A stretch of DNA of 64,000 nucleotides from NCBI GenBank assembly GCA_043228905.1, contig JBHGNT010000001.1, positions 4,464,001-4,528,000 on the forward strand, read 5' to 3'. The position numbers and the translations under genes are program-made. Positions 1 through 64,000 of this stretch are shown one piece after another. This DNA is from Azolla caroliniana. Lineage: Eukaryota; Plantae; Polypodiophyta. Position 1 is the first letter of the stretch, and the number at the start of each line of letters is the position of its first letter. The notes under the pieces were generated by a model. That model ran no database searches and was not told where the DNA came from. It saw nothing but the letters and a program-made list of their open reading frames with translations.

Positions 1-3000
1 TTATCTACTAATGAAGGAAGTGTGAGAAAACTCAGGGTGAATGGAAGGAACTCCATAGCCATGAGCACAGAGCATTGTATTAGCTGCATAGGAGCTACCA
101 CAGTGGGAATCTGCTACAGCGAAGAACATTCATATAAGATTCCAATCAGGTATATTCAAACTCAGTATGCAAGCATAATTCTGCTAGTCGACATATTTAT
201 TTTGTTGGGGTACAGTATGCACCCATGTTTTCAATCCATTCTGCCTACCCAAAGCGTAGAGATTATTACATTGAATCCTTAAAATGACAAAAAAATCATT
301 TGACAATACCAGTTCGATTATAACTTAACCTTATCTTAACGTGTTCTTGCTTGATTTAGGAACCCAATAAATGACTTTAAATGGTAAGAGTGAAAAGCTA
401 CTTATGCGCGAGCACATTTCTATTCCAAATAGTTCTTCTATTGTTGCTAGTACTATTTTATGAGAATCACATTCTAAGTCAAAGATATTGGTATCTTCTG
501 GATCACAATTTATTCTTTTTCTAATGTAAATGGTAGCAGATATTTGATCGACAGCAACCTCATGTGTGTAGGCACATTGTGTGCACAATCATGATCAAAC
601 TCTTTTGGAATATAGGAATGCCATGGCCATTGAGAGTCAATTATTATGGGTGTACCAAAGTTGTTGAGACCTCAAGAATTTAGGGAAGAGAAGAGAATGG
701 TGTATAAGACAATATGTACCTACAAATCGACCTTGCAACATAACAAGGTTATGCATTATTTCTTCATAATGAATAATGACCCGATAAAAGAGTTCTATAT
801 TGATGAGCAAATTTCTCAATTGAGAAATAAAGGTATTGGCTTTAGGAATAGATTTTCCCTAGGAAATAAGCTAAATTGCCATGTGGCCATGTGGCCATGT
901 GGTCGCTTTCCTAACTTGTCATATGTTATGAGCCATCCAAATCGTGAGCATACAATTAGATTTCGTTAGTTATTGCTTATTTAATTTGTAGAGGCCTAAG
1001 GAAGCAAAAATGAATGTGGATATTGAACAATGTTTATTATTCGACTATTTATTGTTCAATGCCTAAAATTAGATGAAAGTTATCTAATTGTTTATTTTCC
1101 TTATCAGAGTGGTTAGTGAGAATACATGAAGACCTATGTGTATATACATCTTTACAAAGAAATGTGAGCATATATTTGATCCTTGTATTTGTTGGTCGGC
1201 AACAATGTCGGTGAAGAACAATTCTTTAAAAGAGCTTCTTTTCTTTAATATGTTTACATTTGGTACATATCTATCTATCACGGATGTTCATGTGATAAGG
1301 AGGGAATAAGATAGGTGGATCAATTTAAGACTTTATCGATGTAGTTGAGGATGGAGCTAAAAGGCATTTAGATTATTTGTTCATACTAACACATATGGAT
1401 GATTGGAAAGAATAAGAACCTTAAATATAGGAGAATGAACATATGCATTGATAGAAACACATGCGTAGATAACGTGATAACATTTCTTAAGTTGTGCACT
1501 ACATGTACTTATTCCATTTAGCAAAATGAATGCAAAAACATGCACAGGTATTAGGATGAACCATTTTGGAGTGAAATCTGTAAATGTGGATGGACATAAA
1601 AATAGAAATCATCTTCCTTGATCTACTACATTTATTCCTAGAAAAAATAAGACAAATCATGAATAGCCATTAAAACATAATTCATCTTACTTAATCTACT
1701 GCATTTATTTTCATAGAAAATAAGACAAATGAGAAGTTAACATTAAAAAAAAGGCATTGTAGATATAATTGTGTCATCAAACTTTCACCAAATAAATGCA
1801 AAAGGTTGATAATCAACCCAAGCATTGCAATTCAACTAAAAATTTCCCTTGATGTTATGACCATGTATTGATCACAATATATGGAAATGCAGATCCCTAA
1901 TTGAATGCCATATCTAGGGATAGACTTCAGGTTTGTTAAGAGTGCATAAGTAATTGTAGCCTTGTAGGTTTTAAATTACCCATTTGGATAAATACTTTTG
2001 TTCATTTCCTTGAGTATGGGCTGGGCAGATTTTTGGAGAGGGGAAGATAGTGATGGTTGTGTTACATTTGATTAAAAAAAATCTCAAAGGTTTATTTCAT
2101 TCATATTTTCATATTCACCTACATGCTCTAGGTAATTTTCCCTTTTGAGGAAAAAATCAAGCAAAAATCACTTGGTGTCCTTTGTCCAACATTGTAACCA
2201 CAAATTATAGCTTAATTGGAGATGGGTTGAAACTTCATTCACCGCAAAAATATCTACGTACAATCAAAATAAAAACAAATTGGATGTTCATTACTCTTGT
2301 AGTTGGAAGCATTTATAGAAGCACTTGTATGTATCAATACATGAATGAAATAATAATAGAAGTAACTATAACATGCGTGACTAACTCCCTACCAAATTCA
2401 AAGAAGCAACCATATACGTTCTACACTAAAACATTATGTATTTGGTTAATGAAAGAATGTATCGCTAGTTTTTACAATGAGTATGTACATACATACACAC
2501 ATGGTGGGTATTTTTTACAAATCAAATGAAGATGATAAGTGTTAAATGACATGACCAACTAGTTCATGTGTTCGACTTTTATGGACTAATTCATGGATAC
2601 CATAACAACTTCACCGAAATTTCTCAAAGTGTCATGATGATTATTTAGCACATGAAAAACCTTTCATGGTTTTTAAAAAGATCCCAGTTGGTCATATATT
2701 GATGCTTAGGTTCTTGATTTCATGACTCCTCTTTTGAGCATATAGATGTTTGATGTGAAGCAATAGTACACCGCTTACGAGGAGGGATTCGCTAGATTCC
2801 TATTTGATGGAAGCTTGAAATTATGAAGTTGTGACCAACTCATTAAATGTTTGAAGTAGTGCATTACAAATGTCACTTTGAAGCAATGAGAGCCATGTTG
2901 AGAATGGCTAATGAAATATGTGAGCACTAAAAGTTTTTCAAATCGAAGAATTTTTGTGACTATATGATGTTAGTTCATATTTTTTTAAATACTAACAGAA

Positions 3001-3312
3001 AAGTCTTAATATAGGTTTAGAATCAGGGTTATTATACCCCTTTTGTTTGAATAATACCACTATGTACCTTGTCAAAAGAGTTATTATTTGCACCTGCTCA
3101 CAACTCATTGATGTTTAGCACTAATGTGATCCATGTCAAAGTTTCACAAACTAATCATATTCTTCATCTTTTGATAAGGATGAGCGTTGATGGTGTGGAG
3201 GTTAGAAGCATACTCTTGAGGGTCGAGGAGGTGTGTTGTACTTGATCAAATTAATATTTGATATATCTACCCTTGAATGGATAGTCATTATTCATTTTCA
3301 AATGAAGATGAA

Positions 3313-3598
3313 GGAGATGGTCGGATTCGTATGGATGATTCGACATGAGGGATAGTTGTGGGCTAACCAAGGCGGCCCACTGCGTTCTACATCAACATGG
3401 TTCATCATACCTCATGTGACATTATAGGAGTTGCAAGTTGGAGAATAAATGAAAGGAAAAGGAGGATAATTGCTATCATTATGGAGTCAGAGGAGATGGT
3501 CACATTCGTACGGATGACGACATAAGAGCGAGTGATGTGGACTAATTATTATGGCCCACTACATTCTGAGTTCACTACATATACAACGTCTCATGTCA
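3313..3598. repeat. Diverged direct repeat (two ~105-bp copies, period ~180 bp)
   Basis: AGGAGATGGTC..ATTCGTA.GGATGA..GACAT..GGCCCACT..CTCATGT occurs at about 3313-3420 and 3491-3598. Confidence 0.65.
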
Positions 3599-3701
3599 TT
3601 CTTTTTCGTCTTTCACTATCCTTCTTTGTGGTTTTCATAGGTCATCATGGCTAGAGCCATTGTAATGTTTTCAGCCTAATCATTTCGTCAAGTATGCAGA
3701 A

Positions 3702-4193
3702 TTTCTACTAATGAAGAATAAATTTTCAATAAAAAGAAGTTTCACAAACTAAGTTTTTGGGTGTTTATCATGTTGTTTTGTCACTCTAATAATAATGCAT
3801 ATAATCACTACGTAATCTTGACAATAATCAGGTTTTAGGGTTGCCTTGAATTGCTTAATGTGATATTATTAAAGTTATCAACGGGCCAACGTAAAGTGGA
3901 CTTATTATGCATAATATATTCGAGTTATGATTAATGTTATTCTTTACCAATTTTCTACTAATGAAGAATAATTTTTCAAAAAAAAGAAGTTTCGCAAACT
4001 AAGTTTTTGGTGTTTATGATGTTGTTTTGTCACTCTAATAATAATGCATATAATCACTACGTAATCATGACAATAATCAGGTTTTAGGGTTGCCTTGAAT
4101 TGCTTAATGTGGTATTATTAAAGTTATTAGCGGGCCAACGTAAAGTGAACTTATTGTGCATAATATATTCGAGTTATGATTAATGTTATTCTT
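3702..4193. repeat. Near-identical tandem duplication of a ~250-bp unit
   Basis: The unit TTTCTACTAATGAAGAATA...GAGTTATGATTAATGTTATTCTT occurs at about 3702-3944 and 3952-4193, with only scattered substitutions and small indels. Confidence 0.92.
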
Positions 4194-7100
4194 CATCATC
4201 ACCGTTATTATGCAAGTAACTAATGAGCACATACTTATTGTGCCAAATTATAGGAATATTGCATACTCAAATGAGCTTTGCCACTAGGTAGCCTTTGCTT
4301 TATTATTAACCAGATTTAGAATAGTACTACTACATTACTTCTCAATATAAGTAGAAACTTATGTTGATAAGTAATGTAGTAGTATTATTCTAAATAAGCA
4401 ATTTGTTATGTGTTGCACTTTACACATGTGCAAAAACATATTGAATGATAGATTTAACGTAATTGAGAGAGCTCGTGTATTTTATACTCATTGCATAGGT
4501 TGTAAGAAATATATACTTAAATCGATATAACATCAAATGTACTTAATATAATGGAATACTTGGATCGCACCAAACAATTTATGTTGACATTTGACTTGTC
4601 AATGGGTATGCTAATAGTTTCATTGAATTCTTGCATCCTCTCCCTGGTCCCATTGACTTGTCATGATCATCTTTGCAAACCGAAAAGAAAAGAGAAAAGG
4701 AATCCACCTTCTTGATCAAATGCGTGAGTATCAACCAATTTTGACTCAAATTCAAACATGGCATTGTGTGTCAAAGCACAATGCAAAATAACAAAAAACC
4801 CTATACAAACATTCTAGACTTTCGACACTCCACCATTTCAATCTAAGATTTGGATTCAAAATCACCCTTGACAACATAAATGGAGCATTCAAGAACTTAA
4901 ATAAAGTGGAATAAAAAAATGTTCACTTTGTTGAAGTAAATGTGCGCTTCAATAGCGTTGCCTCTACACTCAAGAAGACTGTGAGACTTGAGTGTGAACC
5001 TCTGGTTACCAAATTATTGTGTAATAATTCATCATCTTACATTAATTTAATTCTTAATGTGTAAACATTTGGTTTGCACTTTGTGGCACTGAGGTATGGG
5101 TTCCAACTCCTTAGACACGGTGTCTCATGTTTTGTTTTAGCTATGAAAATCTTCATATGTTTAGTTTGAGAACATGCACTATAACAATTTGTTATGGAAG
5201 AAATTGGATATACAAATACTCTTTATATAACCCACCCATTAAATTTGATACCATTGCTTTTAAAATTTGTTATGAAGCCGATGCCATTGAATATTATATA
5301 TAGGTACTTGTAATGCTTAAATATTTAGTATTGTCTTAAGTTATGTACCTTAGTCATGATTATCATTCATCAAGAAAATATATATTTGTTTGATAATGTA
5401 GGTGAATAGTTGGTATTAATTTTGACAAATGAAACAATAGTGAAATTGGTATAAAAGTCATGTTTAGGTACAAGAATTGTGTGGTGTGGGTTTCAAATGC
5501 ATGACAACGATAAGTTGGCAACTTGGATCCCAATAGATTGTACTTGTATTAGCACATCAAGATATATGTAAGAAGTGAATAAAGAAGGAAGGCGTGGGCC
5601 CCAATAAATCCAAATGATGCATGATTTTATGAATATATTCACATCCACAAATGTGTATACACGAGTGTCAAGGAGCTCTCTAGGAGTTTTTAATGAAACA
5701 GGAACTAATGTTTCACGTGGGTGGAGGCAATGAGATTCTTGTTTCCAAGATGACCAAGATCATCGTCGAAGGTATGAAGCAAGGTAGTGAACATCTTATT
5801 TCAGATGACCAACCCATTGACCATGTTATACTCTTCTACCCCCACACTTTTAGTATGCCTTCCCCTTTTTCATGTTCACATTATCTTACACACATTCACA
5901 TTTTAATGTCTAATTTTTGCAAACCCTGCATTTCAACCATGTACATTTTATTCATCCTCAACTACATCCTTCACACCCTCTCTTCAACATCACATATTGC
6001 TACATGGAATTCTCCATCTCATATGACCATTCAGCTTTATGTAGCAATAATAATTATTATTGTTGCATAAATTTCTCCCTATCATATGACCATTCAATTA
6101 TAGTGCTTATTTTCCTCCATATTATCATTAAGCCAACACCCAAGTTATTGATTGCCGACCAACAGTTAGAGGATTGGTCTATTCTCCTTCACCATTTTCA
6201 TGCATCACAAAAATGGAATCCATACAACCTTAGTCACATGTGTTATCGACTAATAAGAACAACACGAAACATGACAAAGAAAGATTATCTTCCTTTATGT
6301 CTGCTTGTCGTAGGGGCCGACCTAAGACCCTCCCATGAATTTGCCCAACAAAATGGCAATGGATCGTATGACCTGAAAATGCAGGTTCTATTCTTGTTGC
6401 TTGTAGAAATATAATGTAAACTCTGAATTCTCGTTTTTGTTAAAAAGTCAAGTTCACTTTCCTTGCCCCCCTTGTCGGGATGCGTCATGTAGTGGGTGTC
6501 TAGGGATTTGGAGTTTATTGCCAATATTTAATTTGTAGAAAATTGAGTTCTTGAACACTATATGTACATAACGTACGAGCAAGGTGGACTACCCTCCACT
6601 AAAAAAATGCCTAGAGTATATTGTGAGAATGAGAATGGTTGACAATATCAAGTTAAACAACTACAAATTAAATCCCGATTAGTGAATGCTTCATTGGGTT
6701 TCACAAATTGTCACTATGCAATGTGTAAGTTAAGAAGTGAAAATAAACATATCACAAATAAATGCTTCAGAAAACATGCCAATTTTCTCTAACAAAATGC
6801 TGGTTCAAAAAAAAGGCATGTAATGGTATGAACTCCACTTTTTGTTAAAAGATGATAATGGTTGTCAATGGGATGCTCATTTTTGTAATTAGTAAAAGAT
6901 GTATGGCTCTAAGGCCCTGACACAAGGAAGGAGAGGGTTGTGTTATTTATCTACTCTATATGTATATAAAATTCGGTAGTGAGATACTAAAGATTAATGC
7001 ATAGTACTATTCTCTTTCTTTAAAAACATTCTAGATTGCACATTGGTCAAAGTAATTGGAAAATCTTTTCAAGATCTTTGAAGTGTCTAACCATTGGTTA

Positions 7101-9627
7101 CACTTTGATAGCATAGAACTAAAATGAATGTCACTGAATGATCCCATAAGAACGAGTAGAAGGAACCTTGCATGACTGGTAGTTGTTTTACAACAACCCC
7201 CTTGCATTGAGCTTCGCATTTCAAAGAAACAATTAGACTCTCTTGATCGACCAATGACATTTTGCGTCACATGCAAAACTTTTGAATTTGCATTTTTTTG
7301 TTGCTTTCCTAACCCTTTTCTTCAATAGTTATTCTATATTATTGCTTACTATCATTCATTCTCTATGTTAATTGGGGTTCAAAGTTCACACTTTCCATCA
7401 CAAATTTCAAAGTATATTCTTCTACTATAAAGTCAACTTTATTTATGGCTATCTGTTTGTTGAAATATGGTGGGGATACCATTTTTGTTTCTATATTCTT
7501 GATTCTTTTGTGCCCACGATATCGTTTCATTTATATCCACAAATGTGGTATATCTAGTGTGACTATTCAATGCGGCGTAAATATGATTATCCAACAAACT
7601 TGTGTCATCTTAGACTTAGAAATAAGGGACGTGCCTAAATATAAAAAATAAAACCTCTTTGTAATTTACCACTTGAATTGGGGACATGATACCTCAAACT
7701 ATGTTGTTCAAGTTGGAGCCTAATTATATCTTCAAGACTATTAAGTTAAAAAATGGATCGACCAATAGTGGCAAGTCTAAGAATCAAATGTGGCCATTTC
7801 AAAGTTCTAGAATACTACCATTTAGTTCGTGTAGCCATTTTTGACAAGGACACCTTATAGAGCTTGGGATATTTCCATCACTAAGAGTTGGATGTATCGC
7901 TCAAGAATAAACTAGGTGGGTCAATGTGCATGCAATGTTGTTACTTTAAAGCACAATAGGGAAGGTGTTCACATTCTCAATCCATTATAATTAAGCAAGA
8001 TAGTGAGGATGCAACACTTCACATTTATACATTTACGAGCTCATCAAACGTCCAATAGGACACTGAATTTTTTTAAATGATATGTATTGGAGCATCGCAC
8101 CACCATTTGCCACGGGCATATGTGAATATTAATAGAGTTAACTAGCTATTTCCAACTATGAATGAATGTGTATGTATCACTATATATTTACGAACTAAAT
8201 CCCATACGTAGGTCATTGTACACGCGCGCGCACACTCACACATGTATTCTGAAATAGTAATAATAATAGGGTTTTTAGTGGACTACCTCTCACTTTGAGT
8301 CCTACAGATGTCAACGTCTTATACATGCATATGGAGATAGATATATTTTTAACAACCATGAGAGATTGATAACGATTTGTGGGATGAGGGCTATCCCGTG
8401 TGAAGATCTATCTTGGGTTCTTTCAAATTTATGATTTTGATGAGAGAGAGAGAGACTAAACAAACAAGCAATGCCAAACATCCAAAACCCTTTGAGTCGA
8501 CTGAATTTTACTTAATGTCAACCATCATTATAGTCATGATTTGGGATACAATCCCATGTGCATTTGTTTGGTTGATAGAGTCTTTGTAGCTATGAGTTGA
8601 AAACAAATTACACCTCTCAATTTGTGTTTTACTAATAATAGAGGCACAAATGTATGGTCCCTATTAGTTGTTGGATCTTATGCCATAGGGCATGTGATGC
8701 ACACCAATACTATACAAAAAGTTAGATTCATTCAAAGAGTTTGATTTGATTGTTTCGGAGAAGTATACAAGATGCTCCATTTCTACATATTTTGAGATGG
8801 ACTTTACATAAATATAAAAAAAGATCAATTAACTTTGTTTATCTTTCAAGAAACAAGGGAAGAAAACATATTGCTAGTAACCTTGGAATTTCTACATCTC
8901 CGAGATTGATTCAACAATATTGTTCCTAAAGAACTAGGTCCATGGACCACAATTGAGACCTTTTAGATCAATGACATATCCCATAAACACACTGATTTCC
9001 ATCAAGGAGACGTACAACCATCACTAAAAGTCTTTCAATTTTGTTATGAGCTAATGTCGGTTGTAACTCTTGTTTGCATGTAAGCTGAAGTCCAAAGTAT
9101 GATTAAAATCCAACTTATACTTGTTAAAGAATGCAAAAAACCAATAAGATGGTTATGGTTTTGTAAACATGTTATATCCAATTTGAGTTATAAAACATAA
9201 CGCAAAAGAAAACCACTTGAGAGATTACATGGCCCAACATTGTTGCATATCATACATTTCATAGAAATAATCGTGATAAAATATAAGGAAAATTAAAAGA
9301 ATAGTTTTTGGCTAATTAATCCATAGGGACGTCAATTCCTTAAACACCCACCCACAACTTTTAAAGCATTAGATGCATGTGGCTATAAACAACATACAAT
9401 ATCAACATTAAAAATCGTGGTTTGTATATGAATCCTCGATAAGCCAACCCATGTTGCTTCAACATCTTTGGATTTGTCACCTTTTTCTAATTTGACATGA
9501 GAAGAATCCTTGGCGATTCTAGATTATAGTCGATATTGTGGCCTGAAGCTTAACGTGCTTTATGTTAGCTTGCCTTCAAATCCCATAGATGTGGATGACA
9601 TAGGTATCCCATAGAATGCAAAACTAT

Positions 9628-10600
9628 TTTTTTTCCTTGAAAGATTTTCTTCAATAATATTAAAATATCGAAAAAATACAAGTAAAACTTATCTGCCTGT
9701 AGGCTTACAACGTAATGTATGTACACCTAAACCTGTACATAGAAAAACAACTTATACAGGGCTTTTGAACCTTAAACGGTACATTAGCATGCTAGTTTTG
9801 TATCAAGAAAGGGTCCATGGAAGATGATAATTCCATTGAGGTCATTGATTTGTCACTACAAAGAGAGGCACCTTCCTCCATAAGTGAAGAATCTTCATCC
9901 TTCTTTTATGAATATTTTCTGGAGAACCGCACATGTTATCATATTGCCCACGAACTACTGTCAACAATGTCTCCCATATCTCAAGCAATACCTCTGGAAG
10001 ACCAAGCTTTACGGCATCGTAAAGTCGACTGCATCTACATTTCCATAATACCCATAATGTTATCGTAGTCACAAATTTCCAAATCTGGACAGATCACACC
10101 TGCTTTCGAGGTTGCTAAAACAAACAAACTGATATCAATCTTCTGTTATGTACTGTCCTGGCCTCTTGTATATCATCTGCCTCATACAACATCAAGCTAG
10201 AGTGTAAAATTCCCCACATCGCTACTCCCCATGAGAACAAGCAACCAACATTGACAGTTAGGAATAAAGAAAGAACTTTATTCCATACTTGTTGAGCCAA
10301 GCGACAAGACCAAAGGACATGCATGCTTAGTAGTCTCCGGCGTTGCATAGCAAAATCCACATTGCCTAAGATTATGTGCTACATTCCCTTTTAATGTTTG
10401 GCCAACTGATAATGCTGCATGCACTAGTAGCCATCTAAAAAGAATAAATTTAGAGGGCCCCTTGAAAGACCAGATCCATCTCCAATATGTTTTCAACTGC
10501 AACGTTGAAACACCCCAGTTAGTCCAATGTTTTTGTGCTACTGGCGCCATTACATTCATAGACCTGAGTAATGACCTTCCTAGCTTTACTGAATACTGAA
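9628..10600 (-). mobile_element. 5'-truncated L1-type LINE (3' end of ORF2 with zf-RVT, 3' UTR, short poly-A)
   Basis: Minus-strand peptide YWRWIWSFKGPSKFILFRWLLVHAALSVG..CGFCYATPETTKH/VLWSCRLAQQVWNKV matches the zf-RVT pattern. A T-run at about 9627-9634 is the A-tail on the minus strand. The element is flanked by an exact 15-bp TSD AGAATGCAAAACTAT at 9613-9627 and 10601-10615. Confidence 0.88.
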
Positions 10601-11319
10601 AGAATGCAAAACTATCTGATGTTGTCAAGTTTAGGAAGTTAATGCTTCAAAGTACCATGAAAAGTAGCCCCATGTACCCAAACAAGGGGTTTGTGTCATA
10701 TTTAAGATTTTGATAATATTTCTAAAGTATCATGGAAGGACACGAACCATATGAGCGCCACACCTTGAAGGGACATCATGCAACATTTATGTACCATAAT
10801 GCCTTTGTGAGCAATACTTCATTAAATCCATGTGATCCAAAGTATATACACATTATATTGCACCTTGCATGGAAGCAAATTAATGCATTCTGCATTAGTA
10901 GTGCATAGGGCATTCTAGTGGGGGCAACAAAGGATGAATGCATTATCGAAGTATTTCTTCATGGGATGATGGATCCATCAAAATGTTGGCTTGAAAATAG
11001 AAATTTGAGGTGTGGGAGTCAAAATACTCATGTCTCTTTTCTTTTCTCAAGACAACATGAAATGAGTCTGCTTGTGAAATAATGACCATATGAGAGAGAT
11101 GGCAAACAATGGTATTGGTATTGCAACAAGTTAGGGGTCACCATGCATTTTAATCTCCAAAAAGTGATATACAGATTTGGTTTATGTACGTGAAAGTTGT
11201 GAAAGTTACGAGCAATATTTTAGTGCCTCCTCCTCCACCACCATTGAGCACACGTCTCTTCTTCTTCTTGTTTCTGCTCATAGAAAAGAGCATGCATGCA
11301 TGCACATACATCACATACA

Positions 11320-11321
<2 letters not shown>

Positions 11322-11360
<39 letters not shown>

Positions 11361-11700
11361 TACATACATACATACATACACATACAAGGGGGTGTTTTGA
11401 GAAATTCATGAAAACAAAGACGAGCATTTTTGATAGATTTATACACGCACACACGCACAAACACACCCCTATCCACCCGCACCAATATAAGGGGGTGTTT
11501 AGTGAAATTCATGAAAACAGAGGCGGCGTTTTTGGTAGGTTTCCGACATGATACATACATACATACATACATACATACATACATACATACATACATAATG
11601 ATAAGTCTGTATGTATGTATCTATCATTATTATGGATGCACACGTGCTTCTAGTGGATATATATATGGATGGATATGCATATGCACACACACACACACAC
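11322..11700. repeat. Microsatellite block ((CA)n, (CATA)n) with a duplicated ~50-bp core
   Basis: (CA)n and (CATA)n runs flank two copies of AAGGGGGTGTTT.G.GAAATTCATGAAAACA.AG.CG..TTTT at about 11385 and 11489. Confidence 0.85.
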
Positions 11701-12029
11701 GTGATTGGAATGGGACAAAAGGGGATGAACAACTTTGAAACAGTCCTCCTTCTCTTCTTCTTGTTTTTATGGGACAGGAATTGGAGAGAGTGCATCCGCT
11801 TCTCTAAAAGCGCATGCAATAACACATTCATTCATTCATTCATTCATTTCAATACATACATATTGAAATTTGAGGAGATATAATGTATGTAGCTAAAAAA
11901 ACGAGCAATCTGTGTGTGTATGTGTGTTTGGTGTGATATAATTTTACTCCAGCTTTCCATTACTCTGTTCCTTCACTCTCTCCCTACTTTCCTTTTTACT
12001 CTTCAGTTGACGAGTCTCTTGTGGGTCCA

Positions 12030-12030
12030 A

Positions 12031-12063
<33 letters not shown>

Positions 12064-13387
12064 CTGTCTTAAGTGCATCCCATCTGCTACCCCTACGCAT
12101 ATCATCCTCTTCATCCCCTTGCTTGCTTACTTCCTCCTTTGTATGCTCTGTCTCTCCCCTGTTTCTTTCTCCTTCTCCTCCTTCTGATCTGTCCTTATTT
12201 CTTCTTCTTCTTCTTCTTCTTCTTTTTTGTTCTATTTCCTGCTGCTCTGCTGCTCACAAACACCAACTCTTCCCTCTCCTTTTCAAGATTGAGGTAATCT
12301 TGTGCACAATATTTCATTTTTGGTTTGTGTGGGAGTGATAAAATCGTTCATTCTATTTGTTTGAGAGGCAGCGAAAGTTTTGTTTCAGTGAGAGCCAGAG
12401 AGAAGACTCTACTTAGGATACTGTTATTTGAGAGAGTGAGTGAGAATATTCTATTCAGGACACAAATATTGAAGAGCGTGTGTGTGTGAGAGAGATTCCT
12501 GTTTAGAATGCTAATGCTTGCTTGTTAGATCAATGGCGATTGCAACTTTAGATTATTAAAAAGAAAAGGTAAGTTTTTAACCTACTTATAACTTAGTTCA
12601 ATTATGCCTTAGGATACTGGTCTCTATCTAAAAAATAGCATGGAGATCTTGATCCATTCCAACAGATCCATTAATTATTATACATAAAACAGCTCAATCC
12701 ATGGTTGAGTTATCCACTTCTCACAATATTCAATCATTTGCATGATATTGAGATATAATTTATCCATCATCAATGGATATATATTTCCATTGATAATTCT
12801 GCATCTATTTAACTGAGCTAATTCTGCATCAAGGATGTTTATGCTTAGTCCTGGCTAACTTTTTTAATGAGCGTCTCTTTTCCTTCTCTGAATGTGAAAA
12901 TTTGATTATCAGTGTAGATACTCTATATGATATAGAAAAGTAATTATCCCTATTAATGGATATAGATGAAATTCAATTTCATTGTTCTCCTTGGCCTAGA
13001 CACATATGTCTATAGCCATTGAAATAATCAAATTGAGAATGAGGCATTTTTGGTAGGAATGTCTGTTTTAAAAGAAAGTTTGCCATAACTTATTTTAAAT
13101 GCCATCATAAAAGATAAGTTTGCTATAGAAGCATCTAATTTCACATACTGGTAAAGGACAAGTTGGCATACTGGCGTATCTATTTCTACATGCTACCATA
13201 AGAAACAGTATTTGTATGATGATGATGATGGTGTTATGTGACTGACTAGATCCACGTGTGCAGTATCATATCTTGTGAATTGTGTATCTGTAGAGTTCTA
13301 CACATCTTGTTTGGGTTGTTGATTGATCTATATCCCTGAAAATCTCTCTGCTATGCTTTGGTGCAGGTTGCATAAAAGCCGTGCAAT
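12030..13387 (+). promoter_or_regulatory. Probable ACC 5' UTR: CT-rich leader exon plus ~1.07-kb leader intron (12294-13366)
   Basis: CT/CTT-rich leader at 12030-12293, donor GAG|GTAATC at 12294, acceptor GTGCAG| at 13366. An in-frame TAA lies 15 nt upstream of ATG 13388. Confidence 0.6.
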
Positions 13388-16300
13388 ATGGCAAGCACAT
13401 TTGGGGAGTCTTGGCAAGTCAATGGAGCTTTGAATGACAAGCCACTCTTAAAGAACGGGGCCAACATATCACAAATTGAAGAGTTTTGCAAAGCTCTTGG
13501 TGGAAACAATCCGATTAACAGTATTCTCATTGCAAACAATGGCATGGCGGCAGTTAAGTTTATGCGTAGCATCCGATCATGGGCTTATGAGACGTTTGGA
13601 ACTGAAAGAGCTATTCTGTTAGTTGCTATGGCCACACCAGAGGATATGCGTATCAATGCTGAACACATCCGCATTGCTGACCAGTTTGTTGAAGTTCCCG
13701 GGGGTACCAACAACAACAATTATGCAAATGTGCAACTTATCACTGAAGTATGCAAGCGTATCCCTCTCCAATGTGTATCAGTATGACATTGCTAACACAA
13801 TATTTCTGGGCTTAAATGGTCTCTTTACTTGATATGTGATGAATAGGTTGCCGAAACCACAGGTGTTTCAGCTGTCTGGCCAGGATGGGGTCATGCTTCT
13901 GAGAACCCTGAGCTTCCTGATGCTCTAGAAGCTCGTGGGATAGCTTTCTTGGGCCCCCCTGCAGCTCCCATGGCTGCTCTTGGAGATAAAATTGGTTCCT
14001 CATTGATTGCTCAGGCTGCCGGTGTGCCCACACTTCCATGGAGTGGTTCTGATGTGAGCTTTATAAAATTTGATATTTCTTTCTCAATATTTATGCAAAT
14101 GTGTATGTGTATATGTGTGTGTACATGTATCTTCTTTCATGTATGCGTGTGTGGGATTAGTGTGAACTGACAAGGCCTGCCATGTCATGCTCCTCAGGTA
14201 AAAGTCCCATTTGAGGTCTGCAAGGATTCTATTCCTGATGACCTTTATAAATCAGCATGCATCTTTAGCACAGAAGAAGCTATCAAGTCTTGTCAGGCAG
14301 TTGGATATCCTGTCATGATTAAAGCATCATGGGGAGGTGGTGGTAAAGGAATTAGAAAGGTGAGCCATTGTGCGCTTGATTTCTGAAGTTGTTTTCTTCT
14401 GTTTATGGGTGAATACTTTACATTTGACATGCTCTGGAACAGGTTCATAATGATGATGAAGTTAGAGCGTTATTTAAGCAAGTCCAGGGTGAAGTCCCTG
14501 GTTCACCAATATTCACTATGAAAGTTGCTTCTCAGGTATAATATCTTGGTCATTCCACCTCCTCCGAAAGACAAAAACAGAAACAAAAGCAAAGACTCAC
14601 TATCATGTTTTGTATATAATCTCTCTGTAAATACTACTATTGAGGTTAATGCAAAAGTTTGATGCATAGTTTAACCCCGTCGATACCATTGCAAAGTTTA
14701 AGCCACTAATGAAGATTACATGGCACACATACATAAAAAATTCTATCACAAATGAGCATTGCCATGATATATCAATGAGGGAAGAGTAGGCCATTAAGAT
14801 TCTCTATAATAAAACACGGGTTTCTGCTTTACTCATATGTTGGTTTATCTTATGTATTCATGATTCAACTTCATTTGCTGATGTTCCTATGTCTGTAAAC
14901 TTAAAGTGACTAAATTCTCGAAGTTGATGCAAATTTTAAAGCCTTAACAAGTGTAAAAAAGCATTGTATATCTTGACAGTGAAACTACTTACAGAGAATA
15001 TGCTGTCTGCAACCATCTTTTTCATAATATATTTTTGTTATTTGGGCAGAGTCGGCATTTGGAAGTTCAGCTTCTCTGTGATAAATATGGGAATGTTGCT
15101 GCGTTGCATAGTCGTGACTGTAGTATTCAAAGGCGGCATCAAAAGGTATTTCATACAAGGTCTTAAATACCTGGTTTTCTCAATCTATTTTGGCTTTCCT
15201 CATGGTGTCTTTGATGGGTGATGTAAATAGATCATCGAGGAAGGACCTATAACCATTGCATCTCCAGAGACTGTACACCAGCTGGAACAAGGGGCTCGTC
15301 GCCTAGCAAAGTGTGTTAATTATGTAGGAGCTGCAACAGTAGAGTATCTATACAGCATGGACACAGGAGAGTTCTATTTCCTGGAGCTCAACCCTCGTTT
15401 GCAGGTGGTTTCAAGTCTTTTGTGACATCAGAAAATAAAATGAAGGTTCCCCTTTTGAAGATTACTGGTCTGAAATTAAATTTTCTTTTGATCTTATTAG
15501 GTTGAGCATCCTGTCACAGAATGGATTGCTGAAGTGAACTTGCCAGCTGCACAATTATGTGTTGCCATGGGTATTCCCCTATGGAAAATCCCAGGTATTC
15601 TATGAACGTGCTGAGAATACGTTCTCTCAGATAATAAACAGACTACTGCAATTATGCAAGGCAAAAACACAATTATGCAAGAATCATATAACACACAAGT
15701 ACTAGTTATCAGAAATAAATATAACTTTTGATATAATACATGTTTATGTGTTTATAATGGACCAGCTTTTCAGAATAAGATCTATCATCATCAGTTATGT
15801 ATGCTAGTAGCAAGTAAAACCTTGGGATAATATTCTTATGGAAAATGGTTTACTAGAAAGTAACACATGATTCTTTAAACCATTCAGAGATACGCCGCTT
15901 TTATGGTAAGGATGCTGGAGGAAGCTATGATACATGGGCTACAAATGCTGTTAAAGCAACAGAATTTGACTTTGATGAAGCAGTGTCTGTAAAGCCCAAA
16001 GGACACTGTGTGGCTGTGCGTGTCACCAGTGAAGACCCTGATGATGGTTTTAAACCAACTAGTGGCAAAGTTCAAGTAGGATTTCTCTTCAACTTGTCAT
16101 GATTCACAATTTTATGATTGTATGGCTGAAATTTTTTAATCTACACTGTTTTATTTCAGGAACTTAGCTTTAGGGGCAAGCCTAATGTTTGGGCATATTT
16201 CTCAGTGAAGGTAATGTAGATATGGTCATCTTTGAAGAGAGAGAGTAAAGAGTAAAAGGTAAAGATGTAATAATCTGAATTTCTGTATTTTATTGCAGTC

Positions 16301-19300
16301 TGGTGGCGGTATTCATGAATTCTCCGATTCACAATTTGGTGAGAGTGCATCTATTCTCACAACTTGCCATATATATTTATTTCTGGAAAACTTTAAACAT
16401 TCTGTTACATTGAGGAAATCAGGTGCTAAATAGCAACATCTGCTGACTGTTTGCAGGACATGTGTTTGCGTTTGGAGAGAACAGAGGTCTTGCCATTGCC
16501 AACATGGTGCTTGGTTTGAAGGAGCTTCAAATTCGTGGTGAAATCCGGACAAATGTGGACTACACAGTTGATTTACTTCATGTAATTCGCTATTTGAATG
16601 ATCCCTAACCAACATGATATTTGACTGATCTATCGGAAGTGGTTCATCTGAGTATAATCTTTGTCTCTTGGCAGGCACAAGAATATAGGGAAAACAAGAT
16701 ACACACTGGTTGGCTAGATAGCAGAATTGCGATGCGAATTCGGGCGGAAAGGCCTCCTTGGTATCTTTCTGTAATTGGAGGGGCTCTTTATGTAAGAAGG
16801 CACCTCTTTGTTTTCAGTTTCTCTGCAATTCTACTTTGTTTATTTGGGTAATTGACTGGAATGGATGGAATTTTCAGAAAGCTACAATGCTCGCATCAGG
16901 AAGAGTATCAGAATATGTAAGCTATCTTGAGAAGGGACAGATTCCTCCAAAGGTACGTGCTCTTTTATCAGATGCATTAATAACTCACTGTCATTGCCCT
17001 TTGAGATAGGATGAAGAAACAATCAGATATAGTCATTTTTGTTACTGCGTCTATGCTTAATAGTCTCGATTCAATTCATTGCAGAATCTCTCTTTGGTTA
17101 CCATCCAAATAGCTTTGAACATCGAGGGAAGCAAGTATACTGTAGGTTCCATGACTTCTGAAGCTCTTCCATGTTTCTTTCGGTTCACCTATAACTATTG
17201 TTATAACTATTACCATTTCCATTGTGCTGTTGATATAGGTTGACATGGTTAGAGGTGGCCCTGGTAGTTATAAACTCAAGTTAAACAACTCAGTTGTTGA
17301 GGCTGACACTTTCATTCTCAGAGATGGAGGACTCTTAATCCAGGTTAGCCTTCTTTCTATTTCTTTAGAACAAAGTCTATGTTATTGCCTCTCAGTATTT
17401 ATGAGGCTTCTTTGTGCAGTTGAATGGCAATAGCCATGTGGTTTATGCAGAAGAGGAAGCAGCTGGGACACGGCTTTTAATTAATGGACAGACATGCTTG
17501 CTTCAGGTTCTCTTTGGCATTTAAAACTCTTTTATTCTTCAGCATGACATCTTGGGAGGAAAGAAATAGTGATGCTCAATGTTTCATCAATATTGCTGAT
17601 ATGATTTGCAGCTGATGAATATTGGTAAACTTTTTCCCGCAGAATGATCATGATCCATCACGTCTTATAGCTGAAACTCCGTGCAAGCTACTCAGGTTCT
17701 TAGTATCAGATGGTAGTCATGTTGATGCAGATGCACCATATGCTGAAGTGGAAGTGATGAAGATGTGCATGCCATTGCTTTGCCCTGCATCTGGAAAGAT
17801 AAATTTTAGAATGTCAGAGGGTCAAACAATGCTTGTATGTATCTTATGCAGATAGGTTGTAATGGTCTTATAGCGAGTTAGCTTCATAAGATTCTAATCT
17901 TTTTCAAAATTATCAAACAGGCTGGAGATTTGATCGCAGGTCTTGATTTGGATGATCCTTCAGCTGTACGGAAAGCTGTCCCATATGAAGGTGGGTTTCC
18001 TCCCCTTGGTCCACCAACTCCAGTAGCAGGGAAGGTGCATCAGCGATGTGCCTTCAGTATACAAGCTGCTCAAATGGTGCTTGCTGGCTATGCCCATGAC
18101 ATTGATGATGTGAGAATAGAAACTGTTCATATCCATAGTAGCGTATTTATTAACAAAGAAAATTATCAAGCATCATTTTGCTTTGATCTGTTTTGCATAG
18201 GTTGTAAAGACTCTATTGGGCTGCTTGGATGATCCACAGCTTCCTTTGCTCCAATGGCAAGAGTGCATGTCTGTTCTCGCAACACGTCTCCCAAAGGATC
18301 TCAAAGCTCAGGTTTGTTCCCATGAGATAGTTGGCTTGTTTAGCATCGGTAACTTGTCTCTATTATAGGTTCAATAATCATAAACAGATTTCTCAGTCCG
18401 GGCACTAAACATGCTTTGCATAACCAAACATGTTTACATAATACTAGAGCCATTGCTTGTGAAGCCTAATATAACACGTGCTTCCAGTTACTCATTGGAA
18501 AATTACTTCCCTCTTTCAGCTTGATGGAAAGTTCAAAGAATATGAATCTTCTTTTTCTTCACCACTTGGAAGTGTAGATTTCCCTGCAAAGGCGTTGCGT
18601 ACAACTATTGAGGTTTGTAGAGTAGAACACATGCTATTGTGATTCGTAGCGGAATGCTTTTATGATTGATTTTATGAGTTTTATATGTTATCAGGCCTAT
18701 GTTGGATCGGTTCCTGAGAAGGAAAAACAGGCTATCGAAAGATTGATAGAGCCATTAGCAACTCTCGCAAATTCTTATGAAGGAGGAAGAGAGGGTCATG
18801 CTTGCAATGTTGTTAAATCCCTTTTCAAGACATATTTGGATGTTGAAGAACCTTTTAATGAGAATCAGGAGGTGTGTTTCATGCTTATTTATTTCGTAGA
18901 TCCTATGGTATTTTTAAGGAAACAATCATATTCTTTCATTGGTTCCCAATACACCTCATTATTAATTCCACCTGTTACAGGCGGATGTTATTGAAGCTCT
19001 GCGGCTGAAGTATAAGAAAGATCTCCTGAAAGTAGTTGACATTGTGCTGTCTCACCAGGTACATTTGTAACCAATGGCATGGTTATACTTGCTTTGCATA
19101 CATTTTTTATACATAATTCACTTTTTCAAACAGGGTGTGAAAATGAAAAACAAACTTATTTTGCGGTTGTTGGATGCTCTTGTCTATGCCAACCCTGCGG
19201 CATACCGAGAGGAATTAATCCGTTTTGCTGCACTCAATGACACAAAACTTGCAGAGGTATTATCGACATGTGATAATGGAAAATGCTTTCTAAGTCAGCG

Positions 19301-22300
19301 TCAAGTTTATAAATTTGGGGCTAATTTATTTATCTTACCAGTTAGCTTTGCGAGCTAGTATATTGCTTGAACATACAAAGCTTAGTGAGCTTCGAGCTGG
19401 TATAGCACGAAGCTTATCTGAGCTAGAGATGTTCACAGAAGAAGGTACTGATAGTGTCTACACTCCACGAAGAAGAAGTGCCATTGAGCAAAGAATAGAG
19501 GATGTAGTGAATTCTGGTGAAGCGGTTGAGGATGCTCTAGTTTCCCTGTTTGATCACAGTGATCACACTTTGCAACGACGAGTCGTAGAGACATATATAA
19601 GACGAATTTATCAGGTACCTTCTTGTTATTCGACTTATCATAATTTGGTCTAGAGGCTTGGTCAGAAACATGTCGGAAATACCTTATGCTTTTTTTCCAC
19701 AGCCTCATCTCATCAAAGGATCAACGAAGATGCAATGGCATCGGTCAGGTCTTCTTGCTTCCTGGCAATACTGGCAGGACACTGCTGTAGCGGCATTGGG
19801 TAATTCTTCTACAGCTAACCATGGAACCACAGAGGCCAAACATTCAGGGTCCATGGTTATTATTTCAAGTCTAAATGTTCTTTCGAGTGCTGTTAGTGCT
19901 GTCCTGAAAGAAGCAACAAGTCTCTCTTTAGAACCATCAGGAAATGCTTTGCATGTTGCACTTGTTGGTATCAACAATCCTATGACAAACTTACAAGACA
20001 GGTGCTCTTTTTACACCTGCACATGTTGGCATATGCATGATATTATGCAGTTACAGTTATATATCAATCTAATGTGGTTGCAGTGGGGATGAGGATCAAG
20101 CTCAGGAAAGGATTGAAAAGCTCGTGAAGACACTCAAAGAAGAACCACTTTCTTCGCTGTTGAAGTCGTCTGGTGTAGTAGTTGTCAGCTGTATCATTCA
20201 ACGTGATGAAGGCAGAGTGCCTATACGACATTGCTTTCACTGGTCTGAGGAGGGACAAAACTTTGTGGAGGAGCCAATACTCCGTCATGTGGAGCCCCCT
20301 GTGGCTAACCTTCTGGAACTGGTAATCGCATAACCAAAAACTTTGAATAAAAAATAGATTATGATTCACTGTCGACTTGATAAGAATTGCATGGTATTGA
20401 TGGCTATCATAACATGTTTTCTTTTATATAGAACAAGCTGAAGGGATATGCCAACACTCGATATGCACCTTCAAGGGACCGCTTGTGGCACATATATTCT
20501 GTGGTTGACAAGCCAGCTATTCGTAGAATGTTTCTAAGAGCCCTCTTAAGACAGCCAAACCCCAGCAACTCACTTGGCAGTGATACAGAGTCGTATACTA
20601 CAGAAAGTGTTATGGTTGCAATACAAGGTGCACTTGAAGAGCTAGAGCTATCAGCTTATGATCTTAATGGTAGACCAGATCATGCACATATATTTTTGAG
20701 CATTGTGCGGCATCAAGAAATAAGGGATTTATGTGATCATAAGTGAGTTATCATCATCAATATATCTTGTTTGAAAGGTTTCCATGTTAGTTTAGTTCTA
20801 GTCCTTACAGCAGTGTGGTGGTGGTGTGTGTTGCCTTCAGTACAATAAAGGCGATTCGGAGCACAGAGTTGGGAGAAAGCACGGTGATACAGCTTTTAGA
20901 GGACCTGGCACACAAGATTCATAACAGGCTTGGGTTGCGCATGCACCGTCTTGCTGTAGCATCGTGGGAAATCCGATTGAAAGTGGACTTACTGGGAAAG
21001 ATTGATGGTTCCTGGCGAGTGGTTGTGACAAATCCAACTGGTCATACTTGCATTGTGCAGGTGACATATCCATCATTGTGGGATGATTTTACTTTTAAGC
21101 ATTGATGTGTTGCATGTAGCTTACAGTTCAGCTATGTTATCTTGAAATAGGTTTATTCGGAGGGTGTAGATTCGGCTAGTAGAACACTTGTTTACTCATC
21201 TCCTGAAGGTTATCCTAAGGGTCCGCTACATGGTTTGCGTCTTGATTCCCCTCTTAAACCCTTGGATACGGTAGAGAGGAAGAGATTAATTGCGAGACGA
21301 AACAATACTAGCTACTGCTATGATTTCCCTCTGGTAAAAAACAGTTTTGAAATAGGCATTTATGTTTTATGTCAACTGGGAGGTTCCCCACTTGATTCAA
21401 CTAAATACTTTGGTTTGGATTGTAATTGATATACAGCTTTTTGAGACGGCATTACGACAGATCTGGGGTGACACAAAGAAGGTTGTGCTCAAGAGTTCTG
21501 AATTAGTCTTTGCAGATACGCCAAGTTGGGATGGATCCTTAGTAGAATCTGATCGTGTTCCAGCGTCTAATGACGTGGGCATGATTGGATGGAACTTTGA
21601 ATTATTTACACCCGAGTTTCCTGCTGGGCGGAAAATTATGGTAGTTTCAAATGATGCGACACATGGTGCTGGAGCTTTTGGTCCAAAGGAGGATTACTTC
21701 TTCAAGGCTATGGCTGATCTGGCATGTGAAAAGAAGCTGCCTTTAATATATTTGGCAGCCAACTCAGGTGCCAGGATAGGAGTTGCCGATGAGGTGAGGG
21801 CCCGCTTTAAAGTAGAGTGGTCTGATGGACTTTCTCCTGAAAGGGGTTTCCAGTACTTATATTTAACAGAGGAGGACTATGCAAGCATAGGGACCTCAGT
21901 CAATGCACATGAACTGAAGCTTGATTCAGGAGAAAAACGATGGGTTATTGATGACATAATAGGAATGGAAGATGGAATTGGTGCAGAAAATCTTTCAGGC
22001 AGTGGAGCCATTGCAGGTGCTTTCTCACGAGCCTATAGGGAAACCTTCACCTTGACATATGTCTCCGGTCGCACGGTCGGTATTGGTGCTTACCTAGCTC
22101 GCTTGGGTATTCGATGCATACAAAGAGCGGATCAGCCTATCATACTAACGGGTTACTCTGCATTAAACAAATTGCTTGGTAGGGAAGTCTATAGCTCTCA
22201 GATGCAGCTAGGAGGACCCAAAATTATGGGGGTAAATGGTGTGACCCATCTCATTGTGGGTGACGATTTGGAAGGTGTTTCAGCAATTCTGAAATGGCTT

Positions 22301-23770
22301 AGCTATGTTCCACCATATGTTGGGGGACCCCTCCCTTCAATTGACCCCATAGATCCTCCAGAAAGGGCGGTGGAGTATAATCCAGAGCTGTCATGTGACC
22401 CACGCGCAGCAATTTGTGGTATTGAGAGTAGTGGAAAATGGCTCTCAGGAATATTTGATAAAGATAGTTTCACAGAGACTTTGGAGGGCTGGGCAAAGAC
22501 TGTTGTGACAGGTCGTGCGAGATTGGGGGGTATACCTGTTGCCATTATAGCTGTGGAAACACAAACAGTTATGCAAACAATTCCAGCAGATCCTGGTCAG
22601 CTTGATTCACACGAGAGAGTAGTACCACAAGCAGGCCAAGTTTGGTTCCCTGATTCAGCATCCAAGACGGCACAAGCATTGATGGATTTCAACAAGGAGG
22701 GTCTTCCTGTTTTCATTATGGCTAACTGGAGAGGGTTCTCCGGAGGCCAGAGAGACCTTTTTGAAGGAATTCTTCAAGCCGGATCAAACATTGTGGAAAA
22801 CCTTCGAACCTATGAGCACCCAGTCTTTGTGTATTTACCGAAAACAGGGGAGCTCCGGGGTGGGGCATGGGTTGTGGTGGACAGCAAGATCAACCCTGAT
22901 GAAGTAGAAATGTATGCTGAACGAACTGCCAAAGGTGGTGTATTGGAGCCAGAAGGTCTTATTGAAATCAAGTTCCGGACAAAGGAGCTCCTTGAGTGCA
23001 TGCATCGTCTCGACCCTCAGCTTATTGAGTTGAAGAAAGCGGTGCAAGCTGCTGCTGCTGAATCAGTAAATACCATCCAGAAGAAGATACAAGCTCGGGA
23101 AAAGCAGCTCCTTCCGACATACAAGCAAATTGCAATTCGTTTTGCTGAGCTTCATGACACATCGACAAGGCTCGAAGCGAAGGGTATCATTAAGAAGGTG
23201 GTTGATTGGGCGGATTCACGAGGATATTTTTACAAGCGTTTGAAAAGAAGAGTTGCAGAAGAACATCTCATAAAAGACGCAAGGGTTGCCGCAGGTGGGT
23301 TTCTAACACGACCTGCTGCTTCTGAGCTTGTTAAACAGTGGTTTTTGTCATCCAAACATCCTTCATCAGAGGAAGACAAGGAGGCTCTCTGGAAGGATGA
23401 CAATTCGTTCTATGCTTGGTTGAATGATGTCAAAAACCTAGATGTACATTTTGAGAAATTAAAGTCAGATCGTGTCACAAAACAAATCCTGTCCTTCAGC
23501 ACCTCAGTGGATCTCGAAGTATTGCCGCAAGCCTTTGAAACCTTGCTACAAAAAGTAAGCTTTGTTATTTATATATGCATGCATATTTTTTGACCTTGCT
23601 AGTTGTACAAGCATACATAAATTTTTTTTGTCTTCATAATGTTCTGTGCGTCTATGTTTAATTGTTATAATTTTGTTTGTCTTTTGTTTCAACAGGTTGA
23701 TCCATCTCAGAAGAGCAAACTGGTCAAAGATCTTCTTGCAGTCTTACACAACTGTAATCCAGCTGTATAG
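13388..23770 (+). CDS. ACC1: Homomeric (multifunctional) acetyl-CoA carboxylase, cytosolic type; about 31 coding exons
   Basis: BC domain: [54 protein letters not shown] biotinylation motif EVMKM at about 17750. CT domain in the large exon 21438-23554 ([28 protein letters not shown]). Approximate exons: 13388-13747, 13847-14053, 14198-14359, 14443-14535, 15050-15145, 15231-15404, 15501-15594, 15888-16075, 16160-16210, 16299-16339, 16457-16581, 16675-16791, 16878-16952, 17084-17141, 17239-17343, 17420-17506, 17643-17834, 17921-18108, 18201-18311, 18520-18612, 18695-18871, 18981-19058, 19134-19256, 19342-19614, 19703-20001, 20084-20321, 20431-20743, 20840-21060, 21151-21333, 21438-23554, 23696-23770 ([24 protein letters not shown]). 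Confidence 0.97.
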
Positions 23771-26700
23771 ATCGATATCCATGTAGAGGGGGAATGCAAA
23801 TGCTAGACAAACATGTCTGGAAAGCTCTCTTTGAACACCGTCCACCCATGTATTCCCAAGTGTATTATCACGGCATTTATACAGTTACTATCTCTTTTGT
23901 AAAACACAGGTTCTTGTATCTGAATAAGCATAGACGAATGATGGCGGCATATGTACGGAAGTTTTATGCCCATTTCTTTGTCTTTTTCTGAAGCTGAGAG
24001 TAGGAATAATGTCCAGCTATATTTATAATGACTCGTTTTTTTCCTTGTTCTGAAATAACACAATCATTTTCATGATTTTGTTCTGTGTTGCCATTTTGTA
24101 TTTGTGTGCTCAGGTATGTAGTGAATCCATGGAAATAAATGTGCACTAGTAAGTTAGTTTGAAGTATAGAGGTAGAGGCTAACTACTTCAGAGTAACGAT
24201 AACATTTACAAATTTAGCATAAACCAATTAAGTACACACTTTTTGAGACGATTGTTCGCATACAACGATTGCATCTTCAAAACCTTCATTTAGCGTAAAC
24301 CAATTAAGTACACACTTTTTGACACTTTTTGTTGTGTGAAATGTGAGTGACAATGTGCTAAAGGTTCTCCCCACTTCCATTAAAAAGTAGTAGTTCTGTA
24401 AGTTACTTGACTTGATAAACTCAATGTCAAGTAGGGCTCCTGTTGAAGCATAAAATATGCACACGAGGTACATTACCATAGAGAATATTGGCGTCTTGTT
24501 GTTATCTATGCCAATCTTGCATCCCTTATAAACGCTGAATACTGCTGTGCCTCATATGGCATTTCAACTATGGCAATAGATTTTGTCAAGGAAGATCACT
24601 ACGCCCTTGTGAGTATTTATGCATTCAGAAGTGTTTTATGGGAGCTTAAATGACTTCCCCTAAGTAGGAACCATTTGTGTCTCACATTCTTTCTTAAATG
24701 ATGCCACAAACATTTTTAGTTGGAGGTGAGGAATATTAAGCAAAGTATCATTTAAATTTGCAAAGCGTAAGCCAAGTACCACAACAGTAGGAGGGACCAA
24801 AGATAGTAAAGTAATGAGAAAAAGGAGTGTGTTTAAGAACTTAATATAGAACACAACCGAAAGAAGTTGTCCAATAATTGTATGAGAGAAAATAATAGAA
24901 ATTTTCTTGCCCTCCTCCCCCCATTTTAATAATGTTAAGTTTGATTTCTAATGTCTAGGAATAAACAAAACAAGTTAATTAGTCAATCTTTGATTCTTTC
25001 TACTTAGTTCCTTAAAATTTCGGGTTTTTTCATAGTCTTCATAGTTATTTCCGTCAATCTAGTGAGAACAATAATATTTTGTCAAAGTATCTAGAACTTT
25101 GAAATGTTAAAACAATTCAATGTATACCTTAACTCTAGAACCATTAGTCAACAAATATAAATGTGAATCAGTTGTGACCATATCACTAGTTTAGAAAAAT
25201 ATTAGGAGCCAATAATTGGGAGGTTGGTTAGGGGTCATATACTTCTCGTGGTGGATTGAATTTTATACTGTGCTCACATTTTCTACATTGTAAAACTTAA
25301 GAAGTTAGTTCGTAAAGGTTTGCGTAAGAAAACATTAACTATTTGAAATCATCACCTTCGAGTAAGATTATTGTTTGAACCCCAACCCTTCAGTTGGGGA
25401 AAGTAATTTGTAAAGCCAAAATTTTAGGATCTAACTATCATCGCATATGGCCCAATTTGCAAATAACGAACTCCATTACTTTACAACATTACAAAACAAA
25501 AGCACGCCACAACACGATCATGCTTATATATAATGGCAATAAAAAATCGAAATACACAAAAAAAATTAGTTGGTAGGGATGTTTATGGCCTCCTATTGCA
25601 AACTTGCAATATCTTTCATAGGGTTGTGTAGTTATTAAAAGTAAATATTAAAAACGTTATTAAACTGCTAGTTTGGTGGGACAATTGAAGACGTTATTGC
25701 ATACCACCCTATGTACAAATTGTTATGAATACAATTAGGTGAATGGGTGTGTTTTGTATTTATTACTTTACTAGTGTTTACCACCATGTAATTTTCAAGT
25801 TATTGTGTTCTTACTTTAGAATGACTAGTTTGCAATTTCATCTTGGGACACACAAAGTTGCAGTCTCATTTACGACCCCGTTTTGAAAATATCATTATTT
25901 GTATGTTGCAATTTCCACATTGACAAGGTTCAAAGTAGGAGTACACTTGGATTAGGGTATACTTCATCTATTTCGATGTTTTTCCATTAAAATTACAATG
26001 TAGCTTCTAATTTACCATGGTCATACTTTATGGAACATGTCATGTCATGTCATGTCATGTCATTTCATCTAGGGACAAGCATGAAATATATCATTGAGAT
26101 ATGGTTCATTTACATTCACTTACTATTGCATCTTGCATCTTGTGTGGTATTGGTAACAAATATCTCCATCAAAAATTTATAGCTAGCAATCTTCGACATA
26201 TTGCTACATAATATTGAACATGAAGTGTGCATCCTCTCCAACACTTTAAATGTCATCTAAGGCAACAAAGCTACCAAACATGTCAATGTCGATAGACAAC
26301 TCTCCCTCCAAACATATGCCATTATGTCTTGAAAGTACCGACTTGCCCTCCCCTATTGAATTCCCTATGAAAAGAGTGTGCAATTAGGGGGGGGGGGGGG
26401 GGGAATAAAGACCAAAGTTGATTGGGCAATAGAAACATAATACAATCAAAAAAATAATGAAAATTTACTATGATAAACCTTGGTAAGAAGGCGAAAATCA
26501 GTTTAAGAATAGTCTTCTCTCCCCATAAAGCTCCTCAACTTGCATGTGCAACTGGAATCGAGGTCAATAGATTAATTGGCTATGAATGTGATGCTAAACC
26601 AACCATCGAGGAATCATGATAATACTCATAAACGGTTAACCGAATATAATAGAAAATTAAAGAAGATTATATTATTTGATCAACATTATAGGCAATTTGT

Positions 26701-27363
26701 GCCTCATTAAGAATGGAGGCTTGAGAGATAAGTGCCCTTTTGGGAAACGAGACTGGGGTGGTATCCTCCCTAAAAATGAAGGAGGTAAGTGTCCTTTCAG
26801 GAGAAGTATATAATCTAGGAATCAAAACAACAACGATACATGATAATCCTAAGTGCTCCCTAAGGAGGAGGGAAAGTGTCATCGAATAATGAGAATCGAC
26901 GTACAAAGGAAGGATAAGATTGCCTCCTATTGGCAAGGTGTGTTCTTTTATTTCGAGGCAAGTTGTTCGACCAACCTTAGAACATGATGGGAAAGTCTAC
27001 TACATACGCAGGATTGTATCAATCGATAAGGGTGGGGTGTGTGTGTGTGAATAGGAACACGTAGTAGACGTGAGGCCCTCCCTCGATAATAACAGGCACG
27101 AGTACGAAAGATTCAATTTGGGGGGGGCGGGGAGGCTAGAAAGATACGAAAAGCGTAACGATCCGAGACAGTGACAATGGGCGGAGGGGTCTCTGAGGAG
27201 ACACGGGAGGTGTGAGTAAAGCAAAGGGACATGGATGTGTAAAGTGCCCCGTCGGAGGTAATGACGAGGATTGGTTTGGGGGGGGAGCACATCACATGGA
27301 ATATGAATGGCATGCTTTAATAAATAATGTGTGCCTGCCCCTGTTTCTATGTGGAAAGTATAT

Positions 27364-27395
<32 letters not shown>

Positions 27396-27969
27396 GAAAC
27401 CTCCTTTTAAAAGTCACAAAACAAAACAAAACAATTGAAATCTATCATATTTTTTTAAAACAAACAGAAAAAAACAAAAATATCAAGAAAAAGAAGTGAG
27501 AGAAAAACCAAGGGGGCCTACACGTGGTGTGTTTTTATTTTATTTGGGGGTGGGGCGGTTTTCTATTTTTCTCTCTCTTCGGCTGGCTTTTTTTTTGTTT
27601 TTTAATTTAAAAAAAGCCAAAATTATCTATCCAGGAAATTGGGAGGAAACTTCCTTTCCGTTGTGTTTGCTTTGTTTCTCCTTTTGTTCTGTTTCTCACC
27701 ATCATCATCCATCCTCCATCATCCATCCATCATCATGGATCTCTTTTTCTTCTATATTTATCATTTCCCTCCCTCCATCTCCATTCCATTCATATGCAAT
27801 TTCTCCTCCTCCTTTCTTCCCATATCCCAATCTTTCTTTGTTTCTTTTCTATCACATATATCTCTGAATCTCCTTCTTCTTCTTCTTCTTCTTCTAAATT
27901 CTCCATATCCTTCCCCATCTTTTGTTCTTTCAAACCATAAGCCCAAAACCTAAACTCCTCCCCCCCAAC

Positions 27970-28719
27970 ATGAAGCTCCGATTGAAGCTCTCCTCAAACC
28001 CTACCTCCCCGACCCGATCCCATCCTTCGGATTCCGAATCGTCCCCCTCCTCGAGAGAGCAATCCCCCATCTCCAAGAAGCTTCCCAACCCTACATCTCG
28101 ATGCTTCCTCCACTTGCCGTCGTTGTCGCGGAATCGAAGCTCCAAACAAGGATCGGCAAGCACCTCCCCCAACACAACCACCAATTCCTTGGGCTCACCC
28201 CAAATTCCGAAGCCGAGCCCGGGATCTTCTCCTCCTCCTCCTCCTCCTAGGGCCTGGCACGGCCCCATGGCGGCCACATCTAGCCAAGCCTCGATCCAAG
28301 AGTACAAGCAAATCTTCGACCAATTCGATGCGAACCGAGACGGGAAGATCTCGGCTGAGGAGGTGAAGGCCATCCTCCAGTCGCTCGGGGACGAGAACAT
28401 GACTCTCGAGGCGGCCGAGCGCATGGTCGAGGAGGCCGACTCGGACGGAGACGGCTTCATCGATCTCCAGGAGTTCATCGATCTTAACCGTCGGTGGGAT
28501 GCCGAAGTCATGAGCACCGAGGAGCTCACCGATGTCTTCCACATCTTCGACCTCGACCGCAATGGCCACATCACGGCCGACGAGCTCCACACCGTCCTCA
28601 CCAGGCTCGGCGACCATCGCACCACGTTCGAAGATTGCCGGAGAATGATCACTCGCGTCGACCATAAGGGCCTTGGCCATGTTGATTTCGATGACTTTAA
28701 GCTAATGATGAGGTTCTAG
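27970..28719 (+). CDS. CML: Calmodulin-like EF-hand protein, single exon, ~249 aa with Ser/Pro-rich N-terminal extension
   Basis: ATG at 27970 (MKLRLKLSSN...). EF loops DANRDGKISAEE, DSDGDGFIDLQE, DLDRNGHITADE and a degenerate DHKGLGHVDFDD. GC3-rich codons, TAG at 28717-28719, CT-rich leader upstream. Confidence 0.93.
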   Translation: MKLRLKLSSNPTSPTRSHPSDSESSPSSREQSPISKKLPNPTSRCFLHLPSLSRNRSSKQGSASTSPNTTTNSLGSPQIPKPSPGSSPPPPPPRAWHGPMAATSSQASIQEYKQIFDQFDANRDGKISAEEVKAILQSLGDENMTLEAAERMVEEADSDGDGFIDLQEFIDLNRRWDAEVMSTEELTDVFHIFDLDRNGHITADELHTVLTRLGDHRTTFEDCRRMITRVDHKGLGHVDFDDFKLMMRF

Positions 28720-30253
28720 ACACTAAAGTGTGTCCCCATTTTAACATGTTACCAACCCCCAAGGAGACTCAACCAAATTCTTTGTTGACCCACACATGAC
28801 ACCCTAACCGTACCGACGACGCGAAACTCGTATCACTATATTATCGTACATGTATATTCCATCAATCATTTGTAACATGACTTGACTTGAGGCTGGTAGA
28901 ATTCCTTGGTAATGCTTATAAATTTATAGACCCGTCCCAAATGACTTAGGCTTAGGAATGCTTCAAATGAGTATAAAATATATATACATCATGGATGGAT
29001 TCCTTCCCCCACTACGACGATGACTATTGTTTTCGCCAAATAGATGGATGGGCACAGCTTGTAGCTACAATTCTATTTTGTAAGTAATCTAAATTTGTGT
29101 TTCACCTTTGATGCTAGGTTTGAATGCCTTGCTTTGGAGGACCTTTGGTCCTATTCTATAGCTGTGTCTCAATGCCAAAAGGGTGGATGACACTAGTACA
29201 GCCCCTAATAAACAGAATCCCTTATTTTCATTCAATATCATTGTCAAATGACAAATTTTATGTTTCCCATGCATTCACACAGCTTCAAAAGTCTAGTTTC
29301 TCATGCATTCACACCTTTGAAAGTGACAAATCAATGAAGTTTTGTAGTTTCTCATGACAATCTTCACACTATGTAGGGCCTAGGCCTCCTGGTCTTTCCA
29401 AATATTATTATAAAATCCTTTAAATACCCTTTATCATAGTTATGCTCAAGTCTCAATCTACATAAGATTTCTAATTGATATATTAGATTGTCGAATTAAA
29501 ACTATATAATATGTACATCTAGGATCATTACATTTACACATACATAATATGTACATCTAGGATCATTACAATTTCCATGTGATGTACGGTGCTTTTCATT
29601 GTGAATGCATTGTCTCGTGAGAATCGAGGGAATCCAAATAATTGATGCATCACTTTCTAATAACAAGCTTTTTAAAGTCCTCCAAAACAATCAAGTTAAT
29701 AATATGGTACATATACGGCCAATGTGCTCCTATAATAAGATGATATACACGTAATTTCAATTGCAAAAGCAACGTCTAATTATAGCCTAGCTCCTTCTTA
29801 GCTGATGACATGGTTCAAGGATCCATCGATAAAATATTTCCAAAAGCTAACCAACAAAGGAGGATGTATAGGTACACTCAAGTGCGACTGGAATTTGCAA
29901 AGTTGAATACAAAGAACTATTTCATGATTAATGGTTTCAAACAAACTAAATGACTTGATAAATCTTTGTAAGTTCATGAAAAGGGAATTGTAAATCTTGG
30001 ATAAACCCCTCTGGCCCCAATATAGCTCTACCTTAACCCAAACCAAAGGGAAATGTGTCGTACCCAAGTCGTGTGTCACCCTAAATATTTGAGTCTAGTG
30101 GAACCAACTAACCAAAATCTAAAAGTTCCATGGGAGTCCACACAATCACTAAATACTATAAATTAGCTTTTTATTAATCAAAGTACTCATGAGGACTAAT
30201 GGATGTTGTTGACATATTTGGCCTAGCACAAAGTTCCTTCATAATATAAGATA

Positions 30254-30566
30254 GGGAAAAGTACCAGGATACCCCTTGAAGTTCATCTATTTACCAGAAT
30301 GCCCTTGGAAGTTCCAAATTTACCAAACTACCCCTATGTCCAAAAAATTACACTTTATAAAGTAATTATACACTCAAATCGTTGGTAAATAGGGCTAGTT
30401 CGGGTCCATTTCTTCCATCTTTGGTAAATGGGGCTTGTAGATTTGAGTGTCTAATTACTCTATAAAGTGTAATTTTTTGGACATAGGGGTAGTTTGGTAA
30501 ATTTGGAACTTCAAGGGGCATTCTGGTAAATAGACGAATTTCCAAGGGTATCCTGGTACTTTTCCC
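30254..30566. mobile_element. Mutator-like MITE (313 bp) with 127-bp TIRs and 9-bp TSD
   Basis: 30254-30380 (GGGAAAAGTACCAGGATACCC...CACTCAAATC) is the reverse complement of 30440-30566, with about 8 mismatches by manual count. TATAAGATA is duplicated at 30245-30253 and 30567-30575. G-starting long TIRs with a 9-bp TSD are Mutator hallmarks. Confidence 0.92.
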
Positions 30567-31304
30567 TATAAGATATCCTCTAACCTATACATGCATAAAT
30601 ATTTGATTAGATGGATACAACGTGATTGCCACTCTTGAAGTAGTCTTGCCCCAAGCGAAAATTTGCTTATACAATCACAAGGCATGTGTGGATTGTATTA
30701 GATTGCAAAATAGTAATAATGCACATCAACTATCCAAATTGCTTTAAGCTCAATGGTAGAAAAAGTAGTTCAGCTAAGACATTCACGTGAAAGGAAAATG
30801 TAATTTTGAAATATTTTTTATTTAAATATGAATATTCAGTTGATCCCACTAGGTCTTTTCCACTCCGTAGTTAGTGCGCTCAAGTATAAAACCAAGGATA
30901 AGCTTCATTGGAATATTGTTGGATGAAAATGACAAACCCATTTGGATAAGAGGGAATTTTCAAATAAGCAATGAAAGAGGTTATCCGATTGATAGTTGTT
31001 TTATTCAAATAAAGATAGATAGATGCTTTTTGTTAAGAAGATAAAAAGAAGTTATAATGACAAAGAGGTCATTTGGAGGGTATTAGAAAATCTGAGTCTG
31101 GATTACATCTTTCATTGTTTTGGAACACACTAAAAACAACTTATACATATTGTCATGTTCACAAGATTTTGCATATAAGCTTTATATTTGCTTTCATTTA
31201 TGCCATGAGGTATGGAAATTCATTTTAGACATATGGATAACCAACTATGGTGGTGTTGATTATCATAACGATGGCTACAATATTTATTTATAGATGTTGT
31301 GGAT

Positions 31305-34300
31305 TCATAACTCCTCTTCATGTTCAAGAGGCATGGTTTTAACCTGAAACGAAAATGGCAAATAATTTTACCAAAGAGAGTTAGTCATCTAAGAAAATAA
31401 TTTGTTTTTTTTCATTTGTACTAAAAAACATCAGATTTCTGCATCCGAGCAGCCATTACAAAATCATTTCAAGATCAACAAGAGAGATTTCAAAAAACCT
31501 CCATTATCATTTCATTACTACTTTTTTTTTTTGGATAATGTTACTTTATTGATATTAGCGTAAAGAAGATTCCATTAGAAAGAAATAAAGAAAACAAACA
31601 TGAAGAGCCATAAAAGAGTTGCAAAATGCCCTTTACCAAATCTTTATACTTCAATATGTAAAACATCTCGATGTATCGTCTGCTCTCTCGCCTTCCGAGC
31701 TTCGACACATACTTCCAAAATCCATAAACCCTAGATAACGTCATCAACCTTTTTGCATAGATCTGCCATGTATATCTGTGTTTTGATAATGTTAGTTAAT
31801 TCAGTTTACTGGTGGGAAATCTTAATGTGAGGTAAAAACACACCAAATGTAGGCAGAAACTAACCAAAACAGGATATTCAACAAGAATTCAAGAAAACGG
31901 CATTTATATGCTCTTTGATATCATATGAAACATATGAAAGCATGCAAAGAATGTCTGAATGCACATAAATTAGAAGTTCTAAACTTACGAGAAGGGTAAC
32001 CTATAAAAGTCCATGAGGTTGAACAAATTAGAAGAAGTTAAAACAAAAATAAATTGCAAAGAGCTTGATAAACTAACTTTTCATAGATTCGCTTTAGCCC
32101 TGCATTGGAGACTTGGACCCATCGGTCCGGATCCGCTTTGCATTGCTCAAAGAAGCTGATGAGCTTTTCAGTAGTTTCATCCCCTGTGTATGGATCTATG
32201 TGGAAACCCGACACACCGTCAACTATGATCTCTGCGGGTCCACCATTACATGTTGCAAAGGTAGGCAGCCCACAAGTCATAGCTTCAACTACAGTAAGAC
32301 CAAATGCTTCGTACAAGGCCGGCTGCAAAGTATAATAATTCTTTCAGGAAAATCTACTTATGCCAGTTTTCATGTGCAGCATACATTCAATAAATGAATG
32401 TACTATCATGTCCACATAATGATATATATTAATGTCCACTATCATGTTAAAAGCATAGATCTATCCCCTGTTGTGTAAGATGCTCTGTAAGATCATAGAG
32501 ACGAAATCTGTCCACAAGCTAACAGCCCTAGCTCTGCCTCATTGATTTGATTACTGTATGATTGCATGCATGTGCATAACAACTAACCTGAACAAATGCA
32601 CCTTTTGTGTCAGCAATGTATCGATAAAGCTCCCCATTTCTGACCCTGTTCTTTTGTGCACGTATCCATCGGAATTGACCACTAAGCTTGTAATCCACAA
32701 TGAGCTTATGCATTGTCTCGATCTCGGCGATCTCTTCCCTATCTTGAGATTTCTCCACACTGAAATCCCCTGCTACTACAACAAGGTTAACAAGCTCTCT
32801 TAGCTTTGGACTTTTTGCAAACCACTCGACCAGGCCAGTGATGTTTTTGACTCGATCCAAGCGTGCCATAGAGAAGATGATTGGCTTCTTTTTGTCTTCC
32901 AAATACCCTCTGCATAAAATAGAATTCAGGCCCAGTGGGGGTTAAACATATGCATAATAAATATTTAATTCAAGTGCCATGGTTTCAAATATTCATTCAT
33001 TAAAACCAGTTTCTTAGCCCTTACGTGTGGTCTTCTGTGTCGTTGGGGTTGAAAAGTAGCTCCTCGATAGACCCATGAAGGGAGGTCAAACGCTTGGAGG
33101 CATCAGTGTATGGGAAGTAAATGCTCATATCTGCTCCAGGTGATACAATGTTGAACTTGGGATCAAAAACATCAATGCCATTAACAACTCGGTAGAGTCC
33201 TGGCATAGTGAAGGCAGCATGGCTTTCATACTGACCAACAGTTTGTAGACTGCAAAAAAAAAAAGCACAGGTAAAAAATGAATAATAAAAGAAGAAACGC
33301 CAACATGGTAAAGAGGAATAAAAGAACTTGTATTGAAACAAACCTGCCAGCTATCTCCTGGTAGGTACTAGTAACAATGAAATCGGCATGGTTCATCGCA
33401 ATAAGATCTGCGGTGAATTGACATGAGAAATGGTATTTCTCCTCAAATTGTTTCCAATATATATCTGAACATGGATACTTCGTCTTCTCCAGGGCATGTG
33501 CTATGTTGCACTGATAACAAGGCCAAAATGAGAACAATTCTGACGAAGGAGATGCTTGCAATTAGATTAGAGGAATAAAAACAATGAGTGTATACCTGGG
33601 TTATTCCAAGCTTGTGAGAAATCAAAGATGCTACAAGATTTCCATCGCTGTAGTTACCTATGATTAGATCAGGTGGGCCTTGTAATTCTGCACAAATCTC
33701 ATTTCCGACATCCTACCATCATGGGATTACCATTTAGAACAGCAAGATAACATCAAAAGTATTCTAACAAACGTCCAAGTTATACTATGACTACCACGAG
33801 ATCATACCTCTGCAAAAACCTCCAGGTAAGGCCATACATCAAATCGGGAGATCCATTGTTGGAGAATTCCCTTTTCTGTTTTGAATGGAACTCTCAGAAT
33901 TTTCGAGTGGAGTGTTCCACCTATCTTTTCAATACGCTGATTGCATGTTGTCCCTTTTGAATCTGGTATCAATCGAGTAACCTTCCATTGGACAAATATA
34001 AATCAGTTAGTCGTGATAAAAAACTACGAAACAAAGTTACAAAAACCAAAGCAGTCTGTACATGAATGAACCCATACATAACCTCCATCTCAACTCCTGT
34101 TTAAGGTTATGTGTATGCACATACCCAAACCATAGATTGATTGAGGTCTGCAAATATAGTGATGAGAACCTACCACGATGATTTGAGGAATGATTTGTAG
34201 CCCTTGATTGTTGATGTTCTCAATCATTTCCTTTTCTAAAGCCCTGACTTGATCAAGAATGTAGACAATCTGCACATAATTAATGTCCCCAGGTTTAAGC

Positions 34301-36461
34301 CCCTGAATCTGGTGTCCATCAAAGCAGCGCGGCAATGGCAGAGTAGTTTGAAAAGATTGTTATATAACGGAAAGTTCATACCTGACCACCTGTATCAGGC
34401 AATCCTAGAACATTGGCCTGGCCGAAATACCCATGTGGTGACATAATAACAATACTGAAAACCATTGGTATTCTTCCCAGAAACTTCTCTAAAGTGTCTG
34501 GGTCAGGGGCTTGTAAGATATCCAAAAGAAGATGTATCATTTCCAAGCTAAGCTCTGCATTATTACCCCATCCTTTCTCTAGACCTATTTCTTGGAGTCT
34601 GCATGAATATACTAGAAATGTTAGCAAACGGATTCACAAGAGGTGCGAAATAAGATATAAAATAAGATGAATATACTAACCTGATGGCAAATTCCTCATA
34701 TGGAGTAGTGGATGGAAGTTTATGCAAATACTCTTCCGCTTTTAAAAGAGCACTGCGAAGCTTCTGAATATTTGGGATTCTATCGTTGAGCATAAGGGTC
34801 TGCCAGAAATATATACCGTCAGTTCAGAAGACATTATTAGGGATTTCCACCAAAATATTAACTTCGGGTTCTGCCATGACCCCTATTAAGAGCTTATCTA
34901 AATCTTTCAAAACTTACCTGACCCTGATACTTGTGCACCCTGAGAAAATCGAAGAGAGGCTGCATGCTGTCGGCATCTTGGAAAAGCTTTGACGACAAAT
35001 GCCGATTAAGGAACTGAACTCCATTCCCAATAGAGGATGGCATGGAAAGGCGTGGAAAAGATGCATTGAATGGTTCAAAATCAAGCTCCAGAACAAAGGG
35101 GTCTGCCTTGCTCCTGTCATGTATGCACTTAATTAGGAAGGAAAAAAACTGAACCATAAACCCACACAATAACAATTTCCCCATATACAGTTCTGCATGC
35201 TTCCCATATATTGTTCAACATTAGCAGCTTTAGCATGCGAGGAGGAGCATACCCAGCTAAATCCCTGATGTTTCCCATCCCTTTCGGATGTAAGCAAGAA
35301 GCCTATTTTCCCCCTTATGTTTACATTGATCAGCATTCTGAGCTTTTGCATAAGAGGCGAAGCATAAGAGGTGGAAGAGGGTTTTTACCCATGGCCATCA
35401 TGTTTTCTATTAGGGTAAATATCCCAGTTTCTATCATGTTCCCTATGTTAGAAAGACCCCACTTTTATTTCATGTTTGCCTGTGCCTTACGTCGTTTAAC
35501 ATTATCATTTTCTGTAGGAGACTCATTGGATGATGCCTGGCTATGCTCCACCTCGCATAACAGAAAGCCCATAATGTTGGTCCAATTCCAGAGATATATG
35601 GCTCACAATAAAACCCCCACCTAAAAACCTCTTCTTCTGAGCTTATTGCACCATCATCCTACTGTGTTTAGCTTAATCTTACTTGATAGCATCCTCGAGA
35701 GCAAGACGTTCCTTGAGTTCAAGATATTCGGCTGTCGAGAGATGCTCGATCAAGAGCTCATCCACATTGATCCGGACATATTCCCACAGGCCAGGCTTCG
35801 GCCGAACCGCAAAAGCGACCCAAGGGTTCACCACAATGGCTTCCTGATATTAACAAACAAAACGTTTGTGCAAAGATCAACACAAGATTAATACAAGAAA
35901 AAATTGAGTAACTTAATATAAGATTGTGTATAATTTCTAGGGAGAAACTCTCAATCCCTCTGCACTTTAAAGATATCTACCAGCATACCCCTAGGTTTTT
36001 GAAAAACAAAACTACTGCTGAGGGGTATTCTGGTGGATACCCAACCAAGTGGTGCTATAAAGAGGAGGAAATAAATCTTTGAATTACTTGAGTCCCTTGC
36101 AGTATGAGCTCAAATCCACTGTGTTGCAATGATTCCTTCTCCTCCACCAAATGATCAAATTCCGCTTTCAAATCATGTGGTTGAAGGATCTTCTTTCCAA
36201 GCCCAACAAATCTGCATCATCCAGTTCAAGAGAGGCAACCCATCTTTGATATTAGTAATATTGCAGCTGAAAGAAGACATTAATTGATCAAAGGGAAAAG
36301 CACAGTAGTATGATACAGCAGGGTGTCTCTGACGGTTATGTTAGTTAGTTTATGTACCGGGAGAGCAAGGAAAGAATGGAGTTGCGATGGCATTGGAGGG
36401 TTTCCTTGAGGCTATCCCCGACGCTCGAAGTAGTTCTGGTGAGCATTGCATTGGAGGCCAT
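31305..36461 (-). CDS. SUS: Sucrose synthase (GT4 family), 15 coding exons
   Basis: Motifs [13 protein letters not shown].., [126 protein letters not shown]. Approximate exons: 36461-36358, 36211-36088, 35843-35683, 35113-34918, 34799-34681, 34598-34382, 34269-34174, 33981-33808, 33711-33596, 33510-33344, 33247-33025, 32907-32589, 32322-32078, 31775-31637, 31343-31305 ([12 protein letters not shown]). Confidence 0.97.
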
Positions 36462-36704
36462 GGCGAAGAGAAAGTAAGGACACAAAACAAAGAAACAATG
36501 GAAAACTCCAAAAAATCGAAGAAGAGCGGAAACAGACACAGAGAAAGAGAGTGAGAGAGAGAGAGAGGGTTTTACAGTGCTTTTGAGGAGAAGCTCAAAA
36601 ACATGAAGAAAATGAAGCAGAAAAAGAAGAAGAAGAAGAAGTGATGATGATGATGATGATGATGATGATTACGAACACGGCTTGTCTTCTCACAGGCCTC
36701 TGCC

Positions 36705-36963
36705 CCAATCACCTCTCGCCACGTAAGCGCCCCGATGCCAGCTCGGCCGAGGTACGACTTTATTTTGAAGGCGACACGTGTCCAGCCAACGGTAGCGTGC
36801 CACGTCACACGTCGCCGGAGGCGTTATGCCCGAAATGGGGGCTTGAGCATGTCAACCAATCACCACATGCCACGTCCGCAGCAAGCCAAAAATAAATAAA
36901 AGTAAAAAATGCCCATAAATAAATAAACCAAAAAAATGTGTCGACCAATCAGGATATGCCACG
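36705..36963. promoter_or_regulatory. Array of four CCAAT-N9-CCACG (ERSE-I-like) composite elements with ABRE/G-box cores, in the SUS promoter
   Basis: CCAAT-cacctctcg-CCACG at 36705-36723; CCAAC-ggtagcgtg-CCACG at 36786-36804; CCAAT-caccacatg-CCACG at 36856-36874; CCAAT-caggatatg-CCACG at 36945-36963. Also a palindromic GACACGTGTC at about 36773-36782. Confidence 0.8.
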
Positions 36964-38385
36964 TGCAAGCCATTTCTCAAAGACTCTTTTGGAGTGTTTT
37001 TTGTTTTTTGTTTTTCAGGGAGGTCATACTTTGCAATGTGCATACTACTACATATTCTCTTCAGCTCCATAAGAAGAAGAAGAAGAAGAAGAAGACGCGC
37101 TAATAACCAACGATCTCATGGTACATGTTCGGTCTTCGGGCGCCAAAATCCAGTTGAAATCGGAAACATAAGATATTCTCGGCCTCTTTCTTCCGGGTCT
37201 TCCATTTTCTTTCCTTCCAAGCATTCCCAACTAATCACGTAACTAAACTCCCCCGTGATTCTCGCCATATGTGTTTGTGTGTGTGTGTCGGTTAATTCTT
37301 GTTGTAAACGAAGAACAAGGACAAGAATCAGCCCCTCCCACATGCGCGCACACTTCTCTCTTTTGGGAATTTGCCTCTCCCTTTTGAGTTCTGACAATGG
37401 CTACCAAAAGACATAGTCTTTGTGGGCCAAACCTCATAGAATGTCGAGGAGCGTGTGCATTGTCCAATGTTGTGATCTCTCCTAGTGTCGTGCTTTGTGA
37501 AAGAATGTCTATTTTATTTGGTTTTCCAAACTATAGATGATTTGATTAAGATAGCTTTTGACCTTTTGGCATAACATTTTGGACGGTTGAGTGCCTTGCC
37601 TTGAAAGTTTGGAACTGAAACTTTGAAACGAAAACTAAACCATTTTTATGTTGTCAATATTGTACATAAAAACTTTTTCTAAATACAAATCCCCACGCAG
37701 TTATTCACTTTGATTTAATGCCAATAGGACCTCACAAACCCCTTTTATTTAAGAAAAGCTAGTGGGTGCTTGTGTGTGTGTCTCTCAGTATGAGCATGTG
37801 GCAAGTCAAGTCTACAAACCTAAAAAGGATCATGCACTTTATCGAATTCAAGTAGCGCCCATTGTACACGTTGTACGAATTTCACACATATGTTGATAAT
37901 GATTCGATTATACATACATTTTTCGTGTTTCCAATATGTATGTACTCGACCCCAGGTTTTTCCTTGATGCCCCATAAGCATGGTTTTACTGTATTGGTAT
38001 ACATTGTGCAACAAAACCCCTAGAATTCTAAAAAGTTGTAAATACATCATGAAAAAGAGATTTTGTTGTACGTTAACTCTCTTTTATAGACCTATTCTTT
38101 TTTATTGGTTGTCTCAAGCATATTTCTTTCGGTGAAGTTGACTAAGATAAACCTCCACTTCAACAAAAGGCTTCCATTATATTCAATATTTCATTTCTTA
38201 TCATCTTGATCGAACACATCCTTACATCAATTTCAACATTGAATAATGAGATGTCTTCATTTCATGACACGACATTGTAACTTGTTGTTATCGAATGACC
38301 ATTTGTCAGCATTCTTGAAACACCCCACTACTTGCATACTCCCATGAGTTTATTGGTGTACACTTAAAAAAGCTTTGCGTATTCT

Positions 38386-38760
38386 AGTTTGAGAAGTTAT
38401 TGCCAAATCTATATTTCAATAGGACGCCTAGCTCTAAACAATATTACAAAGTTTATATTTCAAAGGAATCCTATATTTATTGGCTAGCCAATTTTGAAAA
38501 AATATTTTATAAATTCTAAAATTTTTCACAAGCCTAGTTTGAAACAATATTATAAACTTTATATTTCAAAGGAACCCTGTATTTTTTCGCTATCCCAAAT
38601 TTGAGAAGTTATAGTAAATTCTATATTTCATATGTAAATTCTAAAGTTTTGCACAAGCCTAGTTTGAAACAATACATATTATAAAGTTTATATATCAAAG
38701 GAAGCCTATATTTTTTTGGGCTAGCCAAATTTGAAAAGTTATTGAAAATTCTATATTTCA
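38386..38760. repeat. Degenerate tandem array, about 3 copies of a ~105-125-bp AT-rich unit
   Basis: GCCTAG.T.AAACAATA..TTATATTTCAAAGGAA.CCT.TATTT..GCTA.CCAA.TTTGA recurs at about 38426, 38532 and 38657. Confidence 0.85.
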
Positions 38761-38999
38761 TTAATTTGTATAACTATTCATACTTTTTTTGTGCTAAATG
38801 ATAACGGAGGTTCATAAATAATAATTTTCATTAGGCCTAAATGATAACCTGAGGTTTCTTCTTTGTCTTTGTAAATTTAAATTCCATGGCTAACAATGAA
38901 GTTTGGATCCCTCTATCAATCCACACTACCTACACTAACTTCTAACGAAGTTTGGATTTGTGTGGGTCCACATACTAAGAACTCACTCCTAGCATACAA

Positions 39000-39900
39000 A
39001 TTGATTCAATGTTGAACATGATGACCTCGCACCTTACATACTTGTAGTTATTTGTGTGATAGAATCCTTAACAAACCCTTTTAACCTTGGAATGTATTTC
39101 TTGACCCCAACTTGTGAATCAAAAGCAAGGGCATTTCTCATACTACAATTGTTGCATGGCCCCCAATATGTTAATTCCTCCAAAATAACTTGGAAGTGGG
39201 GCACCACATATGCAAAACCCAAACGAATGGGGATTTCACTAATCTAATTGGAGACGTTCACATTGAATTAGTTACCTTCCAATCCCATTCATCTTGTTTT
39301 TGGACAAGAAACAAAACAATGTCTACTATTTTCCTCGTTGATTGTGCAAAAAAAAAACACATTCCATTAGCATTTCTTCTTATGCTTAAGGCGGCTCCAC
39401 AAGGTAATCATAAATCCTCAAAATGAATACCTTAGGTGTCAACATTGGTGGAGATTGCCTACCCACGTAATCACATGATGCCACCAAGAGATAATGTTTG
39501 GAATCCCTACAACTTTGTTACTCTTTCCTCCATCTACATATGCCTCCCAATTATCTCATAATGAATACCATTTGTTGATATTTTGGCAAGAGTCCTCTTC
39601 TCAACAAATGTCCATGCAAGGTCTTGTGCTCCATTTAAATGTATTATTGGACCCTGTGATATCCGGAAACCTTGCAACTATTCCAAATAAACCTACACCC
39701 TCTCAGAATACCAAATGTGAACCTTGTTGTCCTAAACAACTTTCAATCATTTTTCTACGACCAAGCATGAACTTTTGTGTTGTAATCAACCTAAAGGAGC
39801 CATTTGGATTAATTTTGTTTTCCTTTTGATTACATGGTTGAGTAACAATACTTAATTTATATGGTCACACAATAGTTTGATCAACATGTCCAAAAACTTT
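39000..39900 (-). mobile_element. Highly degraded LINE remnant (zf-RVT region); boundaries uncertain
   Basis: Minus-strand translation near 39350-39300 gives FCTINEENSRHCFVSCPK, preceded by TPKVFI.., which resembles the C..E..H...C zf-RVT motif. There are many stops. Confidence 0.45.
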
Positions 39901-41236
39901 GATAGTTAAATCATTTAGCGGCAACTTGGCAAAGTATGTTGACTTTTAAGAGTGACATCCTCTTAAAGAGAGGATGTGTGGTAATTGTTTAAATGGGGTT
40001 TTGGAAACATAGTTTGAGGTTTCTCTAGAAATATTTGAGTTTTTCATTAACATTGTGTTACCCCATTTTCCAAAATTTTGTGATTCCAAATATCTAAGAG
40101 CAACTTCTTTGAATGGTGAAAGAAAAAGATAGATAGCAAAACTAAAAGGGAACTTCAATTATCAATGTATGTATGTCATGTCCCTCTACTAATGATTTAT
40201 TCTATTGGAAATTTCCTGTTAGTAATATATGCATTGGTAAAAGCAAATATCTCTTTTGAGTTTCTTTCCACAATTGTTTCATAATTTTGGTGCAAACTTT
40301 TGAGATAAGTACATTCTTAGTAATAATTGAAAATTTCACAGGTTTTGCATTCATTAGTATATTAAAAAGACTACATAAAATATAACATTTTGTCAAGATT
40401 TGCAATTATAAGATTTGGATTCATGTTAGGAGACTTGGACTCTTCTAAAGGTAAATGGCAAAACAAACAACCATACCTATTATGCATAATAATAGCTCTT
40501 TCGATTGAATCTAAACCATATCCAAAGACTTAGACCATGGGAAATGTTAATTGATAAGATGAAAGTTATAGGCATGGCATAGACCAAACCATTTACACTG
40601 TTAATTGATAAGATTTGAGCACTAAAGATACTTTAAATTGCAACTAAAGAAAACCCATGTGTAGTTAATAGTGAAAATTGTTAAAACATGTATGCCACAA
40701 GATGACCTTTGGTAGGTAGTTAGTAGTACGTATGTCACACAAGCATGGCGTTTTTTAAGGTGTTCACCAGAAATATAAGACTCAACATTGGCAAATATTT
40801 TTAACATGTTCAAGTATCATAACTTCAAACACAAGGCTATGGTATTCTGATAGGATTAGGAAAAAAACCTTCTATGTATGCATTATCGTTTTTGTAAATA
40901 GATCACATTCATTATAGGAGATTAAACAAGCACTTTGTAAGATTTCATGATTGATACATTCAACATATTATGACTGTTTTTATCTTATACGCATGGAGGA
41001 ATAAAGAAAGATATATTAGAGTCTACAAGAGGAGAAAACCAGCATATGAGACAAATGTTAGTGCCTTTTGACACAGATAGAGAGAGAGTGAGAGAGAGAT
41101 CACTCTTATCGATGTACAATCTTTCATACATAGTAGACTTTCCATCATGATTTAAGATCAGAGGAACAACTTGTCTCAGCAAAACAAAATCTTAACATTA
41201 GGAGGAAATCTAGCTCATAGTTCGCACATCAATTCT

Positions 41237-41325
41237 CTATTCGATGACACTTTCCCTGCTCAGAGATTCTCTTTTCAATGACACTTTCCCTGCTCAGACA
41301 TTCCCTATTTGATGACACTTTCTCT
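41237..41325. repeat. Short tandem repeat (about 2.5 copies of ~34 bp)
   Basis: ATGACACTTTCCCTGCTCAGA.ATTC occurs twice, followed by a partial third ATGACACTTTC. Confidence 0.8.
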
Positions 41326-41808
41326 CCCTCATTGAGAGAGAAAGAGAGAATAAATGCAATTAGAGATTTCTTATTACCCTTTACAATCGTGTGGCGGTAA
41401 CATTATAATCATTCCATACTGCAACTAATACAATATCTTTTACACAAGTAGAAGGAAAAAGGTCACTGTGAAGGAAAAGTATTTCTCATTCTTTTGTTCG
41501 GAACAGTTTTTCCCTCACGAATGAATGATCAAGAATCACCACTATCTTGCAGTTTTAAGACTACACGAAGATTCTTAATATGATATGTACCTTAAATTAG
41601 TCAATCTCCGACTCCTTTGAAATATTGACTACATGAAGATTCATAATATGTTATGTACCTTAAATTAGTCAACCTTCAAGCCCTCTGACATATTTAGTCT
41701 ATAAGCACATTACATATGGTATCCAATTGTCAAACTGGTTTCCTTGTGACTATGCCAGACTTTTGTGACATGGTGCATTCTTGAAACGGCACAGCTATGC
41801 TGAGTTCC

Positions 41809-44735
41809 TTAAATAGTTGATAAATCATCAACTTCGGAATGGAATATAAAGCTTGGGAAAGTAGTCGTGATATCCCTGTAATACAAGATAACACATTTAC
41901 CCAGATAGCCTTCAGCAGTAAAATATATTAGACCACCACCCCTCTTCTTTTAAATCACCAAATCACCCCTCTAGTTTTACTGAGCTTAGTAAGTAAATAA
42001 TTTGATTATAATGAGGAATTACTTTAGAGGGTAAGTTTGCCCATAATTTGCACTTAGTAGGCTGATAAATATTATTTATGTTACTGAATAGAACTAATCA
42101 CACGATATTACAATCACTAATTAGGGGCACACATATTGATCATTAACTAAAACTATATAGTTCCCTAAACTATGTTTAAGTAAGCGCTGAAGAACCCCAA
42201 CTTTTCCGAATATTTCTATTATCTTTACAGTTGAATAAAAAATTGACCAACTTAAAGTTTTTGAGCTATAGTATGGTTCTATCAACTTTCATGAATTAAT
42301 GTTTTTCGATACCTGAGGTAAGGTAATGTCATCATCTTTATGAGGGCAGGATTGCAGGAAACGAATCTTCCCCACTCTTCTCTATCGATCTTGCCATCCT
42401 TGTTTAAATCTGCATCTGCAAAAGTCTAAAAAAATAGAGTTTCTACAGCAAAACTGATATTTACTATGACTTGTTCCTCTTATAAATGGCACAAACTAAA
42501 TGCATACATATAATGTCCCCAAACACAAGTGCAAAGACAGTTGTGACATAATCACAAATTCCTTCACTATATATTACTTTTCTTAGACAACATCAAAAAT
42601 CTCATCCACCCCCTCATATTTAAATATATTTGAATCGTTGCCCTTAGGAATAGCAAATGCATGCAGAGCAAAGGCATTAAGTCTGACGCCCAAGGTAAGG
42701 TTCCATATAAAACTTAGCATTCAATGACAAAGTTTCAAATTTGAGCATGGACCCTCAGACGTACTGCTAACTCTAAATTGATTAACATTGGGCATTCCTT
42801 TGAGTTTTATTTCTGCAATCTTTCATCAATTTTAGGTGCACCTTCAAGTTCAAAATTGACATCATAATGCAATATAGGCTTTGCAGCTGGGAGGTGATTT
42901 CTTATAGTTGTTCTAAACGAGTGCACAGATTTTCTCATGTGATATGTACTGCTTGAAGTTCAAAGGACGCTAGCAAATCAAGAGAAAAAAGGGCTGTGCT
43001 TGTATTCTGTCAAATACCTTGTCTAAGATTGTGGCAATCACATCATCAGACAGCTCCATATCAGACTCTGCCATCAGTGCAACCAACATCAATTTGACCT
43101 ATATATTTATACATCAAGCATATGCATCAGTATCACAAATTACAGCCATCGATTGGAAACAAAATAAAGAATCAATAATCGTTTGTCTAAAGGATCACCT
43201 CTTCTCGTCCAATGTGCCCATTTTGCCTAAAGTCATATAGCTTGAATGCAACTGTTCCAACAAACCGAAGTGTTTGTCAAAAGTATAGCTTCATCATATA
43301 ATAATGAACTGAATATCTAGAAAGTCAAAAAGACCTACATTCAATCTTTTCCCCATCAGTAGCATTTGGATGAAATACGCTGAGACCCATCACAAATTCC
43401 TTAAATTCCAGCAAACCCTTCCCTTCGACATCAAAAACATCAAACACCTGAAGATTCATAAGAGTCTGTTAGTGAATGCCCAGGCATTTCAATAAGCTCT
43501 AATCTTTTAACGTAGTATTTAATTGCTTCACAATTTCACCATAATTTCTAGCAGCATTTTGAATCAGCAAGGCAATAGCTTCATGTTAAGACATCTAACC
43601 ACAGCAATACGCTCTTTTTATTAAACAAAATATTACAGAGAACGGCATGATAGTAAACATCAGGGCTTTATTCACATTGAATGTTTCTGATAATTGTATT
43701 TAGGATCTTTTCATAGATACTCAAATAGGGTTCTCACCATTTTCATGTTTGGCTCCTTAAATATGTAAAAGACAGATATTTCTATTTTGGTCTTTTCCCA
43801 GAGACCTCTTAATAGTATTTCCTCATGGAAAATAATCTTATGCTAAAAAGTGGGTCATTCTAATGGAAAGATCTAAAGTTGATCTGAAGAAAGATTTAAA
43901 AACAGAGAGCATACAATAAGTTTTAGGGTAAAATTACAAACTTTTATGGATATATTATACAATACTACACATATTTGAACGCTAGTTTAATAAAATAACA
44001 CCTATTTTCATGAAGATAAATAATCAGCGTATGTATGACGGCTAGAGACAAGTCAATAAAATCATAATACATATGAATAAGTAGCTAAGCCATTGAGAAA
44101 CAAATAATCAGGATATTCAATTGCAAATTTAAGAAACTCGGAAGGAACTAAAAGGTCAAATCCGCATCAGTTTATGCTCATCTTGCAGAAAAAATCAAAT
44201 GATGATTAATCTCTGTATAAATATTCTAATTTAGCATTAAAAAGATCTGGCTGCAGTCATACAGGAAAATTGAATACTTAAAACAACATTCACAGCATAA
44301 GAAGTTTACTGAGAAGCATACCCTATCTGCAAAAAAATTCTCTTTCTTTTTGTTTTGGAACAAAGCTAGTCGAAATTCTTCCTGCATTGTGTCAAAGACT
44401 TCTTTAACTATCATAACTCGAAGAAAATAGGAAAAACTGCATTGAATGGAAGATTAATATAAACCTGAATTTGTACCTTGTGTATGACACCATCATCTAT
44501 CAGAGTACTGCTTATCTGTTTGTAAAGTTCATATAAAGCCTCCACTTCACTAATACTAACTGCATGCTCAAATTAAAAAACACAATTATAATCTTCTGAA
44601 TAATATTAAAGTTCTATCAGCATAGTCCAAATATTTTGAGCTCGAAATTTCCTTACATGATGTCCGCATTGAAAGTGTGAGAGGGTTCTCATGTCCTGAG
44701 ACCTGCTTTAGAGGTTTTGACTGGAAACAGCCCAT
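41809..44735 (-). CDS. CBL: Calcineurin B-like Ca2+ sensor, MGCxxS dual-acylation type, 8 coding exons, ~214 aa
   Basis: Exons: 44735-44657 ([26 protein letters not shown]), 44559-44477 ([28 protein letters not shown]), 44381-44322 ([20 protein letters not shown]), 43447-43339 ([29 protein letters not shown]..), 43251-43199, 43098-43018, 42425-42313 ([25 protein letters not shown]), 41875-41809 ([21 protein letters not shown]). All introns are GT-AG, the frame is continuous, and the FPSF motif is present. Confidence 0.95.
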
Positions 44736-44748
44736 ATGGTACAATAAC

Positions 44749-47700
44749 CTGCTTCACCGTACATCTACTATTTTACAGCAGATACTTTGTGCACCCTCTC
44801 TAGATCCTGAGAGTCTGGAATAAAATAAAATAACTCAAATGTTAGAATAGAGTTATTTTACTCTACCAGTTGTTTTCCAATTATGTCAGCTCACATTATC
44901 TATTTTATAGCAGACATTGTCACACTCTCTCTTTGTTATATCCAGATTCCGAGAGTCTAGATAGAATACAAACCCAATTTGTTCTTACATTGCATGGCCT
45001 CCGTCCATAGTACACTTAAATAATAACCTGCTGTAAGAGTATTCAACGACAACTTTTCTATGTACTGGAATTTGGTCTCTTATTTATGAAGAGCACAAAG
45101 TCACTTTATTCCAGGCTCATGCTGGCAATAATGGGACTAATCCATCAGCCTATTCATAGAATCCCTCATATCATAATACTCTGTTGTAGTTCATAGACCA
45201 AGGCCTTGATCATGCATAGAGCACTTACATTTGTTATATTTATAAAGAGAACTACATTAATATGATTACAGAATAGTGACTGACATTTAAATACTCCACG
45301 GATTACTTTCATTTTTGTTAGATGGCCAGCACAATTGCACTCTTGACAGCTATCTTTTAGACATTTAAATAACTCTCTGCAGCTAGACAAGTATTCCCTG
45401 CAGCTTCATGAATTTGAAACTTAATTGTCCAAGAGTGGAGACTGAGTGTTAGAATGAAGTTTAACTTCAGAATCATTTTATTTATGTCATGCAGAGATAT
45501 ATTGTTAATTGCATTCTCTCACAGGGAATATAAAGTATGTCTTTGAGAGATGAATAAGCGCATTTTGGTCCTCTTTGAAACTAAGACGAGGAATTGGCTA
45601 ATCACTTCCCAGCTAGAGCACTTAAATTACTATCACGATTCACTACAACGTATATACCTCCAACCCTTAAAAGAGTACTGGTCATATGATAGTCACATCA
45701 GGCGAGCATGAATATATAATAATATTGAGAAGGTAAAGGAGATACATGTCGTGTCAGCTAAGCAGATGGAACTATACCATGCTCAATCTGGAGATTAATC
45801 TTCCCACTTCAACCCGTTTAATATATCTTATGAGTAGACTCAAATATACATTCTATCAACAGCAATTTTTTCATATTTATTTGTTTGGACATGGATAAAT
45901 ACTGAGATAGGGATATAAAATGGTATTCAGAACAACAATAAGCCATCAATATGACCTTGAGTTTTATGTGAAAACAGGACATCTCAGACACTTCATGCAG
46001 TTATCTTCTTTTTTCTAATAATTCTCTCTTCTAATTCCATCATATTCATTATCATAGAGTTCATGACACTTGAGCAGAAATTAGAGGTAGAATGTATGAC
46101 CCGCTGATCTATATCAAGCTCTCTCTCTCTCTCTATGGAGTACCAACTTATAATAACCATTTCTCATACCCCAATTGTAGCATAGACCGCAATAGCCAAG
46201 ACAGTCATGCACTACCTTACATGATGGGGAGGGTAAAGCTTTGGCTTCCTGGCCGAGAACACAGAAAAAGGGTGATGACAACATTATCCCAGTTAACGAT
46301 GCCCAAAGTTGCAATAAGATGACCCAAATGGATTTTGTAATTGGGAAGGAATCTGTGTCTGAAATCCTCCTCAATAACGGTACAGAAAAAGCATGTTCTA
46401 TCTTAAACGTGTTAGAATTCTAAAGCTACCAAAGCAAACCTGCCCATCACTCCTCGCAAAAGATATACTTTCACATTAAATGGAAGATGAAATTGTCTTC
46501 TACCACATTTGGTAACATGTCATGTATGCAACATCTTGACCACTAAACAAGCTTTATATTCAATCAACTTATGCTAGATGACATTGGTGTGCACCACGAG
46601 TATTGATCTGTTGCTGTCAAAAAAATCTTTCCACAGATCATCTGGCACCAATTCTTGAACAGCCATGTAGTGACTGCTGAGCTTGCTGCTGATAACTTCA
46701 TGAGTGCCACATCCGAGAGCAATATGCTTTCAATCAATGAATCAAAGGGTTCCCCTTCGTGTGGGACAATATCTTAGGAGACAATGTTGATAAAACATTT
46801 TATGTACTAAATGAAATCCCAGTCAGTATCCCTCGATACATCTCATACAGAGTCAGTTACAAGTGTGATTTGCAACATTTTGGCAGCACACTTCCTATCA
46901 ATTGCAGACATGTTATTAAAATTCAACTTGTATGTGTGTATCTTGTAACGAATATAGATGTCTCAACGTCTATATTACACGTACAACATGTGTGTTAACT
47001 TTTACGAGACTGTGTCAAGTTATTATACATCAAAAATATATATGGTCTCATGACTTGCTAGAGAGGAGGGATGAGAGAGACTAGTATAAGAGTGACGTGG
47101 AGGAGATCTTTGCAAGGAGTGTGAGAGTGGGATCCAGAATGAAAGAAAGAAATTGGCACTCTTTATGCAATTGCTTCTGTAACAGGTAAATAAAAAAGCT
47201 AGTGTGACAAATTTTTAATTTGTTTGTTGGGAGGTTACAAGCATCTGTTTGCAACAAGTTGCAAACTCACACCAGTCACAAGATGATATACATCGCAGCT
47301 GGCCAAAATCAATCATTTCTCTTGACACCCAAGCAGATAAACTCAAGTTTTAATGTCAATTTCACTTTACATGAGATAAAAAGCAATTGGTTGCAGAGGG
47401 GTGAACATCAAGAATACGCATTCAGTACATGAAGAGGGGCAAATTCTGAACCTCCATGGAGGTTGAGCAATCTAGTTTGGATCTCCTAAACCATCAATCA
47501 CCCCTCAGGATATCACCATCCCATGGTTTTTGTGCTCCTACTTAACTTCTGACAGTAGAAACATGCTTCCTGCATATTTTATAGCAACACCGACATTTTA
47601 TAGCCTCCTTTGGGCTCCATGTGTGGTCGTTTGTTCGATGAGTCATATTGGTCCCCCAGGACAATATTAAAGTTTAACTATCTCTAGTGTTGTACTGTAC

Positions 47701-47914
47701 TGGTAAGTCATGTTTTTATTATCCCATCAAATTGGATACAAATCTCAATAATTCGCTAAATCATCGCGGAGAATGTAGGAGTTGAAAGCATGAACCTTCT
47801 AGTCTGAAGCTGACAGAATTACTAACAGAGCTAGATCTGTTCCCTATCTCTCTACCTTGCGTAGAAATATCCAAACCACACATCTTAATGGTTTAATACA
47901 TTGACATACATGAA

Positions 47915-47958
<44 letters not shown>

Positions 47959-48380
47959 AAGAGACACACATACACACGTATATGAAGATCCAAGTTCACA
48001 TTTTTCGTTATAATGTGGATTTACATGATTATTCTCGATGTCTCTCAGACATATATGAAGATTCAATATCACATATATGAAGATTCAATATCACATATCT
48101 TCATATGAAGTTGATCTACATAAGCTCTTTGTCTCTCTCTCTCTCTCTCTCTGACAATAACACGGGCGCGCACACACACACACACAGAAATCTTACAGAG
48201 AGGAGTTAAAAGCATGCCTGTAGTGGGACCTCGGCCATGGTTGAGATCCAGGAGACTCTGTTTTGGTGAAGATGCAGATGAGTGTGCGGGAAGGAGGGAG
48301 GCAATCAAAGGGAGAAAGAGAGTAGGGACAGAGACAGAGATGAATGAGTGGTTCTGACGATATATGTACATATATAAATA
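44749..48380 (-). promoter_or_regulatory. Probable CBL leader: TATA-like region (~48361-48380), 5' UTR exon (~48350-48197) and ~3.45-kb leader intron
   Basis: Minus-strand TATTTATATA is followed by a CT-rich leader. Donor CTCT|GTAAGA at 48196; acceptor GCAG| at 44749, 13 nt before the CBL ATG. Confidence 0.55.
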
Positions 48381-48708
48381 TTTACTGATTGAAAAAATAA
48401 AGTGTAAAGGGGAAAAGAGGTTGAAACAGAGTCATCAATGAATGGCGTGCCAATGTGGGCACAAATAAAAGCACACTCAAAATGTGGGCACACCACACCA
48501 CCATGATTAATGATGATTAACGATGATTAACGATGATTAATCGTACGTTATGTTGTCATAGATGGTGTAGTTTACATACGTCTCTTTCTTCTATTTCCTC
48601 AAGGTCACTCTTTTGTGCACACATGTGTTCATGACTCATGAGAGAGAGAAACAGAGAGAATAGATGTTTTATTGTCCATGAAGAGGCCAAATTTGACCTA
48701 TGGGAGAA

Positions 48709-48745
<37 letters not shown>

Positions 48746-51440
48746 TCAAATGATTGTAGCTCTTTTGGTAAAGTTGTTTGATTGGAACTATATTGCTGTA
48801 CATTGAACCCCCTACATTCCATATTGGCATCTACTAAAGTACTAAGTAGTGCATATAGTGAGTTTGAATTGGGTTTCGTAAAAACATGGCTTAATGCTAG
48901 TGTATATGTATATCTCTAATCCTAAACACAAAAAAAGGTTGGCGAATGATGTTACTACCATAAACTATCATTTATTTGATGTTATTGCCATAAACTATCA
49001 TTCGAGTTTCATAACAAGAGATATGTGTGCGTAGAGAGGGGTGGGCGGATGTAGATTAAGTTCTTATTGTTGATTGGGGAGCCGATAAAGATTTCATTGA
49101 ATTTGGTTCCCCAATAGGGATCGTGTTTGTATGGTTTAGACCTTAAAATGGCATTATCAATGAACAATTTCATGCATAACCTTTTGCAATCCTTTTAGGG
49201 ACCCATGCATAATCTTTTAGTTCACTTTGTTTGCTCACTTAGCATTGAGACAATAATGATTGAAAACTACCAAGCCAAATTAGTACATTAGCTTCAATAT
49301 TAGAGCTATGAAATTCTACATTTGGGGCACTACCACTATGGAGTCCAAGTTTGAGACTAACACTAAGCCAAACCGAATAATGATTGATAGCTACTTTTCC
49401 CCAAACCGAATAAGCACATTGGCATGTTTTGCGTATGTTAAATATGTATGTAAGTCCATATGCTCATAAGAAATAAGTATCTTGAAATAGAAACCAAATA
49501 TCCTTCAAATAGGGTAAAAGAAAATTTTAATGTCGTACTATTAAGTGTTACACTCAACCTTGCAAAAATTATGGATAAAACATCTACTTGTCCATCTCTT
49601 ACATCAAAAGGAGGCTCGTCTCATTAACATATGTTTATCAAATTGTTGCCAAATCTTCTCAGCACAAACCAAATTATTTATTAAACAAAACATACTTTTT
49701 CTTTTGAATATACACTTATAAGAGCCACAAAATATCCTTTATTCACTCCGTATATTGTTTTTTGGATGCCGAATACTTTTAGCATATTTTTCAGATACGT
49801 TTAGCTTAATTATTATCTTACCAACTCTTAATAGATAATCAAGGGTCCTATATAGCATTCTAAACATGTCTTCATGTTTTGACTTACTACTTTTTTTTAT
49901 CGATTGCATGGGTGTGTGGGAGATCATCTATCAGGGTAACCCGCAAACAAGGGTTGAAAGGTATAGTTAGGGAGTTGAATGAGACATATCACATGCTAGT
50001 GCACGATGCAAAAGCATTGCCTTTATACATTGTAAAAGTGGATTTAGATGCTCCTACTTATTCAATGTATCAAATAATAATTGCATTTGTATTTACATGT
50101 GGTAGTTTCACCACCACTTAAAGTGGTATAAATAGATATTCCCAGATACAAAACATTAATCGACCTATATATATAAACTATTCAATGTAATCTATCAACA
50201 CATGATTATTGCTTCTTGTTTCTTAAATGAACCCGGGTTTATACCTTTTGAAAAAGGAAGTGAACTTGACATACAACTTTACAAGGATTGAAGTGGGGTT
50301 AGCCCGATGAATGTGAATTATTCAAAATCATTATAACCAATATCAAAATAAATAACAATGCAAGTCCAATCACATGAGCACTCTAATCAAAATTGTCTCC
50401 CTCGATTTCAAAGTTGGATCATTTTGATATCCAAAGTTGACTTCTTCCACTTGGTTCTAAAGATGACACTCCTGTTCAATAGATGTCAATCAATCTCTCT
50501 TGTTCACTAGAGTGCTCAAACTCATTCTTATAAAAAACCTTGGTGAATTTTAAATAATTTATTTTCTTTGTTTTATGACATTTTTCTCTTGTTTTTGCAA
50601 AGGCATGTAGCATGTTGTGGCAAGGTAAAGGAACATTAATAGAGGAAGGAAAAGGAAAAGGATACAGAGGAGAATATAACCTAAATGGCAACCATCAAAC
50701 ATGTAGGCAAAATGATGTATCAACATCACTAAACGTGCAATGAAACCAACGATAAATTACAATCGAAAATGATAACTTTTGAGCATATTCATGGTAGGAT
50801 GGTCAAAGAAGGAGAATTCTTGGAAGCAAGGAAAGTGTGTGCATGGTTTCAGCCGTCCTTGATATTCAAATAACAAGCTCAACTACAACTCTTTGGGGCA
50901 TGTATGTGCATTAAACTCCACCATTGACTTTATAAACGGGAGATGCCTTTACATTGAATGAAGCAGATACTAGATTGTTCTTAGCTTCTAAGTGTACTTC
51001 TATAGAAATGCTTATTATAATTTATTTACCTTTGGTATCCAACGTAGTTTCATTTTTCATTGTGGTTGATCAATATAAATTATGTTATTTGGTGCATCAT
51101 TGTAAAATACTTAGAATTCATGTTATAAAGATGAATATGTAGAATTCATTAAATGCTTATAATATTTGCATTGCATCTAAGATTTGTTTTACTAAATTTG
51201 GATGATTTAATCTCTCAAATGCATACAAGTATTGCACAAAAAACTTAATGTGATGAAAGAATTGTGCGTGCCAAGAACTTTGGTCAACAAAGAAATCGTT
51301 TCATCTCAATGAAATTAGTAGGCAAAATTATTATTATTATCATTATTTGGAGACGTAAGATACTTGACATTAAATATGCATAACATTTGGATAATGACAA
51401 TTCTAAAATATAGAATAACTTAGGTAATTCAAAGTATTCT

Positions 51441-54400
51441 TGGATGTGATCAAGCCTGATTTGGTTGATGGGCTAAAAGAGGCATGGGGTGTTGGGTGCT
51501 TACTTGCACAATTTCAAGAGGGGATGATATTTCGAATTCCTAAGATACAAGGTGTAATAATTGATGCAAGGCAATGGAGACCGATCACGCTGCTCAACAC
51601 AATATATAAGGTTTTGCCAATATACTGGCCAAAGAGGGTAAAACCCTACCTCCATGAACTAATCTATGTTGGACAAACAGGGTTCATGGAAAACAGATGC
51701 ATAATTGATAATGTGTTGACATTTTGGGAGGAGATTGCCTTGGCAAAGGAAACAAATAAGCACATTGCTTGACTTTGAGAAGGCATATGACAGAGTTCAG
51801 TGGCCTTTTATAGATAAAGTCATGGAAAGGTTGGGATTACCTTTAAAATGGAGATTGGTTGCGCAAGCCCTTTACAAAGGAAGTTAGAGTAGGGTGTTAG
51901 TGACAAGGCATCGTGGCCCATCGATTCCATTACACAAGTTTGGTAGACAGGGGTGCCCGCTAGCCCCCTACATGTATTTATTTATTATAGAGGCATTCTC
52001 TTTCTTTTTGAACAGATTGAATGCAGGAATAAGGGGTTTAATTATTCCACAGGCAAGCAAGGATCTACTGGACTCCGAGTATGGAGATGACACTATGCTT
52101 TACTTGCAAGGCAACGATGCAAGAAGGTTGAAGGACGGATTGAGTTGTTTTGCAAAGCGTCAAGGGGGGAAATTAACTGGAACAAAAGTAGAGGATTTTG
52201 GGTAAGTTCAAACCCATGACCGTTATGGTGTCCTAACCTTGATTTTCAATGGGTCCCCATTGGCATGGCTGTTAAGTATTTGGGCTTTTTGGTGGGAGTT
52301 GAGACACCTAAACTCGGCAGCTTGAGTAGGTGAAAGACAAAATTAGAAAAAAGCTTTGGTTGTGGGCATCAATAAAGCTTCCCCTTGCTAGTAGGGTGGT
52401 TGTGGTACACCATATTTTGTTGGCCACCATGTGGCATGTTGGATGTTAGACTAAGCTTGCATAAAAAATATTAAGGCAATGGTGAGAGGTTTCCTGTGGT
52501 CGAGTAGAGACAATGAGATGGTGTCAACTAAAGTGGCTGTTAGGAATCGACCAACCACAATTGGTTACACGTTCGTATTCGGGTGCAGAAAACAAAAGAG
52601 CTAGTACACGAACAAGAAAACGTGAAGACAAGAAAACAAGTACAGAGAGACACTAGATGCTTAACGTGGAAACCCAAACTGGGAAAACCATGTGGAGTCC
52701 ACAAACTCTAAAACAAATCACTATGGTAGGGAAGAAGTACAATGAGGAACTCGGAGGCAACGACCTCGAGTTCTCCTTCGTTTGATAGACAGCTATAGAG
52801 TTACACTCTCACACTCTCACTCGTCCTCTCACAGGCACAGAGGCAACTACCTCCACTGACTCTATAACAACTAATCATCAACATCTCTATAAAGTTTCGC
52901 CCTAGTTGTTTTTATACCAAAACAACTTTCAGGTTATTTACAAGTAAGGCCCACAAGGGCATTTTAGACTATTTACAATTATAGTCTTCCGAATCGTTTT
53001 CGGTTCTCAATTTTGATCTCGGCCTCGGCCGAGTTACTCACCAACTTGGTTCTTCTCTTCCCATTCGGAGGGACTTGTTTCCCAATAATGGCGTGGGGTT
53101 GTTTCATTAAGGTGAAGAATCAGGGAGGACTTGGACAGGTGGATCCGGTTCACCAAAGTAAGGCTCTACTTGGTAAGCTTCTGGTGCAAAATCTGCAACC
53201 CGGACCAGAATTGTGGAAGGTGCTCCTTAGGAACAGAGTTGACCTTTGGTGTCCAAGGAATGGTGGTCCTTGGCAGGCAAATACATGGTGGTTGTTCAGT
53301 CTAGCTGTAAAGTTGAAAGAACCGGCTAGCACAGAGGATAGGGTGGTTCGCGCCATAATGAAGGCATGGTCAAGTTTAAGAGAAGGGTTGGTCTTAATGC
53401 AACCAAAAACATTGGATGAATGGCTACGACAACCACCGTTTTGGAACCTTAGGATTAGAAGTGAAGATGGTATGATGCTTGGACAACAAAAGTACTTGCC
53501 TTGGGGGAGGATGTTAGGGTACCAGATTAGGTCGGTATACGATTGAGAGGTCTTCAACATGAAGAGGCAGGAGGGTCAGGTTGTTAGTTGTAGGTTTACT
53601 GGAAGACTAGAGAAGGTGACCCAACTGATAGATGAAGTTGTTGATGGATAAGGTAAGTTGAACGTGGAAGAGGCAATTTGGTTAGGCTAGTTTGTAGGTG
53701 AGGATGATGCACAACTTATTCGTGGTAGGTGCTCAACTAACAAGGATCATTTGTGGGGTAACCTAAGTTCGTTGACAGATGATGGTAGGTGGTTGGTAGT
53801 GTTGGAGGGTAGGAGGTGGCAATTGAACCTAGACCCTAAGACACTTGATCATGATTGTAAATATGGCTTTTCGATAACAAACCCCTATTTGATTTGGAGT
53901 GGGATCCATTGAAGGTATGGTGGCAGACACCGGGAACAAACAACTTGAAAAAGTTTTTTGAGTACAATACCAAGCTAGGAAGACAAATCATTGGATCTAA
54001 AACAGTGGGTGTTGTAATGATTCGCAATAGCTAGAAGGATAAAGGCATTTCAGACGACGATCTGAAGTCGTATTAGAGGAGACTATGGGCATTGGATATG
54101 CCACAAAAAATTAAGGCTTGGTTGTGGCTTCTTAGCCACAAGACGGTACCGGTAAGCGAGTGGTTAAGTTCCCGTGGTGGCGAGTTTGGCAGTAAGTTAT
54201 GTGGACATGCTTTGGAATCAATCTCTCATTGTTTTTGGAATTGTATAGAGGCGATTACCATTTGAAATAAAAGCCTTCGAATCATGGCAGCCTGTGGTGT
54301 GAAAGGGAACATTGTGTGGGGCTCCATACAAGGACTGTCTCTAAAAGGGGAAAGTTGGGGTGAACAAACCCACAAGGACATGGATTTATAGTGCAAGGTG

Positions 54401-55049
54401 GTAGCGTGTTCCAATGTGATGGGGTGTGACCTGACACAAATTTTGAATTTTTTAAGGAGATTTGGCTTATGGTGGGGTGTTTAACGGTTTGACACATCTT
54501 GATCAGGCACAATAAGTTTGTTTTTAAGCAGCAAAACATGCGGGGAGGTGATGTTAAATATCTTGTTTGAGCTTGTGGCTTGGTTGCGGGGTCTGTATGA
54601 TTCGATTCAGGGGGAATCGAAAGAAGCAGAAAGGGCCAGGTCAAAGTTCTTGCTGAAATGGAGTGGTTCTCCCATGATAGTCAAATCTTCGGCGAGGCCT
54701 AAGTGAAATTACCAGGCGCCTAGGTGGTTGTTTCCACCGATGGCTCCCAATATTGTACATGGATTGTAATTATGTATGTATAACTAAAGCAAAAGTGGGT
54801 TAGTATAGTCATGTTACCTGGATAATGTTGCTAGAAAATAGTTAGTTGGGAGATGTAGAGTCGGGGTAAAATGGGGTTTATTTCAGTTTTGTTGGAGTTA
54901 AGGGTCGGGTGAGTTTTTGCTGTTTTTATTTGATAGTTTTGGAGTTGTTCCTCCAAGTTGTATATGTTGATCCCATTGTGGATTTGAGTAAACTCTATTG
55001 TATTCTATTTGCTAACTAATGCGAAGTAGCGTTTTTTTTTGGAGAAAAG
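51441..55049 (+). mobile_element. 5'-truncated, degenerate L1-type LINE (RT and zf-RVT), interrupted by a solo LTR
   Basis: RT motifs WRPITLLNTIYK, QTGF..R.IIDN, DFEKAYDRVQW, RQGCPLAPY.Y, YGDDT, VAW..GGLG, and zf-RVT (KIKAWLWLLSHK..CGHALESISHCFWNC), broken by stops and frameshifts. Exact 12-bp TSD TCAAAGTATTCT at 51429-51440 and 55050-55061. Confidence 0.92.
52538..53087 (-). mobile_element. Solo LTR (~550 bp, probably Copia-type) nested in the LINE
   Basis: Begins TGTTAGG and ends CCCAATA (a mutated ..CAACA end). The 5-bp TSD is GTGGC/ATGGC. Removing the insert restores the LINE peptide STKVAWGCFIKVKNQGGLG. A minus-strand TATAAAA at about 52910 suggests the orientation. Confidence 0.8.
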
Positions 55050-55897
55050 TCAAAGTATTCTAAAATGGACTTAATACATAAAATATGTTGTTCTGATGTA
55101 TAATTTTCGGTTTGTCTAAGTCACATGCACGCAAACACACACACACACACGCGCGCGCGCCCATGCACATACTACATATACATAACGCACATGTATCTCA
55201 CTTAATCTGTTTCACCAAGTATATATACATGATCCTCGACAAAATTATATTATTTGGTTCTTTACTTTTGGATCGATGTTAGAATTTTGTAATGTACGCT
55301 AACCAATTGCACCAAGGATCCTTCGATCTCCAAGTCCCACAAACACAAATAATTACGAGACAATGATAGTTACTCTACTCGAGAGCGACCCATACATTTG
55401 CTTGTCATCTAGGAAGGAGGTCAATAGGAACTTGACCATAAAGCAAGGACTTGCTTACTATATGTGTAGTCCATAGTATGAACCATACGTACATTCGCAT
55501 TCGCATTCGTGAATGTTTCAATAATTCGGGCAAGAAAAACACCCTCAAAGAATGATAAATACCATACTTATGGTCGATGGATTACCTATTTATTATTATG
55601 AGGTAAATAAGCCTAAAAATGGAAAAAAAACAAAAAAAAAACATTAAAAGAATGGGGGAAAAAAAACACAAGAATGTTTGAATAATATTCGCATTCGTTT
55701 TCCAACGTAGGAAAACGAATGTTATACTAGATATTGTTATTCACACAAACTGCTGCTCATGGATCTTCTCAAGGCTCTCTACATGGTGAGCGGTTTTTGG
55801 TGGAAGACTCTCTACATGGTGAGAGGTTTTGGGTGAGAGGTTTTTGACATAGACAGAGACAGAGACAGAGAGACAGAGAAGACAGAAAGAGAATAGA

Positions 55898-58225
55898 ATG
55901 CTGCTTGCCCGAAGGCCATGGAGGGCGTTCCTCAGCAGCAGCCCCCCATCCCCATGCTTTCCACCATCACGTCAAGCAGAGGTCTCTGAGGTAACCTTTA
56001 TCTTCCCCCTCCGTATCATCTCTTCCTTTTCCCCTGCTTCCGAAATTTACACAGAGCAGCCTCTGTTCATGATCGACCCCAAAGCCCTCACCCACAGACT
56101 CGAGACATCTCTTCAAGAAAATGACACAGATCAGATATGGCGCTCGCTGCAGCGGCTTCAAAGAGCAGGGGTCGATTTGTCCGCACAAAACCCCCATCTC
56201 ATCACTCATTGTCTCTCCTTGTTCGCGTCCTCGGAGGATGAATTATGCCTTCTTCGAGCACATAAGGTGATATCTAGACTCAATAAAGAAGAAAGGATTG
56301 AGTGTGTTGACGGAAAGGTCCTTGCTTCTCTTTCCATGGCTTATGCTAAGATGGCCATGTTTGATTTATCTGCAAATGCATTTAGGCTAGTGTTGCAAAA
56401 GCATCACTACCCGTCATTGTCATTTTGGAAGTCTTTGCTTGAAATGTGGGCTCAGAATACTCGTGGTGCAATTTACACAATTAGGGTTTTTCTGGAAATT
56501 TGTCGGTATTGTAGTAATCATACTTCTAAATCATGTTTTTCAAAATCGAAGGAGGAGCAATCAGTTAAGCCCGAAAAGGTAGAGAAAATAGGTTACAAAA
56601 TGGGAAATATTTTACCTGGGAAAGAAGAGAAGGTTGTAAATAAAATGGGCCGTCTTCCATCAGTTAAGAGTGATTCTGAAGCACTAGTTGCTTCATGTGC
56701 ATATGATCCTACACTTAACAATTTGGAGAAAGTAGAGAAACTCATTGATGACCAAGTAGATCGTTTTTTATTGGTTAAGCCTGACACCGAGGCATTTGTT
56801 GTTGCTTTGAGAGCATGTGCCTCCCTTGATGATGCTGAAAAAGCTGAGGAAGTCATTGAGCAAATGCGCCACTTTTCTCTTTCACCCAATAATGCTTGTT
56901 TCTGTGCGTTAATGAAAGCCTATGAAAAGGGCGGCCGGGTTGATAATCTTTGCAAAGTGTTGGTTCGAATGAAGCAAGCACAGAAAGTTCCAGACCGAGC
57001 CACACTCAATTGCTTGCTCTCATCTTGCATTAACATCGGGCAGTTAGACATAGCTGCAGAGGTTGTCCTTTCATGGACAGGGAAAACCAAAGAATATGTT
57101 GATACTGTAAGACAGGATGACAATGGTAGAGGAAATACTCCAAAGAGAGAAGAAATTTGCAATGAGATACATGACTCTATCCGAGAATGGAAAGCATTTT
57201 TGGAGCCTCCATGTGCTGAGACATATACCCTTTTATTAAAGGGCTTCTTACTGAAGAACAAGGTTGTCAATGCTGCAAAGTTTGTTGCACAACTTTATCG
57301 AACTGGAAACTCCAAATATATTTCTTGTGGTTTGGCCATAGAGGGTTCCCTCAAACTTGGACTCAGAGATCAGATTAAGTGTATGTTAGAAGCAATGGCT
57401 ATTGAGAATACACCGGCCGATAGTATGTGCTATGGCATGCTTGTAAAGGCATATTGTAAGCTACCTCAGCCCGTGAAGGCTGAGGCTGTATTGCAAGATG
57501 CATGTCAGGTTGGGCATTTGCTTGATATTGGATCCTATGTTTCAATAATCGATGCATATAACCTCATACAAGATTATGATTCAACTCAACGCATTTTCAG
57601 GAAAATGAAATGCCGGGGTGTTACCCCTCTACAACCAATCTTGGATAAGCTTTTGGCATTTTTTGAAAAGCACGATCAGCCATACATGATGCTCAAACTA
57701 CTTAATACTTCTGCTCGTGACCCTCCCCTCAAGACGGAACGTCATCATTGGAATCGAACAATTCAAGTATTTTGTAAAGGAAAACATGTGTCTGATGCAA
57801 AGGCAATCGTGAAAACAATGAAGCAATTGGGGATTGATGTTGATGCTAATACCTATGTATTCTTGCTAAGTGGATATATTCTCATGGGCAATAAAACAAA
57901 TGAAATAGTCTTGCTTTGGGTGGAAATCAAAGACAAGCTTTCTCCCATTGATGGGGCCAGGCCAATGCAACTCACTGAGGAATTGCTCAATGGATTTCTT
58001 GCTATTTTCGTTAAATATGGTTACTTCAAGAATGCAATGGACGTTATCTCTAAATTGGAGGAGAGAAGTATGTGGGTTGACAAGGAGAAATATAAGGACA
58101 TGTATGGGAACTTACACAAGACATTATATACGAGTAAACATCGTTCACAACAAAGGGGTGGCATGTCACAAGAACGGAGAGCGCATGTTAATGCATTCAA
58201 GGCTTGGGTTGGGCTACCAATATGA
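55898..58225 (+). CDS. P-class pentatricopeptide repeat protein (775 aa, intronless), probably mitochondrial; resembles the At4g17616/At1g03100-type clade
   Basis: Uninterrupted ORF with PPR motifs (KPDTEAFVVALRACASLDDAEKAEEVIEQM, PNNACFCALMKAYEKGG, ADSMCYGMLVKAYCKLPQPVKAEAVL, HHWNRTIQVFCKGKHVSDAKAIVKTM). The N-terminus is Arg/Ser/Leu-rich. The C-terminal VDKEKYK..LHKTLY..HVNAFKAWVG recalls that clade from memory; no search was run. There is no E/DYW domain. Confidence 0.9.
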   Translation: MLLARRPWRAFLSSSPPSPCFPPSRQAEVSEVTFIFPLRIISSFSPASEIYTEQPLFMIDPKALTHRLETSLQENDTDQIWRSLQRLQRAGVDLSAQNPHLITHCLSLFASSEDELCLLRAHKVISRLNKEERIECVDGKVLASLSMAYAKMAMFDLSANAFRLVLQKHHYPSLSFWKSLLEMWAQNTRGAIYTIRVFLEICRYCSNHTSKSCFSKSKEEQSVKPEKVEKIGYKMGNILPGKEEKVVNKMGRLPSVKSDSEALVASCAYDPTLNNLEKVEKLIDDQVDRFLLVKPDTEAFVVALRACASLDDAEKAEEVIEQMRHFSLSPNNACFCALMKAYEKGGRVDNLCKVLVRMKQAQKVPDRATLNCLLSSCINIGQLDIAAEVVLSWTGKTKEYVDTVRQDDNGRGNTPKREEICNEIHDSIREWKAFLEPPCAETYTLLLKGFLLKNKVVNAAKFVAQLYRTGNSKYISCGLAIEGSLKLGLRDQIKCMLEAMAIENTPADSMCYGMLVKAYCKLPQPVKAEAVLQDACQVGHLLDIGSYVSIIDAYNLIQDYDSTQRIFRKMKCRGVTPLQPILDKLLAFFEKHDQPYMMLKLLNTSARDPPLKTERHHWNRTIQVFCKGKHVSDAKAIVKTMKQLGIDVDANTYVFLLSGYILMGNKTNEIVLLWVEIKDKLSPIDGARPMQLTEELLNGFLAIFVKYGYFKNAMDVISKLEERSMWVDKEKYKDMYGNLHKTLYTSKHRSQQRGGMSQERRAHVNAFKAWVGLPI

Positions 58226-59112
58226 GTTGCTTTGATATGCTATAAGCTGTGCTATTCATTTTTACAAGAACCATTTAAATGCAGTGCAACAATTTGTAAA
58301 TATCAACGTCTTTAATGGGATTGGAAATTTGACGAAGTAAAAACTTATATATGATCAAGGTACACCACACCCTAATCTAAACTTCTTTAAGGTAAACCCA
58401 TGAGCAAGGAACCCTAGCCTTGACAAGCTCGTAGGTTTACGCCTGTGCAGTTAGAGTATCTAGACTTTTCTAAACAGGTATTGTAAGTCATCAGAGCATT
58501 GTTAACCCCCATCAACTGAGCCAGAATACTTTTGAAAGTGTTCAAATTTGGAAGTAAATATTGTAAAGTATGTTACTAATGTTATTCAAAACAGACTTAT
58601 AACATATAACCATTCATTAGGGAACAATAAAAACTTGTCTTAATGTAAGTCTTTGTATAACAGATGAAAGATCAATTGCTTGATATCACTAGTGTATGCA
58701 ATGAAAGTAACAAACAACCACCCACCATCAATGGTGAAGCAAAATAAATTACTACATTCTCAATCTTCCATCTTCTTAATAGTTTTGGCAACATGCAGCC
58801 AAAGCATTTTCATTTGTTGTGTAAGCCCTTGCAGCCAACACCTTATATTTTTTGTATCCAAATTAAAAATGTTACAAAGAGCCTTTGCATTTTGGAAATT
58901 GCTCCAAATTGTGACATGGAAATGTATCTCAATATAAATACAGGGCCAAGTGCTTTTTCCACAGTATCATCCAGTTCTAACATCATATGTTTAAAAGACA
59001 GAACCGTCAAGAATGGTATGGTTACACTGACGAACTTCATAGGACCATCAACTCTGAAGCAAAGGCTAAATATACCCGAGTGAGTGAAAATTGCCAACAC
59101 GTAAGAGATAAA

Positions 59113-62100
59113 TCAGACGAGCTGTTCTCTAGGATGCCTCCAATCTTTTAATACACTTCTCTCAGACTGCAAACGTGTGTAGGAAGCCACAAATCGAGCC
59201 TGTAAATATATGAAAGGTGGGGTTAGGTCATCGTCCATTGTATGTAAATGCATTATGAAGACAGGTCAAATTAGGACACCACACCAGTGGTTTTCCTTAA
59301 TAGAATAGAGATGTAAACATACTGTTTGGAAGCCAGCCAAAGTCCACCAAAACCCAATAAGTCCAAAACCCATGTTCTTTAATGTCTACAAACAAAGGGT
59401 GTATTTGGTTACAACATGATTCAAACCTATACACAAAATGAGCTTTAAGTTCATTCATTCACTTACTATTAGCAATGCAGAACCAGCTATGAAGCAAGAT
59501 GCCATACTTACACTTAGAAATGCCAAGTCTCGACCTGCCTAAAAAACAACAATAGCACAATTAAGCATTAATTTAAGGTCAAGAAGAATGGTGAGGTTCC
59601 CTGCTACGCATCATAGTGTCACAGTTGCTATGCTTTAAGATTCAAGGCTAGCACCATTTTTTTAAAGCACATCTTTGAGTAAAAACGTCCTTATTATCAG
59701 AATCAAGAATAAGAAAATCATAAGTTTACCAGAAGTGTCCCCTCGAGAGCCAACAAAGGTGGCGTTATGACAAGAGCAAATATAAAGGGTACAGTGACTG
59801 CTCGCATCTGAAAGATATCAATTCACCATATCAACTATATGCTCTTGGAATTTAAAGACTGAAATCTTCAGGCATTTGTGCCAATGCACCTCTAAAACTT
59901 GCTAGTGTTAGATTAAACTTTGCAAACCTGACTAATGATTGCAATATCACTGGTGAAAACTTGAGGAAAAACCCAAGGGAAACAAATTGCAAAGCAGCCC
60001 AGAGTAACTCCACACACAGCACCAATCAAAAGAAGTGACTTCAGCAACATTTTTGCCTGCAAATCATTGGATAAAGTAGCATTACTTATCCAATTGGAAT
60101 CAGTACAAAACTATCAATAAGTATTTATCCATGTACATTTAACCTCACCTTTTCCATGTTGGGATTTACCCCTTGGATTAGCCCAGGCATGAAGGATTGA
60201 GCAGTTTGACATAATGGTTCCCCAGAAACAGTACACGTTGAATATATTCCAATCATTACCTGTAGCATAATTAATTTGAAGCACGAACTCTGAACAGATT
60301 CCATACTTAAAAACCGATTAGTGTAGAAGGTTATGATGGTGGAAAATGTACCTGATGAGCACCTAGAGTAACTGCTCCTAAGGACGTGGAAAGGAATGTT
60401 ATAAATGCATAGAAAGATACCTGCAGCATCAGAGTTTTTTCTGGGTTATGGAATATAGCAAGAATGTAAGACAATCAAACTGATGAAGGATGATTCACCT
60501 TTGAAAGCATTGTCAAAAGAACTGGAGCAGCTATTTCAATCATATGGAATAGCTCTTTTGCAGATGGAATACAAAGATTAAGACTGTATCCTTTTTTTGC
60601 AAGTGACTTGAGCATTAAAAAACCACCAATATACTGCAACTCAACATTGTTCAGCAATTCTTCATTGGAGTTGCTTGTGAAATAAATAGCGAGGAATCGG
60701 GATGTTTATTAATACCTGAGAAGCCATGGTTGCCCAGGCAGCACCAGCAATACCATATCCCAAAATGCTGCAAAGAACAATATCACCAAACAAATTCGCA
60801 AAGCTTGCCACAGCCAAAACTTTTAATGGATTCCACGAGTCCTGCATGCCAAGGCTGTTGGGATGTGGGTACATGTGCAATGGAGGACCATATATACATA
60901 CATACATACATACATATATATATACACACACACACACACATAAGTATTATACTCGAAGTATAGAACCATATAAGAATAACTGACAATCAGCTTTTCTTCA
61001 ACTTACTATAACCACATTCACAGATCAGATTATTTTTCAAACTAATGTTAAAAACTTTTGATGGTGCTTGTAATTTTGAATGATTCCTCGAGAGCTTGCA
61101 ATTTTATAGTTAACTAGACACCTAAGGTGCACCTAATTTTGGGAGGGACTAGAATCTTACTTACAATACTTTCTACACACTATTCATCAAATTGGGAGAA
61201 ACGGATTCAGAGGAGCACTCATAGGTCAGGTCATTTTCTCTTAATGAGGTGCGAAACTTGAACTCCAGACCACATTATTACTGGTCAACAATCCAAACCA
61301 CTGAACCAACCACCAGCTCTTCAAATTATTACGTTGCTTTAGCATAATATTTTAAAACAAAATATCGTCAATTTTGGTGAAACAGTCATAATATTTACAA
61401 TAGACTGGTAATATACCTTGCACTCTGCGCAACCATGCCAACTAGGACAGCAGGCCATGCCAAGCCCCTAATCTGTAAAAAATATCAATACATATTAAAA
61501 GACCCCATTTCTGTATTATGTAACTGAAATAAATATTTTTTCAGTTCTAATATCCAAACTTCAGCAATGCAGCAGTGTGAGGTAAAGTTGGAAACATAAA
61601 TTACAGTCTGGGGATTACAATTTCTCAATTTAACATGTTGGAGTCTATACTGAAGTAATCAAAATCTCTGGAAATGGATTTGTAGAGGGAGATGCTGCTC
61701 AGAAAATTCATGAGAAGAACATGTGGAAGAACTGAATACATCAACATTCTAGTGATTTGGCTGTTACATCTGCTATTCAACTACGGAGAAAAATTACTTG
61801 GCATGATGAGGGAAACATAAGCTACAAGGGAAATATGCTTCATTCCAACAAGCCAAGAGTCCAGCATAAATATTCAAAAGGACGTCATTTGTTTATTACA
61901 ATGTACTGGAAGTTAGACAAACTTTGTATGAAATTAATGATCTGACCTTCGGAGTCTTCTCTCTGGGACATTTGCTTACCTATTCAGAAATGCTTGCTCT
62001 TTGTATTCTCACTTTAAGCACTTATATCTCTATTTGGAAACCTACTTGCTTCAAAAAGCCAAAAGTCCATTTACCTAGCTATCAGAAAACTGGCATCCTT

Positions 62101-63364
62101 ATTTGTTTATTTTCTTTATAAACCAGAAACTAAAAGCTCTTTCAGATGGGAAGATTTGGGGTGCCATGTAGTCAAAATGCAACCTCGTCTCATCCTCTGT
62201 GTGGAGTCTGAACTATACTTGTATATCCACATAGTACACTAAGGCCAAAGATGTCCTGACAGCCATTAACTAATAAAATCTGATGCACTAAACCTTAAAC
62301 CTGGATAAACTAACTATTAGGAAGAAAAACACAAACAAATAAAGAGGTCATGCATCTTTCAATTTGAAATGTCAAGGGTCAGGTATGTCACCCAATGATA
62401 TCCAAGACATATATCTCCTCCTGTTTCAACAGGATCGATTACATACCTTGACATAGGCACAAGCTGATGGAGTTAACGCCACGTTTTCAGGTCCCACAAA
62501 CCCTGCACATGAATGGACCAAAATATTAGAGGGCTGTCAAGCTACATCAGATCCACAATCAAATTTGAAGGTTTCTTGCCCCACACTCCTTTCTATCAAG
62601 ACCACACTATCTAGATCAAGGCAATGAATTTCAAGTCATTTACTATTTTCTTCAGATAATCATTAAAAGCTACTTCAAGAAATGTTTCCTTGTTGATGGT
62701 CTATATATACCCTTTGGGCAGGCCAAAAAATAATATTTAAATTACCTTTTAGAAGAGGTTGGGCAAATGACAATGTAGAGACAAACATTATGGTTCCACA
62801 GGCCAAAGCAACAAAAAGGAGCTGAGACAAATGCCGAGCCGCTCTCTTCTCATCCTAAGAAAACAATGAAGAGTCATTATACCATCAATGAGATCCTAAG
62901 AGAGCACCATCTTAAAAGTCTACTGTGTCCAAAAGGAGCAACAAAGACCTTGGTTTTACTCCCTCCCCAGGGGAATTGTACAATAAGAACAGAGCAATTG
63001 CATTACTATGTAGGATGAAACCTGCAATATACAACTCTTAAGATATGCTAACGAAACAATGGAGCTTTTCAAAACTACTTATTTGCATCCGGTGTCATCA
63101 TCATGAGTTCAAAATTGTACAGCAAAAAGCTCAAAATTACTGCTGCAGGCATCAGCATCATGATTTCTAAGAATAAAGAAAAGTTAACCATGAATCATGC
63201 ATTATACTGTTGCAAACATAGCTAGGATACTATTTATTTTTATGAGCACAAAACTATCTTTAAGGATACCTTTTTAGCAAGGGAAGTAGCAATCAAATTA
63301 GAAGTTGCAACCGAAAGAAACATGAACACATAGCCCAACTGATCACAGAAGACTGTCCCTGGAC
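59113..63364 (-). CDS. MATE/DTX transporter of the DTX46/EDS5 (DinF-like) type; 5' part lies beyond the window
   Basis: Exons encode [31 protein letters not shown] (63364-63270), [104 protein letters not shown] and [10 protein letters not shown]. The last exon is 59199-59113 ([28 protein letters not shown]). Confidence 0.93.
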
Positions 63365-64000
63365 CTGTGAGGTTACACAATATAGACATACCCCAAAAAA
63401 GTCGAGAAGATCAGTAATAATTAAGATATAGCCAGAATATAAAAGATGCCTTCAACTGCCCAAAATGCAGATTAGAACCTAACATTATGAGTTCCCATAG
63501 GGAAGACAGAGCATACAGCGCCTAACCAACTTTCTCATGTGGGGAACAAGAGGGGAAACTTTTGCGACTGCAAAAACTTTATGTTCATTAATGTTGGTTA
63601 AACACCTCACAAACCTCCTGTTAAGTGGTGCAAATTTAAAGCTGTTTACATAACTACTTATGTGAATCCAAGCAAGTTAAAGTGCTGCTTTTTACATTGT
63701 TTCTTGTGAAATAATGCACGTTAATAGCAACGAAAAGATCATCTGAACTACTGCCAAGTTCAAAGCTGCTAAACCTTCTTATGCAGTAATGCCTAATTAA
63801 AATACATTTAAACTTCTTCTGAACTAATGCAAGGTAAAAGCTCGCACCAAACTTCTTCTGATGTAATGCAAGTTAAAAGACTACTCCAGAGATCAAGCTT
63901 CATATGAACCACGTTAAACGCTACTAAGATTGTATTGTGAAATATTTAAAGTGAGAGAGTTAAAATCCTTTTCCATAACTTCATATAAGTCAACGCAAGT

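What the first reader, a model, noticed from the sequence alone, without database searches (positions are those of the whole stretch)
36705..36963. Four-fold CCAAT-N9-CCACG (ERSE-I) array upstream of a sucrose synthase: possible UPR or NF-Y/bZIP control of sucrose cleavage
Seen: three exact CCAAT-N9-CCACG elements (36705, 36856, 36945) and one CCAAC variant (36786). All have the same orientation and exact 9-nt spacing, lie 70-89 bp apart, and sit 245-500 bp upstream of the SUS ATG. Spacers and flanks differ, so this is not a simple tandem duplication; spacing appears selected. Every core is GCCACGT (reverse ABRE ACGTGGC), and the 36786 element also contains CCACGTCA (reverse UPRE-like TGACGTGG). 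Established: this geometry is the ER-stress element bound by NF-Y plus ATF6 in animals and NF-Y plus bZIP28 in plants, typical of BiP and other chaperone promoters. NF-Y (LEC1)/bZIP complexes also act at ABREs of seed genes. Inference: this SUS is wired into the unfolded-protein response (for example supplying UDP-glucose for ER glycoprotein quality control or wall synthesis) or into an ABA/desiccation programme that reuses ERSE geometry. I know of no description of this for a SUS gene, but could not search.
Basis: partly seen in the sequence, partly recalled or inferred. Interest (0 to 1): 0.8.

Follow-up and report, generated by a model that had tools for sequence, protein, structure and literature searches.

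The report
Fern sucrose synthase NF-Y/bZIP promoter array
A fern sucrose synthase gene has four copies of a well-known paired DNA signal in its promoter, which likely lets light- and drought-hormone-responsive regulators switch it on; a specific link to ER stress looks less likely, because most ER chaperone genes in this genome lack the signal.

Summary
The array is real: three exact CCAAT-N9-CCACG elements and one CCAAC variant lie 244-502 bp upstream of an intact, spliced 814-aa sucrose synthase (SUS) gene. The spacing is selected genome-wide: for CCAATCA...GCCACG, spacers of 7/8/9/10/11 nt occur 2/8/56/8/12 times. The UPR reading is weaker. Only 1 of 14 ER-folding genes sought by family carries the exact element, and the only BiP found lacks it. 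Among 49 other element-bearing promoters I could assign, 3 are ER-folding genes (PDI, TIN1, ERdj-like). The rest include ELIP (3 copies), RHM (3), CHLH, a CONSTANS-like gene, ELF4, NCED, ZEP-like, ABF-like and AXS. In Arabidopsis the same geometry is published at HY5, ABF and GBF sites, and SUS1 is not induced early by tunicamycin. Best reading: a known NF-Y plus G-box bZIP composite element, here probably driven by light or ABA bZIPs, with possible ER-stress input. No fern expression or binding data were available, and no orthologous promoter could be obtained. I found no report of this element at a SUS gene. The scan's earlier notes held nothing on it.

The parts
36705..36723 (+). Composite element 1, exact CCAAT-N9-CCACG; core reads TACGTGGC (ABRE type) on the gene strand
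36773..36782 (.). Unpaired palindromic G-box GACACGTGTC
36786..36804 (+). Composite element 2, CCAAC variant; its core extends to TGACGTGG on the minus strand (36800-36807, UPRE-I/C-box hybrid type)
   Evidence: UPRE-I definition from the figure legend in PMC8752741
36856..36874 (+). Composite element 3, exact; shares flanks with element 4
36945..36963 (+). Composite element 4, exact; core extends to a full G-box CACGTG
36462..36523 (-). Minimum 5' UTR covered by an RNA-type contig; the transcription start is not located
   Evidence: run X2, record 6
31305..36461 (-). Sucrose synthase coding region, 15 exons, 814 aa, open frame
   Evidence: 14 GT-AG joints in contigs of up to 4 runs; assembled frame; one exon matches Arabidopsis SUS1 chain 3s27 at E 4e-42 and TIGR02470

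Best explanation
The array is four ERSE-geometry CCAAT/G-box pairs upstream of an intact sucrose synthase gene, and it likely works as a multi-copy NF-Y plus G-box bZIP switch read mainly by light- or ABA-responsive bZIPs (HY5, GBF or ABF type) rather than as a dedicated ER-stress element. NF-Y would bind each CCAAT and hold a bZIP dimer on the ACGTGGC core 9 nt away; four copies would give strong induction of sucrose cleavage to UDP-glucose. Shown: the motifs, spacing selection, gene model and the set of genes sharing the element. Inferred: factor binding, the inducing signal and the metabolic purpose.
For: Spacer counts 2/8/56/8/12 (about 44 of the 56 remain after collapsing a tandem repeat, a retrotransposon family and 3 duplicate small contigs). 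Enrichment over the reversed control: 56 vs 10 and 78 vs 29. Across 107 non-transposon sites the two bases after CCAAT are mostly C/G then A/G, the recalled NF-Y preference; part of the set was selected for CA. The single ELIP found has three tandem copies next to its TATA box. Single copies lie upstream of NCED, Mg-chelatase H, a B-box/CCT gene, ELF4, and ZEP-like and ABI5/ABF-like genes (named from recalled motifs). RHM (3 copies) and AXS are UDP-sugar enzymes downstream of the SUS product. Passages of bioRxiv 10.1101/2023.04.28.538684 report an NF-Y-like motif forming ERSE geometry at HY5, ABF1/3/4 and GBF2/3 sites. Passages of PMC3602376 report NF-YC binding to ABF1-4 and HY5 in yeast and propose CCAAT as an ABRE coupling element. 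G-group-like and ABF-like bZIPs are in this genome.
Against: No expression, binding or mutant data for this fern. 0 of 11 chalcone-synthase-family loci fetched have the exact element, so it does not mark every classic light target. The bioRxiv authors note that the NF-Y site near HY5 peaks might be occupied only with bZIP28. The SUS copies face the same way as in all 3 ER-folding genes with the exact element, whereas 29 of 45 non-ER promoters face the other way (Fisher p=0.056, hand-curated). Many element-bearing genes fit neither light nor ABA (PPR, kinases, UBC, BAG). I did not identify a HY5 gene among the 28 bZIP matches. No orthologous promoter was obtained.
Confidence: 0.55

Rival explanations
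1. The array is a true UPR switch: the membrane-anchored bZIP17/28-like factor (or bZIP60) with NF-Y induces this SUS under ER stress to supply UDP-glucose.
For: Exact ERSE-I consensus. In Arabidopsis ERSE-I is centred on bZIP28 and bZIP60 peaks (PMC8752741 passages). This genome has exact elements at a PDI, TIN1 and an ERdj-like gene, one-mismatch elements at calnexin and a HYOU1-like gene, and a 788-aa bZIP with a hydrophobic segment after the zipper. Orientation matches the ER genes, and the reverse-orientation octamers score highest for tunicamycin response in Table 2 of PMC5499772. Element 2 contains TGACGTGG.
Against: Exact element in 1 of 14 ER-folding loci; none at BiP, 2 GRP94-like genes, 5 calreticulins or 3 other PDIs. 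Only 3 of 49 assigned promoters are ER-folding genes. In the PMC8752741 supplements, AT5G20830 (SUS1) has log2FC 0.03, 0.00, -0.24 at 0 h after tunicamycin against about 7.7 for BiP3, rises only at 24 h (0.8-1.3) and more so in bzip28 and bzip60 mutants; none of the 4 SUS identifiers searched is in the peak table. That is a distant species, and 2 further SUS genes were not searched.
Confidence: 0.2
2. The array gives strong developmental or sugar/energy-dependent expression (NF-Y with C/S1-type or other G-box bZIPs in sink tissue), not a stress response.
For: Element-bearing genes include PEPCK, an RWP-RK factor, wall and nucleotide-sugar enzymes and housekeeping-type genes. SUS contigs are present in all 4 runs laid. 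S-group-like bZIPs are in the genome (named from recall).
Against: ELIP, NCED, ZEP-like and ABF-like genes point to stress or light signals. Contig depth cannot rank expression.
Confidence: 0.17
3. The array is largely non-functional: G-box-rich promoter sequence plus local duplication.
For: Two of the four copies share flanks. None of 3 SUS paralogues has an exact element. Other clusters arise from tandem repeats (L036, L031) or a duplicated block (RHM).
Against: All 4 cores are paired at the exact spacing although spacers differ; 5 of 6 copy pairs show no clear flank likeness; the spacing is selected genome-wide; one paralogue (L043) has a one-mismatch element in the same orientation 243 bp upstream of its ATG (background about 0.05/kb, so a weak hint).
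Confidence: 0.08

Closest known systems
ERSE-I (CCAAT-N9-CCACG; plant form CCAAT-N10-CACG), bound by NF-Y with ATF6 or bZIP28/bZIP60 (PMC5499772 parts 1-3 of 4 read; PMC8752741 passages and supplements)
   Same: Identical consensus and spacing, several copies, position a few hundred bases upstream of the gene, reverse orientation as in Arabidopsis BiP3.
   Different: The gene is a sugar-metabolic enzyme, not an ER chaperone. In this fern BiP and most ER chaperones lack the exact element, and most carriers are non-ER genes. ER-stress response is untested.
NF-Y-like motif beside HY5, ABF1/3/4 and GBF2/3 sites in Arabidopsis (COBIND, bioRxiv 10.1101/2023.04.28.538684; passages read)
   Same: Same CCAAT plus G-box geometry at light and ABA bZIP sites, mostly in promoters, with conservation peaks in flowering plants.
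   Different: Reported for Arabidopsis binding data; the passages read name no SUS gene, no fern and no multi-copy array.
ABRE with coupling element; NF-YB/NF-YC with bZIP67 at seed genes (PMC3602376 passages)
   Same: Multiple ACGTGGC cores; CCAAT proposed as an ABRE coupling element.
   Different: The seed complex is reported to work without the CCAAT box; here CCAAT is fixed at 9 nt from every core, implying a full NF-Y trimer.

Membership tests
ERSE-I | CCAAT-N9-CCACG consensus | tested here: met
   3 exact copies and 1 one-mismatch copy
ERSE-I | Fixed 9-nt spacing under selection | tested here: met
   2/8/56/8/12 for spacers 7-11 genome-wide
ERSE-I | Proximal promoter position | tested here: inconclusive
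   244-502 bp upstream of the ATG; RNA-type contigs reach 36523 and none covers 36600-36799, but contigs cannot show a start
ERSE-I | Marks the ER-chaperone regulon in this organism | tested here: not met
   Exact in 1 of 14 ER-folding loci; one-mismatch density equal to non-ER HSP70 loci. Present at TIN1 and an ERdj-like gene found through the motif
ERSE-I | Cognate bZIP17/28-type factor encoded | tested here: met
   788-aa bZIP with hydrophobic segment after the zipper; family name from recalled architecture
ERSE-I | Induction by ER stress through NF-Y and bZIP28/60 binding | not testable with these tools
   No fern data; Arabidopsis SUS1 is not induced early and not in the peak table
ABRE / G-box light-ABA module | Two or more ACGTGGC or G-box cores in the proximal promoter | tested here: met
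   4 GCCACGT cores plus an extra G-box
ABRE / G-box light-ABA module | Shared with known light and ABA genes in the same genome | tested here: inconclusive
   Present at ELIP, CHLH, COL, ELF4, NCED, ZEP-like, ABF-like; absent from 11 of 11 CHS-family loci fetched; no genome-wide annotation for an enrichment test
ABRE / G-box light-ABA module | Induction by ABA or light through ABF, HY5 or GBF | not testable with these tools
   No quantitative expression data
Plant sucrose synthase | Full-length open frame matching SUS, spliced | tested here: met

The most novel reading that the evidence does not exclude
In ferns the ERSE geometry is a general NF-Y/bZIP switch that ties sucrose cleavage and UDP-sugar conversion (SUS x4, RHM x3, AXS, a CSLC-like gene) to photoprotection and ABA genes (ELIP x3, NCED, ZEP, ABF), while BiP uses a different CCAAT/ACGT layout. 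The ER-stress meaning of ERSE-I in flowering plants would then be a specialisation of an older module, with SUS as a point where light, ABA and ER-stress bZIPs compete.
Probability: 0.25. Interest if true: 0.6.

Novelty: new member of a known kind. Interest (0 to 1): 0.33.

Why it matters
The element and its sharing between UPR, light and ABA bZIPs are already described in Arabidopsis. New here are a fern example, the densest non-tandem cluster among the 157 genome stretches fetched plus the window (one search covered all of them), and its place on a carbon-partitioning enzyme. The array is a ready reporter for asking which bZIP partners NF-Y at ERSE geometry in a seed-free plant. The census also warns that an ERSE match alone does not identify a UPR gene.

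Tried and rejected
Orthologous promoter: a metagenome scan found one close orthologue (L135, 90% over 51 aa), but its contig starts 6 bases before the ATG; the 2 other hits were 48% identical and not examined. A trace of depth from run X4 in bin 36800-36975 could not be inspected and is not used. RNA contigs were laid on 31000-36975 only and cannot give a start site or expression level. A possible WGD twin with an identical 19-mer (C21, L001) lies near a RING-H2 gene, not a SUS. A different transcript served by the array: no Rfam match in 36400-42300, no Pfam match in the 6 ORFs tested between 36.9 and 39.9 kb; the nearest other gene found is an EF-hand gene on the minus strand with exons from about 42.3 kb. 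The ESM Atlas gave nothing useful for the TIN1-like exon. A genome-wide search for paired elements was not possible, so clusters were found from two single-element patterns; sites of the form CCAATC[CGT], CCAAC-only clusters and 4 of 64 distinct places were not fetched. Nawkar 2017 (HY5 versus bZIP28) was not held; I saw it only as cited. Literature searches for a SUS-ERSE link and for ELIP with HY5, CCAAT and NF-Y (0 papers) found no description; only listings were seen, subscription journals are mostly missing, and a cited maize DTT/PEG paper on SUS expression (title seen) was not read. In PMC8752741 two supplementary files were too large and one had no text; the FPKM table was among those not seen. 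bioRxiv supplements were not available.

Full report
Observation. Three exact CCAAT-N9-CCACG elements start at 36705, 36856 and 36945 and a CCAAC variant at 36786, all on the + strand. Every one of the 4 GCCACGT cores in 36680-37000 has its CCAAT/CCAAC at exactly this distance, and no CCAAT or CCAAC there is unpaired. An extra G-box lies at 36775. The genome holds 1255 exact sites in 523 Mb; a uniform model expects 2.4e-4 triplets within 260 bp. Copies 3 and 4 share flanks and probably come from an old local duplication; the other 5 of 6 pairs do not clearly.

The gene. SUS runs on the minus strand from ATG 36461 to a stop at 31305. Contigs of four runs (RNA by guess) show 14 GT-AG joints that give an open 814-aa frame in 15 exons; one exon matches Arabidopsis SUS1. 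Contigs reach 36523 in the 5' UTR; no leader-intron joint is among the 15 of 16 joints shown. No other gene was found near the array. The organism is a fern by inference: the closest named TIN1 relatives are from Adiantum and Ceratopteris; 22 large contigs would fit Azolla (recalled).

Spacing is selected. CCAATCA-N6-GCCACG occurs 56 times against 10 for the reversed control. With the gap varied, total spacers of 7, 8, 9, 10 and 11 nt give 2, 8, 56, 8 and 12 sites (my count of the 86 rows). About 44 of the 56 remain after collapsing repeats and duplicate contigs. The complementary pattern CCAATD-N7-GCCACGT gives 78 against 29. So a CCAAT/G-box composite with ERSE geometry is under selection in this genome.

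Which genes carry it. I fetched 100 loci around these sites and scanned selected ORFs. I could assign 49 to a promoter by hand; the rest were transposons, coding hits, tandem repeats or unassigned. Three are ER-folding genes: a PDI (L009), TIN1 (L027) and an ERdj-like gene (L118). The other 46 include ELIP with three tandem copies beside its TATA box (L015; the only ELIP match), RHM with three copies in a duplicated block (L003), Mg-chelatase H, a B-box/CCT gene, ELF4, NPH3, NCED, AXS, PEPCK, two BAG genes, an RWP-RK factor, a GH3 glycosidase and several kinases. ZEP-like, ABI5/ABF-like, MAPKKK17/18-like and CSLC-like names rest on recalled motifs. Among all stretches fetched, the SUS array of 4 is exceeded only by a 43-bp tandem repeat. 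The census is incomplete (see Tried and rejected) and there is no annotation for a formal enrichment test.

Direct test of the UPR reading. I sought ER-folding genes by family and scanned 14 loci: BiP, 2 GRP94-like, calnexin, 5 calreticulins, a HYOU1-like gene and 4 PDIs. The exact element is in 1 of 14; one-mismatch matches are 0.060/kb against 0.067/kb at 15 non-ER HSP70 loci. Calnexin and the HYOU1-like gene do have proximal one-mismatch elements with an intact core. The BiP promoter has CCAAT boxes and ACGTG cores, including TGACGTGG, but in another layout (13 and 16 nt apart, opposite order). Only 73 of 122 HSP70 candidates were scored, so a second BiP could be missed. For the UPR reading: a bZIP17/28-like gene exists, and the SUS copies share the orientation of all 3 ER genes while 29 of 45 single-orientation non-ER promoters face the other way (p=0.056). 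Against a blanket light reading: 0 of 11 CHS-family loci fetched have it.

Paralogues and orthologues. Three other SUS loci lack the exact element. One (L043) has a one-mismatch copy in the same orientation 243 bp upstream of its ATG, close to the 244 bp of element 1; at a background near 0.05/kb this is a weak hint of an older site. The one close orthologue found ends at the ATG.

What is known. PMC5499772 (parts 1-3 of 4 read) shows that CCAAT-N9-CCACG is a spacing-biased motif across Arabidopsis promoters and is enriched in tunicamycin-induced ones. PMC8752741 (passages, supplement rows) finds ERSE-I at bZIP28 and bZIP60 peak summits. In its tables SUS1 is flat at 0 and 12 h in wild type and about twofold up at 24 h, more so without bZIP28 or bZIP60, and no SUS identifier searched is a bound gene. 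Identifiers recalled for ELIP1/2, CHLH and ZEP are unbound and down at 12 h. The identifier recalled for TIN1 is strongly induced but is also not named in the peak table (a peak is assigned to the adjacent AT5G64505), so absence from that table is imperfect evidence. The COBIND preprint (passages) finds the same geometry at HY5, ABF and GBF sites and cites HY5 competing with bZIP28 at ERSEs. PMC3602376 (passages) reports NF-YC contacts with ABFs and HY5 and proposes CCAAT as an ABRE coupling element.

Mechanism and verdict. Most likely (0.55) NF-Y binds each CCAAT and positions a G-box bZIP on the adjacent core, and light or ABA bZIPs supply the signal, raising sucrose cleavage to UDP-glucose for wall sugars, glycosides or stress metabolism; binding, signal and purpose are inferred. 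A dedicated UPR switch (0.2), a developmental or sugar-driven promoter (0.17) and no function (0.08) remain. Because these bZIPs share the core, mixed input is plausible and sequence alone cannot separate them. The element is known; its four-fold use at a SUS gene and in a fern was not found in searches (listings only). Interest 0.33; new member of a known kind.

Noticed in passing
L041 and L067 (G000:C10:6227500-6242499): The only BiP found and a GRP94-like HSP90 lie head to head about 2.2 kb apart, sharing an upstream region; the BiP side has CCAAT boxes and ACGTG cores in a non-ERSE layout.
   Followed up: partly
L015:4960-5040: The only ELIP match in the genome has three ERSE-geometry elements at 24-bp intervals just upstream of its TATA box.
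   Followed up: partly
L003:4860-5200: RHM (UDP-rhamnose synthase) promoter: three exact elements within a repeated block, two with a GCCACGC core, plus a decayed fourth copy.
   Followed up: partly
L090:3700-4030: AXS (UDP-apiose/xylose synthase) promoter has a tandem unit CCAAT-N9-CCAAG repeated several times; only one unit has the full CCACG.
   Followed up: no
L122:3955-4070 and L125:3999: A triple element upstream of an unassigned gene; a near-identical GC-rich stretch with one element lies on another contig.
   Followed up: no
L117, L134, L094, L112: ABF-like, NCED, ZEP-like and MAPKKK17/18-like genes each carry one exact element, which suggests an ABA feed-forward loop on this motif.
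   Followed up: partly
L036:4780-5230: A 43-bp tandem repeat holds six exact elements with no gene identified nearby.
   Followed up: no
L044:5500-5700: SUS paralogue on a small contig has an odd 5' end: the first ATG frame stops early and a second SUS-like first exon follows.
   Followed up: no
window 13376-23593 (+), 27898-28719 (+), 42285-43468 (-), 55853-58225 (+): Neighbours: a multi-exon acetyl-CoA carboxylase-like gene (biotin carboxylase domain), a calmodulin-like EF-hand gene, a second EF-hand gene (CBL-like by recall) and a long single-exon PPR-like frame.
   Followed up: no
G000:C19:8.3-9.9 Mb and C10:1.15-1.36 Mb: Clusters of chalcone-synthase-family genes (about 19 places genome-wide).
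   Followed up: no
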